A stretch of DNA of 64,000 nt from a phage. How positions within the stretch are numbered: position 1 is the first letter of the stretch; every line of letters begins with the position of its first letter. Below the pieces are notes generated by a model. The model searched no databases. It was not told the DNA's origin and saw only the letters and a list, made by a program, of their open reading frames with translations. Shown in pieces: positions 1 through 64,000 of this stretch. The stretch is from sequence record PZ445489.1; one strand, 5' to 3'. The translations under genes and the position numbers were made by a program.

Positions 1-1784
1 GTGATTGCTTTAGCTGCTTGACGCAGAGCTGGGAATAACTTTTTAACATCACGAGGTTCGCATTGGAGCTTAAATACCATGTGTGCGATGTTAGAGTGGA
101 AGTCAGGGTATTTATCAGGTTCATTTCTCATGTTGATAAATACCTGTTGCATATTTCTATCACCAGATAGAACAGCAGCATAATAAACTTCCGCAGTTGT
201 TAAGTCCCATGCGATTACACGGTATCCAGGTGGTGCAACCACACAACCCTTGATAATAGATTCATCACGAGGTAACTGTTGCAGGTTCAGTTTACCAGAA
301 GAACTCAGACGACCAGAAGTAGTCATGTGTTCGTGGAAGCCAGTACGAATGCAACCATCAGCATCAATGCTCAGAAGAATCTTCTCAACGTAAGTAGAGA
401 TCAGCTTAGTCAGCTTACGAATCTCTAGTAGAGTCTTAGCAATTGGATGCTGCGTAGACAATTCGTTCAGAGCTTCTGCATCTGTAGAGTCTGCTCCAGT
501 ATCCGTCAATTTACCTGTTGGGGTTAAGCCAACATAATCAAACAGAAGAACACGTAGCTGCTTAACAGAGTTTGGGTTAAACGCTTCGTTCTGATCTTTC
601 TCTAGCTGAACGACTTCTGGATAAGTATACAGCTTCTCACGAGCTTTATTCAGATTATGAGTTAACTGGTACTGAGCTTCTTTTAAACGATCAATAGAAA
701 TAGGTACACCACGATCCTCAACACGCTGGAGAAATACACAACCAGGCATTAGAACATCATAATACAGACTGCAAAGTTTTTCATTCTTCTCAATTTTTGG
801 TAAGAAGAAGTTGTGCAAACGTATGGTAGCATCTGTATCTTTTGCAGCGTAAGGCCACATAATATCAAACGGAATTAAATCATATGTGAAATCTTCTTTC
901 TTGATTTTATGTGCTTTGCAGTAATCATCCTTGAACTTATCTAGTTCAAAGTCATAGTCGCCCATATCGGTATACTTCATTGCTAGAGATTTCAAGCCAT
1001 GAGTACCACGACGCTCATCTAGAACATAATGCTGCAACATAGTATCATGGAGCCTGCGTTCTTTATGTGCTTTATCAAAAGTAAGTCCCAGATGGTACTT
1101 ATAAAAGTGCATATCAAACTTCAAGTTGTGAAAAACAATAGTGTGGTTTTCACTATCCAGAATTTTCTGGAGATAATATACTGCAACCTCTGTGAGACAA
1201 TCAGAATCGATATATACACCCTGGTACTCTTGGTGAGATATAGAAACACCAAGCAGATAACCATCTCGACAGTATAGTGCTGAGGTTTCAGAGTCAAATG
1301 CGACAGGTCCGATAACCATATTATACACCATCTTGATATATTCTTCCGCCTCGTCAGGGTCAGTAATAGGACGGTAATCACCAGCTTTTGCAATCTTCTC
1401 ACGACCATTGATAATATCGTGGATATTCTCTACTGTTGCATCGAAAACTGGTTTCATTTCAGGCTTAAAGTGTAACTGGGCTGGGCTGATACTCGCAATC
1501 CAGTTAGCATATCCATTATACTCTACACGTTTACCAGTATAATCACCAATGCCTTTCTTACCTGCGAAATACAGGAAAGGTTCAGCACCTACTAGTATAA
1601 CAAAATCATAATCATTCGGATCAAATGGGTTTTCTGGTGTTCCAATAGTAATGTGCTTTTTAAGCAAACGACCAGATAACTTCTCGTTACACATATGGAA
1701 TACATCAACTTCCTCGCCGTATAGCTGGAAATGTTTATCATACCGAGTGTTATTTAGAGCTTTATCAACTACTGCGATTTTCAA
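1..1784 (-). CDS. DNA polymerase, family A (N-terminal part with 3'-5' exonuclease domain; partial, continues beyond window start)
   Basis: Own translation of minus strand from TTG at 1784-1782 (RBS GAGGAG upstream): MKIAVVDKALNN...; contains exonuclease-like FHNLKFDMHFY and Pol I-type motif TSGRLSSSGKLNLQQLPR; ORF open to position 1. Start codon uncertain (no in-frame stop upstream). Confidence 0.8.
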   Translation of the reverse strand, partial: MKIAVVDKALNNTRYDKHFQLYGEEVDVFHMCNEKLSGRLLKKHITIGTPENPFDPNDYDFVILVGAEPFLYFAGKKGIGDYTGKRVEYNGYANWIASISPAQLHFKPEMKPVFDATVENIHDIINGREKIAKAGDYRPITDPDEAEEYIKMVYNMVIGPVAFDSETSALYCRDGYLLGVSISHQEYQGVYIDSDCLTEVAVYYLQKILDSENHTIVFHNLKFDMHFYKYHLGLTFDKAHKERRLHDTMLQHYVLDERRGTHGLKSLAMKYTDMGDYDFELDKFKDDYCKAHKIKKEDFTYDLIPFDIMWPYAAKDTDATIRLHNFFLPKIEKNEKLCSLYYDVLMPGCVFLQRVEDRGVPISIDRLKEAQYQLTHNLNKAREKLYTYPEVVQLEKDQNEAFNPNSVKQLRVLLFDYVGLTPTGKLTDTGADSTDAEALNELSTQHPIAKTLLEIRKLTKLISTYVEKILLSIDADGCIRTGFHEHMTTSGRLSSSGKLNLQQLPRDESIIKGCVVAPPGYRVIAWDLTTAEVYYAAVLSGDRNMQQVFINMRNEPDKYPDFHSNIAHMVFKLQCEPRDVKKLFPALRQAAKAI

Positions 1785-1877
1785 ATTTAATCTCCTCTTG
1801 GTAAGTAAGTATAACTTCAGTGTTTCTTCTCTAACTTACCAATATATTATATCAAAATATTGGGATAATAGCAAATA

Positions 1878-2207
1878 CTATTTATAAGTATGAAGTAATT
1901 TACGCATTTCATTACGCTGCTTTTCTAGTACCCGAAATTCTTCATCTATACGCAGAAAAGCACCTAACACTTTCATAGATTGCTCAGTATTTTCTACAAC
2001 AGCCCAATCATAAGTTAGATACACCTCTTGACCTGTATCTTTTACTTTAAAGAAAATATAAGATGCAGGTAATTTAGGATCACCAAATAAATGAAAATCC
2101 TTCCGTTTATTAAGGGACTCTAGTACTGTAAACAGCTCTAGTTTAATCTCTTCGTGTGTTATACTATCGTATACTGGAACATCTTCATAAATATATACAT
2201 ATTCCAT
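1878..2207 (-). CDS. hypothetical protein (109 aa)
   Basis: ORF between primase and polymerase genes, same strand, tight spacing. Confidence 0.5.
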   Translation of the reverse strand: MEYVYIYEDVPVYDSITHEEIKLELFTVLESLNKRKDFHLFGDPKLPASYIFFKVKDTGQEVYLTYDWAVVENTEQSMKVLGAFLRIDEEFRVLEKQRNEMRKLLHTYK

Positions 2208-2233
2208 AGTAGCTCCTCAGTTATTTAGGACTA

Positions 2234-3124
2234 TTATACCAAATCTTTAAGCGATTCAGCAACTAAAATTTCAATACGTTTTGCCAACATATCGATCTCT
2301 TCTTTATTTAAATCACCTGGATCTTTGCCTTCAGGCAGGAGGAAGTTAGCAACTACAGGTGTTAAACGCGTTTTTGTACGAATTAGCTTAGCCAATGCTT
2401 GTGCAGCTTTATTACCAGAAGCATCATTATCTAGTAAGATAACAACAACTTTTACCCCAGCAATAATATAAGGACTGAACTTATCTGCAATGTTATCCGA
2501 AGTAAACTGATGTGTACCAAAGCAGCAAGAAGCATAGTCTATACCATTATCCTCTAGGTTCAGCATATCAAAGATACCTTCAACTAGAATAAGAACTGGA
2601 GTATTATATCGTACAGGGAAAATTGGTGGTGAAACTTGTTTTGGTTTTACTAAGTATTTAGGAGGGGCAGAACTGTTTATAGAACGACCCAAAAATAGGA
2701 TATTGCGTCCAACAGCATCTGTGATTGGGAATACAATTCTGCCTTCCCAGTCTGCTTGGTGTTGGAAAGCAAAATATTTCTTCAAGGTCTTAGAACTTAT
2801 ACCTCGGAAATCACCTTCGAAAAGGTAAGCAGATTCAGGAATTGCAAGATTCGTAGATCCATTCCTAATCTCTGAAATCTTTTTACGTACCTGTGATAGT
2901 CTTGGGGACTGCCGGTACTGAGTCTCATTAAAATAATGGTAAATGCTCGGTATACCTTTACCGAAGCCACAACTCAAGCAGTGCATAATACCTGTTTCAG
3001 GATCAATACGCAAACTTGGGTGTTTATCGTCATGATCTGGATTGAGACAACAGATGAGGATGTCCCCACCTGTGTCTTTATATTCAATGCCTTTCAGATC
3101 AAGTAGTTCTGTTATTCTACTCAT
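2234..3124 (-). CDS. DNA primase (DnaG-like, CHC2 zinc finger + Toprim)
   Basis: CCLNPDHDDKHPSLRIDPETGIMHCLSCGFGKG zinc-binding motif; Toprim motifs VLILVEG and VVVILLDNDASG. Confidence 0.85.
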   Translation of the reverse strand: MSRITELLDLKGIEYKDTGGDILICCLNPDHDDKHPSLRIDPETGIMHCLSCGFGKGIPSIYHYFNETQYRQSPRLSQVRKKISEIRNGSTNLAIPESAYLFEGDFRGISSKTLKKYFAFQHQADWEGRIVFPITDAVGRNILFLGRSINSSAPPKYLVKPKQVSPPIFPVRYNTPVLILVEGIFDMLNLEDNGIDYASCCFGTHQFTSDNIADKFSPYIIAGVKVVVILLDNDASGNKAAQALAKLIRTKTRLTPVVANFLLPEGKDPGDLNKEEIDMLAKRIEILVAESLKDLV

Positions 3125-4593
3125 ATATCGCTGGCCTGTTCACCTGTTGAATTTTCAGTTTTATCTTTCTTAGCACGTTTAGGTTGAGCCGACTTATCCT
3201 TCTCAATAGGGATAACGAACTCAGCTTCCATTTGAGATATGTCTTCCATTGCTAGGTTAGTTGTATTATCCATTCGCAGAGTTTCCCAGTTCATCTTAGG
3301 CATAAACTTCACGCTATCAGAAGAACGAGTCTTAACGAAGTCAAACATAATAGCACCTTGACCATTATCAGCTTTTGCAGCATTAAGATTAGCAGCCATG
3401 TCTGCGGAGTCAAGAATCCCCTTTGACATACGTGTTCTACCATCTTGATCGATCTGGTAAGGAGCTACACCAGCCACGTTATGTTTCTGGCAGATAGATT
3501 TGAAAGATGAGCTAACAACCATCTGTTCTTTCCAGTCATACATATCAATGGTTTTAGAGTCTGGAAGTCGGGTTTGGTTAATATAGTCCAGTAAAGCTAC
3601 TGTAACTTTATCACCATATCTAGCAACTAATTTATTTAATTCTACGTCAACTGTTGTAATGGACAGTTCGGGGTCATAAACAATAATCATAGGAGTATGT
3701 AGTTCATATCCCTCTATTAGCTTACTCTCCATATCGTAGAAATCACTCATCTTAGCCATTGTGTACTGTTTAACGAAGCTATCGAAAAGCTCTTCACCAC
3801 CATTAAACATTCTAGCTCTAGTTCTGGCTAATCTCAACAGAGCTGCACCTTCTAGAGTATTATTACGCATTGCTAATGCTGATACACCAGCTAACATGGC
3901 TAGATTACGTCTAAATACTTCATGTTCTTTCATCTCAATTGAGAAGTATGGAGCAATATCCCCATTCAAATATTGCTGAACCTGTATGTTTGAACAGATA
4001 ATGGATTTACCAGTACCACGCCAACCACCAAGCAGTAACGTTTCTGTGCGAGCTAAACCAATTTGAGCGTCGAACTCATTACAAATACCAAGAGCGATTA
4101 AGTTCAGTTTGGTATCTTCTTCTCTCTGGAAAATACGCATGTTATCTGCGTTGAATACTTTTCCAGTATTCGTTACTTTCTCTTCTAATTTTAAGTGAAG
4201 GGAGGCAACTCGGTTGAGAATTTCTCCCTGATCCAGCATTGTTAAATCTTGAAGCACGTCTGTTTCTAGAAGCTTCAGGAATAAATCCTGTGTATATTCG
4301 GCCTCTAGGACTTCAAGTGCCTGTTCCATGCTCACTTCTGGAATTTGAGTGTTAGCTAAGACGACTAGAGCTTGAGAAAGGCGGGCGTTCCTATTAGCTT
4401 CAAGCATAAGTGCGTCAATGGACGGCATTGTGTTATATTTTTTATAATAATTCTGGACGGCTTGGTAAATTGAGGAGAAAGCGTCATTAAAATGATCTTT
4501 ATGCAGTTTTGAGAATGTTTCCAATGCTATTTGCTTCTGTTCGGAAGCTAGAAGCATCTTCAACACTACAGCTTGCACGTTAAACAAGGTCAT
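3121..4593 (-). CDS. DnaB-like replicative DNA helicase
   Basis: Walker A-like GWRGTGKS, RecA-like C-terminal half; start taken at ATG 4593-4591 preceded by AAGGAG (ORF track extends to 4644). Confidence 0.6.
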   Translation of the reverse strand: MTLFNVQAVVLKMLLASEQKQIALETFSKLHKDHFNDAFSSIYQAVQNYYKKYNTMPSIDALMLEANRNARLSQALVVLANTQIPEVSMEQALEVLEAEYTQDLFLKLLETDVLQDLTMLDQGEILNRVASLHLKLEEKVTNTGKVFNADNMRIFQREEDTKLNLIALGICNEFDAQIGLARTETLLLGGWRGTGKSIICSNIQVQQYLNGDIAPYFSIEMKEHEVFRRNLAMLAGVSALAMRNNTLEGAALLRLARTRARMFNGGEELFDSFVKQYTMAKMSDFYDMESKLIEGYELHTPMIIVYDPELSITTVDVELNKLVARYGDKVTVALLDYINQTRLPDSKTIDMYDWKEQMVVSSSFKSICQKHNVAGVAPYQIDQDGRTRMSKGILDSADMAANLNAAKADNGQGAIMFDFVKTRSSDSVKFMPKMNWETLRMDNTTNLAMEDISQMEAEFVIPIEKDKSAQPKRAKKDKTENSTGEQASDI

Positions 4594-4621
4594 TCTCCTT
4601 TGCACGCTTTCGTGCCTTCTA

Positions 4622-4658
4622 AATGCAAAAAGGGGAAGGAGCATAGCCCCCTCCCCTT
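4622..4658 (-). terminator. hairpin + T-run (minus strand) downstream of 4676..5443 gene
   Basis: AAGGGGA/TCCCCTT stem with T-rich tail on minus strand. Confidence 0.4.
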
Positions 4659-4675
4659 AGGTTTAATTTACCAGA

Positions 4676-5443
4676 TTATTCAGCAGCCGCAGCTTTTGCA
4701 TCCAGTTTAGCACGCTTAGCGGCACCATCATAGTCCTTAGCAACCAGACCACGACGAGACAGCATAGATTTAACACCACGCTCAGACTTACCAGTTTTCT
4801 CAGCGATCTCAGCAACAGTCATGTTAACCAGATCCAGACCTTCTAGCAGATCTTCACGAGTTTTAGCACTTGAAGTTTCCTGTACCGGCATAGCAGCGAT
4901 ACGACCTTCACGAAGCAGGCTCAGAGCTTTACCACGGATCTGCTTGATATTACGACCGAAGTGAGCAGCGATAGCTTCAATAGTAGCACCAGCAACAACC
5001 TGATTAACAAAATCAGTTTCTTCATCCGGAGTGAAGGAACGAACAGCAGCAGCTTTTTCAGTTGGCTTAACAGAAGCGGTCATTTCTAGACTCAGGATCT
5101 TACCCTGTACCTGTTTAGCACCGAACTGACCACCAGCTACAGCAGCAGCGATTTCAGCATAGGTATACTGACCAGCATGAGCGTTCAGGAAATCAACCAG
5201 TTCAGCTTCCTGCTCAGGAGTCCACGGAGATTTCTGCACTTCGTTAGCTTTTTGTACTTCAAAACCTTCTTTACGCAGTTTAGAGCCAACAGAGCGAGCA
5301 GTAACATCTTTGCCAGTTTCAGCAGCCAGTTCAGCAGCGATAGCCGCTACTTGTTCTTGAGAGATTACAGCAACACCCAGAGCAGTGGCTTTTGCTTTCA
5401 GAGACTCGGTTACACCTTCTACGTTCCAGTTCAGTTTAGACAT
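4676..5443 (-). CDS. hypothetical Ala-rich protein with internal tandem repeat (possible DNA-binding protein)
   Basis: Two similar segments TPEQEAELVDFLNAHAG... and TPDEETDFVNQVVAGA...; position in replication module. Confidence 0.5.
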   Translation of the reverse strand: MSKLNWNVEGVTESLKAKATALGVAVISQEQVAAIAAELAAETGKDVTARSVGSKLRKEGFEVQKANEVQKSPWTPEQEAELVDFLNAHAGQYTYAEIAAAVAGGQFGAKQVQGKILSLEMTASVKPTEKAAAVRSFTPDEETDFVNQVVAGATIEAIAAHFGRNIKQIRGKALSLLREGRIAAMPVQETSSAKTREDLLEGLDLVNMTVAEIAEKTGKSERGVKSMLSRRGLVAKDYDGAAKRAKLDAKAAAAE

Positions 5444-6209
5444 TATTATTTTTCTCCAATAGTTCTTTAATCGACAGGATTTCTATCCCATTCGTTTCGG
5501 CTTTCTTATAAGATGAGGAAGAACGCTTCGATTCATCCTCACAGATTAGGTATTTGACGTCTTTGGTAACGGATTTCTTAACCGTATATCCTAGACCTTC
5601 TAAATAGTTTGTTGCATCCGTTCTATTTGCAAAATCTTGCAAAGATCCGGTAATACATACCGCGATTCCATTTGGCTGGGCAACTAATTCATCTGCAATG
5701 ACGGTTTTAGCTTTAGCACCAGTTGAGAATTTCCACGGTAGTTCGATAACATCCTTGCCTTGTGGGGAACTTAGCCAGGCTTTGTAGTTTTCTCCAGCCT
5801 TGCCGTCAGCCTTCACATCGTGGAAGCTAGTGCAATTTTGGGATAATTTCTTTGCTGCAACCTCTCCGATTAGGGGGATTCCTAAAGAACCGAGAACTGA
5901 ACCAAAGTCAATGTCTCCGCGAACTTTAGTGTTTAATTCGCTAATTAATTTAGCGGCAACCTTGCTACCCACTGCTCTAACCAAATCTTCTTCGGTTAGG
6001 TAAAATAGTTCTGAAATCTTCGTCAGCTCCAGCTTCTCAATAGTTTTTGGGCCAAAGCCCTTTAACTTCATTTTTGTACAAAAGTTCTCAATTAGCTTAC
6101 TTGATTGCGCTGGACAGTTGGACTTATTCCTACAGAATAATTGCCCGTTGACAAGATCTAGCTTAGAACCACAAGAGGGACATTGTGTTGGAATTTCGAT
6201 TTTCATCAA
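5436..6209 (-). CDS. ligB: NAD-dependent DNA ligase, C-terminal subunit (Zn finger, HhH, BRCT)
   Basis: CPSCGSKL...C..NKSNCP zinc ribbon, HhH-like GFGPKTIEKL, C-terminal BRCT-like segment GIAVCITGSL; separate ORF from the adenylation domain. Confidence 0.8.
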   Translation of the reverse strand: MMKIEIPTQCPSCGSKLDLVNGQLFCRNKSNCPAQSSKLIENFCTKMKLKGFGPKTIEKLELTKISELFYLTEEDLVRAVGSKVAAKLISELNTKVRGDIDFGSVLGSLGIPLIGEVAAKKLSQNCTSFHDVKADGKAGENYKAWLSSPQGKDVIELPWKFSTGAKAKTVIADELVAQPNGIAVCITGSLQDFANRTDATNYLEGLGYTVKKSVTKDVKYLICEDESKRSSSSYKKAETNGIEILSIKELLEKNNNV

Positions 6210-6236
6210 ATTTCTTCCTTATCAATTTATATAAAT

Positions 6237-6265
6237 ATTATAGCAAGTATTTAAGCATTTAGCAA
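6237..6265 (-). promoter_or_regulatory. early-type sigma70 promoter (minus strand) between ligase subunit genes
   Basis: minus strand TTGCTA-17 nt-TATAAT followed by conserved ATTTATATAAATTGAT leader. Confidence 0.6.
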
Positions 6266-6408
6266 CTACAATTTTAACTAACTTTGCTTACCCTCGCCAT
6301 AACTTTCTATCCCTCAACTGAATGATAATAGTATATACCTAAGCGGCGAAAATGTCAATAACCACTTTATAATTCCGATATGGTAGATGGGTAGCAAAGG
6401 GTTATGTA

Positions 6409-7383
6409 TTAATCGTATACTCGCTCTACTATGCACGGGATTACACCACCAGCACGAATTACTCGAATCTGGCAACCGATCTCTAGATCGAGAGAGTTAA
6501 TATAATCAACGTTATTAAGAGTCGCTTTAACAATTGTAGCGTCATCAATAATTACCGGTTCGAAATAACCAACAGGAGTTACTTTACCAGAAGCCCCTAC
6601 CTGCCATTCAACTTTAGTAAGAGTTGTAATCTCGCCTTCTTCATCCTCTTTAATAGCGAATGCCCCACGAGGGAATTTATTAGTCCAGCCTTCTCGGAAG
6701 AATTTGTTGTTGTCATTAATACGAACAACTTTACCGTCCGTCGGAATCCATTTAAAGAAGGAACGCACATTAACAACTGTTAAGAAATCTTCATTCTCTA
6801 GCCAGAGCATATCTTTTAAATATGCTTCTGTAATACCTACAGACTCAGCAGAACATTGGATACCATAAGCAACGAAGATTAAACCACCTTCCCCGATACG
6901 TTGTACGAAATCATCACTATCTTTGAGGTTAATAGCACCAGAGGCAAAGTTACGTTTATTTTCTACTTCTTTTGTAATTAGAACTTCACCAGTGATTTGA
7001 GTAGGTACTTTTTGGGAAATCTTTTTAGGGATGTTCAGCAATCTTACGTTGCTTGTGACATCATTCCCTAGAATACCATTACCACGAGTTAGTGCTTGAA
7101 CAAATTCTCCATTAATATATAACAGAGAAATTGCACAACCATCTAACTTATCAGTTTCTACTTGACCTAATGGGTTAAATGGGGGTTTATCTCCACGATT
7201 ATAATAAACTTTCTGTAAAGAATACATACGATACAGATGTGGAATATCACCCTTAGGCCCGATCTCTTCTTCTAGTGGGAAGCGTTTTACCAGGCAATCA
7301 TACTCCTCATCAGAGATTAAAGACATACCTTGATAATATGCTTCTTGACAGCGTTTAATAAATTCTTTTACATTATTCATCAT
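6409..7383 (-). CDS. ligA: NAD-dependent DNA ligase, N-terminal adenylation subunit
   Basis: KxDG adenylation motif (ETDKLDGCAIS), ligase-like downstream motifs. Confidence 0.8.
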   Translation of the reverse strand: MMNNVKEFIKRCQEAYYQGMSLISDEEYDCLVKRFPLEEEIGPKGDIPHLYRMYSLQKVYYNRGDKPPFNPLGQVETDKLDGCAISLLYINGEFVQALTRGNGILGNDVTSNVRLLNIPKKISQKVPTQITGEVLITKEVENKRNFASGAINLKDSDDFVQRIGEGGLIFVAYGIQCSAESVGITEAYLKDMLWLENEDFLTVVNVRSFFKWIPTDGKVVRINDNNKFFREGWTNKFPRGAFAIKEDEEGEITTLTKVEWQVGASGKVTPVGYFEPVIIDDATIVKATLNNVDYINSLDLEIGCQIRVIRAGGVIPCIVERVYD

Positions 7384-7582
7384 CGGCGATTTCCATCTTG
7401 AGTTCTTTATTATATTGTGTAACCATATCCATCAAATCAGCAGATTCTTTCAGAAACGCATCTTTGTACACCTTTTGATTTACTGTGCCTATGCTATCTT
7501 GATAATTAATGCGTGCTGTGGAAAGTAGATTAAGTTTTGCTTGAATCTTGGGAAGTGTTACTTTCATAATTGATCCTCTCAT
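7373..7582 (-). CDS. hypothetical protein (69 aa)
   Basis: ORF directly downstream of a conserved promoter (7597-7625, minus). Confidence 0.45.
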   Translation of the reverse strand: MRGSIMKVTLPKIQAKLNLLSTARINYQDSIGTVNQKVYKDAFLKESADLMDMVTQYNKELKMEIADDE

Positions 7583-7596
7583 TAATTTATATAAAT

Positions 7597-7625
7597 ATTA
7601 TATAACAAAACTGAGTTGAAAGCAA
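7597..7625 (-). promoter_or_regulatory. early-type sigma70 promoter (minus strand)
   Basis: minus strand TTGCTT-17-TATAAT. Confidence 0.55.
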
Positions 7626-7652
7626 ATACATTTATAAAGAAAAAGCCAAGAA

Positions 7653-7961
7653 CTAGGCATTCTTGGCTTTGAGTTCTTCAGCTCGTTTCTGTACTTCATG
7701 TAAAACCTCAGATTCGCTAAGAATCTGTGTAAACGCATAGAAAAGCTGTGATGTTGTTTCCAGGGTGTAAGGAAAAGAGAAGCCAGATTTCGTTGGAAAC
7801 CATTCATCATTAATATCAAGAAGCCAGTAACGAATACCCATGTATAGATTCCCACGAAATTCAGATACTGTTAATCTTACTTGTTCCCCCTCCTTCTCCC
7901 AAAGTATGATGGACTGGTCATCAACGTGTCCTTCATAGTTTTGATTTACCTGTTCGCTCAT
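7653..7961 (-). CDS. hypothetical protein (102 aa)
   Basis: ORF in minus-strand gene series. Confidence 0.5.
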   Translation of the reverse strand: MSEQVNQNYEGHVDDQSIILWEKEGEQVRLTVSEFRGNLYMGIRYWLLDINDEWFPTKSGFSFPYTLETTSQLFYAFTQILSESEVLHEVQKRAEELKAKNA

Positions 7962-8011
7962 TTACATATCCCAAATACACAAAAAGCCCCATATAGGGGC
8001 TAATTGGTTTC

Positions 8012-8308
8012 TTATCGGCCTACTGGAGAAGCACGATCTAACTCTGATTGGAGGCTAGTCACACGACGGACTTTCTCGACAGGAATAAAACGGAAACTAT
8101 CATTAGTACGAGAGAAGACAAGAATTTCATCATCTTTCGCTTTACGAATACGTTCACGTTTAATACGCTCAGCCAGATATTTATCTTGGGCTGGATCAAA
8201 TTCCATCGTACCCTGAAGGTACGTGGTTCCTTTCTGACGAAGTTTCTCGTAATGAAGATAAAACTCACCAAATTTTTCGCACTGTGCAATAATTTCAGCT
8301 TTAGTCAT
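8012..8308 (-). CDS. hypothetical protein (98 aa)
   Basis: ORF in minus-strand gene series. Confidence 0.5.
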   Translation of the reverse strand: MTKAEIIAQCEKFGEFYLHYEKLRQKGTTYLQGTMEFDPAQDKYLAERIKRERIRKAKDDEILVFSRTNDSFRFIPVEKVRRVTSLQSELDRASPVGR

Positions 8309-8345
8309 AGCTATAGTTCCTTTTGTTGGTGGATTTATCTAAAAA

Positions 8346-8756
8346 TTACTTAGTGATAGCTCGGATTGCTTCTGCCAGATGAGCGGCCGCTTTACCAGTC
8401 AGTTTGTCGATAATTGCATCATCCAGAAAATCTGGTGCTAAGCCAGCATCAGAGAATGCTGCGCGAAGGTCGGCATGGGCTTGAGCTTTGGAGGTACGAG
8501 AACCACCGGAAGCTTTTTCTCCAGTAGATGCGCTAGATTTAGAAGTAGAACCAGCAGCTTTCTTAATATACAAACCTGCTTTAGTCAGCTTCATACGAAA
8601 ACCGTTCGGAGTTACACCATTTTCCTGGGCAATTTCGCTAACAATTTCCATGCTAACACCCGGACGTTCATCCTCTGGGAATTGCTCCATACGAGCAACG
8701 TATTCGGAAGACATTTTTTCGAACAGTTCATCAGTCCACTGAGTTGGAGTAGTCAT
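8346..8756 (-). CDS. hypothetical protein (136 aa)
   Basis: ORF with conserved promoter upstream (minus strand, ~8790-8830). Confidence 0.55.
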   Translation of the reverse strand: MTTPTQWTDELFEKMSSEYVARMEQFPEDERPGVSMEIVSEIAQENGVTPNGFRMKLTKAGLYIKKAAGSTSKSSASTGEKASGGSRTSKAQAHADLRAAFSDAGLAPDFLDDAIIDKLTGKAAAHLAEAIRAITK

Positions 8757-8862
8757 ATTTTATATTTCCTTAATTAAGAATTAAACAGAATAGTTCTTTC
8801 AAACTATGAGAATATTATATCAAGAATTGTAGGATTAAGCAACTGAAATTTTTCGGTAATTG

Positions 8863-9132
8863 CTACACATCTAGCTCAACAATCTCCCAATCATCTGCTA
8901 GAATTTCTTCTAAAGTTAACTCTACATCTTGCTTATGTGATCGTTTAAAATTTTCAAAAATACCTGTGGGCAATGGTGCAAAACTTTTGATAGTATCATT
9001 GTCAACATTAAACTCAAAAAGAAGCATAAAGTTTTTATCGTTTTTCCAGCAATCTCGCTGAAGATATTTTATGTCTCCAGCTTTAAGCAAATCTGTTAGC
9101 TTACTCACGACGTTTTCCTTTTTCTTTATCAA
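8863..9132 (-). CDS. hypothetical protein (89 aa)
   Basis: ORF in minus-strand gene series. Confidence 0.5.
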   Translation of the reverse strand: MIKKKENVVSKLTDLLKAGDIKYLQRDCWKNDKNFMLLFEFNVDNDTIKSFAPLPTGIFENFKRSHKQDVELTLEEILADDWEIVELDV

Positions 9133-9805
9133 GTTTCAGGGCAGCCTTAACAGCCTCATTAATCAACGTAATAATTTCTTCACGAGTCCACTTATACCCT
9201 AGAGATTTTACGTCAACCCCTAACTTTTCCAGATGTTTAACAGAAGCCAGCTCGTAATTCATATAATGAACGTTCTGTTGTTTGCTTTCTGATAGAAGCC
9301 ATACACGGTAACAACCAACAGGATTATCCATTGCTTTTTTGATTTCACCAATACACTGGTATCCAGGAACCCAAACAAGTTCTCCAACCTCAAATTCTTC
9401 TGCCACAGCATCGTCAGGAATAATTGGAGGATTCAATGGATCTACAATATCGTTCAAACGAAGTAGAGCACCATATCGTTCCAGAACAGATTTAACCATT
9501 GCTACAGAGCGGTAATTACGATCGGCAATTTCTTCAAAAGAATCACCAGATAGGTACTGTTCAATAACGTTGGCCAACTCAATACCTTCAATGAGTGTAC
9601 CACGTTTCTTTTTCTTCATTTCGGCAACTTGAATCTGGCGGTCTTGCCACTCTTCAATCATCCTTTCCATAGTCGGATTGGAAGATACGCCGAGCATTTC
9701 ACAAGCTGCTTTCTTGGTACCACCGTTCTCCAGATGCTCTATAACCTTTTTAAAGACTTCATCAGGGATTTCATGGATATGTTTCTTTCTGCGAGAACCA
9801 GCCAT
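9101..9805 (-). CDS. helix-turn-helix DNA-binding protein
   Basis: N-terminal HTH-like GGTKKAACEMLGVS; conserved promoter upstream on minus strand (~9815-9860). Confidence 0.5.
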   Translation of the reverse strand: MAGSRRKKHIHEIPDEVFKKVIEHLENGGTKKAACEMLGVSSNPTMERMIEEWQDRQIQVAEMKKKKRGTLIEGIELANVIEQYLSGDSFEEIADRNYRSVAMVKSVLERYGALLRLNDIVDPLNPPIIPDDAVAEEFEVGELVWVPGYQCIGEIKKAMDNPVGCYRVWLLSESKQQNVHYMNYELASVKHLEKLGVDVKSLGYKWTREEIITLINEAVKAALKLDKEKGKRRE

Positions 9806-9874
9806 ATTTAAACTCCTCTCTCAAATTTATGAATCTATTATACAGAAAAATTTTCCTGAAAGCAAATAAAATTT

Positions 9875-10117
9875 TTACGATTCCTTGAGCAGAGAAGAAA
9901 GTTCAGCATATACTTTATCTAACTCAAACCCTATGCGAAGGGATACGTTAGTCCTCCGTTGTTTAAGTAACCATTCGGATATGTTAGGGATGCCAGCTAA
10001 TCTGTGTGGTACCACCCTACATAGCTTTTCCGAAGTATCATAAACAGGAACTTTACGTTCTTTTACTGGAAACTTCCTTGTTTCCCATTTTTTATTCTTC
10101 ACTGTCATTTCTAGCAC
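9875..10117 (-). CDS. hypothetical protein (80 aa)
   Basis: ORF overlapping end of upstream 955-aa gene. Confidence 0.4.
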   Translation of the reverse strand: MLEMTVKNKKWETRKFPVKERKVPVYDTSEKLCRVVPHRLAGIPNISEWLLKQRRTNVSLRIGFELDKVYAELSSLLKES

Positions 10118-12959
10118 CTAGCTCTGACATTGCTTCATCATGCATATGTTTTTCCTCGTCAGTCATGAACTTATAAGGAATTGGCATACACTCGATTTTA
10201 CAATAGGTTCTGTACCAGTCTACAATATTTTCAGTGTTCATATCCTTACCAATACCCATCATACCAAGATACATTCTTGCATATTTTGGGTTAGCACTCT
10301 GACCTGTTTTAAGGAAGAAATCTTTCTTCTTACCTTTCAGAGCTTCTATGAATGGTTTGATAGTGACATTTGAACACTTCTTAATATCTTCCCAGAACAT
10401 CTCGTGCATTTTATGGAAGAATGCCGCTCGATCATTCGGTTTATCCTTGATATACTGTTCAACATGCTCAACTGTTACATCTTTAATAGACTCAAGATGA
10501 TAATAGCGAACAAGAAGTAGTTTAGCTTCATACGCATCCGCATGACGTGGAGCACAATAATCCGGAGTTGAATGTAGAATAGCTTTGATTCGCTCTTCTG
10601 TGTATTCTTTACCAGCACCTTCAATAGTTCCCCAGCTTTCGCTGAAAATATCAATAGTTGCACCCTGATCAAGCAAGTAATAACGTAAAGTACTAGTATA
10701 GTTCCTAGATTCCAGCTCTCTGCGACGTGCGTATAATTGCTGTGCTAACTCCGGCCAACCTTCATCAATATTATATTGCTCAGAACCTGCAGAGAACCCA
10801 CTAGTGGATTTATCAATAAAATAATAGATATTCTGAGCACCACGGTCGCGCCTGATTGCTTGGAAACGCATGTTTGGCGCTTGGTTACTAGTTCTAGTGA
10901 TAACGAATACGTTATCAAAATAGTTGAAGTCAACACCACTCGTTACGGATGGACTACATAATAAGCAATCAATTTGTTGATCAATTAGCTCATTAGTTGT
11001 GTAATCCAGAATACGTCTAATATCTACATCAGATGTAGAGTTTGAGTGGATTTCCTTAACTAACGCACCCGTATTACGACGCAATGCCATGCCCTTCTCA
11101 TTCAGTTCATCTGGACCACAGTCAGATACTAGGATAGATTTCTCACCCATCTCTAGAGAAGTCTGAAGTGCAACCCAAATACTGGACTCATCAGGGAACT
11201 CATAAGCATGAGCTTTTGACAGCATTTTACGGTGATGATTGTAAAATGCAACCGGTTTATCAAACTCAATCAAAGAACCATATGCTTCAATTGTTTCTGC
11301 ACTAATATCCCCATCAGATAATATAATGATTTTTGCAGTTGCAAGAATGTCCCGAAGAACCTGAATACATTCACGACGTTGTTTAACAACCGGGGCGAAT
11401 AATAGGTCATTCATTACAGCGTCACATTCATCGATAAAGATTGCATCAATTTGACCAATAAAACTCTTGAACTTATGCAAAGAGTGAATAGTTGTGGACA
11501 TACGGTCAATAGCACCACGCTTAAAATTAAGCATATCTACAGACTTATCATATTGTCCTGCACTAAATTTCTTAGCATTTGAAGATACCAGTGCTCGAGT
11601 ATTGGTAATTGCTAAGAAATTACCTTTAATAACTCCTGAATCCAGCCAACGCACAACCGCTGTAGTTTTACCTGTACCTAGACTTGCTTTTACAAAAGTC
11701 ATATAACCTTCTGGTGGCACGGTATTTAATTTCAAGAAGTTATCAGTTTCTAGAGAATTAGTTTCTAGCTTTTTAAGTGGAATACCTTTTAAAACATCTG
11801 GTATATCACGTTTAGAATTATTAACAAACGCTTTCAGAGCCTGTTTACGACCGTTGTTAAAATAATCTTGAATATTACGACTATTATCTTTAGTTGCAAT
11901 ATACTCAGATAAAGCTGGGCGGATCTCCTTCTCTAGCCAGCCAAAATCTACACCATCCTCTAGTGCTCGGTGATAGAGTTTAGGAATAATACGTAGATAT
12001 ACACCATCCTCAGCTTCTTCTAATTCGCTGATAGTTTCCTCTACTTTATCAGAGGCAGCTTTTTTACCTTTAATTTGGTCGAGTAAAGAATAGAACTCCT
12101 CCTTAAACTCACCTCTAGTTGTTTCATAGTCAACTAGATTATTAGGTAAATTTACTTTTGAGCCTTTAACAAATACCAGACGTGAAGTACCCTCCGCTTT
12201 AAACGGATCTACTATACCATCAGTAAATAAAGGATCTGCAAAGTAATGGAGCTGTACGGAAGAGTAATAAGCTAAGTCGGCAATATCAAAGCCATACTTT
12301 TGTCTACTACTTTCGTTGATAGATGTAAATAAGAACTTGATTTGACCCTGAGTTACTTTAACATTAGATTCTAGTATTAAGTGCATTCGGATACCTGGTT
12401 TTAGCCCAGCCGAAGATGACGCATGAGCGATAAACCCTGCATCAAGAGGAAACATATCCTCACTAATACTATTTAACATCCTAATAATATGTCGAGCCAT
12501 GCCAACAAGATCAAACTTGTTACAACCTCCTGTATCTACAATACCATCCACATCCATTGCGATTATATGACTTGGATTAGATACATTAAAGTTGCCCTTC
12601 TTACGTCGCACATTATTTTTAGGTGCAAGACATCGACCTCGTACCGCAACGATATGAGGGTCAGACGTTAAACGTCTCATAAGAGGAAGCATTTCTACTA
12701 GGGTTTGAGGATCAACTTCATCAATTACATCAAACTTGAAGGGCATTGAAGCTGGTTTACCTTCAGGATGCTTTGAGGAAAATCTTTTAGCAAAAAGATA
12801 ATCTTCTGCTTTAACTTCTCGCCAATTGCCTGTGGCTAAATCGCGATGAAATCCTGCATGACCTTGTAGGATTGAAAACACAACAATACTCCTGTATTGG
12901 AAATGAAATAAGTTTTCTTTAGGACTATTCAGAAAGAATAGAACAACTGTTACTGTCAA
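10092..12959 (-). CDS. putative replication origin-binding / helicase-like P-loop NTPase (955 aa)
   Basis: Walker A LGTGKTTAV and Walker B-like IFIDECD in central region; large size; position in replication module. Confidence 0.55.
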   Translation of the reverse strand: MTVTVVLFFLNSPKENLFHFQYRSIVVFSILQGHAGFHRDLATGNWREVKAEDYLFAKRFSSKHPEGKPASMPFKFDVIDEVDPQTLVEMLPLMRRLTSDPHIVAVRGRCLAPKNNVRRKKGNFNVSNPSHIIAMDVDGIVDTGGCNKFDLVGMARHIIRMLNSISEDMFPLDAGFIAHASSSAGLKPGIRMHLILESNVKVTQGQIKFLFTSINESSRQKYGFDIADLAYYSSVQLHYFADPLFTDGIVDPFKAEGTSRLVFVKGSKVNLPNNLVDYETTRGEFKEEFYSLLDQIKGKKAASDKVEETISELEEAEDGVYLRIIPKLYHRALEDGVDFGWLEKEIRPALSEYIATKDNSRNIQDYFNNGRKQALKAFVNNSKRDIPDVLKGIPLKKLETNSLETDNFLKLNTVPPEGYMTFVKASLGTGKTTAVVRWLDSGVIKGNFLAITNTRALVSSNAKKFSAGQYDKSVDMLNFKRGAIDRMSTTIHSLHKFKSFIGQIDAIFIDECDAVMNDLLFAPVVKQRRECIQVLRDILATAKIIILSDGDISAETIEAYGSLIEFDKPVAFYNHHRKMLSKAHAYEFPDESSIWVALQTSLEMGEKSILVSDCGPDELNEKGMALRRNTGALVKEIHSNSTSDVDIRRILDYTTNELIDQQIDCLLCSPSVTSGVDFNYFDNVFVITRTSNQAPNMRFQAIRRDRGAQNIYYFIDKSTSGFSAGSEQYNIDEGWPELAQQLYARRRELESRNYTSTLRYYLLDQGATIDIFSESWGTIEGAGKEYTEERIKAILHSTPDYCAPRHADAYEAKLLLVRYYHLESIKDVTVEHVEQYIKDKPNDRAAFFHKMHEMFWEDIKKCSNVTIKPFIEALKGKKKDFFLKTGQSANPKYARMYLGMMGIGKDMNTENIVDWYRTYCKIECMPIPYKFMTDEEKHMHDEAMSELGARNDSEE

Positions 12960-13380
12960 TTTCTCAACAAATTAATCGCAAATACTGAAGGGGGGTGGCA
13001 ACTTCCCCTTTCACGCTACACTGCCGCTTCACTATACCGCACAAATCCTTGAGGATGGCCGCTAAGCCAGATTTGCTCACCTAATGCTTCATGTACTAGC
13101 TCATACTAGATGTAGTATACCTTACGTCATCACTTCTCAGAGTTTTTCACTCTTCCCGTCTCACTTCACAACCACCTCACACTAGGTTGCTTCGAGGCCT
13201 TACCAGGGTTCCTACGGGATGTAGATCGCTAAGTATTCTATTAACTATTTGTTTAAAAACTAACACGTAACAGTTAAAACAACCCTTAATGGGGCAGCCT
13301 AACTGTTCCGTATCGCGGATTGTAAACAAGAAAAATTAGCAAAATCAATTTTTACTAATGTCTCTCAATTCAATATAAAT

Positions 13381-13409
13381 ATTATATCAAGATTTTGGGC
13401 ATCATGCAA
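13381..13409 (-). promoter_or_regulatory. early-type sigma70 promoter (minus strand) upstream of long 5' leader of the 955-aa gene
   Basis: minus strand TTGCAT-17-TATAAT + ATTTATATTGAATTGAGAG leader. Confidence 0.55.
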
Positions 13410-13485
13410 GTAAAATTTTCCGGATGGTGCTATCATTGGTCTTGAGTACGGATAAAACCGAGCCAAAATGACTCGGTTATGTGGA

Positions 13486-13683
13486 TTAGACACTTAAAAT
13501 ACTTCTAATCTCTTCTATATACTTATCTACTTTTTTAGCATCTACTTTATTTAGTTTTCCTATATCAAAACTAGGATCAGTAAACATTCTAGCTATCTCT
13601 ATCTCTAGAGACTTACTAATTTTCCCTGTAGTATTCCACTTAGAAATCTTACCTTTTATTTTCCAAAATTCCTTATTCATCAT
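13486..13683 (-). CDS. hypothetical protein (65 aa)
   Basis: ORF only. Confidence 0.4.
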   Translation of the reverse strand: MMNKEFWKIKGKISKWNTTGKISKSLEIEIARMFTDPSFDIGKLNKVDAKKVDKYIEEIRSILSV

Positions 13684-14065
13684 TTAATCCCGGAACATAT
13701 ATCCCAACACGGTTTAATTGTTCTTTAGCTTCTTTGAGAATATCTGGAGTGTACTCCCAAATATCATCTTCCACCTGTAAAAGATGGGGCGAACAACCAT
13801 CATCAGGCACACGACATATGGCAAAACCACGTGGATGGAACAAAGAGAAATTTAGTGCAACAATTAAACCCATAGCAGACAATTCATTCCAATCCAATTC
13901 CCATTCCCCAGCGTAGCCTGATAGGCAAACACCAATACAGGGATCGTCTATTTGCTGCTCCGGAAAAGTGAAGGAGACTTGTCTTACTCCCAACCAACGT
14001 TGTAGCAGCTTCTCCGCACGTTTCACCAAACTAGGGTCAATCTGACGCCAATATACTTGTTCCAT
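13673..14065 (-). CDS. hypothetical protein, paralog of adjacent 14075..14503 product
   Basis: Shared motifs with neighbour: PCIG, W.EL.EMGL..ALN..LF.P, G(Y/I).PGL. Confidence 0.55.
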   Translation of the reverse strand: MEQVYWRQIDPSLVKRAEKLLQRWLGVRQVSFTFPEQQIDDPCIGVCLSGYAGEWELDWNELSAMGLIVALNFSLFHPRGFAICRVPDDGCSPHLLQVEDDIWEYTPDILKEAKEQLNRVGIYVPGLNDE

Positions 14066-14074
14066 TCTGCCTCC

Positions 14075-14503
14075 TTAAGCAGTTAAACCTGGGATCATAT
14101 ACCCGAAACGTCGAAGTTTCTGAATCCCCTCATTTACTTCTTCCGGTGAGTAAGACCAACCATAACGTTCATTAACCTGAAAACCAGGAGATTCACTAGT
14201 TTTATAGTTAACAACGAGGCGATGCTTAGCAGGCATAAACAGCTTATAGTTTAACGCAAAAACTAAGCCCATTTCATCTAACTCTTTCCAGCCAACAATT
14301 TCTTCAAGACCATCTTCTACCTGCACAATTAAACCAATACAGGGGGCCTCATCAATATCATCTTTAAAAGCAAAGGAGATTTCATTATTCTCACACCATA
14401 TTTTCAGAGCATTAATAGCCTCATTGTACAGGTTGGCTGGAAGAGTATGCCAAAAATTAACCAATATTGGGTTAGCTTCTTTAGAGAATACATTATTGAA
14501 CAT
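14075..14503 (-). CDS. hypothetical protein, paralog of adjacent 13673..14065 product
   Basis: Tandem duplicate, see above. Confidence 0.55.
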   Translation of the reverse strand: MFNNVFSKEANPILVNFWHTLPANLYNEAINALKIWCENNEISFAFKDDIDEAPCIGLIVQVEDGLEEIVGWKELDEMGLVFALNYKLFMPAKHRLVVNYKTSESPGFQVNERYGWSYSPEEVNEGIQKLRRFGYMIPGLTA

Positions 14504-14505
14504 AT

Positions 14506-15012
14506 TTACACCTTAAATTGTTGTAAGGATTTACACATTTCAAGATCTGGGCTAAATTCTAGCATATAGCTAACAGCTTTTAAATCTTGAAGATTTATTC
14601 CAGTTCTACCATTGACTATAACTGTTGGATACTGATACATCATAGCACCAGCGTCATCCAGTACACACCAATGTTTGAGCTTATGCTTTTCAACGAAGCG
14701 AAGAACAGAATTACCCCTAGATAGCCCACCACCAGTAAAATCCGTTGTACCAAGAAAACGATCGATAAGACCTAATCCGGTCATAATCTGAACGTTCTCC
14801 ATCTCATTCCTGACAGAGAACCATGAGGATACTCCAACAATCATTATCGGAGAAGGACGAATAAAGTCCTGAAAAGCCTTGAGAAGCGGTTTGAAAACCC
14901 AGTCACTTCCAAAGAAAATCTTTTCATCATCAGGTGCATGATGGTGGGAGATGCTCGAATTGAGCACCCCATCAATGTCTAGAAAAATAATTGGAGTATT
15001 ACTTATTTCCAT
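14506..15012 (-). CDS. HAD-superfamily phosphatase-like protein
   Basis: N-terminal FLDIDGVL (HAD motif I DxDG), C-terminal VLDDAG. Confidence 0.55.
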   Translation of the reverse strand: MEISNTPIIFLDIDGVLNSSISHHHAPDDEKIFFGSDWVFKPLLKAFQDFIRPSPIMIVGVSSWFSVRNEMENVQIMTGLGLIDRFLGTTDFTGGGLSRGNSVLRFVEKHKLKHWCVLDDAGAMMYQYPTVIVNGRTGINLQDLKAVSYMLEFSPDLEMCKSLQQFKV

Positions 15013-15181
15013 TTTTGTTCCTTTCTAAGAACGTATCATACTCAACCGTATTCACATATATAACACCATAGTCATCGGATTTATAGTCCATTTCCCACAA
15101 CTCACAGCGATAGTACCAACTACCGTCCGCCCATACAAATATATCATCAGGGTGTGTATACACAGATTTAATTATGGACAT
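14999..15181 (-). CDS. hypothetical protein (60 aa)
   Basis: ORF only. Confidence 0.4.
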   Translation of the reverse strand: MSIIKSVYTHPDDIFVWADGSWYYRCELWEMDYKSDDYGVIYVNTVEYDTFLERNKNGNK

Positions 15182-15996
15182 ATTTGTTTCCCTGGCATAT
15201 AAGGTCTACCCTCTAGATGAGCTTCTACACGAGCAATAAAATCAGGGTCACTAAAAGCATCTACCGCACCTTTACTCCAGTAAGGAATACCACGATCTTC
15301 CAACTGGTACATCTCACTACGAGTCATACCTTGATAGCCCGGTTCTGCCGCTAGGGCACTATCGTAGTAGTTAACTACCATTAATTTGGCAGCAGTCAAA
15401 TTAAGAACAGGAAATAATTCCCAGTAGAAGTTAATTACTTGGTTAGAACAACCAACCACAATGATCATATCTTGACTGGTAATATCATCAAAAACATTGT
15501 ACATTTCTGTATATGCTGGAGCATGCTCACCAAAGAAGATTACATTAGGTTTAACCCATTTATAATCATCTGGGTCAATAGAGCTATACCCAACATCAAT
15601 AATTCGTTTATTACTACTATTGTAGCTGTCAGCTACAACAACCTCTTTTAAATATCCGTGAATGTGCAGAATGTCACTATGTGGAACGCCAGCACGTTCA
15701 ATAAGGTCATCAACATTGGTAGTCAAGTTTACTACTTGACCTGGATATTGTTTATACCATTCACCAATACGCAAATGTGCAAGATTGGGTTCAACAGTTT
15801 TTAGCTCTTCACGACGCTTGTTGTAAAACATATGGGTTTTATGATAAAAATTACCACGAAAGGCATGAATATTACATACTTCTTCTAGATTATAATCATC
15901 CCACAATGCTTTACCACTAGCAGTATCAGTACGAAAAGCTCGTACACCACTTTCAACACTCAAACCCGCACCGCTAATAATAATTAATCTACGCAT
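15172..15996 (-). CDS. Sir2/CobB-family NAD-dependent deacylase-like protein
   Basis: ISGAGLSVESGVRAFR (GAGIS..SGIPxFR), NxAHxxI, NVDDLIERAG...HIHGYL (catalytic His), PNVIFFGE, IIVVGCS motifs line up with CobB as recalled. Confidence 0.7.
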   Translation of the reverse strand: MRRLIIISGAGLSVESGVRAFRTDTASGKALWDDYNLEEVCNIHAFRGNFYHKTHMFYNKRREELKTVEPNLAHLRIGEWYKQYPGQVVNLTTNVDDLIERAGVPHSDILHIHGYLKEVVVADSYNSSNKRIIDVGYSSIDPDDYKWVKPNVIFFGEHAPAYTEMYNVFDDITSQDMIIVVGCSNQVINFYWELFPVLNLTAAKLMVVNYYDSALAAEPGYQGMTRSEMYQLEDRGIPYWSKGAVDAFSDPDFIARVEAHLEGRPYMPGKQICP

Positions 15997-16210
15997 TTTT
16001 CACCTGTTCTCTGAAGTTTTGCCCAATACTGTCTAATAGCTCAGCTAATTCTTTATTGCCTTTCTCCATTAAGGTGTTAGCAATAACTTCTAGCATAGTA
16101 GCGCAGGATTCAACCCCATCCTTATAGCCAGTTTCCCAGTGCTGCATTAATGCGTTTTCCAAAGCGGCGTTTAAACCCTTATCTGGTAGCATCGGCTTCG
16201 AGAATGCCAT
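15989..16210 (-). CDS. hypothetical protein (73 aa)
   Basis: ORF only. Confidence 0.45.
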   Translation of the reverse strand: MAFSKPMLPDKGLNAALENALMQHWETGYKDGVESCATMLEVIANTLMEKGNKELAELLDSIGQNFREQVKNA

Positions 16211-16382
16211 AAAGTTTCTCCTCTAGTTCCATAACACGATTTTCATAAGAGGCACGCAACTTTTCAATTGCCAGTGCACGCACTGTAACCTCATTAGAAT
16301 TAATAGCTAACTGGGCCAGATCTTCTGTTTCCATACGTCCGTTGTAAATTAAGCGATATTTAAGATGTTTTACGTTTTTCAT
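16179..16382 (-). CDS. hypothetical protein (67 aa)
   Basis: ORF only. Confidence 0.45.
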   Translation of the reverse strand: MKNVKHLKYRLIYNGRMETEDLAQLAINSNEVTVRALAIEKLRASYENRVMELEEKLYGILEADATR

Positions 16383-16391
16383 TCTTGTTCC

Positions 16392-16673
16392 TTAGTTCTG
16401 TACTGTAAATTCATTCTTATCACAGTGAGCATAATAATACCCATACATACGATAAATTTTCACAGCCTTAGTAGACCCCTTCGATTCTTCATAATCAATC
16501 CAGAGCCACTTGTCTTTACCTACATAATGTACCCGAAACTTCTTAGCTTTCTTATCATTCCATGTTGCAACAACACGACGATAATCAAATCCGCCCAACC
16601 AATCTAGAGCCTTACGTTCTTCACTAGGCTCTCCAAGATGGGAGACATCTACTTTAGGAAGCAATTCGCTCAT
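16392..16673 (-). CDS. hypothetical protein (93 aa)
   Basis: ORF with conserved promoter upstream (minus, ~16690-16735). Confidence 0.5.
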   Translation of the reverse strand: MSELLPKVDVSHLGEPSEERKALDWLGGFDYRRVVATWNDKKAKKFRVHYVGKDKWLWIDYEESKGSTKAVKIYRMYGYYYAHCDKNEFTVQN

Positions 16674-16737
16674 AGCTTTCTCCTCTCAAATTTATAAATC
16701 TATTATATATAAATTTTTGGCTGAAAGCAAATAAAAT

Positions 16738-16770
16738 AAAAGCCAGGTCGACTAGCAACCCGGCTGATTA
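16738..16770 (-). terminator. hairpin + T-rich tail downstream of nrdD (minus strand)
   Basis: AGCCAGG...CCCGGCT stem followed on minus strand by TTTTATTTTATTT. Confidence 0.45.
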
Positions 16771-16772
16771 GC

Positions 16773-18647
16773 TTACTTAGCTCGAATATCCTGATGCTTC
16801 ACTCTACCCATCACCTCGTGCTGTTTGCCAGGGTTAAATGGACGAGCACCCGGATTTCCAAGATACCCACAAACTCGACGAGTTACTTCAAGAGTTTCGG
16901 GGTCATGATTACCACAGATAGGACACTTAAACCCATCTTCGGATGCTATTGTTTCACCTAAGAATCCGCATTTACCGCAAGAATCCACTGGAGTATTAAT
17001 ACCGAAGTAATGAACTTTACTAGCAGCATAATTAATAACCCATTCCAGTGCATCTGGGAATCGTTTCATATCCGGTAGTTCTACATAGGAAATGCACCCA
17101 CCAGAAGCAATAGGCGTAAAGTTAGATTCATAATCAAATTTCACGTTAGGAGCAACTTTACGCTCTACATCAAGGTGGTGCGAGTTAGTGTAGTATCCTT
17201 TAGACAGAATATCTTCATGCTCTGGGAAATATTCACGGTCTAAACGGCAAAACCTATCACATAGGGACTCTGACGGTGTAGCATACAGGCTATAACCTAA
17301 CTTAGTCTCTTCCTTCTTCTGATCGACTCTATCTCGCATGTACTGCAATACACGCTGAACAAACTTGATGCAGGTCTCTGACATTGTGTCTACATCTTTG
17401 CCAAACATGAACTGTAGCATTTCATGGCAACCAATATACCCTAGAGATACAGAAGCACGGTTATAGAAATGATCGAATACATATTCATCAGGCTCCAAGC
17501 GTAACCCAAAGGCTCCTGACATATAGAGGATGGGTGCAGCTTTAGCTTGGATGTATTTTAAGCGATCAACTCTCCACTCCAATGCTTTTAACGCTGTATC
17601 CACACGTAGCTCAAGCAAATCAAAGAATAGATCAATATTTCCTTCAGCTTCGATAGCAATTCTAGGCAAGTTTACAGAAACAACACCTAAGTTATTACGG
17701 CCAGCAGTTTCACCATCTTCTGCAGCAGCTAGGAATGAACGGCAGCCCATAGAAACTTTATAGTCTCCAGTAACTTCTACAACCTTGTCATAGCTGATAT
17801 AATCTGGATACATACGTTCAGCAGTACATTTCATAGCTAACTTCTTGATGTCATAATTAACATCTCCTGGTTTCATATTTACGCCATCGCGAAGTACAAA
17901 TACCAGTTTCGGGAAGATAGCTGTACGTTTATTGATACCTAAACCATCCATGCGTACTTTCAGTATTGCTTTCTGTACTAGACGTGCTTCCCAGGAAGTT
18001 CCTAGACCAAAACCAAAGGTAATAAATGGACTCTGACCATTAGAGTTGAACATGGTATTGATTTCATATTCTAAACCCTGACAAGCGTCATAGACTTCTT
18101 TTTCAGTCATCTCCGTAGCCATTACTGATGCTTTGGCTTCATCCTTAGTCCAACGTTTTGCAAACGCATGATTTTTGTCATAGGATTTACGAACATAAGG
18201 GGCTAATACTTCATCAAGGCGATCTACAGAAGTACCACCGTACTGATGGGAGCTAACCTGAGTGATAATCTGAGCAGTAATAGCCGCCGCAGTAGTGATA
18301 GAGTTTGGAGTGCTAATTTCAGCATTACCAACCTTCATACCATTCTTCAACATATCTTCCAAAGCTACCAGACAACAGTTAGTCATGCCTAATGCAGCAT
18401 AATCAGCATCGTGGAAATGAATATCCCCAATCATATGAGCATTTCGAATCTGAATAGGCATTTCTTCTAGAATTAGATACTTACTCAATTCACCTGCAAG
18501 CATATCCCTTTGTGTAGGGAAACGTTCTGAGGGTTTATTGGCATTATTAAACAGCAGCTCTTCATCTGCTGACCCTTCGATAATCTCTTTGCAGTTTCTA
18601 ATTAACGCCTGCATTTCTTTATACTTTAGTTCTTCATTACGATTCAT
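16773..18647 (-). CDS. nrdD: anaerobic ribonucleoside-triphosphate reductase (class III RNR)
   Basis: C-terminal glycyl radical motif TRRVCGYLG and zinc ribbon CGKCGF...CPICG. Confidence 0.85.
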   Translation of the reverse strand: MNRNEELKYKEMQALIRNCKEIIEGSADEELLFNNANKPSERFPTQRDMLAGELSKYLILEEMPIQIRNAHMIGDIHFHDADYAALGMTNCCLVALEDMLKNGMKVGNAEISTPNSITTAAAITAQIITQVSSHQYGGTSVDRLDEVLAPYVRKSYDKNHAFAKRWTKDEAKASVMATEMTEKEVYDACQGLEYEINTMFNSNGQSPFITFGFGLGTSWEARLVQKAILKVRMDGLGINKRTAIFPKLVFVLRDGVNMKPGDVNYDIKKLAMKCTAERMYPDYISYDKVVEVTGDYKVSMGCRSFLAAAEDGETAGRNNLGVVSVNLPRIAIEAEGNIDLFFDLLELRVDTALKALEWRVDRLKYIQAKAAPILYMSGAFGLRLEPDEYVFDHFYNRASVSLGYIGCHEMLQFMFGKDVDTMSETCIKFVQRVLQYMRDRVDQKKEETKLGYSLYATPSESLCDRFCRLDREYFPEHEDILSKGYYTNSHHLDVERKVAPNVKFDYESNFTPIASGGCISYVELPDMKRFPDALEWVINYAASKVHYFGINTPVDSCGKCGFLGETIASEDGFKCPICGNHDPETLEVTRRVCGYLGNPGARPFNPGKQHEVMGRVKHQDIRAK

Positions 18648-18756
18648 TATACTCTCCTTCTCTAACTAAGACTACTATTATAACTCATTCGAGGGCGGAT
18701 GTCAACAATATTTTACTATAAAGTTCTGTAACATGATCTGAGTCAAAAAATTTTAT

Positions 18757-18785
18757 TTGCCAATCTCTATTAAAAATTGTATAAT
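18757..18785 (+). promoter_or_regulatory. sigma70-type promoter (first of two tandem promoters upstream of phoH)
   Basis: TTGCCA-17-TATAAT. Confidence 0.55.
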
Positions 18786-18897
18786 CACGCACTCGTGCAC
18801 GCGATATAAAATGATTATCTAGTATCACACATCTCACGTTAAAAGCAAGCAAATTTTTTATTTAAATGCAATATCATAGGCTTATTTAAAATTGTAG

Positions 18898-18926
18898 TTG
18901 CTTTTTACTGTATATATTGGTATAAT
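18898..18926 (+). promoter_or_regulatory. sigma70-type promoter (second of tandem pair)
   Basis: TTGCTT-17-TATAAT. Confidence 0.55.
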
Positions 18927-18999
18927 ATATTTGTAAGTTGATAAACAAGATCTTTTTGTTGATCCTCTGTTAGCGAAGTACACTATAGGAGTGTTATTT

Positions 19000-19752
19000 A
19001 TGGGAAAAGCACGTCAAAAAAGAGAGAACCGCAATGGTTCAAGAAAGCGTGGCAACAAATATGAGAATAACGTAATTCAGGCTGATTTTTCTAATGATTA
19101 CGCTAACCCAGTTGCTAAATCCCTAGTAGGTAAAAACCGCGAGCAAAAATCATATATCAATATGATCAAGAACAACACAGTGACTGTGGGTATCGGTGAG
19201 CCAGGTACTGGTAAAACCTTTATTCCGTCCGTTCTTGCAGCTCAGGAACTAGTAGACATTCACTCAGATATTGAGCAAGTGATTCTCGTACGTCCTAATG
19301 AACCTCTAGGTAAGTCTCTTGGTATGCTTCCTGGTGATCTAGCGGAAAAGCTAGAGCCTTGGTTGGAGCCAATAGCTGATGGTATGAAATGGGCCATCGG
19401 CGATCATGCATATAAAGGATATGTCGAACGTCAGAAAATTAAATTTTTGGCTATCGAACATGCTCGTGGCAGAACTTTCAACAACTCCTATGTAATTGTC
19501 GACGAAGCTCAGAATATTTCCGTTGAGGCAATGATTTGTCTCCTAACTCGTGTAGGGCAAGACTGCCGTTTAATTATCTGCGGAGATATAGCTCAGAAAG
19601 ACATTAAAGGTGACTCAGGTCTAGCACTCCTTCTGGAAGTCTATGAGAAATATGAAAATGCCCCATTCTCAATGATCGAATTGATTGATAACGTTCGTTC
19701 TGTTGAGTCTAAAGCATTCTATGACATTTTTAAAGACATGGGGAAGGTGTAA
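19000..19752 (+). CDS. phoH: PhoH-like ATPase
   Basis: Walker A GIGEPGTGKTF, Walker B VIVDEAQN; ATG 19000 with AGGAG RBS (track start 18991 is GTG). Confidence 0.8.
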   Translation: MGKARQKRENRNGSRKRGNKYENNVIQADFSNDYANPVAKSLVGKNREQKSYINMIKNNTVTVGIGEPGTGKTFIPSVLAAQELVDIHSDIEQVILVRPNEPLGKSLGMLPGDLAEKLEPWLEPIADGMKWAIGDHAYKGYVERQKIKFLAIEHARGRTFNNSYVIVDEAQNISVEAMICLLTRVGQDCRLIICGDIAQKDIKGDSGLALLLEVYEKYENAPFSMIELIDNVRSVESKAFYDIFKDMGKV

Positions 19753-19753
19753 T

Positions 19754-19975
19754 ATGGGAAACGTCGTTCATCTGAGCCGTAAAACTAAAATACATCGTAC
19801 TTCACTGAGTGCTGCTAATATGATTACACGTAAGGAAGGGGAAGAAAGTCCTAAGACAACCCTAGCGTGGAAAATTGTAACCTCAAACCCAAATAAACCA
19901 TTCAATTATAACGAGCTGAGCACCTCCATAGATATTCTATTAAAAGAAGTAGCTAGAGCTAAAGTAATTGAATAA
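19754..19975 (+). CDS. hypothetical protein (73 aa)
   Basis: ATG 19754 after GGGGAAGG RBS; track ORF 19685 overlaps phoH. Confidence 0.45.
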   Translation: MGNVVHLSRKTKIHRTSLSAANMITRKEGEESPKTTLAWKIVTSNPNKPFNYNELSTSIDILLKEVARAKVIE

Positions 19976-20116
19976 GCTAAAAAGCTAGACTGGTAATATA
20001 CAGGCCTGGGTATGAAAATACTCGGGCCTTTTCTATCAGAAAATTTTATTTGCCTAATGACCAATAATAATGTAGAATATTCCTTAAATCCTGATAACTA
20101 TAAAAAGGAAAGCCAA

Positions 20117-22447
20117 ATGAGCCATCGCATTGAAAAAGTAATTAAACGTGACGGTACTGTAGAAGACTTTGCTCCTGAAAAACTCAATGGTTGGGCAGAG
20201 TATGGTTGCAAAACAGTTGATGTAAGTTGGTCAGCCATTACTATGGCTGCTCAAAAAACTCTACCTAAAGGGGTTGTAGATTCCGACACTCTGATGGACG
20301 CATTAATTAAAGCTGCTGAAAGTCTTATCAAAGATAATCCAGCATACGATGTGCCAGCAAAGGAATTACGTCTTGCGCAAATGCGTAAACGCCTTTATGA
20401 TTCTTTCGAACCACCCTCTCTACGCTTCTTCCATGACCATATGGTTAGCGTAGGTGCATGGGAAGACATGAGTGCATGGATTACCGATGAGCAATTTGAA
20501 GCTCTGAATCAGGTTATAGACCACGATCGTGACCGTCTTTTTACTAGTGGTGGACTGAAGCAGTTCTTTGATAAGTATTCCCGTCGTAACATAGCCACTG
20601 GTGAAATTTACGAAACCCCGCAGTTTGCCTACATGGGTATGGCAATGGCGATGTTATCTCAACCTAACTGGACAATTCTAGATGCAATCGACCTCTACAA
20701 CGCAATGTCACTCCACAAAATCAACGTTCCTACGCCGCCACTGGTTGGTCTGCGCTCTAGTGACCGTGGATTTGCTAGTTGCTGCCTCGTGGATTCCACT
20801 GACACGTTGGATTCAATCGACACCGCCGAGCACATCGTCTTCAAAATGGTCGCAGCCAGAGCGGGAATCGGGTATCATCTTGAAAGCCGATCAATTGCTG
20901 ATCCGGTGCGAAATGGGGCATTCCCACATTCCGGAAAACTGCCATATTATCGACACATTGACCGCTCAGTAAAGGCCAATACTCAGCAAACTCGTGGTGG
21001 TTCTGCCACAGTGTCTTATCCATACTTCGACCCTGAAATCATTCAATTGATGCAGGTTAAGCAACAACGTGCTACAGATGAGAATAAAATCGATAAGATG
21101 GATTATTCTCTGAGCTTTAACAATCTTTTGTTAAAACGTTATCTTAAAAACGAGGATATTACGCTAATGTCATACTTCTATGCTCCAGAAGTTCATGAAG
21201 CGTTTTATAGTGATGACGAGGCTAAATTTGAAGAAATCTACGTGGCAGCGGAGAAACGTGTGGCATCTCTTACAAAGATCGACCACGAAGGAAAAACAGT
21301 TCCTGCAGCTCCTAAAGTCTCTGCAAAAGAAATCCTAGATACTTGGCTACGTATCCGAATGGAAACAGGACGTATGTATGCTCATCACATCGGGGAATCT
21401 AATCGTCACGGTAACTTCCTTGATCCAATCCGTATGACAAACCTTTGTGTTGAAATTACTCAGCCTACGCGCCCGTTCCATCATATCACAGAACTGTATA
21501 AGACAAAAGAGCAGCTTGATCAAATGAAGCCGGAGGATATTGGTGAAGTATCTCTGTGTAACTTAGGTGGTGTTGTACTGGGGCGCATGGAATCTCTGGC
21601 TGAGTGGGAAAAAACTTGCTACATCCTCCTGAAATTCGTTGATACAATTATTGAAATTCAGGATTATCCGTTCCCAACTATGGAATATACGGCTAAGAAA
21701 CGTCGTAATGTTGGTATTGGCCTAATGAACGCAGCAGGTGCAATGGCAGCAGAAGGTCTGGCTTATGAAGGTATTGAAGCCCGTAACTGGATTCACCGTG
21801 AGGCTGAAAAACTGTCCTACTTCCTGCATAAAGCCTCTGTACGCCTAGCTAAAGAACAGGGTGCATGTGAGTGGTTTGATCGTACTAAACCATCTAAAGG
21901 AATTCTGGTAATCGACACGTACAAGAAAACTGTTGATGAACTGGTATCCGTAGGTCTAGAAATGGATTGGGAGTCTCTGCGTGCAGATATTCTGAAATAC
22001 GGTATGCGTAACTCTGTTCTGACTGCTCAGATGCCAGGAGAAAGTTCTTCTGTTCTGTTAGGTGTTACTAATTCTATTGAACCGCCTCGTAAGATTGTAT
22101 CTATCAAGGGTAGTGCAGTGAATAAAGTAATTGCAATTGCTCCGGGTGCAACCGATTGGGAAACGTTAATGAGCTATAAACTGGCTTATGATGTAGATCG
22201 TATCGAGTGGATCAAATGGGTAGCAACTATGCAGAAATTCTTCAGTCAGTCTATCAGTACGAATATGTACTATGACTACACCAAGTTTGAGAATGAAATC
22301 ATTCCTGGTCCAGTAGTAGTTCGTGATTTCATGACTGCTGTTAAGTATGGGTGGAAGACTTTCTACTACGCAAACTTCAACACCGCTAATGGTGGTGGTG
22401 CAGGGGAAGAATCCGCAGGCTGCGCTTCTGGTGGTTGTACCATCTAA
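20117..22447 (+). CDS. nrdA: ribonucleotide reductase large subunit (class Ia)
   Basis: ATP-cone VIKRDGTVEDFAPEKL at N-terminus, active-site NLCVEI, C-terminal Cys pair; ATG 20117 with RBS AAAGGAAAG. Confidence 0.9.
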   Translation: MSHRIEKVIKRDGTVEDFAPEKLNGWAEYGCKTVDVSWSAITMAAQKTLPKGVVDSDTLMDALIKAAESLIKDNPAYDVPAKELRLAQMRKRLYDSFEPPSLRFFHDHMVSVGAWEDMSAWITDEQFEALNQVIDHDRDRLFTSGGLKQFFDKYSRRNIATGEIYETPQFAYMGMAMAMLSQPNWTILDAIDLYNAMSLHKINVPTPPLVGLRSSDRGFASCCLVDSTDTLDSIDTAEHIVFKMVAARAGIGYHLESRSIADPVRNGAFPHSGKLPYYRHIDRSVKANTQQTRGGSATVSYPYFDPEIIQLMQVKQQRATDENKIDKMDYSLSFNNLLLKRYLKNEDITLMSYFYAPEVHEAFYSDDEAKFEEIYVAAEKRVASLTKIDHEGKTVPAAPKVSAKEILDTWLRIRMETGRMYAHHIGESNRHGNFLDPIRMTNLCVEITQPTRPFHHITELYKTKEQLDQMKPEDIGEVSLCNLGGVVLGRMESLAEWEKTCYILLKFVDTIIEIQDYPFPTMEYTAKKRRNVGIGLMNAAGAMAAEGLAYEGIEARNWIHREAEKLSYFLHKASVRLAKEQGACEWFDRTKPSKGILVIDTYKKTVDELVSVGLEMDWESLRADILKYGMRNSVLTAQMPGESSSVLLGVTNSIEPPRKIVSIKGSAVNKVIAIAPGATDWETLMSYKLAYDVDRIEWIKWVATMQKFFSQSISTNMYYDYTKFENEIIPGPVVVRDFMTAVKYGWKTFYYANFNTANGGGAGEESAGCASGGCTI

Positions 22448-22506
22448 TATTAACAAGGGGACATACGTCCCCTTTATTAGACCTTCTATGGCTGTAATTT
22501 TAAATT

Positions 22507-22989
22507 ATGGAAGAAAAATACAAAGAAATAGTGGGGTTATTTGATTATAATCCAGAAACAGGGATATTTACCCATAAAGCTAGAGAAGATAAATCCTTCA
22601 ATACTAGATTTGCTGGCAAAGAAGCTGGTTCTCTAGAAAAATGCTCTGGATATATTGTAATGCAAGTAAAAGGCACTAAGTATTACGCGCATATCCTAGC
22701 ATTCCTTATCGTTAATGGGTATATTCCAAAGGAAGTAGATCACGATAATAGAATACGGCACGATAACCGAGCTATTAATTTAAAGGCCTCTGACAGACAC
22801 AGTAATGGTAAAAATGTCGGGGCGCACAAAGATAATAAATTAGGTATTAAAAATATTCACCAAAAAGCGAGTGGATCTTACCAGGTACAGATAGCCCGTA
22901 AAGGTGTAAAATATACTAAAACATTCAAAGAACTTGAGGATGCTATAGAGTGGCGCGATATGAAACTATTGGAGCTTGATAGTTTATAA
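22507..22989 (+). CDS. HNH homing endonuclease
   Basis: VDHDNRIRHDNRAINL HNH motif; sits between nrdA and nrdB. Confidence 0.65.
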   Translation: MEEKYKEIVGLFDYNPETGIFTHKAREDKSFNTRFAGKEAGSLEKCSGYIVMQVKGTKYYAHILAFLIVNGYIPKEVDHDNRIRHDNRAINLKASDRHSNGKNVGAHKDNKLGIKNIHQKASGSYQVQIARKGVKYTKTFKELEDAIEWRDMKLLELDSL

Positions 22990-22995
22990 TTTTAC

Positions 22996-23024
22996 TTGCT
23001 AATCGCTACCAGATTTGCTATAAT
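22996..23024 (+). promoter_or_regulatory. early-type promoter upstream of nrdB
   Basis: TTGCTA-17-TATAAT. Confidence 0.55.
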
Positions 23025-23055
23025 ATTCCTGAAATAGTGAGAAAGAGGAAAATCA

Positions 23056-24201
23056 ATGACTACTTTACTAAACCTGAATTGGGATCATACTAATGCTGAC
23101 CTTTTCCTGGGAGATTCTCTCGGTATCGCAGATTATGTACGTGTAGCACATCCAGAACTAGAACGTCTGGCACTTCTGCAACGCTCTCAATTTTGGACTG
23201 AAACTGAGATCAGTCTGGAAGCAGATAAGAAACAATGGCCTAACCTCCCACGGGAAATTCAGGAAATTACACTCCTGAACTTAGCATGGCAGACTCAAAC
23301 AGACTCCTTTATCAGTCGTGCTCCTGAAGCAGCTATTATGCCACTTGTAAGTCGTCCAGAATTGGAAGGTATGCTCAAACAGTGGAGCTATTTTGAAGAC
23401 CTGCATAGTCGTGCTTATAGCAATATTATTCGTAATGTGCTGACTGACCCAGCAGAATTTATTGATTCTGTAACCAAAAACCAAGAAGCATTCGCACGCA
23501 TCGCTGATTCTGTTGAACTATTCGATGAACTGTACCTGTTAGGTCAGTATTTCATTGCAGTACGCGATCATCGTGGCGACAATACATACCCAGAAACTGA
23601 GTTCCCTGAAGTTAAACGTGAAACTCAGGCTAAACTATTAGACGCTTACTTTGCGATCTACGGTCTGGAAGCAATGCAGTTTTACGCATCCTTTGCATGT
23701 ACCTTTGCATTAGCAGAGAATGATATTCTGCAAGGTATTGCTAAAAATCTGCAATTAATCGCTAAAGATGAAGCTCTGCATACTCAGATGTCCAAAGCAA
23801 TCATCCAGATTATGTTTCAGCAATTTGACAAAGATCTGGTAGATGAAGCAGTGGCTAAAGCACCAGCACAGCTCCTGAAAACTCTGAAAACTGAAATTGA
23901 ATGGGGTCATTTCATTTTCAAAGGTCGTAGTCTGATTGGCTTGAACGCAGAACTTCTAGAAGAATATCTGTACTTTGTGGGGCGTAATGCATTTATGCAC
24001 ATTGGTGTAGAATGGCCTAGTCACTTACCAGTAATCACCAAAAACCCTATTCCGTGGATCATGAACTGGTTGGATACTACTTCTCTACAGCCTGCTCCAC
24101 AAGAAATTCAGATTGGTGCAGCTTACCGTGTAGGTCAGGTAACTGAGACATCTACTGATACTCTGAAAGATCTGGGTAATGAATTTGGAGATTTCTTATG
24201 A
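23056..24201 (+). CDS. nrdB: ribonucleotide reductase small subunit
   Basis: Size, adjacency to nrdA, ferritin-like helical pattern with E..H pairs. Confidence 0.8.
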   Translation: MTTLLNLNWDHTNADLFLGDSLGIADYVRVAHPELERLALLQRSQFWTETEISLEADKKQWPNLPREIQEITLLNLAWQTQTDSFISRAPEAAIMPLVSRPELEGMLKQWSYFEDLHSRAYSNIIRNVLTDPAEFIDSVTKNQEAFARIADSVELFDELYLLGQYFIAVRDHRGDNTYPETEFPEVKRETQAKLLDAYFAIYGLEAMQFYASFACTFALAENDILQGIAKNLQLIAKDEALHTQMSKAIIQIMFQQFDKDLVDEAVAKAPAQLLKTLKTEIEWGHFIFKGRSLIGLNAELLEEYLYFVGRNAFMHIGVEWPSHLPVITKNPIPWIMNWLDTTSLQPAPQEIQIGAAYRVGQVTETSTDTLKDLGNEFGDFL

Positions 24202-24731
24202 TTACAGCAATGTATGCAGTTGGGCCGAATGGGGAGTTCGGCCTCCGCGGTAAACTTCCATGGGGTTCCTTCAAAGAAGAACTAGATGCTTTCTATTCTC
24301 AACTGGACGTGTTGAATCCAGATAACATCATCATTGGTGCGGGTACTTATTTAGCTCTTCCATACGCCGTTAGAGAACGTATGATTGGAGCTTCTGACCT
24401 ATTTATTCGTGCTGATCGTCCACTGCCAGACGATATTACACATGATATTTACACTCCAATTTCTAAGATTGGGGATGCTTTACCTACATTTCTGAAAGAT
24501 CAGCAGACAGTAGTTCTAGGTGGGGCTAACCTTCTTCTAGAAATGTATATTCATGGACATATTGAAAGTGCTTTTGTATCCACAATCTTTAGTGATCAAA
24601 AACTAGAGGCAGATGTACATCTGGATAATACGATTCTAGATTACAACTACGAATCTACTCGTTTAGTTTACGCAACTGGCGCAAACAGTGATAACAGCCT
24701 GCGATTTGTACAGGAATTGGTTACTTATTAA
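24198..24731 (+). CDS. frd: dihydrofolate reductase
   Basis: N-terminal AVGPNGEFG..GKLPW resembles DHFR motif; located upstream of thyA. Confidence 0.6.
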   Translation: MITAMYAVGPNGEFGLRGKLPWGSFKEELDAFYSQLDVLNPDNIIIGAGTYLALPYAVRERMIGASDLFIRADRPLPDDITHDIYTPISKIGDALPTFLKDQQTVVLGGANLLLEMYIHGHIESAFVSTIFSDQKLEADVHLDNTILDYNYESTRLVYATGANSDNSLRFVQELVTY

Positions 24732-25570
24732 TGCAACAATACTTAAAAATTTTGACAGATGTAACTTTACTAGGTGAACCCCGTAATGACCGTACAGGAA
24801 CGGGCACAGTTTCAATTTTTGATTCCTATGCTAAGTTCGACCTACGTGAGGGATTCCCGGCTGTAACTACTAAACGCCTGGCCTGGAAATCAGTAGTAGG
24901 AGAACTCTTATGGTTCTTGTCTGGTTCCACAAATCTCCATGATCTACGTGTATTCACATTTGGTCGTGACGAAGGACAGTGGACCATCTGGACTCCAAAT
25001 TATGAAGACCAAGCTATAAGTATGGGGTATGATAAGGGTAATCTAGGACCAGTATATGGTAAACAGTGGCGCAACTTTGGTGGGCGAGATCAGATTCTAG
25101 AACTTATTGAAGGACTCAAGAATAATCCTCATGGCCGCAGACATCTAGTTTCTGCATGGAACGTAGCTGAACTTGATAAAATGGCATTACCACCCTGTCA
25201 CTACGGCTTCCAGTGCTATGTAAGCAACGATGGATACCTAGATCTTAAATGGACACAACGTTCTGTAGACTGTTTTCTAGGCCTACCTTTCAATATTGCT
25301 AGTTATGCTTTATTAACACATATCCTGGCAAAACTGACCGGGTTAAAACCTCGCTACCTTATCTTTAGTGGCGGTGATACTCATATCTATAATGACCATA
25401 TGGAACAGGTAGAAGAACAGGTAAAACGTAAACCTCGTTCTTTACCAACTCTAGTAATGCCAGAATTTGTAGATCTCTACGATTTACTGGAGAATAATAC
25501 TGCAGCTTGGTCATTCCATTTAGAGGGGTACGATCCTCACCCAGCTCTTAAAGCTAAGATGTCTTCTTAA
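24731..25570 (+). CDS. thyA: thymidylate synthase
   Basis: Active site PCHYGFQCYV, DRTGTGT, folate-binding region. Confidence 0.85.
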   Translation: MQQYLKILTDVTLLGEPRNDRTGTGTVSIFDSYAKFDLREGFPAVTTKRLAWKSVVGELLWFLSGSTNLHDLRVFTFGRDEGQWTIWTPNYEDQAISMGYDKGNLGPVYGKQWRNFGGRDQILELIEGLKNNPHGRRHLVSAWNVAELDKMALPPCHYGFQCYVSNDGYLDLKWTQRSVDCFLGLPFNIASYALLTHILAKLTGLKPRYLIFSGGDTHIYNDHMEQVEEQVKRKPRSLPTLVMPEFVDLYDLLENNTAAWSFHLEGYDPHPALKAKMSS

Positions 25571-25611
25571 CTCAAATAGCCCTTTCGGGGGCTATTATAT
25601 TTAAATTTCAT

Positions 25612-25640
25612 TTGCTTATTTAGTGAAATTTAAATATAAT
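25612..25640 (+). promoter_or_regulatory. early-type promoter
   Basis: AAATTTCATTTGCTT..17..TATAAT + ATATTTTATAAATTGGAGG. Confidence 0.55.
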
Positions 25641-25665
25641 ATATTTTATAAATTGGAGGTATACA

Positions 25666-25947
25666 ATGATTTCAGCCAAAGAAGCCCAAGAACTTGCAGG
25701 ATTAACAGAAGTACCCGCATTTCTAAAGTTTATAGAAGAAAAGATTGTAGAAGCTGCTAAGTCTGGAAATACAGAAGTAATTATTCGAGATAATCCTTAC
25801 GCTAGGTGGCTATATAATCCTAGAGAAATGCCAGGAGCAGCTAAATCGGTACTAAAAACCTTATCGGATAAGGGGTATCATCTCTCACAATACTACCGAG
25901 AAGCCGCCTTTGTAGACATGGGTCTTAAAATTAGTTGGGAGGTATAA
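25666..25947 (+). CDS. hypothetical protein (93 aa)
   Basis: ORF with promoter and RBS. Confidence 0.5.
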   Translation: MISAKEAQELAGLTEVPAFLKFIEEKIVEAAKSGNTEVIIRDNPYARWLYNPREMPGAAKSVLKTLSDKGYHLSQYYREAAFVDMGLKISWEV

Positions 25948-26423
25948 TGTCGGTTTTCCACATTTATACAGATGGTGCTTGTAAGTCTAACCCAGGTCCA
26001 GGTGCCTGGGGTTTTATTGTCTATGATGATAACGACGATCGTTTAGGTTCTAAATCTGGTTATAATCCTAAAACTACAAATAATGAGATGGAACTCACAG
26101 CTATCGTAGAAGCCCTACGTTGGTCTGTTAAAAAAGATAATAGACCAATTGCTATCTATACTGACTCTGCTTATTGCAAAAATGGTATGGAAAGTTGGAT
26201 GTTTTCTTGGCAAAGGAAAGGCTGGAAGAAAGCAGATGGTGAAGTTCCTCTTAATCTAGAACTTTGGCAGGAAGCATTTAAATTAACACAGCAGTATATC
26301 AACTTTCATAATACTAATCCTACCTTTATTAAGGTTAAAGGACATTCTGGTATTAGTGGTAATGAAGCTGTAGATGCATTGTGTAACACAGTTATTACTG
26401 AGCAAGAACTTGCCGAGATGTGA
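25935..26423 (+). CDS. rnh: ribonuclease H
   Basis: IYTDGACKSNPGPGAWGF classic RNase HI N-terminal motif. Confidence 0.8.
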   Translation: MGGIMSVFHIYTDGACKSNPGPGAWGFIVYDDNDDRLGSKSGYNPKTTNNEMELTAIVEALRWSVKKDNRPIAIYTDSAYCKNGMESWMFSWQRKGWKKADGEVPLNLELWQEAFKLTQQYINFHNTNPTFIKVKGHSGISGNEAVDALCNTVITEQELAEM

Positions 26424-26499
26424 TAAATAAATTAAAAATCTTCTTGCTTAAAGCCCTCTAATTTAGTATAATATTCGTATTGAAAGTGAGGAGGGCTTT

Positions 26500-26778
26500 A
26501 TGCGAATTTATAACTCAAATTCATTAGGATTTAAACCGTTGAGAAAACGTGCACAATCACCTCGTCAAATAAGAAAGGCTAATATTGGTGAGCCAGAGAC
26601 ACGTCTTCCGCCTCCTCCAGAACAACGTTTAGTTTATCTGGACGAAGAGTTAGCTGAACGCGAAAGAAAAGCTCAAGAAGAGATTGAGCGTAAGAAAATG
26701 TGTACTGCTCCAGCGTATAATAAAGGAGCGTATCAATATGTTTCCGACGCAGAACAAGCTAAGATGGTTGGTAGATAA
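26500..26778 (+). CDS. hypothetical protein (92 aa)
   Basis: ORF with RBS. Confidence 0.5.
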   Translation: MRIYNSNSLGFKPLRKRAQSPRQIRKANIGEPETRLPPPPEQRLVYLDEELAERERKAQEEIERKKMCTAPAYNKGAYQYVSDAEQAKMVGR

Positions 26779-26794
26779 TTTTTAAAAAATTCAT

Positions 26795-26823
26795 TTGCTA
26801 AACGCTTCAAATTCTTGTATAAT
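26795..26823 (+). promoter_or_regulatory. early-type promoter
   Basis: TTGCTA-17-TATAAT. Confidence 0.55.
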
Positions 26824-26861
26824 ATACTTCATAAATTGATAAACAAAAAGGAAAACAAATA

Positions 26862-27377
26862 ATGGCTAAGCAGAAAAACGCAAAAACTCAAGCAGCTACT
26901 ACAGTTAAAACTTTCCCGCAGACTGAGGCTAACCGCAAAGCTCGTCTGGAACGCCACCTGCGCAAGCACCCTACTGATGCTCAAGCTGCACAGGCACTGA
27001 ATCGTCCGGCTCCGATTCGTCAAAAGCCGAAGGCTAAGAACGCTACTCGTTCTGTAGCCCGCCTTGTGACCTATGTACAAGGTTATGGTCACAAATCTGT
27101 TCCAGTAACACTGAGTTTCAATGCTGGTGCAGAATTGTTCCCTCGTAATGGCATGGCCATGAAAGATTACGAGAAAGCAGTTAACCAGAAACGCAAACCA
27201 ACGGCAGATGTACTGCGTGATGCTCGTGGACAGTTTGGTTCTGTTAAGCCAAATATCTTCGGTGTAGAGTATAGCAAAGATAACGTTCGTGCTCTGTGTT
27301 ACGGTGTAGGCATTAAGTTCACGGGTGATTCTGCTCGTAAATCTGCTAAACCAGCTCGCAAGCGTAAAGCGAAGTAA
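26862..27377 (+). CDS. hypothetical basic protein (171 aa)
   Basis: ORF with promoter, Lys/Arg-rich. Confidence 0.5.
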   Translation: MAKQKNAKTQAATTVKTFPQTEANRKARLERHLRKHPTDAQAAQALNRPAPIRQKPKAKNATRSVARLVTYVQGYGHKSVPVTLSFNAGAELFPRNGMAMKDYEKAVNQKRKPTADVLRDARGQFGSVKPNIFGVEYSKDNVRALCYGVGIKFTGDSARKSAKPARKRKAK

Positions 27378-27384
27378 TAGATAA

Positions 27385-27404
27385 GTAGGGGCGAAAGCCC
27401 CTAC
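27385..27404 (+). terminator. GNRA-loop hairpin GTAGGGGC-GAAA-GCCCCTAC (terminator or processing site)
   Basis: 8-bp GC stem with GAAA tetraloop immediately after stop codon. Confidence 0.45.
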
Positions 27405-27441
27405 AATCTACTAATTCTCTAACTAATCAAGGATATTTTTT

Positions 27442-27657
27442 ATGTTCTCTAAGAAACCACGTTCTGTTACTGAAATCGTTGCTTCCTTTACCACTATCAC
27501 TGATGAGCTTCAAGCTCGTATTGAGGCTGATCAAAAAATCGCAGCTGATATTCAGAAACAGCAGGAAGAACTCGCTTTAAAGTTGGCTGAAACTAACAAG
27601 AGTGAAAAGTCTGCCCAAACTATTATGGAAAATATCCTTAAACTGCTGGGCAAGTGA
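27442..27657 (+). CDS. hypothetical protein (71 aa)
   Basis: ORF. Confidence 0.45.
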   Translation: MFSKKPRSVTEIVASFTTITDELQARIEADQKIAADIQKQQEELALKLAETNKSEKSAQTIMENILKLLGK

Positions 27658-27665
27658 TTTAAATC

Positions 27666-27684
27666 AGGGGGCGAAAGCCCCTCT
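27666..27684 (+). terminator. GNRA-loop hairpin GGGGGC-GAAA-GCCCCT (near-copy of 27385 hairpin)
   Basis: Same stem-loop sequence class as at 27385. Confidence 0.45.
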
Positions 27685-27698
27685 TATTTGGAGAAACT

Positions 27699-27935
27699 AT
27701 GCGTAATTTTGTAGCAAAGAATGATTTTAACCGTGCTAGCACCCATAAGTCCACTAGAGATTATACACGACTTTCTAGTCATGAGGTAATGGATACCTGT
27801 TATGAAGAGCTGGAAGGTAGCTGGAATGAATGGCCTGACTTTTCTATGGAAGAGAACTGGGATGTCAGTGAGGATATGCTTCCTGGTTTTAAAGACCCCA
27901 AGAAGTGGGAGTCTATTAAAGAGACAGCTCTTTAA
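27699..27935 (+). CDS. hypothetical protein (78 aa)
   Basis: ORF. Confidence 0.45.
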   Translation: MRNFVAKNDFNRASTHKSTRDYTRLSSHEVMDTCYEELEGSWNEWPDFSMEENWDVSEDMLPGFKDPKKWESIKETAL

Positions 27936-27963
27936 TAGTTTTCTACACAATAAAGGATAAGTT

Positions 27964-28665
27964 ATGAAAGTAAAACCATTTGGTATGCTAGATATTGAAT
28001 CTCTAGGAACTCCGGGAGATTGTGGTACTACTCATATTGTAATGCCTTCTTTCGCTTTTGTGGCTATGCATGGGATTGATAAAGACCCTGATCTAGTGTT
28101 TGTTACTTTAGATGTACAAGATCAGCTTAATTCTGGAGCTAAAGTTACGGCATCTACTCTAGCATTCTGGATGGATCAAGCTAAACATAGCCCGTCTGCT
28201 ATCCACATTATGGAAGCTATGAAGGAACGTAATCCAAAACTGATTGCCTTCCAAAATGGTAAACATCATTGCACTAATAAACTCGGCTCTAACTATGCTG
28301 CCTTCTCTATGGCTAAAAACATTATGGAATTGGCTCTAGGCGACAATGCTTTGTACTATGGCAATGGCCCAGAGTTTGATATGACTATCTACTCTGCAAA
28401 TACGTTCCATGCTGGAACCAATGAAGAGGTAGTTCCGTGGAAATTCTGGAATTTGGGCAATGTTCGATCTCTTCGTAATCTCTGGATGCAAGCTGGATAC
28501 AGTTATAAGGCTCTAGAGACCGAAGGTATTAGCTGGGCAATAGCTAAAATGGAGAAGATGGACACTATTCGTTATGGGATCTATCCGGTTAAGCATGATC
28601 CTGCATTTGATGCCTTAGTTGAAAGCTATTGTGTTGCAGCTATGATCGAAAAAATGAAAATTTGA
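27964..28665 (+). CDS. putative DEDD-type 3'-5' exonuclease
   Basis: N-terminal FGMLDIESLG (exo motif I D.E), C-terminal H..AFDA (motif III-like). Confidence 0.45.
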   Translation: MKVKPFGMLDIESLGTPGDCGTTHIVMPSFAFVAMHGIDKDPDLVFVTLDVQDQLNSGAKVTASTLAFWMDQAKHSPSAIHIMEAMKERNPKLIAFQNGKHHCTNKLGSNYAAFSMAKNIMELALGDNALYYGNGPEFDMTIYSANTFHAGTNEEVVPWKFWNLGNVRSLRNLWMQAGYSYKALETEGISWAIAKMEKMDTIRYGIYPVKHDPAFDALVESYCVAAMIEKMKI

Positions 28666-28666
28666 T

Positions 28667-28695
28667 TTGCTTCCGGCCCCAAAATTCTGTATAAT
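28667..28695 (+). promoter_or_regulatory. early-type promoter
   Basis: TTGCTT-17-TATAAT. Confidence 0.55.
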
Positions 28696-28735
28696 ATATT
28701 CATAAATTTGAGAAAACAATAAAAGGAAAACAAAT

Positions 28736-28918
28736 ATGCCAGTATCTAAAAATGTTCGTAAAAATGGTAAGAAAGCTACTCGTAATCTGGGTATCCGTCG
28801 TATGGCTGAACGTCAATCAGGTATCCAGAAAATCTTTGATCTGCTAAATCGTGCTAATCCTAAAATTGATAACAGTAACGATACTGTTCTGCGCACTCTG
28901 CTGGCAATTGGTCTGTAA
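28736..28918 (+). CDS. hypothetical protein (60 aa)
   Basis: ORF with promoter + RBS. Confidence 0.45.
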   Translation: MPVSKNVRKNGKKATRNLGIRRMAERQSGIQKIFDLLNRANPKIDNSNDTVLRTLLAIGL

Positions 28919-28971
28919 TAGACCAAATTTAAACAAATTCAAATCTCAAACTTCATATAAGGAAGCAAATA

Positions 28972-29610
28972 ATGACTACTCGTATCTCTAAAACTCGCGC
29001 TCTGGCAACTATCAAATCTCTGGAAGCTAAAATCCGTAAAGCTACTGAACAACAGCTTCTGATCGCTGTTGGTGAAGGTAAGGATAAAAATAAGGTTGTA
29101 GTTGGCGCTGCAATCGAAGTAGACGATCTATCTGCTCGTATTAAGGCAGATTTCCAGTCTCTGCTGGATATGATGTCCCAGCGTGATCGTATCAAAGCTG
29201 CTCTGATTAAGAGCAATGCGGAAACAATCGTTGAGATTGGCTCTCGTAAGATGACTGTTGCGGAAGCAATTGAAGCTAAGCGTTCTATGGAACTTAAAGC
29301 TCAACTGCTGGCTAACATGCGTAAGCAGTTCCATGCTGCTACGGTTAAGTTTAACACGCAGAAAGTACAGTTTGATGCTAAATATGAGCGTTTGCAGGAT
29401 AGCATGGCTACCCGCGATAAGAAAACTTCCGAAGATGAAGTTAAAATGCAGCTCAACCTGCTGGAACTCAAGAATACTCCATTCTTGATTGATCCGCTGG
29501 AACTGGAGAAGCTGATTAAGCAGCATGACGAGGAATATCAGGACTTTGCAACAAATGTTGACTTTGTTCTGTCCGAGTCTAACGCCTCTACCTTCATTGA
29601 AGTAGAGTAA
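28972..29610 (+). CDS. hypothetical protein (212 aa)
   Basis: ORF with RBS AAGGAAG. Confidence 0.5.
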   Translation: MTTRISKTRALATIKSLEAKIRKATEQQLLIAVGEGKDKNKVVVGAAIEVDDLSARIKADFQSLLDMMSQRDRIKAALIKSNAETIVEIGSRKMTVAEAIEAKRSMELKAQLLANMRKQFHAATVKFNTQKVQFDAKYERLQDSMATRDKKTSEDEVKMQLNLLELKNTPFLIDPLELEKLIKQHDEEYQDFATNVDFVLSESNASTFIEVE

Positions 29611-29993
29611 TAATTTAAAAGCTAGTAAATCGGTAGACGAAAGCCCAAGCATCTTACCTCGCAGCAGCGGTTGAAATACGAGGTTAAATAAGACCGCTGA
29701 CCATACTATAAGGTATAATCTATTGGAGATTATGTTTATTACATCAGACATTTAATCTGACACGTAAAAACAAAGCGTCGTTGATATTACCGACACAACT
29801 TCAAAGATCAACATTTAAGTATGAAAGCTGAAAAGTTTAAAGAACTCAAACTTCTAAACTTCTAAAGCTAAAAGATGCAAAGTATTCGTTGATGATTCAA
29901 ACCCTAGATCAAAGGTACATGGCTCATAAGATATGGCCTGTGGCGCCTCTAGGCTGTTTATCGGTTTACTAGTTTCACAATTTAAAAATGTAT

Positions 29994-30022
29994 TTGCTAA
30001 TTTACTAAATTATATGTATAAT
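29994..30022 (+). promoter_or_regulatory. early-type promoter
   Basis: TTGCTA-17-TATAAT. Confidence 0.55.
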
Positions 30023-30052
30023 ATATTTTTAAATTGATGAAACGAGGCTATT

Positions 30053-30370
30053 ATGACTTTTCATATTTTGATTGATGATGTGCGTAATCTTCACGGAATG
30101 GACATTATCATTCGAACCCCAGAAGCCGCTGTCGAGTTTCTGAATAAAACTGATACCACAGGCCACTTCGTTTATATGGATAATGACTTGGCTGTAGATG
30201 GTATGGAAGGTTATCAAATTCTTCGTTTACTCTTAGAATTTGGGCAGAGACCAAAGAAAGTGGTACTAGTAACCTCGAACCCAGTAGCTAAGCAACATAT
30301 GCGTAATGATTTGCTTGACTTAGGGTACAAAGAAAACCCCAATCGTGTTGAATATGATTGGCAGGAGTAA
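30053..30370 (+). CDS. small protein with CheY-like receiver (REC) domain features
   Basis: ILIDD acidic pair, FVYMDNDL..DGMEGYQIL (phospho-acceptor-like Asp), KVVLVTSNP (conserved Thr/Ser), downstream Lys. Confidence 0.45.
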   Translation: MTFHILIDDVRNLHGMDIIIRTPEAAVEFLNKTDTTGHFVYMDNDLAVDGMEGYQILRLLLEFGQRPKKVVLVTSNPVAKQHMRNDLLDLGYKENPNRVEYDWQE

Positions 30371-30375
30371 AAAGA

Positions 30376-30825
30376 ATGAAGGCAGCTTTGCTTTTAGTAG
30401 CTGCCCTTACCTTCAGCTTTAGTAGTCAGGCATCGCACGATGCAAAAGAAATAGATTGCATTGCTAAAAATATCTATTTCGAAAGTCGTGGTGAGGGCAT
30501 AAAGGGAATGACGGCGATTGCACACGTTACTAAAAACCGTGTAAACTCCGGTAAATTCCCAGATTCCTACTGTAAAGTAGTATATCAGTCTAACCAGTTC
30601 TCTTGGGTATCTAAGAGACCAAAAGTTGATAAAACTGATGAGGCTTGGCAAACCGCTAAGAATTTAGCTAGAGTGATATACTACGTTGATTTACCACAAG
30701 ATCCTACACATGGAGCACTATACTTCCATAGTGGTAAAGATAAACCTTACTGGACAAAGAAGTTTAAGAAAACAACTAAGATTAAGGGACATACGTTTTA
30801 TAAACCTGTTGTCACTAAAACTTAA
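30376..30825 (+). CDS. secreted SleB/CwlJ-family cell wall hydrolase-like protein
   Basis: Signal peptide MKAALLLVAALTFSFSSQA; NIYFESRGE...AIAHVTKNR characteristic of SleB-type hydrolase domain. Confidence 0.6.
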   Translation: MKAALLLVAALTFSFSSQASHDAKEIDCIAKNIYFESRGEGIKGMTAIAHVTKNRVNSGKFPDSYCKVVYQSNQFSWVSKRPKVDKTDEAWQTAKNLARVIYYVDLPQDPTHGALYFHSGKDKPYWTKKFKKTTKIKGHTFYKPVVTKT

Positions 30826-30833
30826 AAATTTAC

Positions 30834-30862
30834 TTGCTTAAATACTTAAATTTCCGTATAAT
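30834..30862 (+). promoter_or_regulatory. early-type promoter
   Basis: TTGCTT-17-TATAAT. Confidence 0.55.
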
Positions 30863-30893
30863 ACTTCCATAAATTAATGAGAGGAAGCGAAAT

Positions 30894-31064
30894 ATGAAAT
30901 CAGTTGTAATTATTGGTGTTAACACTCGCGGTATTCGTACTACGAAAATTGTTAAAACTTCTAACGTTGCTGAGATCACTACGAACCCTAAAAAGTTTGA
31001 TTTCGCCAAAGTCTCAGCAGTTATGACAGAACAATCTTTTAACCAAGCGTTAGGAATGAAATAA
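30894..31064 (+). CDS. small hypothetical protein (56 aa, not in ORF track)
   Basis: ATG with GAGAGGAAG RBS directly after promoter. Confidence 0.35.
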   Translation: MKSVVIIGVNTRGIRTTKIVKTSNVAEITTNPKKFDFAKVSAVMTEQSFNQALGMK

Positions 31065-31507
31065 TGGAAGAGAATATTTTAGATGTTTTGCGTAGAGCTT
31101 TGCAGGATTCTAAGTTTAATGGTTCTGATAAAGAAGTCGCTAAAAGCTATCAGACCATAATCGGGGATCTTCAGCGTATTAATAAAGATTTCATCACTTC
31201 TGAACAATTTGTGTCTTATCTCAAAGCTCAACTAAAAAGCATTAACCAGATGAAAGCTAAACTTCATGGTCAAGATCTTGATAGTTATAGCTTGCAGTCC
31301 GCTCAGTATGAGTACATTCTAAATAAGTGGTTGCAGGAGTATCTGCCCCCTCAGTTATCTGATACTGAGATTCGTAAATACTTTGCAGAATTAGTTAAGC
31401 TAAACCCTGGAATTACAAAAGGTATGCTGATGAAAGCGATTAAGGAAGAATTTCCTGGGCGTTATGATGGTGGTACTGCTGCTCAGATTGCTGGTGAATT
31501 TAATTAA
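31064..31507 (+). CDS. GatB/YqeY-domain-like protein
   Basis: C-terminal ...GMLMKAIKEEFPGRYDGGTAAQIAGE resembles YqeY domain. Confidence 0.45.
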   Translation: MEENILDVLRRALQDSKFNGSDKEVAKSYQTIIGDLQRINKDFITSEQFVSYLKAQLKSINQMKAKLHGQDLDSYSLQSAQYEYILNKWLQEYLPPQLSDTEIRKYFAELVKLNPGITKGMLMKAIKEEFPGRYDGGTAAQIAGEFN

Positions 31508-31515
31508 AAATTTAT

Positions 31516-31544
31516 TTGCTAAATGCTTATAAATTCTGTATAAT
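31516..31544 (+). promoter_or_regulatory. early-type promoter driving ORF-free region
   Basis: TTGCTA-17-TATAAT. Confidence 0.55.
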
Positions 31545-32356
31545 ATATTCATAAATTAGAGAACAGCGAGCCGATTACGCTGAACTTGTCTTAATGTAAG
31601 ATGCGTCGAGCACTAAGATTCGTTGAATAGAGTCGGTAGGTTAGTTGTAAAACTAGTACACAGGGGGCGGCAATCCCGGTTAGTGGCTAGAACGTGTAAA
31701 ATGAGGCGTCTGAAACCTCTCCCCTAAACTCTTCTCTAATTTATAAATAGTGGGGTGTGGAAATCACTTATGTAGTAACACTGCCGTCCTAGTATAATTG
31801 GTATTATCAAGCCGTAACTGGTGGAAGATATAGATTCGAATCCTACGGTCGGTAAGAACTGGATAACTGATGCTTTTAACGTAAAAGCTTCCGAGGTTAG
31901 TTGCGCACTGCCTAAACCACGCGGTAGTTGGTTCCAGGCTAACCAACCAGTCTGCTGAATAGTTTTATTACGATTTAACTATGTCCAGGCTAAAGAAGAA
32001 CTTTAGAAGGTATTCTAGGATAGTGAAGTTTTTTCTCCATATCGGAGTAGTTTTTCAAGCTATCCACAAAGTGGGAAATGCTGACATGAGAGATGTCACT
32101 AATGGTGCACAATAGCACAGGTAATTCGCGATAACTCCTGTTGAGTAGCAGCAAAAGGCGGGAAGTCATGACCCCAAGCCTAACCGAGTCCTCAATATAC
32201 CGCAGGACATAACCACTAAGTCACCCTGACTTAAACTGGAAAATAATAGACGTTACTGTATTTTGTCTTGAAATACTTAATGAGTGAGACTTATGACTCT
32301 CCCGGTATCGTCTGTATTTTTAAGAGTTTTTACGAGAGTTCTTAAAAATATTTAAA

Positions 32357-32431
32357 CGGGGTGTAGTCTAAGGGAGAGGCAGGAGTCTTCTAAATTCCTT
32401 TATGCAGGTTCGAATCCTGTCACCTCGGCCA
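32357..32431 (+). tRNA. tRNA-Arg (anticodon UCU)
   Basis: Acceptor CGGGGTG/CACCTCG, anticodon stem GGAGU/AUUCC loop CUUCUAA, T-arm GCAGG-TTCGAAT-CCTGT, encoded CCA. Confidence 0.7.
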
Positions 32432-32465
32432 ATTTTATTAACTGTAACTAAAACAAAGGAAATAT

Positions 32466-33413
32466 ATGTTTAATACTAAAAATATGAAAGAACTGACTTC
32501 TGAGCAGAAAGTAATTCGTACTATTAAACGTTGGGGTATTGGTGCTGTAGTTGGTTTAGCAGGCTTGATTCTAGCCTTTAATTCATATACTATTGTTTCT
32601 GATGGTACGGTTAAAACCCAAACATTTCTGGGTAAAGTAGATCCTAACCCAGTATTACCAGGTTTCCATCTTGTAAACCCATTTGCATCTTTCGACACTT
32701 TTAGTACAAAAGATATTGCTGTAAAATTAGATAAACTTCAGGTTCCTAGCCAGGATAAGTTTAAATCCACTGTTGACCTGACTGTTATGTTGCAGTTTGA
32801 TGGTTCTAAGGCACCAATTAACCGTATTAACGCAGGTACTCAGGATCAAGCGTTAGACAAATATGTAACTGAAAAATTACTGTCTACTATTCGTGAGTTT
32901 GGTAAGTCTGTACCTAAAGCACAAGATTTGTTTGATGCTAAAATTCAGGCTCAATTGCAAACTGCAATTCAACAGGAAGTTGAAGAGTATGCACGCCCAT
33001 ATGGTTACACAGTTAAGCAGGTATTCCTTCAGGATATTACTTTGCCACCGGTAATCATGGAACAGGTACAGAATACCAAAGTTCGTGAAGAACAGGTTAA
33101 TGCTGCTAAAGCTGAATTAGCTCGTGTTGAACAGGAAGCACAGCAAAAAGTTAAACAAGCAGAAGCAGATCGTGAAGCTCGCAACAACCAAGCTATCGCT
33201 AATGAACGTGACGCAGATGCTAAACTGTACGCAGCTAAGAAAGAAGCTGAAGCTAACGCCGCACTGCAACGTACCATTACTCCTGAGATGATTCGTTGGA
33301 AACAACTGGAAGTCGAAATGATTCGTGCTCAGAAATATCAAGGTGGTGTACCACAGACTGTGGTAGGTACTGGCTACGATGGTCAAATGATCATGGATAT
33401 GCGTAATAAATAA
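32466..33413 (+). CDS. SPFH/band-7 (prohibitin/HflK-like) membrane protein
   Basis: N-terminal TM segment, SPFH-like core, C-terminal Ala/Glu/Gln-rich coiled coil. Confidence 0.6.
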   Translation: MFNTKNMKELTSEQKVIRTIKRWGIGAVVGLAGLILAFNSYTIVSDGTVKTQTFLGKVDPNPVLPGFHLVNPFASFDTFSTKDIAVKLDKLQVPSQDKFKSTVDLTVMLQFDGSKAPINRINAGTQDQALDKYVTEKLLSTIREFGKSVPKAQDLFDAKIQAQLQTAIQQEVEEYARPYGYTVKQVFLQDITLPPVIMEQVQNTKVREEQVNAAKAELARVEQEAQQKVKQAEADREARNNQAIANERDADAKLYAAKKEAEANAALQRTITPEMIRWKQLEVEMIRAQKYQGGVPQTVVGTGYDGQMIMDMRNK

Positions 33414-33437
33414 TATCCGCATGTAACATCTGAAGTA

Positions 33438-33476
33438 AGCCCTGCGTTCCCTGGAGAGCGCAGGGCTTTTCTTTTA
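33438..33476 (+). terminator. rho-independent terminator
   Basis: AGCCCTGCG...CGCAGGGCT hairpin + TTTTCTTTT. Confidence 0.6.
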
Positions 33477-33486
33477 TCTTAAATAC

Positions 33487-33526
33487 AGAAAAGCCCCTAA
33501 GTCTTTCGACTAGGGGCTTTATTGTT
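33487..33526. terminator. bidirectional rho-independent terminator
   Basis: AAAAGCCCCTAAGTCTTTCGACTAGGGGCTTTATTGTTT: GC stem flanked by A-run and T-run. Confidence 0.6.
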
Positions 33527-33737
33527 TGGTTCTTCAGAACCACACTCTCGGTGTACAGCAACCACCCATACGGGAGGCCAATCTTGACTGAAAATCTACT
33601 CTAGGGGGCAGGATAAGAGTAGGCTTAAAGGCAAAGGGATTGAACGCCGGTATTTGTGTAAACATTGCTGGAGAGCAACAACGTGCTACAGGCATTGGGC
33701 AGCACGAAACAGGTTTTCTGCAACACATAATTTCTCC

Positions 33738-34154
33738 TTAGGAGTTATTACCACCATTTTGAGCTTTTGCAACTTGGCTTTGGCAGAAGCTATTAAACTT
33801 ACCCATAAGTGATACAAGCTGCTTCCCATCCTCTGTCTTTGCGAAGTCTTCGAAAAGGGCTAGTACTGCCTGTCCTTCCGCAGAAACCTGCGGTTGTTGG
33901 GTTTGCTGCTGAACTTGCTGCTGCGGCATCTGTTGTTGCATTTGTTGAGGCATTTGCGACTGCCCGCTCATTTGCTGCATCATTTGCATAGGACTCACAC
34001 TTCCAGGGTTTTGCTGGAGTTGTTGTTGCATCTGTTGCGCTTCTGCTAAACGCTGTTGCAATTGTTGTAAGTAGGGGTTATCCAGACCCGGAATGGGCTG
34101 CTGGGAGCCCATACTTTGATTAAGTCCGTTATTTACAAAACCATATTTACTCAT
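33738..34154 (-). CDS. glutamine-rich low-complexity protein (138 aa)
   Basis: ORF; long Q/M/P runs. Confidence 0.5.
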   Translation of the reverse strand: MSKYGFVNNGLNQSMGSQQPIPGLDNPYLQQLQQRLAEAQQMQQQLQQNPGSVSPMQMMQQMSGQSQMPQQMQQQMPQQQVQQQTQQPQVSAEGQAVLALFEDFAKTEDGKQLVSLMGKFNSFCQSQVAKAQNGGNNS

Positions 34155-34175
34155 AATGGGCTCCTCCCCTTAATA

Positions 34176-35158
34176 TTAAGCCGGCAGTTTAGCCTGCAGA
34201 CCAGCCAGAGTCTGAGTGATAGCACCAAGACTTACAGCGATTTGATTAATTACCTGACCGTTAGCACCGTTACCCGCAGCGATTGCTTCACGTAGGCGAC
34301 ATGCATCTAACTCATCCTGAATACGAGCAGTAGTTACACCAGCGATAGCAGTCTGAAGTTCACAGCAACATTCAGCGATCTGACGTTCCAGAGAGTTCTG
34401 GTTAGCACACATCTGAGCCTGAACAGCGGCAAACTGGTTATTAGTTTGTAAAGTCTGCTGGAAAGCGATCTGTGCAGAATCAAACTTATCTTGTGCACGA
34501 GCTATCTGATTAGCTGCGAAAGATTGATCAATCTGGCGAGAAAGATCGAACTGACCCTGAATAACGTTGCGAGTTTCCTGACAGATCTGATTAGACAGAT
34601 TAGCACCTGTACCATAGATCGTAGTTAGTACAGACTGAGTATCACGGCTCTGGTTTTGGGATGTCTGGCTAAACCCATTGTTAACTGCGCTTAAAACAGC
34701 TCCAGTACCCTGGTTAGCTTCTGTACGAGTAGTGTTAATAGCTGCTAGAATACTAGCGGTATCTTGGTTCTGAAGTACTGCATCAACTGCGGTACCATCA
34801 CCAACTACACCACGTCCACCGAATCCACCGAAACCACCGAATCCGCCTGTTAATAGAGCACCGATTAGGATAGCTCCGAATAGTCCCATACCTTCACCAC
34901 CGAAAGCACCTGCGTTTGCTGGGTAACCACCCAGTAGGCCAGGGAAGCCACTAGTAAATACGTTTACTGGTTCTTGCATTTTATGTTTTCCATATTTATG
35001 ACAATGTTCATCGTCATCTTCTTCATCATCGTGTTCACGATGTTTTTCTTCGTAGGCTCTGACCTTCTCCCACTTTTTCTTATCTGATTCCTCGTGACGG
35101 TGCAGTTCTGCTGCAACGCTAGCGACGGTCTCAGGACTCTTAGCTACTTCTTCTGTCA
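34176..35158 (-). CDS. glycine-zipper membrane protein with His/acidic N-terminus and Q/N/A-rich C-terminal region
   Basis: AGGAGGTG RBS then ATG at 35158-35156; GLFGAILIGALLTGGFGGFGGFGG segment. Confidence 0.5.
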
Positions 35159-35365
35159 TTTTTGACACCTCCTAGTATATAGAAAATGTGTGTCTCTTTG
35201 ATCACTCATCCATAACATATACTTTACACTACCCCAGCGAAAATGTCAAGGGGTCTTTAAAAATTGCCCCTGAATTTTTAGTGGGGTCACAAATTTTGGT
35301 CCTCACCACTTATCTGCTATCCTTAAGTGCCCTATGATTTTCCTCTAAAAAGTTAAAAAATTTGA

Positions 35366-35394
35366 TTGCTTGAATGCTAAATTCTCTGTATAAT
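35366..35394 (+). promoter_or_regulatory. early-type promoter
   Basis: AAAAATTTGATTGCTT-17-TATAAT + ATATCTATAAATTTGAAAGAGG. Confidence 0.55.
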
Positions 35395-35424
35395 ATATCT
35401 ATAAATTTGAAAGAGGAACCAAAT

Positions 35425-35943
35425 ATGAATGTTGATGAGCTAACACAGCACCTCTTATCTAGAGGATTTGATACAGATAAATATCATTGCTGGTTAAGTC
35501 CGGAAGGATGGCTAACAGTCCCGTTGTATGACTTCTCTGGGATGTTGAGGGGCTATCAAACTTATAATCCTTCTGCTCCAAAAGGTCATGGTAAGTGCCC
35601 CTTTGAAGCTAAATACTTTACTTATTCTACTACCCAGTGTGTATGGGGACTAGAAACTCTCAATGGAGATGAAAAAGTAGTATTGATTGCTGAATCTGTA
35701 TTTAAGGCAGTTGCGTTACATAATGCTGGTTATCCAGCCCTAGCAATGTTGGGTTCTTCTCCAGGAAAAGCGTTATTAAAGCAACTGAAATTACTACCTT
35801 TTAAATTGGTAGCTGTCGGAGATAATGATCCTGCGGGTGAAAAATTTGCTAGAAAATTAAACGGCTTTGTTTCTCCCGTAGATGTGGATGAGATGTCTAC
35901 CGAAAACTTGAAAAATTTTCTTGCTATGAAGCTAAATTTCTAA
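35425..35943 (+). CDS. standalone Toprim-domain protein
   Basis: VVLIAESVFKAV (Toprim Glu) and LVAVGDNDPAGEKFA (DxD) motifs; ATG 35425 with GAAAGAGGAA RBS. Confidence 0.55.
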   Translation: MNVDELTQHLLSRGFDTDKYHCWLSPEGWLTVPLYDFSGMLRGYQTYNPSAPKGHGKCPFEAKYFTYSTTQCVWGLETLNGDEKVVLIAESVFKAVALHNAGYPALAMLGSSPGKALLKQLKLLPFKLVAVGDNDPAGEKFARKLNGFVSPVDVDEMSTENLKNFLAMKLNF

Positions 35944-35964
35944 TATAATATATCTTATAAATTC

Positions 35965-36053
35965 GGAAGAATAGCATAACGGTATTGCAGCAGATTGCTA
36001 ATCTGTCGGTTTGAAATATAGCCTTGTGGGTTCGATTCCCGCTTCTTCCGCCA
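35965..36053 (+). tRNA. tRNA-Ser (GCU), type II
   Basis: Acceptor GGAAGAA/TTCTTCC, anticodon loop TTGCTAA, long variable arm, T-arm GTGGG-TTCGATT-CCCGC, CCA. Confidence 0.75.
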
Positions 36054-36059
36054 AATTCT

Positions 36060-36137
36060 GGTTCTCAAGCTCATATGGTATGAGCACCCGGCTCATAACC
36101 GGAAGGTACGTAGGTTCGAATCCTCGGGGAGCCACCA
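36060..36137 (+). tRNA. tRNA-like, anticodon CAU (Met/Ile2), imperfect T stem
   Basis: Acceptor GGTTCTC/GGGAGCC (2 GU), D stem GCTC/GAGC, anticodon loop CTCATAA, T loop TTCGAAT with 2 mismatches in stem. Confidence 0.45.
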
Positions 36138-36156
36138 AATTAAATAGAGGTCACAA

Positions 36157-36345
36157 ATGGATCTATATATAGTTTATGTTGTGTTTATCCAAGATAGAGA
36201 ATACCCGGATGAATATAAAAAAGGATATAGGTTAGCCAGAGCTACCTCTGAAGCCCAAGCTATGGATAAAGTGGCAGATTATATGATTACGGTAGAAAAC
36301 ATACACTATATCGACTACCTTGAAGCCTCAAAAGTAATTGACTAA
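36157..36345 (+). CDS. hypothetical protein (62 aa)
   Basis: ORF. Confidence 0.4.
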   Translation: MDLYIVYVVFIQDREYPDEYKKGYRLARATSEAQAMDKVADYMITVENIHYIDYLEASKVID

Positions 36346-36354
36346 GGAGACTAT

Positions 36355-36540
36355 ATGTCTAAGTTTCAAGAACTCAAGCAAGAGCTAGAAGAATGTGCCT
36401 GCCCTGAGTGTAGAGGAATTGGTGAAAGTTCTGATGCAGAAGCAGGAGATACTTTTTGCAATATCTGGGTTTGCCCAAATTGCAATGGTACAGGTATTAA
36501 TCCTAACTGTGGTATTTCCCTAGATATTGAACGAGGATAA
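36355..36540 (+). CDS. small zinc-ribbon protein (61 aa)
   Basis: CACPEC...CPNCNG. Confidence 0.45.
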   Translation: MSKFQELKQELEECACPECRGIGESSDAEAGDTFCNIWVCPNCNGTGINPNCGISLDIERG

Positions 36541-36641
36541 TACCTGTAAAACTAAAAGATTATTATATTGGTTGGTTTGTGGGACTAGTAGTAGGATTTT
36601 CACTAGGCTATAATATGTATCAACTAATAAACTGATTACAC

Positions 36642-36718
36642 GGGGGTGTAATCGAATTGGCATAGGTACTGGACTTAAAATTCAGGTTTTGTGGGTTCGA
36701 ATCCCACCACCCCTACCA
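36642..36718 (+). tRNA. tRNA-like, anticodon UAA (Leu-type anticodon on short-variable-arm scaffold), atypical D arm
   Basis: Acceptor GGGGGTG/CACCCCT, anticodon stem CTGGA/TTCAG loop CTTAAAA, T-arm GTGGG-TTCGAAT-CCCAC, disc A, CCA. Confidence 0.5.
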
Positions 36719-36893
36719 AACTAAGGAAATAAGATGTATAGACATCCACCTCCGCCAACACGTCGTTCTAGAGAAGTTATCCTCATGGAATTGACTAAAA
36801 ACTTCAAGGCAACTCTTGAAGATAGAGATCTAGGTACAGATGAAGACGTTGATTTCATTTGTAAACTATTAAAAATGAAGCTGGAGAAACATC

Positions 36894-37100
36894 ATGGCTA
36901 ACCGTGAAATTACTATGCAACGAATCATGACTAAAGGCATGATAGCCGAGGCAGGTATTGAACAAGAAGTAAAAGGCTATTACGAACAGATTAAGACTAT
37001 TATAGACTCTGCTAAAAACACCGGAGAAAAAGAACACGGTGCAGCAATTATGGCTATAACTCTTATTAGCCTAGACTTAGCTGAAGAATCTGGAGTTTAG
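36894..37100 (+). CDS. hypothetical protein (68 aa)
   Basis: ORF. Confidence 0.4.
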   Translation: MANREITMQRIMTKGMIAEAGIEQEVKGYYEQIKTIIDSAKNTGEKEHGAAIMAITLISLDLAEESGV

Positions 37101-37130
37101 CTCCTCCAAACAGAATTTTTAAAAATGTAC

Positions 37131-37160
37131 TTGCCTTTTGCTTTAAATTTCTGATATAAT
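37131..37160 (+). promoter_or_regulatory. early-type promoter
   Basis: TTGCCT-18-TATAAT. Confidence 0.5.
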
Positions 37161-37190
37161 AGTTGTATAAATTGATGAAGGAGTTAACGA

Positions 37191-37466
37191 ATGCAAAATC
37201 GTGTTGTAGCAACTGGTATTGAAAGTGCAATCTGCAAATCCTGGGAAGACTGGGAAGGTGAGATTGAGTGGCTCTATCTCTATAACGTAGATCTTCTACC
37301 GGAGGTTAAAGCTAAATGTATTGAAGCTGGCATGGCTCCAGATGCAAAAGCTGATATTGATATTTCAATGTCTGAACTTAAAGGTCGTGTAATTACTGTT
37401 AGTGATGAGGGCGAAGAAGTTTTCGAACTTCCGTTCTCCTTAACTGTCACTCCTAAGTTCGACTAA
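37191..37466 (+). CDS. hypothetical protein (91 aa)
   Basis: ORF with promoter and GAAGGAG RBS. Confidence 0.45.
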   Translation: MQNRVVATGIESAICKSWEDWEGEIEWLYLYNVDLLPEVKAKCIEAGMAPDAKADIDISMSELKGRVITVSDEGEEVFELPFSLTVTPKFD

Positions 37467-37503
37467 CTAATACAGCACTGAGCAAGTTCTTTAAAATTTG
37501 ACT

Positions 37504-37531
37504 TGCTCAGTGCCTTAAAACTTGGTATAAT
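37504..37531 (+). promoter_or_regulatory. early-type promoter driving tRNA sub-cluster
   Basis: TTGCTC-16-TATAAT. Confidence 0.5.
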
Positions 37532-37596
37532 ATTTACCTAATTTGGAAACATATTTAAAAGTGTTTAAATGAGAATTTTTGAATACTTCTAAATAT

Positions 37597-37687
37597 GTTG
37601 GATTAGTATCGTAGAGGTAGCGAAGCAGACTGTAAATCTGCCGACTCGGAAGGGTCTCGGGTGGTTCGACTCCATCATCCAACACCA
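37597..37687 (+). tRNA. tRNA-Tyr (GUA), type II
   Basis: Acceptor GTTGGAT/ATCCAAC, anticodon stem GCAGA/TCTGC loop CTGTAAA, long variable arm, T-arm GGTGG-TTCGACT-CCATC, CCA. Confidence 0.75.
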
Positions 37688-37694
37688 AATTTAA

Positions 37695-37771
37695 GTCCTG
37701 TTAGACAAACTGGTAAAGTCACTACCCTTTCAAGGTAGGATTTGCGGGTTCGATCCCCGCACAGGACGCCA
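37695..37771 (+). tRNA. tRNA-Glu (UUC)
   Basis: Acceptor GTCCTGT/ACAGGAC, anticodon stem CTACC/GGTAG loop CTTTCAA, T-arm GCGGG-TTCGATC-CCCGC, CCA. Confidence 0.75.
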
Positions 37772-37779
37772 ATTTCTGC

Positions 37780-37856
37780 ATTCCTAGAGTGTTACTGGAC
37801 AGCATGTCGGTCTCCAAAACCGTACGGTCTAGGTTCGAGTCCTAGTAGGTTTGCCA
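37780..37856 (+). tRNA. tRNA-like, anticodon CCA (Trp), acceptor stem with mismatches
   Basis: Anticodon loop CTCCAAA, T-arm CTAGG-TTCGAGT-CCTAG, 3' GCCA; acceptor pairing imperfect. Confidence 0.5.
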
Positions 37857-37862
37857 AAATTT

Positions 37863-37937
37863 GCACCTTTAGCTGAGATGGATTAGCGCTTGCCTGAAGA
37901 GCTTGAGAGGTTCGTTCGATACGAACAGGGTGCACCA
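37863..37937 (+). tRNA. tRNA-like, anticodon uncertain (possibly GAA, Phe)
   Basis: Acceptor GCACCTT/AGGGTGC, T-arm GTTCG-TTCGATA-CGAAC, CCA; anticodon stem poorly paired. Confidence 0.45.
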
Positions 37938-37954
37938 AATTGAAGGAGCTGCTG

Positions 37955-38227
37955 ATGCATCCTGAAAACTTCTTTATTTACTGCGCTGATAAGTCGCTAA
38001 AACGTAGAATTAACAAAGTCTACCATTATCGTGCTAGTCAACAGCCTTATGTATATGCTTTTGACGGTGATCACATTCCATTAGAACAATTATCTTGTGA
38101 TTACATGATATTAAAGAACTTTGACGAGACGAAGATCTCAAGCGTTCACAATCGGCAGAATCCATTAACGTGGAAATATAAGAAGAAAAAGAAAGGCATC
38201 AAATTCTTAAAAAATATAGTTGCTTAG
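37955..38227 (+). CDS. hypothetical protein (90 aa)
   Basis: ATG 37955 after AAGGAG. Confidence 0.45.
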   Translation: MHPENFFIYCADKSLKRRINKVYHYRASQQPYVYAFDGDHIPLEQLSCDYMILKNFDETKISSVHNRQNPLTWKYKKKKKGIKFLKNIVA

Positions 38228-38248
38228 TTTCCAAAAGTTCTGTATAAT
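38220..38248 (+). promoter_or_regulatory. early-type promoter
   Basis: TTGCTT-17-TATAAT. Confidence 0.55.
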
Positions 38249-38296
38249 AATTACATAAATTGAACTGGAGAAGCAACATGACAGAACAAGATAAAC

Positions 38297-38372
38297 CGAC
38301 CGTTGGCTGAATGGCTTAGGCGAAGGATTGCAAATCCTTTTTATGTGAGTTCAAATCTCATGCGGTCGTCCA
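38297..38372 (+). tRNA. tRNA-Cys (GCA)
   Basis: Acceptor CGACCGT/GCGGTCG, anticodon stem AAGGA/TCCTT loop TTGCAAA, T-arm GTGAG-TTCAAAT-CTCAT, CCA. Confidence 0.7.
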
Positions 38373-38379
38373 AATTTTA

Positions 38380-38462
38380 GGGTCGTTAGCCAAGCGGTTT
38401 GGCGGTGGACTGTTAATCCATGTCGAAAGACAACGTAGGTTCGAATCCTACACGGCCCGCCA
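38380..38462 (+). tRNA. tRNA-Asn (GUU) with extended variable region
   Basis: Acceptor GGGTCGT/ACGGCCC, anticodon loop CTGTTAA, T-arm GTAGG-TTCGAAT-CCTAC, CCA. Confidence 0.6.
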
Positions 38463-38564
38463 AATTCTGTGTAGAGTTAAGTAAACCGGTAGCCAACCAG
38501 CTATCATTGCTGACATCGAATTCAGCCACAGATACCATTTTCATTAATAACTGAGGAAACAAGC

Positions 38565-38750
38565 ATGTCCAAGAATGTAATTGCGCAGCTAGAAGTTCAT
38601 CGTGATAGCACTATCAACAATATTGAAGTTGAAAAGAAATACATCGAAGAACTTAAACATGATATACTAGTGAGTCTCAACCGTCTTAATGTACGAAAAG
38701 AGTTTCTTAAAGAACTTAATGCAGCTATTGAAAAACTCAAAGCTGAGTAA
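38565..38750 (+). CDS. hypothetical protein (61 aa)
   Basis: ORF with GAGGAAACAAGC RBS. Confidence 0.4.
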   Translation: MSKNVIAQLEVHRDSTINNIEVEKKYIEELKHDILVSLNRLNVRKEFLKELNAAIEKLKAE

Positions 38751-38759
38751 ATGAATTAT

Positions 38760-38836
38760 GCGACCGGGGCTGGCTTGGTAATGGTACTCCCCTGTCACGG
38801 GAGAGAATGTGGGTTCAAATCCCATCGGTCGCGCCA
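38760..38836 (+). tRNA. tRNA-Asp (GUC)
   Basis: Acceptor GCGACCG/CGGTCGC, anticodon stem CTCCC/GGGAG loop CTGTCAC, T-arm GTGGG-TTCAAAT-CCCAT, CCA. Confidence 0.8.
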
Positions 38837-38862
38837 AATTAATTTAGTATGAGAAATATGCT

Positions 38863-39210
38863 ATGATTAATGCTAAAGAAGAATTGTTACTTGCCCTAAA
38901 GAATACTAATTCTGAAGTTAAGTGTATTAAGATAGAATTCGGTTATTATGGAGACAAAGAAGTTTGGGTATTACCCGTAGGTTATACAGAAAAAGATATT
39001 GAAGATTTTCTAAATAATCTAGACTTTAAATATGATTCTGGTTTCGGTGGACAATTGCTTTATGGTAACGTATGGTTTACTGATGGAACTTGGTTAGAAC
39101 GTGGTGAATATGATGGTTCTGAATGGTGGGAATATAAGACTACACCAGCAATTCCAGAGGAATGCCGAACAATTAATGGTGAAGTAGATCGTACTTTACT
39201 ATTAAATTAA
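38863..39210 (+). CDS. hypothetical protein (115 aa)
   Basis: ORF. Confidence 0.5.
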   Translation: MINAKEELLLALKNTNSEVKCIKIEFGYYGDKEVWVLPVGYTEKDIEDFLNNLDFKYDSGFGGQLLYGNVWFTDGTWLERGEYDGSEWWEYKTTPAIPEECRTINGEVDRTLLLN

Positions 39211-39450
39211 CAAAATCTCAGTGCAGAACACGGAGCTAGCAATTCGGAAGTGCTGACTCATGATAAGCTGCCTATGTACTTGCGAAGCGGTCGTGTCCAA
39301 GACTCGGACTCTTGCACTGAAAACAATCAAACATTCTAGCGTGGTTGATGGGGAAACCAGCTTGGCTAGGGCAGAAGCTCGTTCGATTCGAGTGAAAGAA
39401 TGGTTCTCGTAAGTCCGCACAAGTGATAGCAGGTTCGAGTCCTGTCTAGA

Positions 39451-39642
39451 ATGACATATTCTGGAGGTTTTGTGAATTACAAAGAATTAGATCTTTTAGC
39501 AAATAAATTCACAGAGCTATCTGATAACGTTGTATCAAAGGACTCCAACATAGATAATTTTATTACTGAATATCGTGATGGTATAATCTCTAAACAAGAG
39601 TTGTTAGATAAAACGTATAAATATTTAAAGGGGTTCAGCTAA
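39451..39642 (+). CDS. hypothetical protein (63 aa)
   Basis: ORF. Confidence 0.4.
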   Translation: MTYSGGFVNYKELDLLANKFTELSDNVVSKDSNIDNFITEYRDGIISKQELLDKTYKYLKGFS

Positions 39643-39953
39643 ACGGTTAAGCACTGTCCTACTTCGGACAGAGGGAGTAACACGTAGTCTCCCAAACTCC
39701 CCCAAATTTAGATTTCTGCTTCCTAGAGAACGGACTTCTGAATAAACAAGGCGATGAAGTTTCCGGCCGGTTCTAGTCGCTAAAGTCCCTCTAACGGGGC
39801 GTAAGTAAATGAAAGTTTACTTATTATGTAGGTTCCGATAGATCGGCGGGTCTATTCTGGCATTTAAGAGAGGTCTCGCAAACTTCTTTGTCAGCCGTGG
39901 GGTTGGTAGCCTCCAGGTGGCCTACACAATAAGTAAATTTATTAAAAATTCAT

Positions 39954-39982
39954 TTGCTATTCTGCTATATTATCTGTATAAT
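39954..39982 (+). promoter_or_regulatory. early-type promoter
   Basis: TTGCTA-17-TATAAT. Confidence 0.55.
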
Positions 39983-40014
39983 ATATTTTATAAAGTGAAG
40001 AGAAGGAAAGCAAA

Positions 40015-40173
40015 ATGAAACACAAGATAGCTCAAGTTTTTATGACATTATGGTGTATGCCAATAGCTATAACAGCATTTAATCTAGATACTTTTACTAT
40101 AGAAGAAAAATGTATCGGATTAGTTAGCGGCTTTAGTATGCTGGGCTTATCTTTGTTGTGGTTGAAGAAATAA
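40015..40173 (+). CDS. small hydrophobic protein (52 aa, not in ORF track)
   Basis: ATG after GAGAAGGAAAG RBS and promoter; two hydrophobic segments. Confidence 0.35.
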   Translation: MKHKIAQVFMTLWCMPIAITAFNLDTFTIEEKCIGLVSGFSMLGLSLLWLKK

Positions 40174-40177
40174 TATT

Positions 40178-40255
40178 CTCCGTGTAGCTCAGTTTGGCCA
40201 GAGCGTTTCGTTTGGGGCGATAGGGTCGGGGGTTCAAATCCTCCCACGGAGACCA
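40178..40255 (+). tRNA. tRNA-Pro (UGG)
   Basis: Acceptor CTCCGTG/CACGGAG, D stem GCTC/GAGC, anticodon loop TTTGGGG, T-arm GGGGG-TTCAAAT-CCTCC, CCA. Confidence 0.7.
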
Positions 40256-40261
40256 AACAAT

Positions 40262-40339
40262 TGCGGGTTAGATCTCTGGTAGAGATCGCTAGTCTCATAA
40301 GCTAGAAAGAGGTAGGTTCGATTCCTGCACCCGCTTCCA
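40262..40339 (+). tRNA. tRNA with anticodon CAU (Met/fMet/Ile2)
   Basis: Anticodon stem CTAGT/GCTAG loop CTCATAA, T-arm GTAGG-TTCGATT-CCTGC, CCA. Confidence 0.6.
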
Positions 40340-40359
40340 CTTTAATAGAGGATTTCGAA

Positions 40360-40527
40360 ATGAAAGTATTTCGATTAGTAGTAAGTGACAAACGTTTAGG
40401 TAATAATACCTCAAGATCCTTACTTGCACATTATGGTAAAAATTGGGATGAAGTAATGGCAGAGTTTAATACTAATCACCCTTACTTGAAAGTTCACTCT
40501 ATTAAAGAGGTATATAATGGTTACTAA
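40360..40527 (+). CDS. small hypothetical protein (55 aa, not in ORF track)
   Basis: ATG 40360 between tRNAs. Confidence 0.3.
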   Translation: MKVFRLVVSDKRLGNNTSRSLLAHYGKNWDEVMAEFNTNHPYLKVHSIKEVYNGY

Positions 40528-40528
40528 T

Positions 40529-40606
40529 AGATCGCTAGCTCAACTGGATAAGAGTAGCGGACCTTTAATCCGTCAGTTCTGGGTTCGAATCCCAGGCGAT
40601 CTACCA
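40529..40606 (+). tRNA. tRNA-Lys (UUU), C at position 33
   Basis: Acceptor AGATCGC/GCGATCT, anticodon stem GCGGA/TCCGT loop CCTTTAA, T-arm CTGGG-TTCGAAT-CCCAG, CCA. Confidence 0.6.
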
Positions 40607-40610
40607 AATT

Positions 40611-40684
40611 GCTCGGTTAGTTTAATGGGAGAACCCCGTCTTTACACGGCGGTTGTGATAGTTCGATTCTATCACCGAGTACCA
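40611..40684 (+). tRNA. tRNA-like with non-canonical anticodon loop (identity unclear)
   Basis: Acceptor GCTCGGT/ACCGAGT, T-arm GATAG-TTCGATT-CTATC, CCA; anticodon region CCGT-CTTTAC-ACGG (6-nt loop). Confidence 0.45.
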
Positions 40685-40703
40685 ATTAACTCAAAATAAG
40701 GAA

Positions 40704-41072
40704 TTGCAAATGCAATTATCAAACAAGATTCAAGGTTATTTCGGTCATGTGACAATGGAGTTCGCATTGCAGCATGGCTGGGATATGGAAAAAGATCTAT
40801 CGGAATTTTATGAGTCTCATAAAGAGATTGATCTTAGTTCTGTCTATTTGGGATTATCTACTGGTCAAGAACTTACAGAATATGATGTATTCAAGGCAAG
40901 TCAAGGTGAGATAACACCTAGTTTTGCCGAGTTCTGGCTAGGAATTACCTTGAAGGATAATGCACCAGATGAAGGTGTGGTTATGCAAAGTATGCACTCT
41001 GGAAGCTCTGATTACCTTTACGTTCGTGATGTAAAGGAACTACAGGAAATCGCTAAAAATGTACTTGCTTAA
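40704..41072 (+). CDS. hypothetical protein (122 aa)
   Basis: ORF with RBS AAGGAATTG. Confidence 0.5.
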   Translation: MQMQLSNKIQGYFGHVTMEFALQHGWDMEKDLSEFYESHKEIDLSSVYLGLSTGQELTEYDVFKASQGEITPSFAEFWLGITLKDNAPDEGVVMQSMHSGSSDYLYVRDVKELQEIAKNVLA

Positions 41073-41093
41073 TGCTTAATTTCTTGTTATAAT
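41065..41093 (+). promoter_or_regulatory. early-type promoter
   Basis: TTGCTT-17-TATAAT. Confidence 0.55.
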
Positions 41094-41432
41094 ATTTATA
41101 TAAATTGATGCGAAAATAGCTGCCTAGATACCAGGTGTATGACGTCTACACTAGCAGAGCTACCGAAAAAGAGATCCTCAGGATAAACGTCGTAGCAAAA
41201 TTAGTCTGGTATCCATCAATTTAGTTCACTAAGGTATTAGCTCGACCTAGGACTGGCTGCCAAAAAGCACGATCCCTACAATTCGGGAGAAGTTCTAGAT
41301 TAGTCCACTAGATTCAGCGGCAACTGAATAGTGTATCGGGTTTGCGAGATGACGCAGTTCCTTCCGCTCGAAGCGAAGGTGCTGTAGTTACGCCGAGCTA
41401 ATAGCCTTAGTAAACTTACAGGGGTTAACGCA

Positions 41433-41819
41433 GTGTGTACAAAAACATGTAGAGCCTGTGGGAATGAATATCCGTTAACAACCGAATATTTTTATTCGAA
41501 TGGATTTACTCCTAATGGCACAAAGAAGTGGAAGCCAACATGTAAAGCATGTGAAAAAGCTGAACGAGTAGCTGGACATGAAGAATTAATTAAAGAAGTA
41601 TTTCCTGTATTAGAATGTAGTATTTGTGGATATAATAGGTGTAAACAAGCCCTAGATTTCCACCGTACTAATCCAGAAGAAAAGGAATACTCCATTGCAA
41701 GGTTTAGAACTTCTCGTAGAAACAGAGAAGTAGTAATAGCAGAACTTAAAAAGTGCGTACTATTATGCTCTAACTGCCATAGAGAAGTACATGCTGGATT
41801 AATAAATTTGGGCGAATAG
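41433..41819 (+). CDS. HNH endonuclease
   Basis: C-terminal CVLLCSNCHREVHAG HNH motif plus CxxC pairs; GTG start per ORF track; 3' end overlaps tRNA-Ala. Confidence 0.65.
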   Translation: MCTKTCRACGNEYPLTTEYFYSNGFTPNGTKKWKPTCKACEKAERVAGHEELIKEVFPVLECSICGYNRCKQALDFHRTNPEEKEYSIARFRTSRRNREVVIAELKKCVLLCSNCHREVHAGLINLGE

Positions 41820-41884
41820 TGTCAGCGGGAGCACACCAGACTTGCAATCTGGTAGGGAGGGTTCGAGTCCCTCTTTGTCCACCA
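41810..41884 (+). tRNA. tRNA-Ala (UGC)
   Basis: Acceptor GGGCGAA/TTTGTCC (2 GU), D stem GTGT/ACAC, anticodon stem CCAGA/TCTGG loop CTTGCAA, T-arm GAGGG-TTCGAGT-CCCTC, CCA. Confidence 0.65.
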
Positions 41885-41889
41885 AATAC

Positions 41890-41966
41890 GCGTGATTGAT
41901 GGAATTGGCATACATACCGTCCTTAGAAGTCGGGTTTTGAGGGTTCGAATCCCTTGTCACGCACCA
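41890..41966 (+). tRNA. tRNA-like, anticodon UAG (Leu-type) on short-variable-arm scaffold; paralog of 36642 element
   Basis: Acceptor GCGTGAT/GTCACGC, loop CTTAGAA, T-arm GAGGG-TTCGAAT-CCCTT, CCA; shares GAATTGGCATA D-region with 36642 tRNA. Confidence 0.5.
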
Positions 41967-42078
41967 AATTTGATGGTCAGAGTAAATTAAACCTACTATC
42001 TCGGTTGAGCTGTTTTAATGGGTTCGAATCCCAGCGAGGCGTAACTGCCTGGTGTGATAGAGGCATCATCTTATTATT

Positions 42079-42169
42079 GGAAGAGCAAATCGAATTGGCG
42101 ACGAAAACCGCTTGGAAAGTGGCTGACTGGTAAAACGGCTTGAGAGTTCAAATCTCTCCTCTTCCGCCA
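42079..42169 (+). tRNA. type II tRNA, probably Ser (GGA)
   Basis: Acceptor GGAAGAG/CTCTTCC, T-arm GAGAG-TTCAAAT-CTCTC, CCA, 91 nt; anticodon loop assignment TTGGAAA tentative. Confidence 0.55.
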
Positions 42170-42175
42170 AATAAT

Positions 42176-42265
42176 AGAAGATAGGACGTAGTGGTACGTA
42201 ACTGGTCTTGAAAACCAGCCCGCTGTAGCGATACGGTGATGGTTCGACTCCATTATCTTCTGCCA
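42176..42265 (+). tRNA. tRNA-Ser (UGA), type II
   Basis: Acceptor AGAAGAT/ATCTTCT, anticodon stem CTGGT/ACCAG loop CTTGAAA, long variable arm, T-arm GATGG-TTCGACT-CCATT, CCA. Confidence 0.75.
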
Positions 42266-42285
42266 ATTAGCTATAAGGAAACCTT

Positions 42286-42459
42286 ATGAGCAAAACAGTT
42301 ACTGTAACAATGAAGGATGGCAAAAAATTTAAAGCATGTCTTCATGAAACAGATAAGGGATGGATGGCTTACTTGCCACACCTAGATTCCACCGGGTATG
42401 GAATGACCCAACGTGAAGCTATTGTTGATGCTTTAAATGAGGCTTCTGCTGGTTTATAA
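42286..42459 (+). CDS. small hypothetical protein (57 aa, not in ORF track)
   Basis: ATG after AAGGAAACC RBS. Confidence 0.35.
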   Translation: MSKTVTVTMKDGKKFKACLHETDKGWMAYLPHLDSTGYGMTQREAIVDALNEASAGL

Positions 42460-42828
42460 AAAATTCTTGAAGTATGCCGGAATCGGTAGACGGGGCTGCC
42501 TAAAAGGTTTATAGGGAACATCCACTCCCTGCAACATACCTCATAAAGCGGCTGAGATAAATGGTCTATCTCGTGAAGGTTCAAGTCCTTCTGCTTCTTG
42601 ATACATCTATGGCTCAAAGTGTAACGGTGCTATTTGATGCTCTTGGTAAGACTTCCCCGACATGCGTTCGGGAGTAAGCTGCTAAGACTAGAGTAGAAGA
42701 GTTTCTGAGAGCCGCCACAATTGAAAATTCGTACTCGTCTTGAGCTGCGTGCAATAGGAGATAACTTGATTAGTATTCTAGAACATGCTAATTGAGGAAG
42801 GTTTCGCTAACCCTGCGAGTTTTCAATT

Positions 42829-42905
42829 GTGGCTATATCATAATTGGTTAATGATCCTGATTGTGAATCAGGCCTATGTGGATTCGAATTCCACTAGCCA
42901 CCCCA
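42829..42905 (+). tRNA. tRNA-His (GUG)
   Basis: Acceptor GTGGCTA/TAGCCAC, anticodon stem CCTGA/TCAGG loop TTGTGAA, T-arm GTGGA-TTCGAAT-TCCAC, CCA. Confidence 0.75.
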
Positions 42906-42930
42906 AATTAACTTAAATAGGAAATAAAAT

Positions 42931-43137
42931 ATGGCTGATTTCTGCAAACAATGCTCCATTGATATGTGGGGCAGAGATACTGGTGATCTTTCTGGTTTGA
43001 TTACAGAAGCTGAGGTCAAAGAAGGTTATGGTGTAGTTGTGGTTTGCGAAGGGTGCGGAGTTATTCGAGTAGATCATGAAGGCAAACGTTTAGAAGATCC
43101 AAAAAGTATTAAGAAGAAGGTTAGCCAAGTCGGTTAA
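42931..43137 (+). CDS. hypothetical Cys-rich protein (68 aa); 3' end overlaps tRNA-Gln
   Basis: CKQC...CEGCG; RBS AGGAAATAAAAT. Confidence 0.4.
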   Translation: MADFCKQCSIDMWGRDTGDLSGLITEAEVKEGYGVVVVCEGCGVIRVDHEGKRLEDPKSIKKKVSQVG

Positions 43138-43190
43138 GGCTGGGGTCTCTGAAACCCCGATCAGTGGTTCGAACCCACTACCTTCTGCCA
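43115..43190 (+). tRNA. tRNA-Gln (CUG)
   Basis: Acceptor AGAAGGT/ACCTTCT, anticodon stem GGGGT/ACCCC loop CTCTGAA, T-arm AGTGG-TTCGAAC-CCACT, CCA. Confidence 0.7.
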
Positions 43191-43196
43191 AACAGT

Positions 43197-43274
43197 TGGG
43201 GATTAGCTTAGCCTGGTCTAAAGCTTCGGCCTTTGAAGTCGAGATCATTGGTTCAAATCCAATATCCCCTGCCA
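43197..43274 (+). tRNA. tRNA-Gln (UUG)
   Basis: D stem GCTT/AAGC, anticodon stem TCGGC/GTCGA loop CTTTGAA, T-arm ATTGG-TTCAAAT-CCAAT, CCA. Confidence 0.65.
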
Positions 43275-43282
43275 AACAATAA

Positions 43283-43357
43283 GCGGTTAAGCACACGGGT
43301 TGTGTCGCAGGCCTTCCAAGCCTCGCTGAGTAGGGTTCGATTCCCTCTAGCCGCTCC
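43283..43357 (+). tRNA. tRNA-Gly (UCC)
   Basis: Acceptor GCGGTTA/TAGCCGC, anticodon loop CTTCCAA, T-arm TAGGG-TTCGATT-CCCTC, CCA. Confidence 0.6.
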
Positions 43358-43374
43358 AACTTTAAGGGAACATT

Positions 43375-43596
43375 ATGCACGTTTTTGAGTTTCGTAATAA
43401 AAGTACTGATAAACGAGTTATTGTTATTGGGGAAACATACCGAGCATACGAACAAACTGACGGTTCTGTTATCCTGAATGATGAGAAAGGAGGTTTTAGC
43501 TTTTATCCCAAAGAAACTTACGAAGAATTTCGTACAAAGTTTCTTCTACCAGACTGGCTAGAAGTAGCGCAGCAACGAGAACCCGAAGATGGCTGA
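43375..43596 (+). CDS. hypothetical protein (73 aa)
   Basis: ORF. Confidence 0.45.
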   Translation: MHVFEFRNKSTDKRVIVIGETYRAYEQTDGSVILNDEKGGFSFYPKETYEEFRTKFLLPDWLEVAQQREPEDG

Positions 43597-43753
43597 CAAC
43601 CTAAAAGTCAAGATCGATAAACAAAAGAAACGTGTAGAAGTAGAGATTGGTGAAGAACGTGTAGCCTTCACCTTTGAATTTCTACAACAAATGGCAATGA
43701 CAGTTATGACTGATAAGTCTCCTGTTATTGAAAAAGAAATCCCGTTGAAATAA
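43589..43753 (+). CDS. small hypothetical protein (54 aa, not in ORF track)
   Basis: ATG overlapping upstream stop. Confidence 0.3.
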   Translation: MADNLKVKIDKQKKRVEVEIGEERVAFTFEFLQQMAMTVMTDKSPVIEKEIPLK

Positions 43754-43763
43754 CGGGATCATC

Positions 43764-43838
43764 GCTCCTAAAGCATTGCTGGCGATGCAGTTGCCTTGTA
43801 AGCATCTGAACCGGGTTCGATTCCTGGTGGGAGCACCA
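43764..43838 (+). tRNA. tRNA-Thr (UGU)
   Basis: Acceptor GCTCCTA/TGGGAGC, D stem GCAT/ATGC, anticodon loop CTTGTAA, T-arm CCGGG-TTCGATT-CCTGG, CCA. Confidence 0.65.
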
Positions 43839-43863
43839 AATTTAAAAATTCATTTGCCTTCTC

Positions 43864-43892
43864 TCTTATTTCTTGTTATAATATCTATATAA
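43864..43892 (+). promoter_or_regulatory. early-type promoter
   Basis: TTGCCT-17-TATAAT. Confidence 0.55.
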
Positions 43893-43912
43893 ATTAATGA
43901 GAGGGAAACCAA

Positions 43913-44203
43913 ATGAAACGTTATCTTTCTGTAGTATTCCAAACTGGTGGTCAAAGATATACCTATGAATTTCCATCTTCTTGGAAAATCAAAGAAGGTG
44001 ATCAAGTAGTAGTGTTAACACCGCGTGAAGGATATAAAGTAGTAACGGTTAAACAAGTATTCCCAAAAGATCATGAACCAGCTAAAGGCATTCGCTATAA
44101 GATGATTCATGGTGTGGTTCGTCAAGTACCACGAACTGAGGTAGAAGTAGATAAGACTGGAGAAGCTAAATTCCATTATACTTCTTACTTAGACAGTGTA
44201 TGA
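43913..44203 (+). CDS. hypothetical protein (96 aa)
   Basis: ORF with GAGAGGGAAACC RBS. Confidence 0.5.
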   Translation: MKRYLSVVFQTGGQRYTYEFPSSWKIKEGDQVVVLTPREGYKVVTVKQVFPKDHEPAKGIRYKMIHGVVRQVPRTEVEVDKTGEAKFHYTSYLDSV

Positions 44204-44218
44204 TGTAAATATTCTAAT

Positions 44219-44295
44219 ACTTCGGTAGCTTAGCGATCTAAAGCACTCGGCTGATAACCGAGAGATCGGGGGTTTAAATCCCTCCCGGAGTACCA
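44219..44295 (+). tRNA. tRNA-Ile (GAU) with variant T loop TTTAAAT
   Basis: Acceptor ACTTCGG/CCGGAGT, anticodon stem CTCGG/CCGAG loop CTGATAA, T-arm GGGGG-TTTAAAT-CCCTC, CCA. Confidence 0.65.
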
Positions 44296-44391
44296 AATCT
44301 AGGAATTAAGACTATGCGTCCAGGAAAGTTTAAAAAAGCTAATTGGTCTAAAGAGTATAAAGAATACTTACTTAGTCTAGTAAAACATAAC

Positions 44392-44467
44392 AGTTAGTTG
44401 GCAGAGTGGTTATGCACCTCCTTCATACGGAGCGACTACAGTGGTTCAAATCCACTACTAACTACCA
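44392..44467 (+). tRNA. tRNA with anticodon CAU (Met/fMet/Ile2), third CAU species
   Basis: Acceptor AGTTAGT/ACTAACT, anticodon loop TTCATAC, T-arm AGTGG-TTCAAAT-CCACT, CCA. Confidence 0.65.
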
Positions 44468-44504
44468 TTAAAAGAGCTAGAGATAGCTAAATATAGGAGC
44501 AATT

Positions 44505-44699
44505 ATGTTAACAGTTAAAATAATGTCCACTGATGGTGGTGAGCAGATTCATGTTGGTAAAAGCGTAGGGTTTAATCCCAGAAATAAAAGCATAGCTATT
44601 TCTGGAATAGATCAAGCAATCTTCTTAAAAGAAGATGAAGTAGCATACGTTATGAACCAAACTGGTAAGACAGTTTCTGTATATCGTGGTAAACTATAG
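44505..44699 (+). CDS. hypothetical protein (64 aa)
   Basis: ORF with RBS AGGAG. Confidence 0.4.
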   Translation: MLTVKIMSTDGGEQIHVGKSVGFNPRNKSIAISGIDQAIFLKEDEVAYVMNQTGKTVSVYRGKL

Positions 44700-44741
44700 A
44701 CAATAAAGAGCTGAGCCAAATTCTAACATCAGGGAGATCTA

Positions 44742-45110
44742 ATGAAAGCATATCAAAATCTTAAGTCTGGCGTAATTAACCTTGTTCATGAAAATCAGAT
44801 TATTCAGCTATACTCCGACAATGGTGAACTTAAACAGAAAGTTCTAGTTGAAGATCTAGAAGGTATCACACCACAATTCGATCCCGAAGCCTTCCGTGAA
44901 GTTAAGGTGGAAGTCGCCCCTCAAATCGAAGGTGGTCAGCACCTAAATGTCAATGTGTTAAGCCGTGATCAGCTTTTGGATGCGCAGAAACATCCTGAAA
45001 AATATCCTCAGTTGACCATCCGTGTCTCTGGCTACGCTGTTCGATTTAATGCACTGACTCGTGAACAACAGAACGACGTTATTAGTCGTACATTTACTCA
45101 GGCGATGTAA
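44742..45110 (+). CDS. grcA: autonomous glycyl radical cofactor (GrcA/YfiD-like)
   Basis: C-terminal ...[45 protein letters not shown] matches the PFL/GrcA glycyl radical domain (RVSGY) as recalled. Confidence 0.75.
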
Positions 45111-45191
45111 TGGGGTTTGGATACGATTTCTCCCAGCTACGCAAGGTAGTCGAGCAAACTCCGTTTATCTCCCAAGTTTTAGGAGAAATGT

Positions 45192-45506
45192 GTGGATCGA
45201 GCATTAAGACGCCATCACCGGCAACGTGTGAAGAACAACCGCAAGAAGTATTGGACAGTCTTCCCACATGAAGAAAGCCCTAAGCGGTTAGGTATTATCA
45301 CTACTACTCCTTGCATCTGTTCTTGTTGGATGTGCGGGAACCCTCGCAAATATTATAAGAATAGTAAAGCAGGCATGAAAATTTCGGAGATTAGGAAAAT
45401 GGAAGCAATGATTATGGGCATCTCAAATGATGAATTTGATGGCTTTGTAGGATTCGGAGAAGGAATTAGCTCAGGCTGTTTCGAAGATGAACGCCCCGAT
45501 CTGTAA
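45192..45506 (+). CDS. hypothetical Cys-containing protein (104 aa)
   Basis: ORF. Confidence 0.4.
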   Translation: MDRALRRHHRQRVKNNRKKYWTVFPHEESPKRLGIITTTPCICSCWMCGNPRKYYKNSKAGMKISEIRKMEAMIMGISNDEFDGFVGFGEGISSGCFEDERPDL

Positions 45507-45515
45507 TTAATAACA

Positions 45516-45551
45516 AACCCCAGCTATTGAATAAGTAGTCTGGGGTTTTTC
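45516..45551 (+). terminator. rho-independent terminator
   Basis: AACCCCAG...CTGGGGTTTTT. Confidence 0.6.
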
Positions 45552-45627
45552 TGTATAAAGGTACATAATATATGTATAACAAAATTCATCCACATTAGGT
45601 TAATTTAAAAGACTTAATGGAGGTAAT

Positions 45628-45975
45628 ATGAGCCGTACTTATCGTAAACAATCTGGTGATCAGTGGTGGAAGTCTAAAGAACAATTCTCTCAAGAATATT
45701 CTTTCATCAAAGAAAATGGCTACTGGATTCGTGTTATTTATGCTAAATCCTGGGATGATGTAGAACAGGAAATGAAGGAAGCAACCATTCGTAATGAGAA
45801 AAAGGATGGTTATAACTGGAATTCTATTAGTAAGAATGTTAAGTGGCATTCTAATAAAATGGTTCGTCAAGGGAATCGTCAAGAACTCCACCGCGTGATG
45901 AAAGATCCAGAAAATTATGATTATAATCGCGATCATGACATGCGTAAGCGTGGATTATGGTGGTGCTATGACTAA
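45628..45975 (+). CDS. hypothetical protein (115 aa)
   Basis: ORF with GGAGGT RBS. Confidence 0.5.
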   Translation: MSRTYRKQSGDQWWKSKEQFSQEYSFIKENGYWIRVIYAKSWDDVEQEMKEATIRNEKKDGYNWNSISKNVKWHSNKMVRQGNRQELHRVMKDPENYDYNRDHDMRKRGLWWCYD

Positions 45976-45992
45976 ATTCTGAAATAATTCAT

Positions 45993-46021
45993 TTGCTAAA
46001 CCTCTCTTTTCTTGCTATAAT
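45993..46021 (+). promoter_or_regulatory. early-type promoter
   Basis: TTGCTA-17-TATAAT. Confidence 0.55.
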
Positions 46022-46051
46022 ATATTTATAAATTGATGAGAGAGGTTTGAA

Positions 46052-46333
46052 ATGAAAACTCGTCTAGACTGTGCTGTTCATGTTCTTGAACATGATGTTG
46101 TGGGAACCTGTATGTCTTATCACGAAGCAGGTCGTTTAATTAAAGAACGTGTGGCAGATGTGTGCGGATTGAAGATTACTGCTGAGGAAGCTGATGATCT
46201 TTTAGGTCAAGCACTAGAGAAAACCGAAATGTTTCTCTGCGATTCTTGTTCTTGGTGGTGTGAAGCTCACGAACGTTCTTTCAACGATTATGATGTATGT
46301 CGTGATTGTAGTGGGGAGGATGAAGATGAATAA
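46052..46333 (+). CDS. hypothetical Cys-rich protein (93 aa)
   Basis: CDSCSWWC...CRDCSG. Confidence 0.45.
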   Translation: MKTRLDCAVHVLEHDVVGTCMSYHEAGRLIKERVADVCGLKITAEEADDLLGQALEKTEMFLCDSCSWWCEAHERSFNDYDVCRDCSGEDEDE

Positions 46334-46625
46334 GTTTATTATTGCACTGATGATCTCCACAGTTAGTTTCGGTTCTCTGGCATCTATCAAAGTTTCTATG
46401 AAAAATGGTAATGTTAAAGTCCAACAGAACGGCATTATTACCGAGTATGGTAAAGTTCGTGATGTTAAGGAACGTAATGGTAAAGTAGAAATATATACTA
46501 ATAAAAACTTCTCTACTCCAGCCGTTACTATTAGCAAACGCGGTGAAATAACCACTCAACGTACTAATAGCTCCAGTTCTTTTACTTGTCGTTATGATTG
46601 CGACTTTGAAGGTGAAGATGAATAA
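46324..46625 (+). CDS. hypothetical secreted protein (signal peptide)
   Basis: ATG 46324 MNKFIIALMISTVSFGSLAS; track ORF 46260 overlaps upstream gene. Confidence 0.45.
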
Positions 46626-47037
46626 TTTAGACCCTAGAATTAAATTTGCAATTACAGAAATCCAAGATCAAATTGATGAGGATTTCACTGTTTGGTCAAG
46701 ATCTGGTAATGGAGAATATTGCCAGCTTTATAGCATGAAAATGGGTATCTCAATTGATCTTAATATCAACTCTGAAGGTAGAGTGGAAGCCCAACCCATG
46801 TTCAGTGTTCCAGGCTTCTCTGGATTTGTTGCAGGTATAAAATTGTGTCTACCAAATAACCATCTTCATCGAGTTATTTGTCAGCTAGAGACTATTAAGC
46901 ATTTCTTGCCAGAAGGTAACATTAATGACTACTACCATGAAGTTGTAGCAGCTCATATGATGAAAGAATGCAAACGTAGGAGAGAAGAACGTGAAAAAGC
47001 TAAACATCAACAGCACGGTGCAGATTCCAGCAACTAA
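46618..47037 (+). CDS. hypothetical protein
   Basis: ATG 46618 (track ORF 46594..47037). Confidence 0.45.
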   Translation: MNNLDPRIKFAITEIQDQIDEDFTVWSRSGNGEYCQLYSMKMGISIDLNINSEGRVEAQPMFSVPGFSGFVAGIKLCLPNNHLHRVICQLETIKHFLPEGNINDYYHEVVAAHMMKECKRRREEREKAKHQQHGADSSN

Positions 47038-47287
47038 GGATGTTTTAACATTCCTACGTAGTGAGAATACCCAGTTTTGGCATGACTATATTCAGGAAAA
47101 TAAAAATAATCCAGATGTAGTTGCCTTTGCCAAAAAACGTATCGAAGAATATAAAGATCCAGAGATTAAAGATGGGATGATCACTATGCAGCTGTGGGTA
47201 GCTATGAATACGTTTGGACCTGCTATGAGTCTAGGGGTTATTCCACTGTTTACTAATATTCTAATTAATGAAAAGGATCTGAAATGA
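46991..47287 (+). CDS. hypothetical protein (98 aa)
   Basis: ORF; start uncertain. Confidence 0.4.
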   Translation: MKKLNINSTVQIPATKDVLTFLRSENTQFWHDYIQENKNNPDVVAFAKKRIEEYKDPEIKDGMITMQLWVAMNTFGPAMSLGVIPLFTNILINEKDLK

Positions 47288-47568
47288 TTATCTCTCCATT
47301 TGCTCTTTGGTTCGTCATTGGATCTATAGTAGCTATTTACAGCTTGGTTGATGATCTGTATATTTCTAAGAATAAAGATGTAATATTATACGTTATACAT
47401 AAAACTCGACCGTTAGATCTGCCTCCTCTTGATGATAAAACATTACTCAGATGTGCTAGATCTATGATATTTATTGTGGATATTCTTCTAGGCCCAACAT
47501 CTGTGTTTTTCTTTTATAGAAAGACTCGTAATATGAAAAAATTTAAAGCTGAAATGCAGAATACCTAA
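47284..47568 (+). CDS. hypothetical membrane protein (94 aa)
   Basis: ORF; hydrophobic segments. Confidence 0.4.
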   Translation: MIISPFALWFVIGSIVAIYSLVDDLYISKNKDVILYVIHKTRPLDLPPLDDKTLLRCARSMIFIVDILLGPTSVFFFYRKTRNMKKFKAEMQNT

Positions 47569-47678
47569 AGAACTCGCGTAGGACCGAGTTGCGTCACCTG
47601 CAACTGTTACGGATAAGGGAGTCGTGCCCCTTAGTGCGGTAAGTGGTGAGTTGGTCGCTGACCTTAACTGGAGATTAT

Positions 47679-48023
47679 ATGACTATAATACTAATTCTTG
47701 TTACCACTTGGTTTTTAATTGGCGCTGGGTATGCAGTAGCTATACTTAGACACTTAGATGAATATTCTGCTGAATGGTTCATTAAACACCTTCGTATAGA
47801 CAACAAGGAGCACGAGTTTGAAAACGAAAAACAAAGAAAAGCAGTTGAAGAAATGACAGGCGAAGAATGCTTGTTCTATATGCGTGCAATAGGATTCTTA
47901 GGGTTATTTAGTGCTGGCCCACTAGGTTTTACCATAGCTCCTTATAAAGAAACAGTAGACGATATTAAGTTATGGAGAAATGCAGGGGTACTACGCAAAG
48001 CTAGAGAAACTAATATTACATAA
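47679..48023 (+). CDS. hypothetical membrane protein
   Basis: ATG 47679 MTIILILVTTWFLIGAG (track start 47643). Confidence 0.45.
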   Translation: MTIILILVTTWFLIGAGYAVAILRHLDEYSAEWFIKHLRIDNKEHEFENEKQRKAVEEMTGEECLFYMRAIGFLGLFSAGPLGFTIAPYKETVDDIKLWRNAGVLRKARETNIT

Positions 48024-48065
48024 GATTGACACTAAGTCAACTTACTAGCAAAAGCAAATAATGAC

Positions 48066-48104
48066 AAAGCCCAGCACGCACTTTTGCGACTGGGCTATTT
48101 TTAT
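48066..48104 (+). terminator. rho-independent terminator
   Basis: AGCCCAG...CTGGGCT hairpin + ATTTTTA. Confidence 0.55.
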
Positions 48105-48117
48105 AATAAAATTTTAG

Positions 48118-48146
48118 TTGCTTAGATGCCCAAACTTTTGTATAAT
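48118..48146 (+). promoter_or_regulatory. early-type promoter
   Basis: TTGCTT-17-TATAAT. Confidence 0.55.
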
Positions 48147-48177
48147 ATGTTTATAGATTGAGGCAAGAGGATTAAAT

Positions 48178-48876
48178 ATGAGGATTATTTCTAAGTTCGC
48201 CGATGTGTATGATTTGCAGAACAGTTTGTTCGACCCCGATCGTGTTTGGGAGCGTAAAACTGAAGAGCTACTGGTTAAGGTAACTGATGATGCAGAAAAG
48301 AACATTGTGCATACTCGCCAAGTATTTCGGGATGGTTCACTATCTTTCCGTGGCGACTTCGAATACTTTGTAAACCCACTGTTTGTTGCAGGTGAAGTTT
48401 ACTGGTTACACGAGCTGTACTGCTGGCATCCAGCATTTAGCTTCAAAACGTTTAATCTCGACACTATGTTTGATAAAATGGAAGAGATGGGATTACATGC
48501 TCGCTCTTACTTAATGGATAAGAGTCGTGGAGATGTTCGTGAAACAATGCGTGATCTGCTCGCTGAAGCAAAACCTAAAGCAGAACGTATCTTATCCGAA
48601 CTGCGTGTACCAATTGCATATGTGAAAGGTATTAAAAAGAACGATAACGATGATGTTCGTAACTTCGTAATTCAGACTAACATTCGTTTCCATCAGTCCG
48701 GTATTCCGTGGCAGGAAATTGAAAGTAACTTATACCGTTTACACCAAGTTCTCGAACAGTATATCTTCGGTGTACTAGGAACTGGTGAGCCTGATATGAT
48801 TAAAGTATCAGATAAAGACAGGTTAGCAGCGCATGGATTTGATACAAAAACTTCTTTCAGGAATATGGCACGGTAA
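48178..48876 (+). CDS. hypothetical protein (232 aa)
   Basis: ORF with promoter + RBS. Confidence 0.5.
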   Translation: MRIISKFADVYDLQNSLFDPDRVWERKTEELLVKVTDDAEKNIVHTRQVFRDGSLSFRGDFEYFVNPLFVAGEVYWLHELYCWHPAFSFKTFNLDTMFDKMEEMGLHARSYLMDKSRGDVRETMRDLLAEAKPKAERILSELRVPIAYVKGIKKNDNDDVRNFVIQTNIRFHQSGIPWQEIESNLYRLHQVLEQYIFGVLGTGEPDMIKVSDKDRLAAHGFDTKTSFRNMAR

Positions 48877-49282
48877 GTGGTGTATCCTGGGAGCAGGTCT
48901 AGCGATAGGCATCGGGTTCGGTGCTTATCACTTAGTAGATAAAGTGGAGACTTTAGCGGGTGATCTTGCGGTAGCTACTAAAAAGATCTCTTCTCTAGAA
49001 ACTTCCTTGAATAATGTAAAAGTTGAGAGTGAACGTCGTGAGACACGCATGAATCAATATTTTACACTGAATAATGTATCTCAAGCAGATCTAGACAAAA
49101 AGATTAAGCAGCTAGATAAAGCTCTTAGTCGCCAAGATGTTATCGCTGCAAAGCCTGGATTGGTAACATTAATTGCTAAAAAGCAGAATAAAGAGTTCGA
49201 GGAAAGATTAGCGTGTTTAACTGGAAACTTGGAGTACTGCTCGCAGCCACAATCACAATCACAGGCTGTGCAGAAGAAATAA
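48833..49282 (+). CDS. hypothetical membrane-anchored coiled-coil protein
   Basis: ORF; N-terminal hydrophobic segment. Confidence 0.45.
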   Translation: MDLIQKLLSGIWHGKWCILGAGLAIGIGFGAYHLVDKVETLAGDLAVATKKISSLETSLNNVKVESERRETRMNQYFTLNNVSQADLDKKIKQLDKALSRQDVIAAKPGLVTLIAKKQNKEFEERLACLTGNLEYCSQPQSQSQAVQKK

Positions 49283-49566
49283 AACCAGAGCCATCTCATG
49301 AGTTAAAGCAAGCTCATGTAGACTGGCCTAAAGGACTTCAACCTTGTAGCTTTGACTTTAAGTTTGAAAAGAAATTAGCTACAAATGGAGAAGATGGCGT
49401 AGTAGTTGTTGTACCGTATAAAGATTGGAATGCAAAAGCAAAATGTGAGGAAGCAGTTTACTCTTACATTTCACGACTGACTGGTATGGTTTGCTTCTAT
49501 CGCCAAGATTTACAAGAAAAACGTTGCTTAGTTTACTATCCACCAATTAACAATAGGAAAGATTAA
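49213..49566 (+). CDS. putative lipoprotein
   Basis: N-terminal LLAATITITGC lipobox-like signal; GTG start per track. Confidence 0.45.
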   Translation: MFNWKLGVLLAATITITGCAEEIKPEPSHELKQAHVDWPKGLQPCSFDFKFEKKLATNGEDGVVVVVPYKDWNAKAKCEEAVYSYISRLTGMVCFYRQDLQEKRCLVYYPPINNRKD

Positions 49567-50318
49567 TGTCAGTATTAGTCGGTTTACATGGTGAAGCTGG
49601 TTCGGGAAAAGATACCGTTGCAAAATTAATTATCGATTGGTGTAATGACACGTATCCAACGTGTTTATCCCGTCGTTATAGTTTTGCTAAGCCCGTTTAT
49701 GAACTTGCATCCGTAATCCTCGGTGTAACTCCAGAGTTTTTAGGAGAGCGCAGGGGAAAAGAGATTGACCAATGGTTTACGGTCACACAATCTCAATTGG
49801 AGCGAGCCAGAGATGTGTGGTTTAAGTACGGTATCGATAAGTTTGAAGACTTCTCGTACGTTTGGCCTATTTTTGAGGAAAAATATCTTAATCCTCAACA
49901 ACTTATCTCAGAGAATAAAGAAGACGGACTTTATAGTTTATTTAGTTCTCCGAGAAAAATGTTACAGCTCATAGGGACAGAGCTAGGAAGGCAGCTGGTG
50001 CATGAACGCATTTGGCTCATAATTCTGGAGCAATCCATCGCTAAAGACGACCCAGACGTCGCCGTAATAACAGATGTTAGATTCCCCAATGAAGGAGAGT
50101 TACTCAGAGAAACAAACCATTTAGATATGGATTCTTTGATAGTAAATGTAGTACCCGCTGAGCAGAAGTTCACTATTAAATCAGATCATCCATCTGAAAG
50201 TGGTATTCCTGCAAAATATATTACTCACGAATTAGTTAATAAATTCGATGGTATCAATAACCTTAAACTAGAAGTTTATAACTTCTGTGACTTAGAGCTA
50301 GAACCACTAGTTGGATAA
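49566..50318 (+). CDS. dnk: P-loop nucleotide kinase, probably deoxynucleoside monophosphate kinase
   Basis: N-terminal LVGLHGEAGSGKDT P-loop typical of phage dNMP kinases. Confidence 0.55.
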   Translation: MSVLVGLHGEAGSGKDTVAKLIIDWCNDTYPTCLSRRYSFAKPVYELASVILGVTPEFLGERRGKEIDQWFTVTQSQLERARDVWFKYGIDKFEDFSYVWPIFEEKYLNPQQLISENKEDGLYSLFSSPRKMLQLIGTELGRQLVHERIWLIILEQSIAKDDPDVAVITDVRFPNEGELLRETNHLDMDSLIVNVVPAEQKFTIKSDHPSESGIPAKYITHELVNKFDGINNLKLEVYNFCDLELEPLVG

Positions 50319-50330
50319 TCAAGGATCGCT

Positions 50331-50930
50331 ATGACTAATAAAAAAGAAGAAAAGACTAACCTGTTTCACTCCATTCGCCAATCTAATGAGTATACCTTTT
50401 TCTTTGATGAAGAATTAGGCCCGCCGGATGAATACCGTGATTTATCAATGGTACTTATGCAAGCAAATGAGGACGACGAAATTAATCTGATGATTAATGG
50501 CCCGGGTGGTTATGTTGATACTGCTGCACAGTTATCTAACTTAATTGCTAATTGCCGTGGAACAGTTATAGGGCATCTGATTGGTCCTAGTGCTTCTGCT
50601 TACTGCACAATTTTCCTATCTTGCCATGGATGGGTAGTACATCCACATGCTACGCTAATGGGACACACGTTCTCTGGCGGGTTCTGTGAGAAAGGTCAAG
50701 AAATCAAGAAAGCCTATGAATCTTACAACAAGTTTGTAGAAGATATGATGCTAGATGTCTACTATCCGTTCTTCTCAATAGATGAAATCGACGAGATGGT
50801 AAAAGACAACAAAAATATCTATCTAGATAGCAAGGAAATCCGTAAGCGTATTGAAATCTTGGCAAAATATCGATCTGAGCAATATAATAAAGCCCAGTTA
50901 CCTCAATCAGAGGAGCATAACGAAGAGTAA
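50331..50930 (+). CDS. ClpP-like serine peptidase (S14 family)
   Basis: LMINGPGGYV (ClpP INSPGG-like), GPSASAY (Ser nucleophile region), downstream His. Confidence 0.55.
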   Translation: MTNKKEEKTNLFHSIRQSNEYTFFFDEELGPPDEYRDLSMVLMQANEDDEINLMINGPGGYVDTAAQLSNLIANCRGTVIGHLIGPSASAYCTIFLSCHGWVVHPHATLMGHTFSGGFCEKGQEIKKAYESYNKFVEDMMLDVYYPFFSIDEIDEMVKDNKNIYLDSKEIRKRIEILAKYRSEQYNKAQLPQSEEHNEE

Positions 50931-50940
50931 GTAATTTTAA

Positions 50941-50971
50941 GCCAGGGTTTAACGACCCTGGCTTTTCTTTT
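50941..50971 (+). terminator. rho-independent terminator
   Basis: GCCAGGGTTTAACGACCCTGGC + TTTTCTTTT. Confidence 0.6.
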
Positions 50972-51086
50972 ATCTAAAATTCTTCTTGACAACGACAAAA
51001 TTTTATGCTCCAGAAGTGATCTTTAAAAACACATTGTAATTTTCCTCCAAAATTAGTATAATGGTATTGGTTAGAGGAGGTTACAA

Positions 51087-51743
51087 TTGGAAAAGTTCTT
51101 ACAATTATTAACGGTACTGCTCCAAGAAGCGAAAGATCCAGCATCGCTTCTTAAACGTCTGCTAACTATCTTAGTTGCTGTCATTATTTTCTTATTTGTT
51201 AGTAATACTAGCGAGGTGATGTCATTCTTAAAGACTTTCTCCACGTCTGCGGTTCTACAGGATGTTCAAACTCAAAGGATAGATAACTTTCCTAATGTAG
51301 CTAGAGAAAAGAGCATGGTACTCTTTTCTCAAACGGGTGCGGATGCTGTTTTTGTCGTCAAGTATAAACCCGATGCCATTAATGATTATTCTAACATTAT
51401 TGCATGGGAAAGCAATGCGCAATTAGATAGGGCTGACTTGGCCGATAAAGCGGTAAATAAAACGTCTGAGCTATATAGACGTCACTTGGAAGGCTTTAAC
51501 TACGCATCGGATTTAAGTGTAAAAGTAAATAAATACATGGGGTTAAATATACCTGCGTTTAAGAACGTTACTTTTAATTACATATACACTTGTCCGTATT
51601 TCAATCTAAACAATATCTATGCTGGATATATTGGTATTGCTTGGAAAGATAACCCTGTAGATGCAGCCGATTCTGAGAAATTTAAGGAATATTTAACAAA
51701 GCTCTGTTCACCACAACAGAGATCTTTAGGTAGATCAATATGA
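51087..51743 (+). CDS. putative holin / membrane protein immediately upstream of endolysin
   Basis: TTG start 8 nt after GAGGAGG RBS; N-terminal TM segment; position before endolysin. Confidence 0.45.
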   Translation: MEKFLQLLTVLLQEAKDPASLLKRLLTILVAVIIFLFVSNTSEVMSFLKTFSTSAVLQDVQTQRIDNFPNVAREKSMVLFSQTGADAVFVVKYKPDAINDYSNIIAWESNAQLDRADLADKAVNKTSELYRRHLEGFNYASDLSVKVNKYMGLNIPAFKNVTFNYIYTCPYFNLNNIYAGYIGIAWKDNPVDAADSEKFKEYLTKLCSPQQRSLGRSI

Positions 51744-52153
51744 GTTTTAAATTTGGTAAAAATAGCGAAAAACAATTAGCTACCGTCAAGCCAGAGCTAC
51801 AAAAAGTAGCTCGTAGAGCTTTAGAATTATCTCCATATGATTTTACGATCGTACAGGGTATTCGTACAGTAGCACAAAGTGCCCAGAATATTGCTAATGG
51901 TACTTCATTTTTAAAAGATCCTAGTAAAAGTAAGCATATTACTGGGGATGCTCTTGATTTTGCTCCATACATTAATGGCAAAATTGATTGGAATGATTTA
52001 GAAGCATTTTGGGCAGTTAAGAAGGCTTTTGAACAAGCTGGTAAAGAGCTAGGCATTAAACTTCGTTTTGGTGCTGATTGGAATGCTTCGGGAGACTATC
52101 ACGATGAAATAAAACGTGGTACCTATGATGGCGGTCATGTCGAACTAGTTTAA
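51740..52153 (+). CDS. lys: endolysin, L-alanyl-D-glutamate peptidase (M15 family)
   Basis: H..GDALDF...DWNASGD..H..GGHVEL zinc-peptidase motifs; 137 aa. Confidence 0.7.
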   Translation: MSFKFGKNSEKQLATVKPELQKVARRALELSPYDFTIVQGIRTVAQSAQNIANGTSFLKDPSKSKHITGDALDFAPYINGKIDWNDLEAFWAVKKAFEQAGKELGIKLRFGADWNASGDYHDEIKRGTYDGGHVELV

Positions 52154-52163
52154 TTAATAACTT

Positions 52164-52188
52164 AGGCGGGAGTATTCCCGCCTTTTTA
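52164..52188 (+). terminator. rho-independent terminator
   Basis: GGCGGGAGTATTCCCGCC + TTTTT. Confidence 0.6.
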
Positions 52189-52231
52189 GGCAAAGGGGGC
52201 TTTAATAATTTTTTGAAGATAGGAGAAAGCC

Positions 52232-52648
52232 ATGTTTGCAGAACTATTCACTATGATGCTGCTAGGTATCTGGAAAATAAGTCTAGTAGTATTCGTTTTA
52301 ATGATAGTCTTTACTATCATTGCATTAACTACCCGAAATAGCTTATTAATAAAGGTTATTCACGGACTAGAGTATATAATTATGGGTTCATTCGGCGTTT
52401 GTAAATGCAATTGCCATAGAGATACGAAATATTGTTGGTTATGGATGGAACTAGAGAATCCTATATCCATAGCTTTGGCTGTTTCATTCGGCATGATTCT
52501 TATGGCCCTTACTCTAGCATTAATACCTTTGATGTTAGCTGGGGGAGTTACAGCGTATTTCACCCTTTTCTCCCCGATACTTATGTACTCAATTTACCCA
52601 ATAACTATGTATCTAGTTAGGAAAAGATTTATACATGCAGTAGATTAA
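52232..52648 (+). CDS. hypothetical integral membrane protein (138 aa)
   Basis: Multiple hydrophobic segments. Confidence 0.45.
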   Translation: MFAELFTMMLLGIWKISLVVFVLMIVFTIIALTTRNSLLIKVIHGLEYIIMGSFGVCKCNCHRDTKYCWLWMELENPISIALAVSFGMILMALTLALIPLMLAGGVTAYFTLFSPILMYSIYPITMYLVRKRFIHAVD

Positions 52649-52661
52649 GATAAAAAAGTAG

Positions 52662-52690
52662 TTGACTTTTAGCCCTAGTTATTATATAAT
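52662..52690 (+). promoter_or_regulatory. sigma70-type promoter
   Basis: TTGACT-17-TATAAT. Confidence 0.55.
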
Positions 52691-52723
52691 ATATACATAA
52701 ATTAGTTAAGAGAGGTATATAAT

Positions 52724-53155
52724 ATGTCTGATCGTTTCTACACTCAAATGGCGGAACATTTTCGTATACCACATTACGAGCTAAACATTGCACTCCGCGA
52801 TCATGACTCTCCTGAGTACAAAAAGCTCGAAAAGAAAGCGGAAAAATCTATTGATACAAAGGTAGGTGCATCTATGTCTAAGGGCAAAAAGTTAACTCGT
52901 CTTGATCTTAATAAAATTTTAACTGAACTTTTGGGTACTGATATTGAGGGTGCTAAATTACCGCTTCTTGTACTAGAGACTATGATTAAAAAGGTCAAAA
53001 ATAAAGAATATAAGAAGGTAGAAGTCCCAGAAGGCAGATTAAAGGCTCCTTATCAGGAAGCATTAACCGAGTGTTTGGGTGTAAATCTTGATCTGAGCAC
53101 CGCAACCGTAAAAACTATGAAAAACTTCTTAGAGGCCATTAATAACTATGAGTAA
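52724..53155 (+). CDS. hypothetical protein (143 aa)
   Basis: ORF with promoter + RBS. Confidence 0.5.
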   Translation: MSDRFYTQMAEHFRIPHYELNIALRDHDSPEYKKLEKKAEKSIDTKVGASMSKGKKLTRLDLNKILTELLGTDIEGAKLPLLVLETMIKKVKNKEYKKVEVPEGRLKAPYQEALTECLGVNLDLSTATVKTMKNFLEAINNYE

Positions 53156-53438
53156 ATTAGTATATCTATTGAAAGGTTCTACTTGCAATCCTTGCAAAAT
53201 GTTTGAGCCAGTATTTGATAAAGTAGTCAATGACTATAATTTGGAAGTCCATAAAGAGACTGATAATACAGAATTAATGCAGAAATTTGGTGTACGCCAA
53301 GTTCCTGTAGTAGTTCTAGCGGATCGCTTACCTAATGGTCGAGTAGAAGCTAATCATATTTTGATTGGACGCCAGCTTCGTAAAGAAACTATGCACGAAG
53401 CTATTAAAAATTTCCTGGATGATAATCCAGAGGATTAA
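53148..53438 (+). CDS. thioredoxin/glutaredoxin-like protein
   Basis: CNPC redox motif near N-terminus, VPVVV beta strand. Confidence 0.5.
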   Translation: MSKLVYLLKGSTCNPCKMFEPVFDKVVNDYNLEVHKETDNTELMQKFGVRQVPVVVLADRLPNGRVEANHILIGRQLRKETMHEAIKNFLDDNPED

Positions 53439-53442
53439 TAAA

Positions 53443-53477
53443 CCAAGCCTGATCTTAGCGGATCAGGCTTTTATTTT
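53443..53477 (+). terminator. rho-independent terminator
   Basis: AAGCCTGATC...GATCAGGCTT + TTATTTT. Confidence 0.6.
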
Positions 53478-53479
53478 AC

Positions 53480-53508
53480 TTGCTTTTTGCTAAAAATTTT
53501 GGTATAAT
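53480..53508 (+). promoter_or_regulatory. early-type promoter
   Basis: TTGCTT-17-TATAAT. Confidence 0.55.
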
Positions 53509-53565
53509 AATTATATAAATTGATAAGAAGGCTATCTACACACTACAAGAAATAGGGGTATTCCA

Positions 53566-53943
53566 ATGAACTATGCATATCTAATTATTAATAATAACGT
53601 AGTTTGTGGTACTCGCGCTGTTGAGATGGGTATTACAGAAGAAAAGTATAAGTCACTTCCAGAAAAGGAACAACAATATTATGTTGAAGAAGCTGCTTGG
53701 GAGTATGCTGAGGTTTATCCCGAAGAACGTGAAGATTGTCTTACTCTTGTTGTGTCTCTGGGTTTGGTTGGCTGTGATACCGAAGTTGATACAGACCTAG
53801 AGACTTTAGAGGAGTGGGAAGAGTTAGATATTTCAGCTAAAAACTCCTTAATCCGTGAAGCCTTTTGGGAAGCTGTAGATTGCCACGTAGTATTTGAACC
53901 TAATGATGAAGAGGCTGAAAAACATACTAACCATTGGGGATAA
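53566..53943 (+). CDS. hypothetical acidic protein (125 aa)
   Basis: ORF. Confidence 0.45.
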   Translation: MNYAYLIINNNVVCGTRAVEMGITEEKYKSLPEKEQQYYVEEAAWEYAEVYPEEREDCLTLVVSLGLVGCDTEVDTDLETLEEWEELDISAKNSLIREAFWEAVDCHVVFEPNDEEAEKHTNHWG

Positions 53944-53947
53944 TTAA

Positions 53948-54193
53948 ATGTTAGCAGAACAAGCAAAACGTTTAGCTAGAATAAATAGAGCTGCACTCCT
54001 TAAGAGCCGAAAGAAGCCGTATAGATACGTTAAAAGACGGATTCTAGCTTCTGTAGAGGCTGGGGGTTCTTTTATACAATTTAATCGTGATGAAATTAGT
54101 TATGAAGCTATAAAAGCCCTCTATAAAGATGGTTATACTCTAAAACTATCAAATAATTATGGTACAACTATTTTAAATGTTATTTGGGAATAA
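53948..54193 (+). CDS. hypothetical protein (81 aa)
   Basis: ORF. Confidence 0.45.
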   Translation: MLAEQAKRLARINRAALLKSRKKPYRYVKRRILASVEAGGSFIQFNRDEISYEAIKALYKDGYTLKLSNNYGTTILNVIWE

Positions 54194-55059
54194 TTATGAA
54201 AAAAGAATTTAATGTGCATAAAACACTAGTAGTACCTGATGACGTTAATTTATTCTTTGTTGGTGATATTCATGGATGCAACGATTTACTAGAAGATGCA
54301 CTACAATTAGCTGGCTATAACGGCAAGAAAGACTGCGTTGTATGCGTGGGGGATTTAATTGATCGAGGCACGCAGAACCTACAAGTTTTAGCCAAATTCC
54401 TGTATAATCCACGCTTTATCAGTGTCCGTGGTAATCATGACCAATTTATGATTGTGGGAGATTGGGCTAACTGGATGTATAACGGTGGTATGTGGGCCAT
54501 GAATGAACTAGATGCAGATACCATTAAAAATATTGCTGAAGACATGGCTGAAAAAATGCCAGTATTTCTGACTGTATTGCATCGTGGTAAAAAGTATGGT
54601 GTTGTTCATGGTGGTGTACCTTTTACGTACAAAGAATGCGGTAACGAAGTAGAAACCCCAGTATGGGATAGTCTTATTGCACAAGTAGAAGCAGCTAAGG
54701 AAGACCCCCATGACCATCCTGGATACCATGTTGAGCCATACTTATGGGATCGAGATGTAATCCAAGAAATAGGTTTTCACTTAGCTAAAAATGGTGAAGA
54801 ACACTCATATTTCCAGCGTTATGCAGGGTTTAAAGAGAAATACATGGTAGAAGTACCTCCAGTTAAAGGTGTAGATTTCGTGTTTCACGGACATACTGGA
54901 GTTCCTTACCCACTTCTTTATAAGAACCGTGTTTATCTTGATACTGGCGGTGTTTTCAACGGGCAGTTGACGGTTGCGCAGGTTAACGATGAAACTGGCA
55001 AAATCACCACATTTACCACAGACAAAAATGATAGCTGCGGTGTACAGAGGATCCTTTAA
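54184..55059 (+). CDS. Ser/Thr protein phosphatase (PPP-family metallophosphoesterase)
   Basis: GDIHGC, GDLIDRG, RGNHD motifs. Confidence 0.8.
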   Translation: MGIIMKKEFNVHKTLVVPDDVNLFFVGDIHGCNDLLEDALQLAGYNGKKDCVVCVGDLIDRGTQNLQVLAKFLYNPRFISVRGNHDQFMIVGDWANWMYNGGMWAMNELDADTIKNIAEDMAEKMPVFLTVLHRGKKYGVVHGGVPFTYKECGNEVETPVWDSLIAQVEAAKEDPHDHPGYHVEPYLWDRDVIQEIGFHLAKNGEEHSYFQRYAGFKEKYMVEVPPVKGVDFVFHGHTGVPYPLLYKNRVYLDTGGVFNGQLTVAQVNDETGKITTFTTDKNDSCGVQRIL

Positions 55060-55358
55060 TGAATGATAGAATGAAAGAAGTACAAGAAGAATTACGAGCA
55101 ATGCGTATTGATGCCCTTCGTTGGAGGGCATTAGTTAATGCTTTCGTCAAAGGAGACACCGGAGTAATATATTCTGGAATAGCAGTCAATTTTTGTTTTA
55201 ATTCTCCTGCTGAAATAGAGATAGAAACAAGGCTTACTACCTACCTTAATGAGGTAGATCTTAAGGAAGGAGAGACTCCCGAGGAGTTTAAAACCAAAGT
55301 GTTAACCTCTTGGGTTGATAGTTTAATACAGAATAAGGAAAAGAGTAATGAAAGTTAA
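55059..55358 (+). CDS. hypothetical protein (99 aa)
   Basis: ORF. Confidence 0.45.
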   Translation: MNDRMKEVQEELRAMRIDALRWRALVNAFVKGDTGVIYSGIAVNFCFNSPAEIEIETRLTTYLNEVDLKEGETPEEFKTKVLTSWVDSLIQNKEKSNES

Positions 55359-55938
55359 ATTCTGGTCAGACTTGCATCTAGACCACCCTGGAGCGTTACG
55401 TTTCCGTCCGTGGTTTAAGAACATGAAAGAGCACGATGAGTATATTCTAGATACTTTGTCTAAGCATATTGGTAAACGAACAAAACTTATTTTGCTAGGA
55501 GATATTGCAGTAGGTCGTGAAGGTCTAACCAAATTAAAGTCGGTTATCCACAATGTCCCTAATCAACTTATTATGGGTAATCATGATGCGGAACGTCAAG
55601 GACTGAGCATCAGGGATTTAGCGGAAGTTTATGACGATATCCAGGCTCTAGGTAAACAGACTGGAGGCGGCAAAAAGTTTTGGCTATCTCACTGCCCTTT
55701 GCACCCTAATGAACTTCGTGGCAAACTAAATATTCACGGACATGTACATACTACTTCTCTACGTGATCCACGTTATATTAATGTCTCATTTGAAATGAGT
55801 AAAACTCCAATCCCACTGGAGGATATTGTATCTGGTAAGTTTACTAGCTATGATAGAGTAGTTAATTGTACTACCGGCGAAGTATTACAAATAGGGGAAG
55901 ATGTAGCTGCCGTATTGCGTGGAGATATAAATGTCTAA
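55348..55938 (+). CDS. calcineurin-like metallophosphoesterase
   Basis: SDLHLD, LGDIAVG, MGNHDAE motifs. Confidence 0.65.
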   Translation: MKVKFWSDLHLDHPGALRFRPWFKNMKEHDEYILDTLSKHIGKRTKLILLGDIAVGREGLTKLKSVIHNVPNQLIMGNHDAERQGLSIRDLAEVYDDIQALGKQTGGGKKFWLSHCPLHPNELRGKLNIHGHVHTTSLRDPRYINVSFEMSKTPIPLEDIVSGKFTSYDRVVNCTTGEVLQIGEDVAAVLRGDINV

Positions 55939-56046
55939 GTATATAGCTGAGGCTATTATTAAACGAATCATACAAACAGTAGCAATACTTATAATCATTT
56001 GTATTGCTATTGGCACAGGATTAGGCATTTTAACTAAAAGTTTTAT

Positions 56047-56075
56047 TTGCTAAAATGCTTAAGTTTCTGTATAAT
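56047..56075 (+). promoter_or_regulatory. early-type promoter
   Basis: TTGCTA-17-TATAAT. Confidence 0.55.
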
Positions 56076-56105
56076 TACTTTATAAATTGATGAGAAGGAA
56101 TCAAA

Positions 56106-56537
56106 ATGAACAAAGTTGATAAAGCTCTAGTTTTCGCAGCAGCAGATAAGTTTGAACAAGTTAAGGCAACTTTCCGAACCCTGTTTCAGTCTTACGTTCA
56201 GGATAAGTCTAATCCTATTTCTGAACGCTTGATGGTTTGGGAGTGTCATGCTTGCAATGCCCTATTAATTGCGGATTATCGTAGCGATATAGATAAAGAT
56301 CTTTGTGAAATCCTTATCCCCGAGGAAGCAGAACGTTATCAGCTAATCTCTTTCCAAGATTTGGCGGAGCACATCATCCCCGATGATCTTTGGGATAAAT
56401 ACTATGGTGATCCTGAAGATGAAGGAATGACTCCAGAAGCATGCATTGAGCTGATCTGCAAAGATCATCCTGAAATTACAGAGAAATTTGAAAAAGTTTT
56501 TGCTTCTGAGTTCTCCGGCGTTGTTAATGATTGGTAA
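56106..56537 (+). CDS. hypothetical protein (143 aa)
   Basis: ORF with promoter + RBS. Confidence 0.5.
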   Translation: MNKVDKALVFAAADKFEQVKATFRTLFQSYVQDKSNPISERLMVWECHACNALLIADYRSDIDKDLCEILIPEEAERYQLISFQDLAEHIIPDDLWDKYYGDPEDEGMTPEACIELICKDHPEITEKFEKVFASEFSGVVNDW

Positions 56538-56554
56538 GTAATTAAAAAATTCAG

Positions 56555-56583
56555 TTGCTTTAAGCCTTAAAATTCTGTATAAT
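56555..56583 (+). promoter_or_regulatory. early-type promoter
   Basis: TTGCTT-17-TATAAT. Confidence 0.55.
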
Positions 56584-56615
56584 AAGTTCATAAATTAATG
56601 AGAGAGGAAATTCTA

Positions 56616-56867
56616 ATGGAAAACATGACTAAAAATGAAATGGCTAACGTTCTGGCAATTCTCCTCGACATGCAGGGTTTTGAGGGTCAGCTCATGAAGA
56701 TGTCTATTCCGGCAATGAAAAAGATGTATGATTCTCTGAATAAGAATGCTATGGCATTCAACCTTGCAAAACAGGAAGCACGTTTTGCTAAAGAGCATCA
56801 AGCGACTGCCGAACGTCGTGCAGCATCTTTTGAGCGTGAAGTTAAGCAACTGAAAGGTAAGAAATAA
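56616..56867 (+). CDS. hypothetical protein (83 aa)
   Basis: ATG 56616 after GAGAGAGGAAA. Confidence 0.45.
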   Translation: MENMTKNEMANVLAILLDMQGFEGQLMKMSIPAMKKMYDSLNKNAMAFNLAKQEARFAKEHQATAERRAASFEREVKQLKGKK

Positions 56868-57031
56868 TGGAAAGAGTATCAATTTCAATACTGTCATTCC
56901 TTATAGGAATACTAATATATAATATGGTTTCTCTTAACATACGCTTAACTGAAGTAGACAAGTCTCTTCATGAGCTAAACGTAGAGATTTGCAAAGTAAC
57001 GCCAAATAACGAAAAATGTAGGGGCATTTAA
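56867..57031 (+). CDS. small hydrophobic protein (54 aa, not in ORF track)
   Basis: ATG overlapping upstream stop; hydrophobic N-terminus. Confidence 0.3.
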   Translation: MERVSISILSFLIGILIYNMVSLNIRLTEVDKSLHELNVEICKVTPNNEKCRGI

Positions 57032-57312
57032 TGTTAACTGAAATTCTCATTGGATTGCTAGTGCTTATGACACTAGTAGCGATTGGCGGGATTATTGGTA
57101 TTGTAAGCATGCGAAAAAATATAGAGAGTATGCTTACTACTAATAGTGGACTTCACTGCCGCTTAATAGAACAAGAACAAGATATTGAACTAGCACAGAG
57201 ACGCTCAGATATTCTAAAAGAAAAACTAAATAATATTGAAGCAATAGCTGGGAATACAAAATTACCTAATAAAGTAATGCGTGCACAGATAATTACGGAG
57301 ATTAAAAAATGA
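57031..57312 (+). CDS. hypothetical membrane protein (93 aa)
   Basis: ORF. Confidence 0.45.
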   Translation: MLTEILIGLLVLMTLVAIGGIIGIVSMRKNIESMLTTNSGLHCRLIEQEQDIELAQRRSDILKEKLNNIEAIAGNTKLPNKVMRAQIITEIKK

Positions 57313-57554
57313 TGATGTTTATTCTAGCGTTTTATCTAATTGTGGTTGGTGTACTGGTTACCAAGTACCACACATGGACGCCAAAGAATGTTGTTAAGGT
57401 AGCTTTATTTGTTATTCCAGTCCCACTTATTATATTTTCTATGTTACTGGTGATGTTAATCGGTAGAGTGACGAAGACCGATATTAAGCGCATTGCTGAC
57501 GAATTGCAACAGTCCTGTGATATGGTTGAGGATATTCTTAAAGATGAAGCTTAA
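57309..57554 (+). CDS. hypothetical membrane protein (81 aa)
   Basis: ORF. Confidence 0.45.
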   Translation: MMMFILAFYLIVVGVLVTKYHTWTPKNVVKVALFVIPVPLIIFSMLLVMLIGRVTKTDIKRIADELQQSCDMVEDILKDEA

Positions 57555-57870
57555 TTTTAATGAATTAAATACCTTACATGAGATATTACAGTTTGTGAAT
57601 AATAATATTAGTATTCCAGATGATACACTAGAAGTCCTCATGGTAATCGAGAAAAAGGTAGGAATTGAGATTGAGGACTTCTGGAAACCGCTTTCTGTAT
57701 TAACACCTCTTAATATGAAAGTGATAGTTAAAAATATCGATACTGGTGAAGAATGTAAGATGATTCGTAAAGAGCTAGCTGATAGCTATTCACCAAAGTC
57801 TGTAGTAATGTATCATGATGACACACCTAAGGTTCTACAGACAGCTAATTACGTATGGCGTCTCCCATGA
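57544..57870 (+). CDS. hypothetical protein
   Basis: ATG 57544 (track start 57493). Confidence 0.45.
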   Translation: MKLNFNELNTLHEILQFVNNNISIPDDTLEVLMVIEKKVGIEIEDFWKPLSVLTPLNMKVIVKNIDTGEECKMIRKELADSYSPKSVVMYHDDTPKVLQTANYVWRLP

Positions 57871-57969
57871 TTGATTTAGTACCAATTACTGCGGGGCTAA
57901 TAGCACTATTAGTGCTCGCAGTTTTCATTATTGTGGAGCAGGCCAAAGTAATAAGGAGACTTAAAAACA

Positions 57970-58170
57970 ATGATAAAACGTCTTGTTTATCGGGCACCAA
58001 AGATTGTAACTGAGTATTTTGTATTACTGCCCCAGATTGTATTTCTAACAGCATTATTTAATATACTTTTTCGACATCTAGGAATAACGGAAAATATCTT
58101 CTACACTTCTGAACTACTTCCTTTTATGTATGAAGGCATCATCGTGGCAATTAACGGAGTTCGTAAATGA
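57970..58170 (+). CDS. hypothetical protein (66 aa)
   Basis: ORF; an alternative 50-aa ORF from 57867 in another frame also possible. Confidence 0.35.
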   Translation: MIKRLVYRAPKIVTEYFVLLPQIVFLTALFNILFRHLGITENIFYTSELLPFMYEGIIVAINGVRK

Positions 58171-58628
58171 CAGCACTACAACAACTACAGAATTACTGGT
58201 TTGATAACCAATTTAACGATCTTTTCATCCAGTTGTTTGTCGAAACGAACGGACGCTTCAACTACCGATTCTTTAATAAGTTTCACGAAACAAAATTCTC
58301 GCATACAGAAATTAATGCAGCGATCCAAGACCTAACTGGTTCTAAAGTAGTTCAATATCGTGAAGTAGACTTTACACCAGATTGTTTTGGGTTTGAATTG
58401 TTTAAGAAAGCATATAAATTTGGTAAGTTTGAGGATGCTCGTCAATGGGTTCATGATTTCTGGTACAACACTGATATTGTTCCTAGTCGTGTACTGATTC
58501 TTAGCTGGATTGCTAAACAACATCCGCCTAAAGCTCAATCATCCTTCTTACCGACTGACACAGGAAACCTCTACCATGACAGAAAAGAAAAATCCATTAT
58601 TGGAGCAGATGAAGGAGTGGGAGAGTAA
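58167..58628 (+). CDS. hypothetical protein (153 aa)
   Basis: ORF. Confidence 0.45.
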   Translation: MTALQQLQNYWFDNQFNDLFIQLFVETNGRFNYRFFNKFHETKFSHTEINAAIQDLTGSKVVQYREVDFTPDCFGFELFKKAYKFGKFEDARQWVHDFWYNTDIVPSRVLILSWIAKQHPPKAQSSFLPTDTGNLYHDRKEKSIIGADEGVGE

Positions 58629-58947
58629 TATTGAATCTGGTCTAATAGATGGTGAAGATATTGTTAACTCCATGCTAGAAGTAACAGTAGATAATATTAA
58701 TCCTATTCTGGCTGGAGAAACCTCAGATCTTATAGGACTCTCTAGCACATTTGATTCTTTGGCTAAATTAGCCTTAGACGATGAAGAGATAACCAAAGAA
58801 GATCTCGCTACAGCTATGAATATGGCTATTAACGCTTACATTGGTAAACGTACCGATGAACTCGGTAAACAGATCAATAAGCGTGATACTACGCTAGGTC
58901 TTATGGAAACGGCCACTATGTTAAGAAGTGGTAAACAACTTCATTAA
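58576..58947 (+). CDS. hypothetical protein
   Basis: ATG 58576 (track start 58510). Confidence 0.4.
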   Translation: MTEKKNPLLEQMKEWESNIESGLIDGEDIVNSMLEVTVDNINPILAGETSDLIGLSSTFDSLAKLALDDEEITKEDLATAMNMAINAYIGKRTDELGKQINKRDTTLGLMETATMLRSGKQLH

Positions 58948-58954
58948 TTTTAAG

Positions 58955-58986
58955 GGGCCAGGACTTAGTTGTTCTGGCCTTTTGTG
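58955..58986 (+). terminator. rho-independent terminator
   Basis: GGCCAGGACTTAGTTGTTCTGGCC + TTTT. Confidence 0.6.
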
Positions 58987-59002
58987 CTTCAAGGAACTTC
59001 AA

Positions 59003-59206
59003 ATGCAAGTATATGTCCTTACTAGAGATATAAATGAGTATAATCAGGATGGTGAGTATTTTGTAAAAGTATTCGCTGAAAAGCCAAGTAAACAACAATT
59101 ATTAGATGCTGGAGTACCGGAAGACCAAGCTAAGTGTTTACTGCAGGATAAAGAGTTTACTGGGGATGCTTACGAATGTTTCTACCTTAACTGTGAGACT
59201 ATTTAA
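59003..59206 (+). CDS. hypothetical protein (67 aa)
   Basis: ATG 59003. Confidence 0.4.
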   Translation: MQVYVLTRDINEYNQDGEYFVKVFAEKPSKQQLLDAGVPEDQAKCLLQDKEFTGDAYECFYLNCETI

Positions 59207-59207
59207 T

Positions 59208-59654
59208 ATGAGAGAGAAAGTAAATGAATTATTAATCGAGGAAGCTAACAACTTTCCAATAAATAGGTTCATTAAATCGGATGGATCTATTAATAGAACT
59301 AAGATTAAGCAGCTACACCCCGACTTTCAACAAGAAGCACTAAACCTTATATTTATCAAGAAAGCCGTTGCAGCTCACGGGGCTTTCTTCGGATATGAGC
59401 GTGTAAATTATAAAACAATGCAGCAGCAAGTCGAGATTTATTGTCCAGATCATGATGGTTATTACTGGCAGACTGCTAGATCTCATTTAGAAGGGCATGG
59501 TTGTCGACTGTGTGCACACAAGGTTGTGCAGCGCGTCACGGATTATGGAACTTATACCGTACCAGCATGTTACCATAAATTTGTGATTGACGATAATCAT
59601 ATAGTTTGGTATAATAAGTTTTCAAAGCTAAGAATGGAGATAAATAGTGAGTAG
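59208..59654 (+). CDS. hypothetical Cys/His-containing protein
   Basis: ATG 59208; CPDHDG...HGCRLCAHK. Confidence 0.45.
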   Translation: MREKVNELLIEEANNFPINRFIKSDGSINRTKIKQLHPDFQQEALNLIFIKKAVAAHGAFFGYERVNYKTMQQQVEIYCPDHDGYYWQTARSHLEGHGCRLCAHKVVQRVTDYGTYTVPACYHKFVIDDNHIVWYNKFSKLRMEINSE

Positions 59655-59937
59655 CTATATTGTATGGTCAAACCCACTAGCAGCACTTAGTAACAAACTA
59701 TTTAAAACAACGTGGGGATATAATGAGATAGACTTAGGTAGTCGCCCAATACCAAACAAACACCCCTTAGTTCCAGAGCTGTATAGGGTAGTAATAAATG
59801 GCGCAGAGTATTTGGTTGATAAATTTGACAGAAAACGTTTACTAGAGGGTATCTACGATAATTCTACATCAATAAATGAATTAGTAGAACATGCTCAAAT
59901 ATATGATAAAAGCTGGATGTTAATATGGAGATCATAG
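59647..59937 (+). CDS. hypothetical protein (96 aa)
   Basis: ORF, GTG start. Confidence 0.4.
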   Translation: MSSYIVWSNPLAALSNKLFKTTWGYNEIDLGSRPIPNKHPLVPELYRVVINGAEYLVDKFDRKRLLEGIYDNSTSINELVEHAQIYDKSWMLIWRS

Positions 59938-60158
59938 TAATTATTTTAGCAGTTATGTTATTTATTGTAACATTTGTATCATTTGCTATTATGCGCAGAG
60001 CTAGAGAACTAGCGGAAGATATAACAAAATTACGTGGTGAGTTAGCTGCTCTTAAATTACAGCGTGAGGCTTTAAAGTTGTTTGTGGTTCAGGGTAGCGT
60101 AGAACATACAACAGAAGACTTCATCACGTATCTCAAACGTTACATGGGAATTAAATAA
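59925..60158 (+). CDS. hypothetical membrane protein (77 aa)
   Basis: ORF. Confidence 0.4.
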   Translation: MEIIVIILAVMLFIVTFVSFAIMRRARELAEDITKLRGELAALKLQREALKLFVVQGSVEHTTEDFITYLKRYMGIK

Positions 60159-60343
60159 TGGAAACTCTTTTTCTTTTAATGCTCGTAGGTTCCCTGCTAG
60201 TTATACTAGCACTTCTACTAATCTGTAATATTCTTAATAATAAGAATTTAGAGTTAAAGTGTGAGAACCAAATCCTTAACCGTGAACTTAAACAATATAA
60301 CCTAGCAGCTCATAAGCTGTTAGACAAACTGGAGAATAAATAA
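60158..60343 (+). CDS. hypothetical membrane protein (61 aa)
   Basis: ORF. Confidence 0.4.
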   Translation: METLFLLMLVGSLLVILALLLICNILNNKNLELKCENQILNRELKQYNLAAHKLLDKLENK

Positions 60344-60963
60344 TGACTTTATATGCACAACAATCTATTCAAGTAGTACCAGAGCATGAACTGAATACAT
60401 GGGATTATAGCTTTAAAGATTTAACTGCTACTGTACAATTCAAATCTATGAAGCTAACCTTTGCACACACTAGTATTAAAGCATGTAAAGATCTTGAAGG
60501 TAAGCTCGAAGATGCTCGCAAGATTTTTGGTACGGCTCGCATCCCGGCGGATAACCTGATTAATGCACTGATCGATGCAGGGTACAAACTTGTGAAGACT
60601 GAGGTGAACCGCCCCAGTACTCCAGTGACTATTAGAGATCCGTGGCAGTCAGGGACAATCTCAATGCTGAATAACTCCGATAAAAGATTAATGTCGGATA
60701 TGCACAATGTTCCTTGTGGGGGTGTGGTAAGTAGTACGAAGTCATATAAGTTTGGGGAAGATTACGGCCCTTCTGTACAGTTGAAACATACCCAAGAAGC
60801 TTTTGAATCTGATATGCGAAGCGTAGCACCTGTGGATGCTGGAGTTTCTAGGAGTTCTGTTTGTACTATTCATTTTAATAATCCTAGTAAACATGGAAGT
60901 CTAGAAGATGCAATTATGGAAGCACTGGGAGCTGTTATTAATGAAGATAAGAGGGGTAATTAA
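60343..60963 (+). CDS. hypothetical protein (206 aa)
   Basis: ORF. Confidence 0.5.
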   Translation: MTLYAQQSIQVVPEHELNTWDYSFKDLTATVQFKSMKLTFAHTSIKACKDLEGKLEDARKIFGTARIPADNLINALIDAGYKLVKTEVNRPSTPVTIRDPWQSGTISMLNNSDKRLMSDMHNVPCGGVVSSTKSYKFGEDYGPSVQLKHTQEAFESDMRSVAPVDAGVSRSSVCTIHFNNPSKHGSLEDAIMEALGAVINEDKRGN

Positions 60964-61694
60964 TGAAAGATTTGGCAGTAAAATTTAAGAATATTCTAGC
61001 CCTCGCTAAGGGGGCTGATCATCGCTGTTTCTCTGATCTAACTGCTCAAGAGAAACATGCAGTAATGTTTGTTTGTGAGATGTTCCCAGCTAGGTGGGAA
61101 GGTGGTAAGATTAAGTATGATAACAAAGCTGCAAAAGCTGACCTTGCTTACTCTTATGTTGATATGAATAAACTTCTCAAGTCTTTAGATCCAACTGCTA
61201 AAGGTCACATGGGAAACTATATTCATGTTATTATTGATGAACCTCTCCCAGCGTATAGAGAAACATCCGCTAGAGAAGCGTTAGAAGCGTATCCTGAGCA
61301 ACTTCTTATCCCACCTAAGAAATGTAAGTTCGATCATCTTCCAGCATTAGCTTTTGAAACTAGCATTACGTTTGAAGATATTTATAGAACGATTGGAGCT
61401 GTAGTAGCACGGATTGCAGTGGCACATCATCGTGATATAGAACTAACTACAGCGGAAGATTACATTCTATATGCTATCCACGATGAAAAGGACTCCTTCA
61501 AACGTTTAATGGATGCGCTAGGATTAGGTAGTCTCACTGCACTTGTGCTTAACCAGGCTCCTAGAACTAAGCGTTATGCAAAAGGATCTATTACTCTTGA
61601 AGAAACAGGATCTACATCTTCATTCCTTGCTACGTATATTTATCTAGCATCTAAAGGAATCTATCTAAAGGCTAGAAAGAATGTCACTATATAA
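60963..61694 (+). CDS. hypothetical protein (243 aa)
   Basis: ORF. Confidence 0.5.
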   Translation: MKDLAVKFKNILALAKGADHRCFSDLTAQEKHAVMFVCEMFPARWEGGKIKYDNKAAKADLAYSYVDMNKLLKSLDPTAKGHMGNYIHVIIDEPLPAYRETSAREALEAYPEQLLIPPKKCKFDHLPALAFETSITFEDIYRTIGAVVARIAVAHHRDIELTTAEDYILYAIHDEKDSFKRLMDALGLGSLTALVLNQAPRTKRYAKGSITLEETGSTSSFLATYIYLASKGIYLKARKNVTI

Positions 61695-62037
61695 AGTATA
61701 TATTCTTGCAAATAGGGATCTGACGAAGATCCCTAAGAGAACAAAGATCGGTATTAGTATGAATCCACATAATAGGATTCAAACACTAAACTTAGATAAG
61801 ATAGTTTATCGTGGTTTTGACGATTTATACGTGTATGGGATCTATGAAACCCATAATCCTAGAGATCTAGAAGCCGCTGCACATATCTACTTTAAGAAAT
61901 ACCGCTGTAATTTAAAGGGATTCGAAGGATGCACAGAGTTCTTTGATATTCACCCACAACTTGCAGAACGATTCCTATTAAATACAGGAGCCAAGAAGAT
62001 TTACGACCCCAATATCAATCTCGAAGGAGATGTATAA
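61681..62037 (+). CDS. hypothetical protein (118 aa)
   Basis: ORF. Confidence 0.5.
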   Translation: MSLYKVYILANRDLTKIPKRTKIGISMNPHNRIQTLNLDKIVYRGFDDLYVYGIYETHNPRDLEAAAHIYFKKYRCNLKGFEGCTEFFDIHPQLAERFLLNTGAKKIYDPNINLEGDV

Positions 62038-62054
62038 ACGTTAACAAAATCTTC

Positions 62055-62084
62055 TTGACAACTCATTGCGGAACATGTTATAAT
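62055..62084 (+). promoter_or_regulatory. strong sigma70-type promoter reading into ORF-free repeat region
   Basis: TTGACA-18-TATAAT. Confidence 0.55.
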
Positions 62085-62359
62085 AATCTCATAGATTAAA
62101 AACAACTCTTGTTTTGAACTCTAGGGGCGATGATTATTACACTTAGTATTACGTCTATACGTTGCGACAGCACGAGTATAGATCTAATTACTAAGTCTTC
62201 CGTAATACTCACGCGCCCCACGAGGAATCTCACATGAAATGGGGGTATATTTACTTTTAAATAACTAAAAATATTTAAAGGCAATATCTGTGTTCAAGAT
62301 GATACACCTGTTGCCGCTCATCTGCTAGGATGGCACAACACTTTCTAGTAGACTCCTAA

Positions 62360-62563
62360 GTTTCTAGGAATAGTTGAGCACTAACTCTAGAGTTTACATT
62401 AAACTTTAAATCTGTTTCTCTAGCCAACTCAGGCGGTTTTCATTGTTCCTAGAAACTCTAGCAATAGGCGGTTATAGGGAGGGCGGTTATTTCTAGAAGA
62501 CATTTTTTGAAAACACATTTCCAGAAATTACTGTCGGATTTGCACACTGCATTTCTAGAAATT
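62360..62563. repeat. cluster of palindromic (A)TTTCTAGAAA-like sites (~5 copies)
   Basis: TTTCTAGGAA 62361, TTCCTAGAAA ~62446, TTTCTAGAA 62489, ATTTCCAGAAAT ~62517, ATTTCTAGAAAT ~62551. Confidence 0.6.
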
Positions 62564-63133
62564 TATGGTCGGATTTGCACAAACGCCTAAGTTTTTAGGG
62601 ACACATAATCTCCTGAAAATAGCAGCATTATTTCGGGCCGAAGGCCCATGATTGCCTGAGTTTTTAGAGCCACAGAAATTTTCACTTGTCAAGCTATTTT
62701 GCCCCGTTTAGCTAATAAAATTTTACTTTTTCTGCACCTATCTCAAATTAACCCAAATTATCTCACATCTTCCCCAAAATCCCCGCAAATCAGGTGCTCC
62801 GCACCAAACATGCGCCCCATCCTTCTAGCCTCCCAAATTTCTCTCACTCTCTCATCTTCTCCTCAAACCCACACAATCACACACCCTCCAATCGAAGTCA
62901 CAAAAATCTTGTCGGATTCGCACAAATAAACCCATGTCGGATTTGCACATATTCTAGCTAATTCCACAGGATTGATGCGCAGCATCGGATTGCTGGAGTT
63001 TTTGGGAAAATTCATTGTCGGATTTGCACACTATAAAAATTTTTCGGGTCGGATTTGCACACTACCAAAAATTGTCGGATTCGCACATACATGCCCGCAC
63101 GTAACACCCGTGGAGCAATGTCGGATTTGCACA
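62533..63133 (+). repeat. 8 direct copies of 14-bp motif GTCGGATT(T/C)GCACA
   Basis: Copies start at 62533, 62568, 62911, 62936, 63017, 63048, 63074, 63120, all in same orientation, variable spacing. Confidence 0.8.
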
Positions 63134-63138
63134 AAAGC

Positions 63139-63156
63139 GCAGGGCAATTGCCCTGC
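63139..63156. repeat. 18-bp perfect palindrome GCAGGGCAATTGCCCTGC
   Basis: Self-complementary. Confidence 0.75.
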
Positions 63157-63164
63157 TAGCCTGA

Positions 63165-63300
63165 ATGCGAATGATAATAAGAATCATTATCATTTAAAAA
63201 GCGAAATGAGAACTATTCAAAAAGTGAAATGATTCTCATTTAGGAAAGGAAATGATTATCGGTTAGAAAGTGAAATGCGAATGAGAATAATTCTCATTTA
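63165..63300. repeat. series of inverted repeats built on GAAATGA / TCATTTC and AATGAGAAT / ATTCTCATT half-sites
   Basis: ATGATAATAAGAATCATTATCAT, GAAATGATTCTCATTT, AATGAGAATAATTCTCATT. Confidence 0.65.
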
Positions 63301-63331
63301 AGAATGGAAGTGAGAAACACTGTTATTTAAG

Positions 63332-63340
63332 TTATCCACA
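63332..63340 (+). promoter_or_regulatory. DnaA box (TTATCCACA)
   Basis: Exact 9-mer match to consensus. Confidence 0.5.
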
Positions 63341-63404
63341 GACTTATTAACAGCACGATTTGACTTGACAGAATCCTAGCCATTTTGAGGCGTTATTAAC
63401 AGAC

Positions 63405-63413
63405 TTATCCACA
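63405..63413 (+). promoter_or_regulatory. DnaA box (TTATCCACA)
   Basis: Exact 9-mer match; flanked by repeated GACTTAT / TTATTAACAG motifs. Confidence 0.5.
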
Positions 63414-63421
63414 GCTTATCC

Positions 63422-63441
63422 TACTGTATAAATATACAGTA
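63422..63441. promoter_or_regulatory. LexA-box-like palindrome TACTGTATAAATATACAGTA
   Basis: CTG-N10-CAG with AT-rich spacer, 9-bp arms perfectly self-complementary. Confidence 0.55.
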
Positions 63442-63644
63442 TTCCTACGTAGTGAATAATTCTAATATACCGCTAAAACGTCCTAGATCGCATTCTAACG
63501 CGTTTAATTTTGGTGGGGATACTAAAACAAGGGCAAAATTGGAGGAGGCTTAAAAATTAGTTAGCCCGCTAACGATCACACAAGTCGACACGTAACACCC
63601 TAATCATTAGCAGGCTAACCATCGCGGGCGCGCTCAAATGAGAA

Positions 63645-63669
63645 TGATTCTCATTTGAGAATTGGGGGC
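63645..63669. repeat. 25-bp near-perfect palindrome TCAAATGAGAATGATTCTCATTTGA
   Basis: Same half-site family as 63165-63300 repeats. Confidence 0.65.
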
Positions 63670-63697
63670 ACTCCCTGGTAGTTGCGCCCCGTTATTA

Positions 63698-63892
63698 TTA
63701 ATCCGGTAATTGATGCGTGATCTTCTCCTCTTCCCCATAGGAATCGACCAAATGCTGATAATAACCATCGGCATCATAAATAACGCTATCATATTCCCCC
63801 CGCTCGACCGCTTGCCGGTTTTCCGGCGTATCGGGCACGTAAAAAACATCAACCATTGTACTGATTTTGGTTACAACAATTTTATTGCTCAT
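63698..63892 (-). CDS. hypothetical protein (64 aa)
   Basis: ORF only; beyond the repeat region, opposite strand. Confidence 0.3.
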   Translation of the reverse strand: MSNKIVVTKISTMVDVFYVPDTPENRQAVERGEYDSVIYDADGYYQHLVDSYGEEEKITHQLPD

Positions 63893-64000
63893 TGCGCCAC
63901 CTTTCGAAACGCTGTTTCAATACTATCCGCAGTGGATTGAATATACGCGCCTTTCATTACTAGGCGCTCGGTGCATACCTTGCGGAAAATATTAATAAAA

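What the first reader, a model, noticed from the sequence alone, without database searches (positions are those of the whole stretch)
22507..22989. HNH endonuclease inserted between nrdA and nrdB
A freestanding HNH gene sits exactly between the two aerobic RNR subunit genes, a classic homing-endonuclease target, and is followed by its own promoter for nrdB. A second HNH gene lies in the tRNA cluster (41433-41819).
Basis: partly seen in the sequence, partly recalled or inferred. Interest (0 to 1): 0.4.

Follow-up and report, generated by a model that had tools for sequence, protein, structure and literature searches.

The report
Homing HNH endonuclease between phage RNR genes
A small selfish nuclease gene sits between the two ribonucleotide-reductase genes of this T5-like phage, as already annotated in dozens of related phages, so it is real and tidy but ordinary.

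Summary
Confirmed and ordinary. The window comes from a T5-like phage (Demerecviridae). ORF 22507-22989 (160 aa) lies between nrdA (20012-22447) and nrdB (23056-24201). It passes Pfam HNH_3 (E 5.5e-9), and the putative catalytic residues D78/H79/N91/N100 are invariant in nine homologues. Its model has an I-HmuI-like nuclease half and an AP2-like DNA-binding tail.

The gene is optional. About 48 of ~440 T5-like records carry this allele and most have an empty 106-107 bp spacer. T5, AKFV33 and one other lineage carry different HNH genes (34-42% identity) inserted about 40 bp further downstream.

The insert is AT-rich (35% vs 42-43% GC) and under strong purifying selection (dN/dS 0.04-0.06). It is linked to a recoded patch in the last ~45 nt of nrdA and to an altered terminator. 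That pattern fits a free-standing homing endonuclease whose target lies there, but the target is inferred, not shown.

- The nrdB promoter (22996-23024) is ancestral. Empty-site phages have it too.
- The second HNH-like ORF (41433-41819) matches only PHROG families, and the window copy has H78R in the invariant FHH motif.

The same gene is annotated as an HNH or homing endonuclease in GenBank, and the nrdA-nrdB HNH site in T5-likes was noted in 2012.

The parts
20012..22447 (+). nrdA, class Ia RNR large subunit (811 aa)
   Evidence: Pfam Ribonuc_red_lgC E 2e-119 and Ribonuc_red_lgN E 8.6e-12. Same length as the annotated nrdA of phiP4, FGS017 and Kenya-K44.
22405..22447 (+). Recoded 3' end of nrdA (codons for ...EESAGCASGGCTI*). 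Candidate immunity or co-conversion tract and candidate target region of the HNH.
   Evidence: Each HNH-bearing phage differs from its closest HNH-less relative at 9-16 of 49 alignment columns here, against 0-5 of 96 further upstream. W1 carries substitutions, W2 a 6-nt insertion and W3 a 3-nt deletion next to one another at ~22403-22413. Columns 22414, 22420 and 22423 are diagnostic.
22455..22479 (+). nrdA terminator hairpin (GGGGAC-ATAC-GTCCCC, then TTTATT). Its sequence differs from the ancestral terminator of every phage that lacks this HNH type.
   Evidence: RNA fold -20.4 kcal/mol, z = -3.4; a hairpin was also found by the scan. All 25 non-W loci share AAGGAGATCTTCGGGTCTCC, whereas W1, W2 and W3 each have a different hairpin.
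22482..22988 (+). Inserted cassette core (~505 bp), absent from empty-site phages
   Evidence: Alignments A1: the empty spacer is 106-107 bp and this one is 608 bp. The right junction lies directly before TTTTACTTGCTAAT (the -35 box).
22507..22989 (+). HNH endonuclease gene (160 aa), free-standing
   Evidence: The protein is 99.4% and 98.8% identical to the genes annotated 'HNH endonuclease' and 'homing endonuclease' in FGS017 and Kenya-K44.
22681..22806 (+). HNH_3 (beta-beta-alpha-metal) nuclease motif, residues 59-100, including D78, H79, N91 and N100
   Evidence: Pfam match. These residues are invariant in 9 homologues down to 35% identity. Residues 1-101 of the model superpose on I-HmuI, PDB 1U3E.
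22843..22983 (+). AP2-like C-terminal DNA-binding domain (three strands plus a helix, residues ~113-159)
   Evidence: AF2 secondary structure E117-119, E125-131, E134-140, H143-159, pLDDT ~91. Foldseek hits to the Arabidopsis TEM1 AP2 domain have probability 0.8-0.9 but weak E-values and only 33-42 aligned columns.
22996..23024 (+). nrdB promoter-like site (TTGCTA-17-TATAAT). Ancestral, not part of the insertion.
   Evidence: Window 22988-23055, which holds this site, is 98.5-100% identical in the sampled phages whose match runs through to nrdB, including empty-site phages. A promoter is annotated at this position in T5, AKFV33 and Bf23.
23056..24201 (+). nrdB, RNR small subunit (381 aa)
   Evidence: Pfam Ribonuc_red_sm E 2.2e-35.
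41433..41819 (+). Second, unrelated HNH-like ORF (CxxC...FH[H>R]...CxxCH type) inserted directly upstream of tRNA-Ala. Its stop codon lies inside the tRNA gene.
   Evidence: PHROG 2255, E 4.6e-31. tblastn hits in 367 phage records, several of those sampled annotated HNH endonuclease and some lying among tRNA genes. Only 9 of 430 T5-like records hold this insertion. H78R relative to Elw and MET_P1_179_112.

Best explanation
ORF 22507-22989 encodes a free-standing homing endonuclease of the I-HmuI/HNH_3 group. It has an N-terminal beta-sheet region and a beta-beta-alpha-metal nuclease, followed by an AP2-like DNA-binding domain. It is carried on a ~0.5 kb AT-rich cassette lodged between the nrdA terminator and the -35 box of the nrdB promoter of a T5-like phage.

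Proposed mechanism (inferred): when this phage co-infects a cell with a relative whose nrdA-nrdB spacer is empty, the enzyme nicks or cuts the relative's DNA. The cut would fall in or next to the conserved 3' end of nrdA and its terminator, which encode the essential C-terminal Cys-x4-Cys tail. Recombinational repair then uses the HNH-bearing genome as template and copies the cassette plus adjoining sequence into the recipient.

The carrier genome would be protected by its recoded nrdA tail and altered terminator. Expression is probably low and depends on read-through of the nrdA terminator, because no promoter or Shine-Dalgarno sequence precedes the ATG.

Shown here: gene, domains, conserved catalytic residues, purifying selection, insertion polymorphism, cassette boundaries, and the recoded flank. 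Inferred: cleavage, target position, nicking versus double-strand cutting, mobility, and the expression route.
For: - Domain: Pfam HNH_3 above cutoff; PHROG 99 E 4.2e-49.
- Putative catalytic residues D78, H79, N91, N100 and N103 are invariant across homologues of 35-91% identity.
- Structure: AF2 model pLDDT 87. Best PDB match is the nicking homing endonuclease I-HmuI (1U3E, prob 1.00, 101 columns), followed by AP2 domains. This matches 'Group 2' of the His-Me finger classification, which lists HNH_3, I-HmuI and AP2 architectures (PMC5714182).
- Polymorphism: ~48 of 439 T5-like records hold this allele. Up to 289 of 440 contain the intact empty junction. 75 hold the unrelated T5-type HNH.
- In 37 loci aligned here, the empty spacer is 106-107 bp and this insert adds ~500 bp at one fixed point.
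- Foreign composition: 35.4% GC against 43.1% and 41.8% for the flanking genes. Strong constraint: dN/dS 0.04-0.06.
- A recoded patch is confined to the last ~45 nt of nrdA plus the terminator. It takes a different form in each of the three sub-lineages and is absent on the nrdB side.
- Mirror image: the T5-, AKFV33- and L030-type HNH genes abut nrdB and are linked to a recoded first ~130 nt of nrdB.
- Precedent: T4 mobE lies between nrdA and nrdB, has no promoter of its own, and nicks nrdB of T2 (PMC2790892).
Against: - No cleavage or inheritance data exist for this protein or any close relative. I found none in the literature searched.
- The recoded nrdA tract could reflect old co-conversion or lineage history rather than immunity. 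One empty-site phage (SP3, L022) carries the W2-like insertion.
- Foldseek E-values are weak: 4.9e-3 for I-HmuI and ~0.4 for AP2. Pfam AP2 and NUMOD models did not hit.
- The 37-locus sample is small and its members are phylogenetically related.
Confidence: 0.8

Rival explanations
1. The gene is a stranded or domesticated HNH. It once homed but is now only vertically inherited, or is kept because it damages competing phages (marker exclusion) without copying itself.
For: Each record holds essentially one copy, at one locus. Some copies look decayed: H8 is truncated to 145 aa and SB6 carries a partial tandem duplication. Expression signals are poor.
Against: dN/dS of 0.04-0.06 and invariant catalytic residues argue for an active enzyme. 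The allele occurs in both Tequintavirus and Epseptimavirus backbones, alongside closely related empty-site phages. Mosaics such as SP01 indicate exchange at this site.
Confidence: 0.13
2. The HNH serves a core phage function, such as making the site-specific single-strand nicks typical of T5 and BF23 DNA, or assisting DNA packaging.
For: The I-HmuI-type and T5 F-Tfl HNH enzymes are nickases (own knowledge and GenBank annotation of DT57C). T5-like genomes carry specific nicks (PMC10644984 abstract).
Against: BF23 has nicked DNA but an empty nrdA-nrdB spacer. Most T5-like records lack any HNH here. The gene is not next to packaging genes.
Confidence: 0.03
3. The protein acts mainly as an AP2-type DNA-binding regulator of nrdB transcription, since it sits just upstream of the nrdB promoter.
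For: A C-terminal AP2-like fold and a position adjacent to the promoter.
Against: The nuclease residues are fully conserved. nrdB and its promoter are the same in phages without the gene. Other HNH lineages occupy the site downstream of the promoter.
Confidence: 0.03

Closest known systems
The same gene as annotated in other T5-like phages: FGS017 'HNH endonuclease' XHH62893.1, Kenya-K44 'homing endonuclease' WCZ58129.1, and EPS7 'H-N-H endonuclease F-TfIVI' ACB97551.1
   Same: Same locus, same length (160 aa), and 99.4%, 98.8% and 91.9% protein identity.
   Different: Nothing of substance. None has been characterised experimentally as far as the searched literature shows.
T5 hegH / 'P-TflVIII' (T5p093) and AKFV33 orf096, the other HNH genes in the T5-like nrdA-nrdB spacer (PMC3326045)
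   Same: Same spacer, same HNH_3 domain and matching C-terminal sequence motifs, and also optional.
   Different: Only 37% and 42% identical. They are inserted downstream of the -10 box and abut nrdB, not upstream of the -35 box. They are linked to recoding of the nrdB 5' end rather than the nrdA 3' end.
T4 MobE (with Hef, which per own recollection replaces it in other T-even phages): free-standing HNH endonucleases between nrdA and nrdB
   Same: Free-standing HNH gene in the nrdA-nrdB spacer, apparently without its own promoter. The target lies in a flanking RNR gene: MobE nicks T2 nrdB (PMC2790892).
   Different: Different phage family. MobE belongs to the classical HNH group (Group 1 in PMC5714182), not the HNH_3/I-HmuI group. 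The inferred target here is nrdA, not nrdB.
I-HmuI (PDB 1U3E), the intron-encoded HNH nicking endonuclease of Bacillus phage SPO1
   Same: Best structural match to residues 1-101. Same Pfam group, HNH_3 / His-Me Group 2.
   Different: I-HmuI is intron-encoded and has a helical/HTH C-terminal region. This protein is free-standing with an AP2-like tail. Sequence identity over the aligned region is 23% and phmmer finds no PDB match.

Membership tests
HNH_3 / I-HmuI group of His-Me finger nucleases (Pfam PF13392) | Profile match above the curated threshold | tested here: met
   36 bits against a cutoff of 24.8, E 5.5e-9, residues 59-100.
HNH_3 / I-HmuI group of His-Me finger nucleases (Pfam PF13392) | Conserved general-base His and metal-binding or structural Asn/Asp residues | tested here: met
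   D78, H79, N91, N100 and N103 are invariant in 9 sequences of 35-100% identity.
HNH_3 / I-HmuI group of His-Me finger nucleases (Pfam PF13392) | Beta-beta-alpha-metal fold | tested here: met
   AF2 model pLDDT 87 with strands 76-79 and 92-95 and helix 97-101. Top Foldseek PDB hit is I-HmuI 1U3E, prob 1.00, rmsd 3.1 over 101 columns, E 4.9e-3.
HNH_3 / I-HmuI group of His-Me finger nucleases (Pfam PF13392) | Metal-dependent DNA nicking or cleavage activity | not testable with these tools
   Needs biochemistry.
AP2 DNA-binding domain (as in HNH-AP2 endonucleases) | Three-stranded sheet packed on a helix, with a profile or fold match | tested here: inconclusive
   The predicted topology fits, and Foldseek hits to TEM1 AP2 have prob 0.8-0.9. 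However, E is ~0.4 over only 33-42 columns, and Pfam AP2 gave no hit at E<=10.
Free-standing homing endonuclease gene | Presence/absence polymorphism at one fixed site among otherwise collinear relatives | tested here: met
   Empty spacer 106-107 bp against 604-608 bp occupied. About 48 of 439 records are occupied by this type.
Free-standing homing endonuclease gene | Not embedded in an intron or intein | tested here: met
   The gene is intergenic, between the nrdA stop/terminator and the nrdB promoter. No Rfam intron or other RNA family is found in 19800-24400.
Free-standing homing endonuclease gene | Target site in the HEG-less allele near the insertion, with resistant variants in the carrier | tested here: inconclusive
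   A sequence signature only. Recoding of nrdA 22405-22447 and the terminator is specific to carriers and differs among the three sub-lineages. No cleavage data exist.
Free-standing homing endonuclease gene | Nuclease-dependent, biased inheritance in mixed infection | not testable with these tools
   Needs phage crosses.
Classical HNH (CxxC...HH...N...CxxCH) for the second ORF 41433-41819 | Profile match and intact His-His motif | tested here: not met
   PHROG 2255 E 4.6e-31, but no Pfam or NCBIfam hit. The invariant FHH is FHR in the window, with H78R compared with Elw, MET_P1_179_112 and four distant homologues. It is homologous to the family but probably not an active member.

The most novel reading that the evidence does not exclude
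The 106-bp nrdA-nrdB spacer of T5-like phages may be a contested landing pad. At least four HNH-AP2 lineages use two insertion points about 40 bp apart. One lineage (this one) would target the codons of the NrdA C-terminal redox tail and its terminator, and the others would target the 5' end of nrdB. Each carries matching recoded 'immunity' patches, and none of the 37 loci sampled is occupied at both points. Mosaics such as SP01 (this HNH plus a T5-type nrdB patch) and SP3 (empty site with a carrier-type nrdA tail) would then record successive invasion, replacement and loss.
Probability: 0.45. Interest if true: 0.35.

Novelty: already known. Interest (0 to 1): 0.18.

Why it matters
It adds little that is new. 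HNH homing endonucleases beside RNR genes are a textbook pattern. This exact gene is already annotated in many T5-like genomes, and its site was discussed for AKFV33 in 2012. The modest value lies in the comparative picture. T5-like phages offer a natural series at one 106-bp spacer: empty, occupied upstream of the promoter, and occupied downstream of it by three other lineages, with recoded flanks pointing to the likely targets. That makes a convenient system for testing how competing homing endonucleases share or fight over one site. It also matters for phage-therapy cocktails of T5-like phages, where such genes bias the recombinant progeny.

Tried and rejected
- A sequence search of the HNH protein against PDB chains gave nothing, even at E<=10. 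Only the fold search linked it to I-HmuI.
- NCBIfam gave only a spurious sub-threshold GldH hit.
- Pfam at E<=10 showed no AP2, NUMOD or HTH model for the flanking regions of the protein.
- Rfam at E<=1 over 19800-24400 found no intron, riboswitch or other RNA family, so an intron-borne arrangement is rejected.
- phmmer with all four spacer HNH types and the tRNA-cluster ORF against every ORF of at least 50 aa in the window found no further paralogues.
- The IMG/VR scan with the HNH protein returned only 4 loci, all already covered. The word-indexed protein search returned only 8 homologues, so the structure alignment is shallow.
- I looked for a promoter between the terminator and the HNH ATG. 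The scan found none, and by eye only poor hexamers with wrong spacing are present. I therefore dropped the idea of a cassette-borne promoter for this sub-lineage.
- The ungapped comparison of nrdA ends was misleading because of indels. It was replaced by a MAFFT alignment.
- The 'genome nickase' idea was rejected because BF23 has an empty spacer.
- The count of empty sites (289) is an upper bound, because BLAST pieces are joined across ~0.6 kb insertions.

Full report
**1. What is at the coordinates**

The + strand carries an ATG...TAA ORF at exactly 22507-22989 (160 aa). Pfam identifies the upstream gene (20012-22447) as an RNR large subunit (Ribonuc_red_lgC E 2e-119, plus lgN and a weak ATP-cone). 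It identifies the downstream gene (23056-24201) as an RNR small subunit (E 2.2e-35). Next come dihydrofolate reductase, thymidylate synthase and RNase H; an anaerobic RNR gene lies upstream on the other strand.

Megablast of 21500-24200 hits 446 phage records. Every record inspected belongs to Demerecviridae/Markadamsvirinae (Tequintavirus or Epseptimavirus), that is, T5-like phages. The best hit is Salmonella phage FGS017 at 97.3%.

**2. Is it an HNH endonuclease?**

Yes. The supporting evidence is as follows.
- Pfam HNH_3 scores 36 bits against a cutoff of 24.8 (E 5.5e-9, residues 59-100). PHROG 99 'HNH endonuclease' gives E 4.2e-49.
- In an alignment with eight database homologues of 35-91% identity, D78, H79, N91, L92, N100 and N103 are invariant.
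- An AlphaFold2 model built on that alignment has mean pLDDT 87.
- The best solved-structure match is the nicking homing endonuclease I-HmuI (1U3E; prob 1.00, 101 columns, rmsd 3.1 A, E 4.9e-3).
- The C-terminal three-strand-plus-helix module (residues ~113-159) matches plant AP2 domains, but weakly (prob 0.8-0.9, E ~0.4, 33-42 columns).

HNH_3, I-HmuI and AP2 modules are exactly 'Group 2' of the published His-Me finger classification (PMC5714182).

Phmmer against PDB sequences, NCBIfam, and the Pfam AP2/NUMOD models gave nothing useful.

The gene is under strong purifying selection. Between sub-lineages, dN/dS is 0.04-0.06 with dS above 1. Its GC content is 35.4%, against 43.1% for nrdA and 41.8% for nrdB.

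**3. Is it an insertion?**

I aligned the window with 36 related loci, 33 of them distinct in this region after removing three duplicates. They came from nine GenBank regions and 27 IMG/VR loci found with NrdB. The spacer has several states.

| State | Spacer | Loci (incl. 3 duplicates) | Description |
|---|---|---|---|
| E (empty) | 106-107 bp | 17 | Terminator AAGGAGATCTTCGGGTCTCC-TTTTT followed directly by the promoter TTGCTA-17-TATAAT |
| W (this gene) | 604-623 bp; 902 bp in SB6 | 9 | Sub-lineages W1 (window, FGS017, Kenya-K44), W2 (EPS7, SB6, FFH_1, SP01; ~90-92% aa identity) and W3 (S124, H8; 72-78%, with a different N-terminus) |
| T | 625-626 bp | 7 | T5 hegH/'P-TflVIII', also DT57C; 174 aa; 37% identical to W |
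| A | 575 bp | 3 | AKFV33 orf096; 165 aa; 42% identical to W |
| X | 621 bp | 1 | Locus L030; 172 aa; 34% identical to W |

(Sources.)

The W cassette lies between the terminator and the -35 box. The T, A and X genes lie after the -10 box and abut nrdB.

Across the whole phage collection:
- 48 of 439 matching records contain at least 80% of the W gene.
- 75 contain the T5-type gene.
- Up to 289 of 440 contain the uninterrupted empty junction. This is an upper bound, because BLAST joins pieces across ~0.6 kb.

**4. Correction on the promoter**

The site TTGCTA-17-TATAAT at 22996-23024 is the best promoter-like match in the 6 kb scanned. It does not belong to the insertion. Window 22988-23055 is 98.5-100% identical in the sampled phages whose match runs through to nrdB, including empty-site phages. 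A promoter is annotated at this position in T5, AKFV33 and Bf23. The cassette slipped in just upstream of it and left the nrdB signals untouched.

No promoter-like site and no Shine-Dalgarno sequence precede the HNH ATG. The ATG follows a stable terminator hairpin (-20.4 kcal/mol, z -3.4) and can pair in a weak AU hairpin. I therefore infer low-level expression by terminator read-through. This was shown experimentally for promoterless mobE in T4 (PMC2790892).

**5. Where does it probably cut?**

Against the closest empty-site phage (phiP4), the window has about 1 mismatch per 100 nt across nrdA. The density rises to 8 per 100 in 22300-22399 and to 19 mismatches in the 77 aligned bases just before the insert. 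It falls back to 2-3 per 100 in nrdB.

In matched pairs, each W phage was compared with its nearest non-W relative. The last 43 nt of nrdA differ at 9-16 of 49 columns, against 0-5 of 96 further upstream.

All three W sub-lineages are altered next to one another in the last ~45 nt of nrdA, but in different ways:
- W1 by substitutions (GCA to TCC, GGT to GGC, TGT to TGC).
- W2 by a 6-nt GCTGCT insertion.
- W3 by a 3-nt deletion.

Each sub-lineage also has its own terminator hairpin sequence, whereas all 25 non-W loci share one terminator.

The affected codons encode ...EEAAGCASGGC-xx, the C-terminal Cys-x4-Cys tail of class Ia R1. From established RNR biochemistry (own knowledge), this tail is essential for re-reduction of the active site. 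It is the kind of constrained sequence that homing endonucleases favour.

The T, A and X genes show the mirror image: a lineage-specific recoded patch in the first ~130 nt of nrdB.

I read these patches as co-conversion or immunity tracts that mark the targets. This is an inference from sequence and could be confounded by shared ancestry in a small sample.

**6. Signs of turnover**

- SP01 has a W gene but the T-type nrdB patch.
- SP3 has an empty spacer but the W2-type GCTGCT insertion in nrdA.
- SB6 has a partial tandem duplication of the W gene.
- The H8 copy ends early, at 145 aa.

(Sources.) All fit the invasion, decay, loss and re-invasion cycle described for homing endonuclease genes.

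**7. Rival explanations**

- *Core function such as genome nicking.* Excluded for practical purposes. BF23 has nicked DNA (PMC10644984 abstract) but an empty spacer, and most relatives lack any gene here.
- *Purely regulatory AP2 protein.* Unlikely given the conserved nuclease residues and the unchanged nrdB signals in phages without the gene.
- *Stranded, no longer mobile copy.* Cannot be excluded without crosses.

**8. The second HNH**

ORF 41433-41819 (GTG start, 128 aa) sits in a genuine cluster of 23 tRNA genes. It is unrelated to the first gene. It has the CxxC...FHH...CxxCH layout, strong PHROG hits (E 4.6e-31), and tblastn hits in 367 phage records. Several of the sampled hits are annotated as HNH endonuclease and some lie among tRNA genes. 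Neither Pfam nor NCBIfam recognises it.

It is also an optional insertion. Only 9 of 430 T5-like records hold it. In phage S130 the site is empty. In the window the ORF runs into tRNA-Ala, so that its stop codon lies inside the tRNA gene.

The window copy differs from its two nearest relatives by a single residue, H78R. This falls in the His-His motif that is invariant in all six homologues compared. By analogy with other HNH enzymes (own knowledge), this is probably the general base, so this copy may be inactive, or the base call may be an error. Two GenBank records with the intact gene do not annotate it at all.

**9. Novelty**

Proteins 99.4% and 98.8% identical are annotated as 'HNH endonuclease' and 'homing endonuclease' in FGS017 and Kenya-K44, and the EPS7 version dates from 2008. 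The 2012 AKFV33 paper already pointed out an HNH gene between nrdA and nrdB in T5-like phages and drew the parallel with mobE (PMC3326045). The BF23 paper names homing endonucleases as the main source of differences among T5-like genomes. I found no experimental work on any spacer HNH of T5-like phages.

The finding is therefore correct, well supported and already known. The two-insertion-point, mirrored-patch picture is a small addition.

Noticed in passing
window 41433-41819 (codon at 41664-41666): The tRNA-cluster HNH-like ORF has H78R (CAC CGT) in the 'DFHH' motif. That motif is invariant in its two near-identical relatives (Elw, MET_P1_179_112) and in four distant homologues. This is probably an inactivating change or a sequencing error.
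   Followed up: partly
window 41810-41819 / tRNA-Ala 41810-41884: The last codons and the stop codon (TTG GGC GAA TAG) of the tRNA-cluster ORF are supplied by the 5' end of tRNA-Ala. The insertion lies directly against the tRNA gene, and the empty site is seen in phage S130 (L041).
   Followed up: partly
L046 (OR621298.1 vB_EcoD-Elw) and L047 (OQ383622.1 MET_P1_179_112): The intact version of the tRNA-cluster HNH gene is not annotated as a CDS in these GenBank records. Only the tRNAs are listed.
   Followed up: no
L004 (MK809530.1 SB6) 1271-2051: Partial tandem duplication of the W-type HNH gene. A truncated N-terminal copy is followed by a full copy, giving a 902-bp spacer.
   Followed up: partly
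L035 (SP01) and L022 (SP3), nrdA 3' and nrdB 5' ends: SP01 combines the W-type HNH with the recoded nrdB 5' patch otherwise seen only with T5-type and AKFV33-type HNH genes. SP3 has an empty spacer but the W2-type GCTGCT insertion in the nrdA tail. Both look like traces of replacement or loss.
   Followed up: partly
L031 (phage H8, AC171169) HNH ORF: The W3-type copy ends at 145 aa, against 168 aa in S124, and so loses the C-terminal helix of the AP2-like domain. This is either a decayed copy or a sequence error.
   Followed up: no
window 22492-22510: The predicted RNA fold pairs the HNH start codon in a short AU-rich hairpin directly after the terminator, and no Shine-Dalgarno sequence is present. 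This may damp translation of the nuclease.
   Followed up: no
window 25600-25950 and 26450-26700, compared with phiP4, FGS017 and Kenya-K44: Further indel-rich or replaced segments lie downstream of thymidylate synthase, around the small ORFs before RNase H. They differ among otherwise ~97% identical phages and are another variable spot.
   Followed up: no

What the first reader, a model, noticed from the sequence alone, without database searches (positions are those of the whole stretch)
27385..27684. Duplicated GNRA-tetraloop hairpins flanking a small gene
Nearly identical GGGGC-GAAA-GCCCC hairpins follow the stop codons of two consecutive genes (27385-27404 and 27666-27684), without the long T-runs of the other terminators. 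They may be RNase III or other processing sites, or mRNA stabilisers.
Basis: seen in the sequence. Interest (0 to 1): 0.35.

Follow-up and report, generated by a model that had tools for sequence, protein, structure and literature searches.

The report
Hairpin repeats bracket optional phage gene
Two identical short GC-rich RNA hairpins in a T5-like phage bracket a small optional gene; they look like ordinary leaky end-of-gene hairpins, but as a repeated pair they also let the gene be cut out precisely, which relatives including T5 itself have done several times.

Summary
GGGGCGAAAGCCCC occurs exactly twice in the 64-kb window, 280 bp apart (0.05 expected by chance). Each copy lies 8-9 nt after a stop codon.

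The window is a T5-like phage (Tequintavirus). Both hairpins lie in the early operon driven by the homologue of T5 promoter P-H207: T5.089 homologue, hp1, 71-aa ORF, hp2, T5.088 homologue, exonuclease.

- **Optional gene:** T5, DT57C and seven other relatives lack the 71-aa ORF. They carry one hairpin with hp1's left flank and hp2's right flank, so the repeats bound a 280-bp gain/loss unit.
- **Recurrent events:** gene-less phages are scattered over a tree of the flanking genes.
- **Selection on structure:** the stem is kept through compensatory changes. A distant relative has a different stem (GGAGGC-UUCG-GCCUCC) at the same junction.
- **GNRA not required at hp1:** its loop also occurs as AGAA, TTCT and TTTA (TTTC in a single hairpin and in hp2), including exact reverse complements, which indicates loop inversion.
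- **Weak terminators:** neither hairpin scores as a canonical terminator, and the downstream genes have no promoter of their own.
- **RNase III:** the stems are too short.
- **Cross-family synteny:** T4-like Pseudotevenvirus phages carry a homologue of the 71-aa gene followed by a hairpin with the same GGGGC/GCCCC stem.

Best reading: a leaky attenuator and 3' stabiliser hairpin that doubles as a recombination substrate. Modest interest.

The parts
26795..26823 (+). Sigma-70 early promoter (TTGCTA-17-TATAAT), homologue of T5 promoter P-H207. It drives the operon that holds both hairpins.
   Evidence: Promoter scan gives 10/12. It belongs to the ~60-nt early-promoter repeat family (D2/D3). The T5 record annotates 'promoter P-H 207' at the homologous place. 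PH207 is used as a strong immediate-early T5 promoter (PMC6127294).
26862..27377 (+). 171-aa ORF, homologue of T5.089 (DUF7022, PHROG 4516, function unknown). First cistron of the operon.
27385..27404 (+). hp1: GTAGGGGC-GAAA-GCCCCTAC, 8-bp stem, no U-tract.
   Evidence: The core is 14/14 identical to an Epseptimavirus relative, while its flanks differ at 7/13 and 12/33 positions. The outer pairs covary.
27403..27682 (+). 280-bp gain/loss unit: hp1 right flank, ribosome-binding site, 71-aa ORF and hp2. It can equally be phased as 27388-27667. It is absent from T5, DT57C and seven other relatives.
   Evidence: BLAST against T5 shows a 257-nt window-only segment whose two flanking matches overlap by 21 nt in T5.
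27442..27657 (+). 71-aa accessory ORF (PHROG 2380, function unknown). The GenBank labels 'tape measure' and 'baseplate' for it are not supported by any family match here.
   Evidence: It is present in 373 T5-like records and, at 43-45% identity, in 34 records whose four listed examples are ~176-178-kb phages (two checked are Pseudotevenvirus).
27667..27682 (+). hp2: GGGGGC-GAAA-GCCCCT.
   Evidence: The whole 41-nt intergenic region 27658-27698 is identical in Epseptimavirus L029.
27683..27698 (+). U-rich tail CTTATTT, then the Shine-Dalgarno GGAG (27690-27693) of the next gene. There is no room for a promoter.
27699..27935 (+). 78-aa ORF, homologue of T5.088. It must be transcribed by read-through of hp2.
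   Evidence: Its N-terminal VAKxDFNRASTH motif is shared with Miller gene M274.
27964..28665 (+). 233-aa ORF, homologue of T5.087, with a 3'-5' exoribonuclease Rv2179c-like domain. Last cistron before the next early promoter (28653-28714).

Best explanation
The hairpin is an intercistronic RNA stem-loop of the P-H207 early operon.

Ancestral form (as in T5): a GC-rich stem with a stable tetraloop, then a broken U-tract, then the Shine-Dalgarno sequence of the next gene. It sits right after the strongly transcribed T5.089 cistron.

Inferred role: it acts as a leaky attenuator and as a barrier to 3'-to-5' exonucleases. The first cistron's mRNA would then accumulate above the downstream cistrons, which are still made by read-through.

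In this phage the element is present twice, because a small accessory gene carrying its own ribosome-binding site sits between two copies. hp1 keeps the stem but has lost the U-tract. hp2 keeps the U-tract and the ribosome-binding-site context.

Because the copies form a 15-nt direct repeat 280 bp apart, recombination or replication slippage between them removes the gene precisely and leaves one hairpin. The reverse event, integration of a gene-plus-hairpin circle at a single hairpin, is also possible.

The palindrome also undergoes loop inversion in the DNA.

What is shown: the structure, selection on it, the operon context and the indel anatomy. What is inferred: the attenuation/stabilisation role and the recombination mechanism.
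For: Structure under selection:
- The stem is retained while its flanks diverge. The hp1 core shows 0/14 changes against 19/46 in its flanks.
- Outer pairs switch from A-U/U-A to U-A/A-U in Epseptimavirus.
- On 30 distinct hairpins, 6 of 8 pairs show double-sided changes. The covariation score is 0.209 against 0.118 shuffled (0 of 500 shuffles reach it), and all slid registers score lower.
- The only variant that weakens a core pair gives G.U on the + strand, which would be A.C on the - strand (Lindwurm hp2).

Same architecture with a different sequence:
- In Enterobacter phage KKP_3711 (T5.089 33% aa identity) the junction reads GGAGGC-UUCG-GCCUCC, then UAUCUUUUGGAG.

Leaky by necessity:
- Only 16 nt separate hp2 from the T5.088 start codon.
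- The next member of the early-promoter repeat family is at 28653-28714.
- The T5 record annotates no promoter between T5.089 and T5.087.

Weak as a terminator:
- Discriminant scores are -31 for hp1 and -15 for hp2, against +5 to +19 for the window's clear terminators.
- The T5 annotators marked many rho-independent terminators but not this one.

hp2 with its flanks is constrained:
- It is 41/41 identical to Epseptimavirus L029, while four-fold sites differ by 36-47% in flanking genes and 14% in the 71-aa gene.

Indel anatomy:
- Single-hairpin phages combine hp1's left flank with hp2's right flank.
- Junctions differ between phages (AGGGGC versus GGGGGC; right flank CTCATATTTT versus CTCTTATTT), and gene-less phages are scattered over the flank tree. 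This implies several independent events.
- One relative has two ORFs between the hairpins.
Against: - There are no transcript 3'-end, read-through or RNA half-life data for any T5-like phage at this site, so the RNA-level role is inference.
- Klebsiella T5-like phages have no hairpin at all. Their T5.089 and T5.088 homologues overlap at ATAATG, so the element is dispensable in some lineages.
- hp1 lacks any U-tract and so cannot attenuate in the classical way. Its retention could instead reflect gene conversion from hp2.
- The complete identity of hp2's unpaired flanks across genera is more than an exonuclease barrier needs. It hints at an additional role, for example in translation of T5.088.
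- The tree-based count of independent deletions could be inflated by mosaic recombination among these phages.
Confidence: 0.55

Rival explanations
1. Both hairpins are efficient rho-independent terminators that end the T5.089 transcript and the 71-aa-gene transcript.
For: Two GenBank records carry automatic 'putative transcriptional terminator' features on them (EASG3; BB1 listed). hp2 meets the loose stem-plus-T criteria.
Against: - hp1 has no U-tract.
- Both score below zero on the hairpin/T-tail discriminant, while the window's true-looking terminators score positive.
- T5.088 and the exonuclease gene have no promoter of their own and start 16 nt after hp2.
- The curated T5 record does not call it a terminator.
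Confidence: 0.1
2. The hairpins are RNase III (or other double-strand-specific) processing sites that cut the polycistronic early mRNA.
For: They are intercistronic and lack a terminator tail. Extended folds reach 13-14 bp with internal loops.
Against: - The perfect helices are only 6-8 bp.
- The extensions are A/U and G.U rich and show no covariation.
- The loop and outer-stem sequence vary freely.
- From general knowledge, RNase III substrates such as the T7 early sites have about 20 bp or more.
Confidence: 0.05
3. The sequence matters mainly at the DNA level. It would be the recombination or attachment site of a mobile gene cassette (PeSL-like mini-circle excision and integration) with little or no RNA function.
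For: - The indel is bounded precisely by the repeat, and events are recurrent.
- Loop inversions show that the palindrome is active as DNA.
- The cassette gene and hp2 are less diverged between genera than the flanks. Four-fold sites differ at 4/29 versus 77/197, Fisher p = 0.007.
- The same gene-plus-hairpin arrangement occurs in T4-like phages.
Against: - A non-homologous hairpin occupies the same junction in KKP_3711, in a phage whose slot holds a different gene.
- Compensatory outer-stem changes and the G.U variant point to an RNA structure.
- This is the only repeat-bounded indel among about ten small window-versus-T5 insertions. The others have 6-9-nt microhomologies, so there is no genome-wide system.
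Confidence: 0.2
4. hp2 is part of a translational control element for the T5.088 gene, acting through ribosome-binding-site occlusion or an RNA-binding protein operator.
For: - The 41-nt intergenic region, including its unpaired flanks, is invariant across genera.
- The predicted extended stem pairs UUUAAAU with AUUUGGA, which overlaps the SD.
- In phage Miller the lowest-energy fold pairs the hairpin's 3' arm with the SD of the T5.088-like gene.
Against: - The lower stem shows no covariation.
- In T5 the left flank is different and the predicted pairing does not reach the SD.
- The Miller alternative pairing is impossible in T5-like sequences.
Confidence: 0.1

Closest known systems
PeSL (promoter-early stem-loop) cassettes of T4-type phages (Arbiol et al. 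2010, PMC2839356; Comeau et al. 2014, PMC4122927)
   Same: - Repeated intergenic G(n)-loop-C(n) stem-loops flank small ORFs of unknown function.
- Recombination between two copies deletes the ORF between them.
- Here the homologous gene sits in the ndd region of T4-like phages, a region where PeSL exchange is described, and is followed by a hairpin with the same stem.
   Different: - A PeSL is defined as a composite of a strong sigma-70 promoter plus the stem-loop, with about 50 copies per genome in hyperplastic regions.
- Here no promoter is attached. The only match is a poorly conserved 9/12 hexamer pair around hp1.
- There are only two copies per 64 kb.
- Other indels in the window do not use such repeats.
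Intrinsic (rho-independent) terminators and attenuators
   Same: GC-rich stem with a stable tetraloop directly after a stop codon. hp2 and the T5 single hairpin have a U-rich tail.
   Different: The U-tract is absent at hp1 and interrupted at hp2, the scores are below threshold, and read-through is obligatory for the downstream cistrons.
Intercistronic stabiliser hairpins: REP elements in malE-malF, and the C(UUCG)G and GNRA hairpins of T4 intercistronic regions (general knowledge, not tested here)
   Same: Position, size, stable tetraloops (GAAA here, UUCG in KKP_3711), and no requirement for a U-tract.
   Different: No decay data exist here. The element is not a dispersed family in this genome.
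Small inversions at hairpin loops and quasipalindrome template-switch mutation, as described for plastid non-coding hairpins and for E. coli quasipalindromes (general knowledge)
   Same: The loop is found as exact reverse-complement pairs (GAAA/TTTC, AGAA/TTCT) between close relatives while the stem is unchanged.
   Different: Here it is seen in a phage end-of-gene hairpin. I found no description of this for phage hairpins in the library searched.
Morons of lambdoid phages
   Same: An accessory gene is inserted between two conserved genes and is followed by a hairpin.
   Different: A moron brings its own promoter. This cassette appears to ride on the P-H207 transcript.

Membership tests
Canonical intrinsic terminator | GC-rich hairpin with a short loop | tested here: met
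   Stems of 8 bp and 6 bp with 5-6 G-C pairs and tetraloops.
Canonical intrinsic terminator | Run of U immediately 3' of the stem | tested here: not met
   The hp1 tail AAUCUACUAAUU gives nT 0.60. The hp2 tail CUUAUUUGG gives nT 1.74. The window's clear terminators give 3.0-3.6. Discriminant scores are -31 and -15 (formula from memory). hp2 alone passes the loose scan.
Canonical intrinsic terminator | Transcripts end there | not testable with these tools
   No 3'-end mapping data for T5-like phages were found.
PeSL (T4-type promoter-early stem-loop) | G(n)-loop-C(n) stem-loop in an intergenic region | tested here: met
   GGGGC-N4-GCCCC. The PeSL stem-loop is described as GN-loop-CN (PMC4122927).
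PeSL (T4-type promoter-early stem-loop) | Strong sigma-70 promoter forming one motif with the stem-loop | tested here: not met
   Only TAGATA-18-TACAAT (9/12) straddles hp1, and such hits are fewer than in shuffles. The -35 part is not conserved in Epseptimavirus (my reading). The genome's real early promoters are a distinct ~60-nt family that is absent here.
PeSL (T4-type promoter-early stem-loop) | Many copies clustered in hyperplastic regions | tested here: not met
   Two copies in the 64-kb window and one in 69 kb of T5.
PeSL (T4-type promoter-early stem-loop) | Indels between relatives bounded by two copies | tested here: met
   The 280-bp unit is absent in 9 of the 33 distinct relatives examined (T5 sampled twice), with the junction inside the repeat.
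PeSL (T4-type promoter-early stem-loop) | Excised mini-circles | not testable with these tools
   Requires outward PCR or deep sequencing of phage DNA.
RNase III processing site | Roughly two turns of double-stranded RNA | tested here: not met
   6-8 bp perfect stems. At most 13-14 bp with weak extensions that do not covary.
GNRA tetraloop motif (as a functional requirement) | The loop stays G-N-R-A across homologues | tested here: not met
   hp1 loops, counted with GSW6: GAAA in 12 genomes, TTCT 5, AGAA 4, GAGA 2, TTTA 1. hp2 loops: GAAA 21, and GAAG, GTAA and TTTC once each. KKP_3711 has UUCG.
Dispersed palindromic element (REP/MITE-like) | Many copies at unrelated loci of the genome | tested here: not met
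   Only this locus in the window and in T5. The 14-mer is common across unrelated viral contigs in general (at least 120 hits), so it is a generic stable hairpin.
Known RNA family (Rfam) | Match to a curated covariance model | tested here: not met
   Nothing near the gathering score in 26400-28100.

The most novel reading that the evidence does not exclude
A promoter-less gene-plus-hairpin cassette (the PHROG 2380 gene with a GGGGC-GAAA-GCCCC stem-loop) moves by excision and integration at G(n)-loop-C(n) hairpins. It would move both within T5-like phages (Demerecviridae) and between them and T4-like phages (Straboviridae). This would extend PeSL-type modular shuffling beyond the T4 group. In this reading an end-of-gene hairpin serves as a docking site that places incoming genes under a strong resident promoter. 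Loop inversion of one copy would act as a lock that lowers the deletion rate.
Probability: 0.2. Interest if true: 0.55.

Novelty: new variant of a known kind. Interest (0 to 1): 0.35.

Why it matters
As an RNA element it is ordinary: an end-of-cistron hairpin in a strongly transcribed early operon.

Three things are worth keeping:
- It is a clean natural example of one 15-nt hairpin acting both as an expression signal and as the substrate for recurrent, precise gain or loss of an accessory gene. It occurs in a phage family where this has not been described. The same gene-hairpin-gene arrangement is present in T4-like phages.
- Annotators should not take the automatic 'terminator' and 'tape-measure' labels at this locus at face value.
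- The loop-inversion polymorphism gives a simple marker for palindrome-driven mutation in phage genomes.

Tried and rejected
- **Rfam scan of 26400-28100** at a permissive threshold: only noise.
- **Is hairpin-bounded shuffling general in this genome?** I aligned the window to T5 6-75 kb and inspected ten window-specific insertions of 143-417 nt. Only the 27403-27659 insertion has a long (15 nt) boundary repeat or boundary hairpins; the others share 6-9 nt. Rejected as a genome-wide system.
- **Promoter attached to hp1 (the PeSL architecture).** The TAGATA-18-TACAAT match is weak and not conserved. Rejected.
- **Extended lower stem of hp2 occluding the SD of T5.088.** It is predicted but shows no covariation. 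Inconclusive.
- **Dispersed element.** GGGGC-N-GCCCC is unique to this locus in the window and in T5. The exact 14-mer is common in unrelated IMG/VR contigs, so sequence identity alone is not evidence of homology.
- **Literature searches** for T5 or T5-like transcript 3'-end maps, and for hairpin-loop inversion at terminators, gave nothing directly usable. Three further paper look-ups failed on term format.
- **T5 single-strand nick sites** (consensus GCGC in the T5 record notes). The hairpin lacks that motif and is not at an annotated nick. Rejected.
- **Minus-strand terminator reading of hp1.** The scan lists it on the - strand. All the longest ORFs from about 24.7 to 29.6 kb are on the + strand and match the T5 gene order, and there is no convergent promoter. 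Considered unlikely.
- **Not run:** the large protein searches and structure prediction, because the cassette protein's function does not decide the question about the hairpins.

Full report
**What the window is.** The region is 96-98% identical to many Tequintavirus (T5-like, Demerecviridae) genomes. The best match is Escherichia phage vB_EcoS_FFH_1.

Relative to the T5 record AY543070 the window runs in reverse orientation. The locus reads as follows:
- early promoter at 26795-26823, homologous to T5 'promoter P-H 207';
- 171-aa ORF at 26862-27377 (T5.089 homologue, DUF7022);
- hp1;
- 71-aa ORF at 27442-27657;
- hp2;
- 78-aa ORF at 27699-27935 (T5.088 homologue);
- 233-aa exonuclease-like ORF at 27964-28665 (T5.087 homologue);
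- next early promoter at 28653-28714.

PH207 is a well-known strong immediate-early T5 promoter (PMC6127294).

**The observation.**
- hp1 is GTAGGGGC-GAAA-GCCCCTAC at 27385-27404. hp2 is GGGGGC-GAAA-GCCCCT at 27667-27682.
- The 14-mer core occurs exactly twice in 64 kb, against 0.05 expected. With any 4-nt loop the stem still occurs only at these two sites.
- The two copies form a 15-nt perfect direct repeat 280 bp apart.
- Both fold well as + strand RNA, with z-scores of -6.7 and -3.4.

One qualification: hp2, unlike hp1, has a broken T-rich tail (CTTATTT).

**The main new fact: the hairpins bound a gene gain/loss unit.**
- T5 and DT57C have no 71-aa ORF. Their T5.089 and T5.088 genes are separated by about 42 nt holding one hairpin.
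- That single hairpin has hp1's left flank (TAATAGATAA...) and hp2's right flank (...CTCATATTTTGGAGAAACTATG).
- BLAST of the window against T5 shows the same thing. A 257-nt window-only segment is flanked by matches that overlap by 21 nt in T5.
- I sampled 34 junctions in all (33 distinct genomes, T5 sampled twice): 32 relatives (5 GenBank regions and 27 IMG/VR loci), the window itself, and GSW6. Of these, 24 genomes have gene plus two hairpins and 9 have one hairpin and no gene. One (L018) has two small ORFs between the hairpins with no hairpin between them.
- In the phage collection, 373 T5-like records encode the 71-aa protein, out of roughly 440 that carry this locus.

**Recurrent events.**
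- On a neighbour-joining tree of the flanking genes, the gene-less phages fall in at least three clades, interleaved with gene-bearing ones.
- Their junctions differ: AGGGGC versus GGGGGC on the left, and CTCATATTTT(T) versus CTCTTATTT on the right.
- Several independent events are thus the simplest reading. Mosaic recombination among these phages could also spread one event.
- Each clade that holds gene-less phages also holds a gene-bearing relative whose two hairpins are identical (GAAA/GAAA). This fits deletion between perfect repeats, but it is only suggestive.

**Selection on the structure.**
- Between the window and Epseptimavirus L029, the hp1 core is 14/14 identical while its flanks differ at 7/13 and 12/33 positions. 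In the same comparison the hp2 intergenic region is 41/41 identical.
- Four-fold sites differ by 36-47% in the flanking genes and by 14% in the 71-aa gene.
- The outer stem pairs of hp1 are A-U/U-A in Tequintavirus and U-A/A-U in Epseptimavirus.
- On 30 distinct hairpins, 6 of 8 pairs show double-sided changes, and the covariation score exceeds all 500 shuffles and all slid registers.
- The single variant that weakens a core pair gives G.U on the + strand.
- Enterobacter phage KKP_3711 has a T5.089 homologue only 33% identical. At the same junction it carries GGAGGC-UUCG-GCCUCC, then UAUCUUUUGGAG and the next start codon. The architecture is the same and the sequence is different.
- Klebsiella T5-like phages have no hairpin. 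Their two genes overlap.

**The loop is not conserved as GNRA, and it flips.**
- hp1 loops are GAAA (12 genomes), TTCT (5), AGAA (4), GAGA (2) and TTTA (1).
- hp2 loops are GAAA (21), and GAAG, GTAA and TTTC once each.
- Single hairpins have GAAA (8) or TTTC (1).
- GAAA/TTTC and AGAA/TTCT are exact reverse complements. Two such pairs among eight loop types has P of about 0.003 by chance. Both orientations are scattered over the tree.
- This is the signature of loop inversion at a perfect palindrome, that is, template switching. It shows that the specific loop sequence is not recognised, at least at hp1.

**Terminator, processing site or stabiliser?**
- Neither hairpin scores as a canonical intrinsic terminator (hp1 -31, hp2 -15). 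Four obvious terminators in the same window score +5 to +19 (the discriminant formula was recalled from memory, so only the ranking should be trusted).
- T5.088 starts 16 nt after hp2, and no promoter lies between P-H207 and the next early promoter at about 28.65 kb. Substantial read-through is therefore required.
- The T5 annotators marked many rho-independent terminators but not this hairpin. Two other records carry automatic terminator calls on it.
- RNase III is unlikely because the helices are 6-8 bp, and the predicted A/U-rich extensions do not covary.
- I therefore favour a leaky attenuator plus 3'-exonuclease barrier that raises T5.089 mRNA above the downstream cistrons. This role is inferred, not shown. 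No 3'-end data for T5-like phages were found.
- The invariance of hp2's unpaired flanks suggests an added role in T5.088 translation, which I could not substantiate.

**Link to T4-like phages.**
- The 71-aa protein (PHROG 2380) has 43-45% identical homologues in Pseudotevenvirus (Straboviridae), next to ndd.
- In all ten such loci examined, the homologue's stop codon is followed within 5-13 nt by a GGGGC...GCCCC hairpin. The exact 14-mer GGGGCGAAAGCCCC follows it in phage Miller and in L183. The others have GGGGCU-GAAA-AGCCCC or a UAAAAA-loop variant.
- In Miller the next gene (M274, 44 aa) shares the N-terminal VAKxDFNRASTH motif with T5.088 (E = 8.5e-7). Gene-hairpin-gene synteny is thus shared across the two phage families.
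- Such hairpins occur about once per 5-7 kb elsewhere in those T4-like loci, and the 14-mer is common in viral contigs generally. Chance is therefore not excluded, but the combined synteny makes common descent or transfer of the module more likely.
- The stem is of the G(n)-loop-C(n) type described for PeSL elements. PeSLs mediate cassette exchange in T4-type phages, including around ndd (PMC2839356, PMC4122927).
- The present element fails the PeSL definition on two features. It has no attached promoter, and it is not a multi-copy family.

**Is the cassette exchanged between genera?**
- Between Tequintavirus and Epseptimavirus, the 71-aa gene has 4/29 changed four-fold sites, against 77/197 in the three flanking genes (Fisher p = 0.007). 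The adjoining hp2 region has none.
- Either the cassette has been exchanged more recently than its neighbours, or it is under unusual constraint. I cannot separate the two.

**Verdict.**
- The finding is real and the structure is functional.
- As an RNA element it is an ordinary kind of intercistronic hairpin.
- The added value is evolutionary. A duplicated hairpin brackets an optional gene, mediates its recurrent precise loss (or gain), flips its loop, and recurs with the same gene in T4-like phages.
- I class it as a promoter-less variant of stem-loop-mediated modular shuffling, of modest interest.

Noticed in passing
window 27913-27938: A third hairpin (CTATTAAAGAG-ACAG-CTCTTTAATAG, then TTTTCTAC) overlaps the stop codon of the T5.088 homologue. 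It folds at -19.7 kcal/mol with z = -6.1. Phage Lindwurm's record annotates it as a terminator. By my reading, relative L032 has two compensatory pair changes (TT..AA to AC..GT).
   Followed up: partly
L035 (Citrobacter phage Miller) 1148-1190: The lowest-energy fold is not the small hairpin. Instead a 10-bp helix forms between its 3' arm (AAAGCCCCUU) and the Shine-Dalgarno region (GAGGGGCUUU) of the T5.088-like gene M274. An 8-bp equivalent exists in L183. This could be a translational switch, and it is not possible in the T5-like sequences.
   Followed up: partly
window 27699-28665: The T5.088 and T5.087 homologues match consecutive parts (75-147 and 177-363) of one 436-position PHROG 'exonuclease' profile. 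In some phages they may therefore be a single protein. T5.087 has a 3'-5' exoribonuclease Rv2179c-like domain, whereas GenBank records label it 'metallopeptidase'.
   Followed up: no
L018 3297-3557 and L188 1391-1648: A second optional ORF (86 aa, PHROG 28965) occupies the same inter-hairpin slot in one Tequintavirus relative. Its 33%-identical homologue sits in the equivalent slot of Enterobacter phage KKP_3711.
   Followed up: partly
window 26846-26861 and 28721-28736: An exact 16-nt repeat, AAAAGGAAAACAAATA, lies immediately before the ATG of the T5.089 and T5.086 homologues. It is a shared leader and ribosome-binding region behind two early promoters (D18).
   Followed up: no
window 18884-56603 (14-15 copies): A family of ~60-nt early promoters (AAAAAT..TTGCT..17..TATAAT..ATAAATTGA) is repeated through the early region (D1-D3).
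   Followed up: no
window 60685-63138: Seven to ten copies of GTCGGATTTGCACA are spaced irregularly. The stretch aligns to T5 coordinates ~9.3-10.6 kb, where the T5 record annotates the injection stop signal.
   Followed up: no
window 22455-22474 and 25575-25596: Two other perfect GC-containing hairpins lack T-runs: AAGGGGAC-ATAC-GTCCCCTT, and AATAGCCC-TTTCGG-GGGCTATT. The second lies just after the thymidylate synthase stop.
   Followed up: no
window 3121, 10105, 43082, 48867 versus T5: T5 carries extra segments of about 490-590 nt at these points that the window lacks. The first two coincide with the HNH endonuclease genes hegJ and hegI in the T5 record. The window in turn has about ten small insertions that T5 lacks.
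   Followed up: partly
GenBank records of relatives: The 71-aa ORF is variously annotated as 'tail length tape-measure protein', 'baseplate wedge subunit' or 'tail fibers protein', and T5.089 as 'virion structural protein' or 'swarming motility protein'. No Pfam or PHROG match supports any of these labels.
   Followed up: partly

What the first reader, a model, noticed from the sequence alone, without database searches (positions are those of the whole stretch)
30053..30370. Standalone CheY-like receiver domain protein
The 105-aa product shows the receiver-domain pattern: N-terminal acidic pair (LIDD), a central Asp in YMDNDL followed by DGMEGYQIL, a conserved Thr/Ser in VVLVTSNP and a downstream Lys. 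A phage-encoded single-domain response regulator could act as a phosphate sink or decoy for host two-component systems. It is adjacent to a secreted SleB-like cell-wall hydrolase.
Basis: partly seen in the sequence, partly recalled or inferred. Interest (0 to 1): 0.5.

Follow-up and report, generated by a model that had tools for sequence, protein, structure and literature searches.

The report
Phage cREC receiver-like protein, not CheY
This 105-residue T5-like phage protein has a stripped-down CheY-like fold but belongs to the already described, still untested cREC family, which sits beside phage tRNA genes and RNA-repair enzymes rather than two-component signalling genes.

The parts
30053..30370 (+). 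cREC-family gene (105 aa). Codons of the receiver-equivalent catalytic residues: D8-D9 30074-30079, D43-N44-D45 30179-30187, T74-S75-N76 30272-30280. Family-specific invariants: R11 and R21.
29994..30022 (+). Sigma-70-like promoter candidate (TTGCTA-17-TATAAT) in the 442-bp gap upstream of the gene; GAGG ribosome-binding site at 30044-30047.
   Evidence: It is a consensus match only, and the number of such sites in the region is not above the shuffle expectation. RBS read.
30376..30825 (+). SleB-like secreted cell-wall hydrolase (Hydrolase_2), 5 nt downstream and probably co-transcribed. A functional link to cREC is doubtful.
   Evidence: PF07486 E 2.2e-25; 3 kb from cREC in My1; adjacent in reverse order in L024
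30894..31507 (+). DUF7616 (30894-31064) and a YqeY/GatB-like protein (31064-31507, PHROG 'tRNA amidotransferase'), in the same apparent transcription unit.
   Evidence: The YqeY Pfam hit is below the gathering score (25.4 against 27); PHROG 1460 E 4.3e-47.
31783..31854 (+). Sub-threshold tRNA-like element, annotated 'tRNA-OTHER' in NBSal005.
   Evidence: Rfam RF00005 22.3 bits against a gathering score of 29, E 0.2; not called by ARAGORN
32357..44467 (+). Array of 23 tRNA genes on the same strand as cREC, starting 2 kb downstream. This is the proposed substrate pool.
   Evidence: ARAGORN; the cREC-tRNA array linkage recurs in unrelated phages
15172..15996 (-). Sir2-family protein. Proposed partner, 14 kb away on the opposite strand.
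   Evidence: PF02146 E 1.9e-25. The homolog lies 1.7 kb from cREC in Vibrio phage D479 and next to cREC in L054. The SP15-type sirtuin system is described in PMC9503650.
14506..15012 (-). HAD 'Swiss-army-knife' RNA-repair phosphatase (HAD_SAK_2). Proposed partner.
   Evidence: PF18143 E 3.9e-20; a homolog lies about 3.8 kb from cREC in L035
55348..55938 (+). 196-aa calcineurin-like metallophosphoesterase, homologous to the most recurrent cREC neighbour in other phages. Proposed partner.
   Evidence: HMM built from six cREC-neighbour proteins against the window, E 4.7e-17; ORF; annotated 'phosphoesterase' in NBSal005
27964..28665 (+). DEDD-type exonuclease with an Rv2179c-like 3'-5' exoribonuclease domain, upstream in the same block.
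   Evidence: PF16473 E 1.1e-7; PHROG 255 E 9e-52; syntenic in My1

Best explanation
The gene encodes a stand-alone member of the cREC family (PF20274). This is a minimised, histidine-kinase-independent offshoot of the receiver fold: five strands, three helices, no alpha1 and no alpha5. Shown here: the family membership; the receiver-like fold; retention of the acidic pocket (D8, D9, D43) and T74 at the C-terminal edge of the sheet; extra family-invariant residues R11, R21, D45 (two residues after the would-be phospho-Asp) and N76; the absence of a conserved Lys; a phage-restricted distribution; and physical linkage to phage tRNA arrays and RNA end-processing or ligation genes. Inferred: it is an enzyme rather than a switch. 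It would use D43 as the nucleophile for an aspartyl-phosphate intermediate and D45 as general acid/base, like the DxD motif of HAD phosphatases including T4 Pnkp. The two arginines would hold a nucleotide or RNA phosphate. It would open or remove 2',3'-cyclic, 2'- or 3'-phosphates on tRNAs cut by host anticodon nucleases. This would be one healing step alongside the phage Sir2, HAD_SAK and metallophosphoesterase, with sealing presumably left to a host ligase such as RtcB, because I found no RtcB or Rnl homolog in this window. My estimates: cREC membership about 0.97; not a two-component signalling receiver about 0.9; phosphoesterase in tRNA/RNA end-healing about 0.5.
Against: No member of the family has been assayed (PMC9503650; nothing newer found). 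In this genome the proposed partners are 14-25 kb away, not adjacent. About half of the sampled loci (15 of 29) show neither tRNAs nor a recognisable repair gene, and phage tRNA arrays are general depots for small accessory ORFs, so linkage could partly reflect location rather than function. I had no random-gene control. The binomial p of 3e-4 rests on an assumed 12% background. I could not inspect model coordinates, so active-site geometry is inferred from secondary-structure positions only. A 105-aa protein with one exposed sheet face may need oligomerisation or a partner to be active. RtcB can seal 2',3'-cyclic phosphate ends directly, so the need for a separate cyclic phosphodiesterase is not obvious.
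Confidence: 0.55

Rival explanations
1. One reading: a canonical CheY-like single-domain response regulator. It would be phosphorylated on D43 by host histidine kinases or acetyl phosphate and act as a phosphate sink or decoy for host two-component systems.
For: The receiver-like fold; D8/D9/D43/T74 occupy the canonical positions; 5 of 70 relatives weakly match PF00072. The acidic pocket could in principle accept phosphate from small donors.
Against: No PF00072 hit for this protein. No receiver hit by PDB sequence search. Helices alpha1 and alpha5 are missing. No conserved Lys. Zero histidine kinase or HPt genes in about 45 neighbourhoods. The family is reported never to occur with kinases (PMC7824862). 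Its extra invariant residues (R11, R21, D45, N76) are unexplained by a decoy role.
Confidence: 0.05
2. A small-molecule phosphodiesterase. It would degrade cyclic-phosphate ADP-ribose derivatives (Appr>p made by Sir2/KptA-type enzymes) or host immune nucleotide signals (cADPR isomers, cyclic nucleotides), so it would be an NAD/ADPr-network or anti-defence enzyme rather than an RNA-end healer.
For: This is the alternative substrate proposed by the family's describers, who also report Nudix fusions (PMC7824862, PMC9503650). Sir2 is adjacent in D479 and L054 and present in this genome. One neighbourhood carries the Thoeris inhibitor Tad3. Many loci are blocks of small early ORFs typical of anti-defence regions.
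Against: Embedding inside tRNA arrays and linkage to RtcB, RNA ligase, PNKP and Thg1 point to RNA substrates. No PADLOC-related signal. No Nudix or Macro neighbour appeared in my sample lists.
Confidence: 0.2
3. A non-catalytic adaptor or regulator. The receiver-like pocket would bind a phosphorylated ligand or RNA end, and the exposed sheet face would dock onto another phage or host protein to modulate it.
For: Very small size, and one face of the sheet is left bare by the loss of alpha1 and alpha5. Receiver folds are classic switches. The T5-like subfamily has lost two otherwise common family residues: G47 is A, and the C-terminal K/R is Q.
Against: Near-absolute conservation of a full set of acidic, Thr, Asn and Arg residues across <=50%-identical members looks catalytic. 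There are no informative fusions to output domains; nearly all members are stand-alone.
Confidence: 0.12
4. A functional partner of the adjacent secreted SleB-like cell-wall hydrolase, for example controlling its expression or activity.
For: The genes are 5 nt apart here. A second, otherwise unrelated phage contig (L024) has the two genes adjacent.
Against: The order is reversed and the cREC is frameshifted in L024. The genes are 3 kb apart in My1. No hydrolase appears in the other roughly 40 neighbourhoods. cREC has no signal peptide, whereas the hydrolase appears to be exported.
Confidence: 0.03

Closest known systems
cREC / cRec domain (Pfam PF20274 cREC_REC; Iyer, Anantharaman, Krishnan, Burroughs & Aravind 2021, PMC7824862; Iyer et al. 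2022, PMC9503650)
   Same: Scores well above the family threshold. It has the family motifs DD.R / D..IR / D[HN]DL[GA] / G / [TS].NP / GY. It is stand-alone, phage-borne and not linked to a histidine kinase, and it co-occurs with Sir2, HAD and metallophosphoesterase RNA-repair genes.
   Different: Nothing essential. The T5-like subfamily has N44 instead of the commoner H, A47 instead of G, and Q104 where most members have K/R. Its partners are dispersed in the genome rather than adjacent. The 2022 paper lists the SP15-type (T5-like) sirtuin neighbourhood with HAD only and does not mention a cREC for it.
Canonical two-component receiver domains (CheY, Spo0F; Pfam PF00072)
   Same: Flavodoxin-like fold with parallel sheet; acidic pair after beta1, Asp after beta3, Thr/Ser after beta4, Gly at the start of alpha3, and a GY in beta5.
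   Different: No significant sequence match; alpha1 and alpha5 absent; no conserved Lys; extra invariant R11, R21, D45 and N76; no kinase partner; phage-restricted.
T4 polynucleotide kinase-phosphatase (Pnkp) 3'-phosphatase domain and other HAD DxDxT phosphatases (named from established knowledge)
   Same: Proposed chemistry: an Asp nucleophile with a second Asp two residues later (D43-x-D45), a Thr/Ser and an acidic metal-binding pair. Proposed biology: healing of nuclease-cut tRNA ends for a phage.
   Different: Different fold register (the motif follows beta3, not beta1), no cap domain, no kinase module, and no experimental support. This is a resemblance in how it may work, not membership.
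2H phosphoesterases (LigT, CPDase) and the RtcA/RtcB system
   Same: [quoted passage not shown] RtcB is a recurrent cREC neighbour.
   Different: Unrelated folds and catalytic residues.

Membership tests
cREC (PF20274) | Profile match above Pfam's gathering score over the whole domain | tested here: met
   54.8 bits against 27, E 1.5e-14, profile positions 2-86 of 88; all 70 diverse homologs also match
cREC (PF20274) | Receiver-related Rossmannoid fold with conserved aspartates at the receiver active-site positions | tested here: met
cREC (PF20274) | Never associated with histidine kinases; mostly in phages or prophages | tested here: met
   No HisKA, HATPase_c, Hpt or Response_reg among neighbours in 8 metagenomic and 29 IMG/VR loci, in the top-25 family lists shown. 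494 phage records carry it. Only 8 hits, all on MAG contigs, in 185,579 species genomes, using a restrictive pattern.
cREC (PF20274) | Genomic association with RNA-repair or NAD/ADPr-processing genes | tested here: met
   Family level: metallophosphoesterase 6/29, RtcB 3/29, RNA ligase in 3 loci, HAD_SAK, HAD_PNKP, Thg1, Sir2. In this genome Sir2, HAD_SAK_2 and the MPE are present but 14-25 kb away, so the association is genomic rather than adjacent here.
cREC (PF20274) | Cyclic-phosphate phosphoesterase activity (the function the name asserts) | not testable with these tools
   The describers state that it is experimentally uncharacterised (PMC9503650). No later assay was found.
Canonical receiver (Response_reg PF00072) | Match to the PF00072 profile | tested here: not met
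   No hit at E<=10 for this protein. Only 5 of 70 relatives give weak hits, best E 8.8e-5. hhalign of the family profile against E. coli CheY gives probability 1.3%.
Canonical receiver (Response_reg PF00072) | (beta-alpha)5 topology including alpha1 and alpha5, the kinase/HPt docking surface | tested here: not met
Canonical receiver (Response_reg PF00072) | Conserved quintet Asp-Asp, Asp, Thr/Ser, Lys | tested here: not met
   The four acidic and Thr positions are conserved. The Lys is not: the position aligned to CheY K109 is N95 and is variable, and K80 and K93 are variable.
Canonical receiver (Response_reg PF00072) | Phosphorylation by a cognate kinase or by small phosphodonors | not testable with these tools
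   Needs a biochemical assay
HAD phosphatases (considered only as a mechanistic analogue) | DxD(x)T motif I at the end of beta1 of a HAD Rossmannoid fold with squiggle and flap | tested here: not met
   D43-N44-D45 follows beta3 of a receiver-like fold. No HAD Pfam hit. The structural neighbours are receivers, not HAD proteins.

The most novel reading that the evidence does not exclude
cREC is a previously unassayed class of RNA end-healing enzyme built on the receiver fold. It would form an aspartyl-phosphate on D43 to open or remove 2',3'-cyclic or terminal phosphates on nuclease-cut tRNAs. Phages would keep it inside their tRNA arrays as part of a counter-defence against anticodon nucleases, so tRNA replacement and tRNA repair would be one integrated genomic module.
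Probability: 0.3. Interest if true: 0.6.

Novelty: already known. Interest (0 to 1): 0.3.

Why it matters
As a classification this is settled and ordinary: the protein is a known Pfam family member in a well-sequenced phage group. Its value is as a test case. The cREC family has at least 3,291 clusters at 90% identity and is found in T5-like, KVP40-like and many uncultured phages, yet it has never been assayed. T5-like phages are genetically tractable and are already the model for tRNA-based evasion of PARIS, retron and anticodon-nuclease defences. The tight co-orientation of cREC with tRNA arrays and its recurrence with RtcB, RNA ligases and end-healing phosphoesterases give a concrete, testable hypothesis. 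If it is correct, a receiver fold would be shown acting as an RNA-repair enzyme, and a repair arm would be added to the phage tRNA counter-defence story.

Tried and rejected
I used it only for residue register.
- PDB sequence search with the family profile: only chance-level resolvase hits.
- NCBIfam: no model. PADLOC: no hit for cREC, Sir2, HAD_SAK, YqeY-like or the exonuclease.
- Fusion partners: the only second domain was HNH_3 in P0033, which is probably a homing endonuclease read-through. The other long members had no second Pfam domain.
- The search for related loci with the 70-sequence alignment failed because it was too diverse. I replaced it with the LVTSNPVGR/DHDLG sub-alignment A3, which biases the sample toward one large subfamily.
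- Literature searches for cREC experiments, DUF2828 and T5 transcriptomes gave nothing usable.
- 12 of 70 members weakly hit NACHT (best E 0.0028). I judged this a spurious hhhhDD (Walker-B-like) match.
- I rejected the idea that the neighbouring SleB-like gene is the phage's lysin. By annotation of the 99%-identical NBSal005, a separate holin-endolysin pair lies about 21 kb downstream.
- I could not obtain model coordinates, so I did not measure residue clustering in 3D.

Full report
**1. What is in the sequence**

The ORF 30053-30370 (+) encodes the 105-aa protein MTFHILIDDVRNLHGMDIIIRTPEAAVEFLNKTDTTGHFVYMDNDLAVDGMEGYQILRLLLEFGQRPKKVVLVTSNPVAKQHMRNDLLDLGYKENPNRVEYDWQE. It has an ATG start, GAGG 5 nt upstream, and a 442-bp non-coding gap before it that holds a TTGCTA-17-TATAAT promoter-like site. 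The window is a T5-like phage (Demerecviridae, Tequintavirus). The 29-32 kb segment is 99.2% identical to phage NBSal005 and 98.9% to phage SP15, and 450 phage records match it. Proteins 100% identical to this one are already deposited.

**2. Family**

- Pfam gives PF20274 cREC_REC, "cyclic-phosphate processing receiver domain": E 1.5e-14, 54.8 bits against a gathering score of 27, covering positions 2-86 of 88. There is no PF00072 Response_reg hit even at E<=10.
- PHROG 1479 (unknown function) matches at 1.5e-29. NCBIfam has nothing.
- Some GenBank and UniRef entries already carry the cREC name.
- An exhaustive profile search of 1.84 billion representatives finds 441 at E<=1e-3. Almost all are stand-alone proteins of 97-125 aa. 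The indexed search finds at least 3,291 clusters at 90% identity, and every listed one carries only PF20274.
- All 70 diverse members hit PF20274. Five also hit PF00072 weakly, best E 8.8e-5, which supports distant homology to true receivers.

**3. Literature**

cREC was defined by Iyer et al. 2021 (PMC7824862) and revisited in 2022 (PMC9503650). They describe it as a divergent Rec domain that is never found with histidine kinases. It keeps the catalytic aspartates and is linked to RNA ligases, Nudix, 2H, sirtuins and WYL. They predict that it resolves 2',3'-cyclic phosphates on RNA or 1''-2'' cyclic ADPr phosphate, and they say explicitly that it is experimentally uncharacterised. I found no later assay. 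The 2022 paper names phage SP15, a near-identical relative of this window, as the prototype of a sirtuin + HAD "Swiss-army-knife" RNA-repair neighbourhood. It does not mention a cREC for that type.

**4. Structure**

- AlphaFold2 on a 17-sequence alignment gives pLDDT 91 and pTM 0.85. Strands are 4-7, 18-20, 39-42, 69-72 and 100-102; helices are 23-32, 53-62 and 77-89.
- Foldseek agrees but only weakly: best E 3.5e-3, TM about 0.55.
- So the fold is receiver-like but reduced. The stretch that would be alpha1 is a 10-residue loop carrying invariant R11, and there is no alpha5.
- In canonical receivers alpha1 and the beta5-alpha5 loop make the kinase/HPt docking surface (established knowledge).

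**5. Conserved residues**

Over 144 representatives that share <=50% identity:

| Position (query numbering) | Count out of 144 |
|---|---|
| D8 | 142 |
| D9 | 142 |
| R11 | 135, plus 7 K |
| D17 | 127 |
| R21 | 141, plus 3 K |
| D43 | 144 |
| position 44 | H 87, N 50 |
| D45 | 143 |
| G47 | 135 (A in the query) |
| G53 | 143 |
| P67 | 134 |
| T/S74 | 143 |
| N76 | 141 |
| Y92 | 128 |
| K/R near position 104 | 114 (Q in the query) |

- All the invariant polar residues follow strands beta1-beta4, at the C-terminal edge of the sheet, where this fold class places its active sites.
- A weak but in-register hhalign alignment maps D43 to CheY D57, G53 to G65, T74 to T87 and G91-Y92 to G105-Y106. It places CheY K109 on the variable N95.
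- The D43-x-D45 arrangement resembles HAD motif I, with a nucleophile and an acid/base two residues later. This is my inference, not a tested property.

**6. Context in this genome**

- Upstream to downstream on the + strand: RNase H, DUF7022, a DEDD exonuclease with an Rv2179c-like exoribonuclease domain, PHROG 1491, cREC, the SleB-like hydrolase, DUF7616 and a YqeY/GatB-like protein.
- These are followed by a sub-threshold tRNA-like element and then 23 tRNA genes at 32357-44467.
- On the opposite strand, 14 kb upstream, lie Sir2 (15172-15996) and HAD_SAK_2 (14506-15012).
- 25 kb downstream lies a 196-aa calcineurin-like phosphoesterase (55348-55938).
- No RtcB or Rnl homolog was found in the window by tblastn with the neighbour proteins.

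**7. Context elsewhere**

- In Pectobacterium phage My1, from another Demerecviridae subfamily, cREC lies next to RNase H, 3 kb from the SleB-like gene, but still in the RNase H-to-tRNA block.
- In KVP40-like Vibrio jumbo phages (Straboviridae, about 36% identity), one strand of D479 carries 16 tRNAs, a 226-aa ORF, Sir2, six small ORFs, cREC, three ORFs and then a DUF2828/DUF7788 "RNA-binding" protein. ValKK3 has 9 tRNAs 4-6.5 kb upstream, and DUF2828 plus an RNaseH_like DUF458 downstream.
- Eight metagenomic contigs (33-46% identity) are all phage accessory regions without kinases. One has an RNA ligase, one has the metallophosphoesterase (L005, found by tblastn) plus a faint RlaP hit, and two have tRNAs.
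- A scan of IMG/VR gave 36 loci, 29 of them non-redundant, and all match a cREC profile:
  - 11 of 29 have tRNAs within 5 kb and 5 of 29 within 500 bp.
  - cREC lies inside the array in six loci.
  - All 125 tRNAs are on cREC's strand.
  - tRNA density is 0.45 per kb at 0-1 kb against 0.044 per kb at 8-10 kb.
- A census of 267 neighbouring ORFs gave:
  - a small metallophosphoesterase family in 6 of 29 loci, with the motifs D.H / GD / GNHD / H / GH.H;
  - RtcB in 3 of 29, best E 3e-114;
  - HAD_SAK_2, HAD_PNKP with AAA_33, Thg1, DUF2828 (2 loci) and Band_7.
- tblastn added RNA ligases in L017 and L035.
- 10 of 29 loci carry at least one RNA end-processing or ligation gene, and 14 of 29 carry that and/or tRNAs.
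- Only 8 loci, all on MAG contigs, turned up in 185,579 species genomes, with a restrictive search pattern. One has Sir2 next to cREC and one has three co-oriented tRNAs.

**8. Interpretation**

- Membership in cREC is secure, and the protein is not a canonical two-component receiver.
- The best-supported function is the one already predicted for the family: phosphoesterase chemistry on cyclic or terminal phosphates.
- My survey shifts the weight toward tRNA substrates. cREC is repeatedly embedded, co-oriented, in phage tRNA arrays and recurs with RtcB, RNA ligases and end-healing phosphoesterases.
- T5-family tRNAs are documented counter-measures to tRNA-cleaving defences (PMC11464382, PMC10264068, PMC11555353), and T4 repairs PrrC-cut tRNA with Pnkp and Rnl1 (PMC10264068).
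- Caveats:
  - There is no biochemistry on any family member.
  - The partners are dispersed in this genome.
  - tRNA arrays are accessory-gene depots, and I had no random-gene control.
  - The A3 search pattern biases the sample toward one subfamily.
  - Active-site geometry was not inspected in 3D.

**9. Verdict**

The two-component decoy interpretation is not supported. The classification is already in the public databases and literature, so this counts as already known. Residual interest comes from the untested function and from the tRNA-array linkage quantified here.

Noticed in passing
window 30376-30825 (+); L024 9477-10222: The SleB-like Hydrolase_2 protein has a signal-peptide-like N-terminus (MKAALLLVAALTFSFSSQA). 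It is separate from the phage's holin-endolysin pair, which the 99%-identical NBSal005 record places roughly 21 kb downstream (about window 51-52.6 kb, not verified directly). A SleB-like gene is also directly adjacent to a frameshifted cREC in the otherwise unrelated contig L024, in the reverse order.
   Followed up: partly
window 13673-15996 (-): A cluster of Sir2 (PF02146), a 60-aa ORF, HAD_SAK_2 (PF18143) and two paralogous DUF7415 proteins. This is the SP15-type predicted sirtuin RNA-repair neighbourhood of PMC9503650.
   Followed up: partly
window 54184-55938 (+): Two calcineurin-like phosphoesterases sit almost side by side: a NinI/lambda-phosphatase-like protein (54184-55059) and a 196-aa phosphoesterase (55348-55938). 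The second is homologous to the commonest cREC neighbour in other phages.
   Followed up: partly
window 31783-31854 (+): A degenerate tRNA-like element: Rfam tRNA 22.3 bits (below the gathering score of 29), not called by ARAGORN, annotated 'tRNA-OTHER' in NBSal005. It lies between the YqeY-like gene and the first bona fide tRNA.
   Followed up: partly
window 29994-30022 and 31516-31544 (+): The same promoter-like hexamer pair (TTGCTA-17-TATAAT) lies in the intergenic gaps before cREC and after the YqeY-like gene, which suggests a discrete four-gene transcription unit. These are consensus matches only.
   Followed up: no
window 32466-33413 (+); L035 7427-8317; one further IMG/VR locus: A Band_7/SPFH protein recurs within a few kb of cREC in at least three lineages. 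I have no explanation.
   Followed up: no
P0033 (273 aa); Salmonella phage Kenya-K44 38582-38878: In some T5-like phages an HNH_3 homing-endonuclease domain is fused to, or annotated across, the cREC gene. This suggests homing-endonuclease insertion immediately upstream.
   Followed up: no
window 33738-34154 (-): A 138-aa glutamine-rich, low-complexity ORF lies on the opposite strand inside the tRNA region. It is annotated as hypothetical in NBSal005.
   Followed up: no
L017 10001-19041; L035 6681-12687: Two uncultured-phage contigs carry what look like complete RNA-repair cassettes around cREC. L017 has 8 tRNAs, cREC, metallophosphoesterase, RNA ligase and DUF2828. L035 has cREC, Band_7, metallophosphoesterase, HAD_SAK_2 and RNA ligase.
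   Followed up: partly
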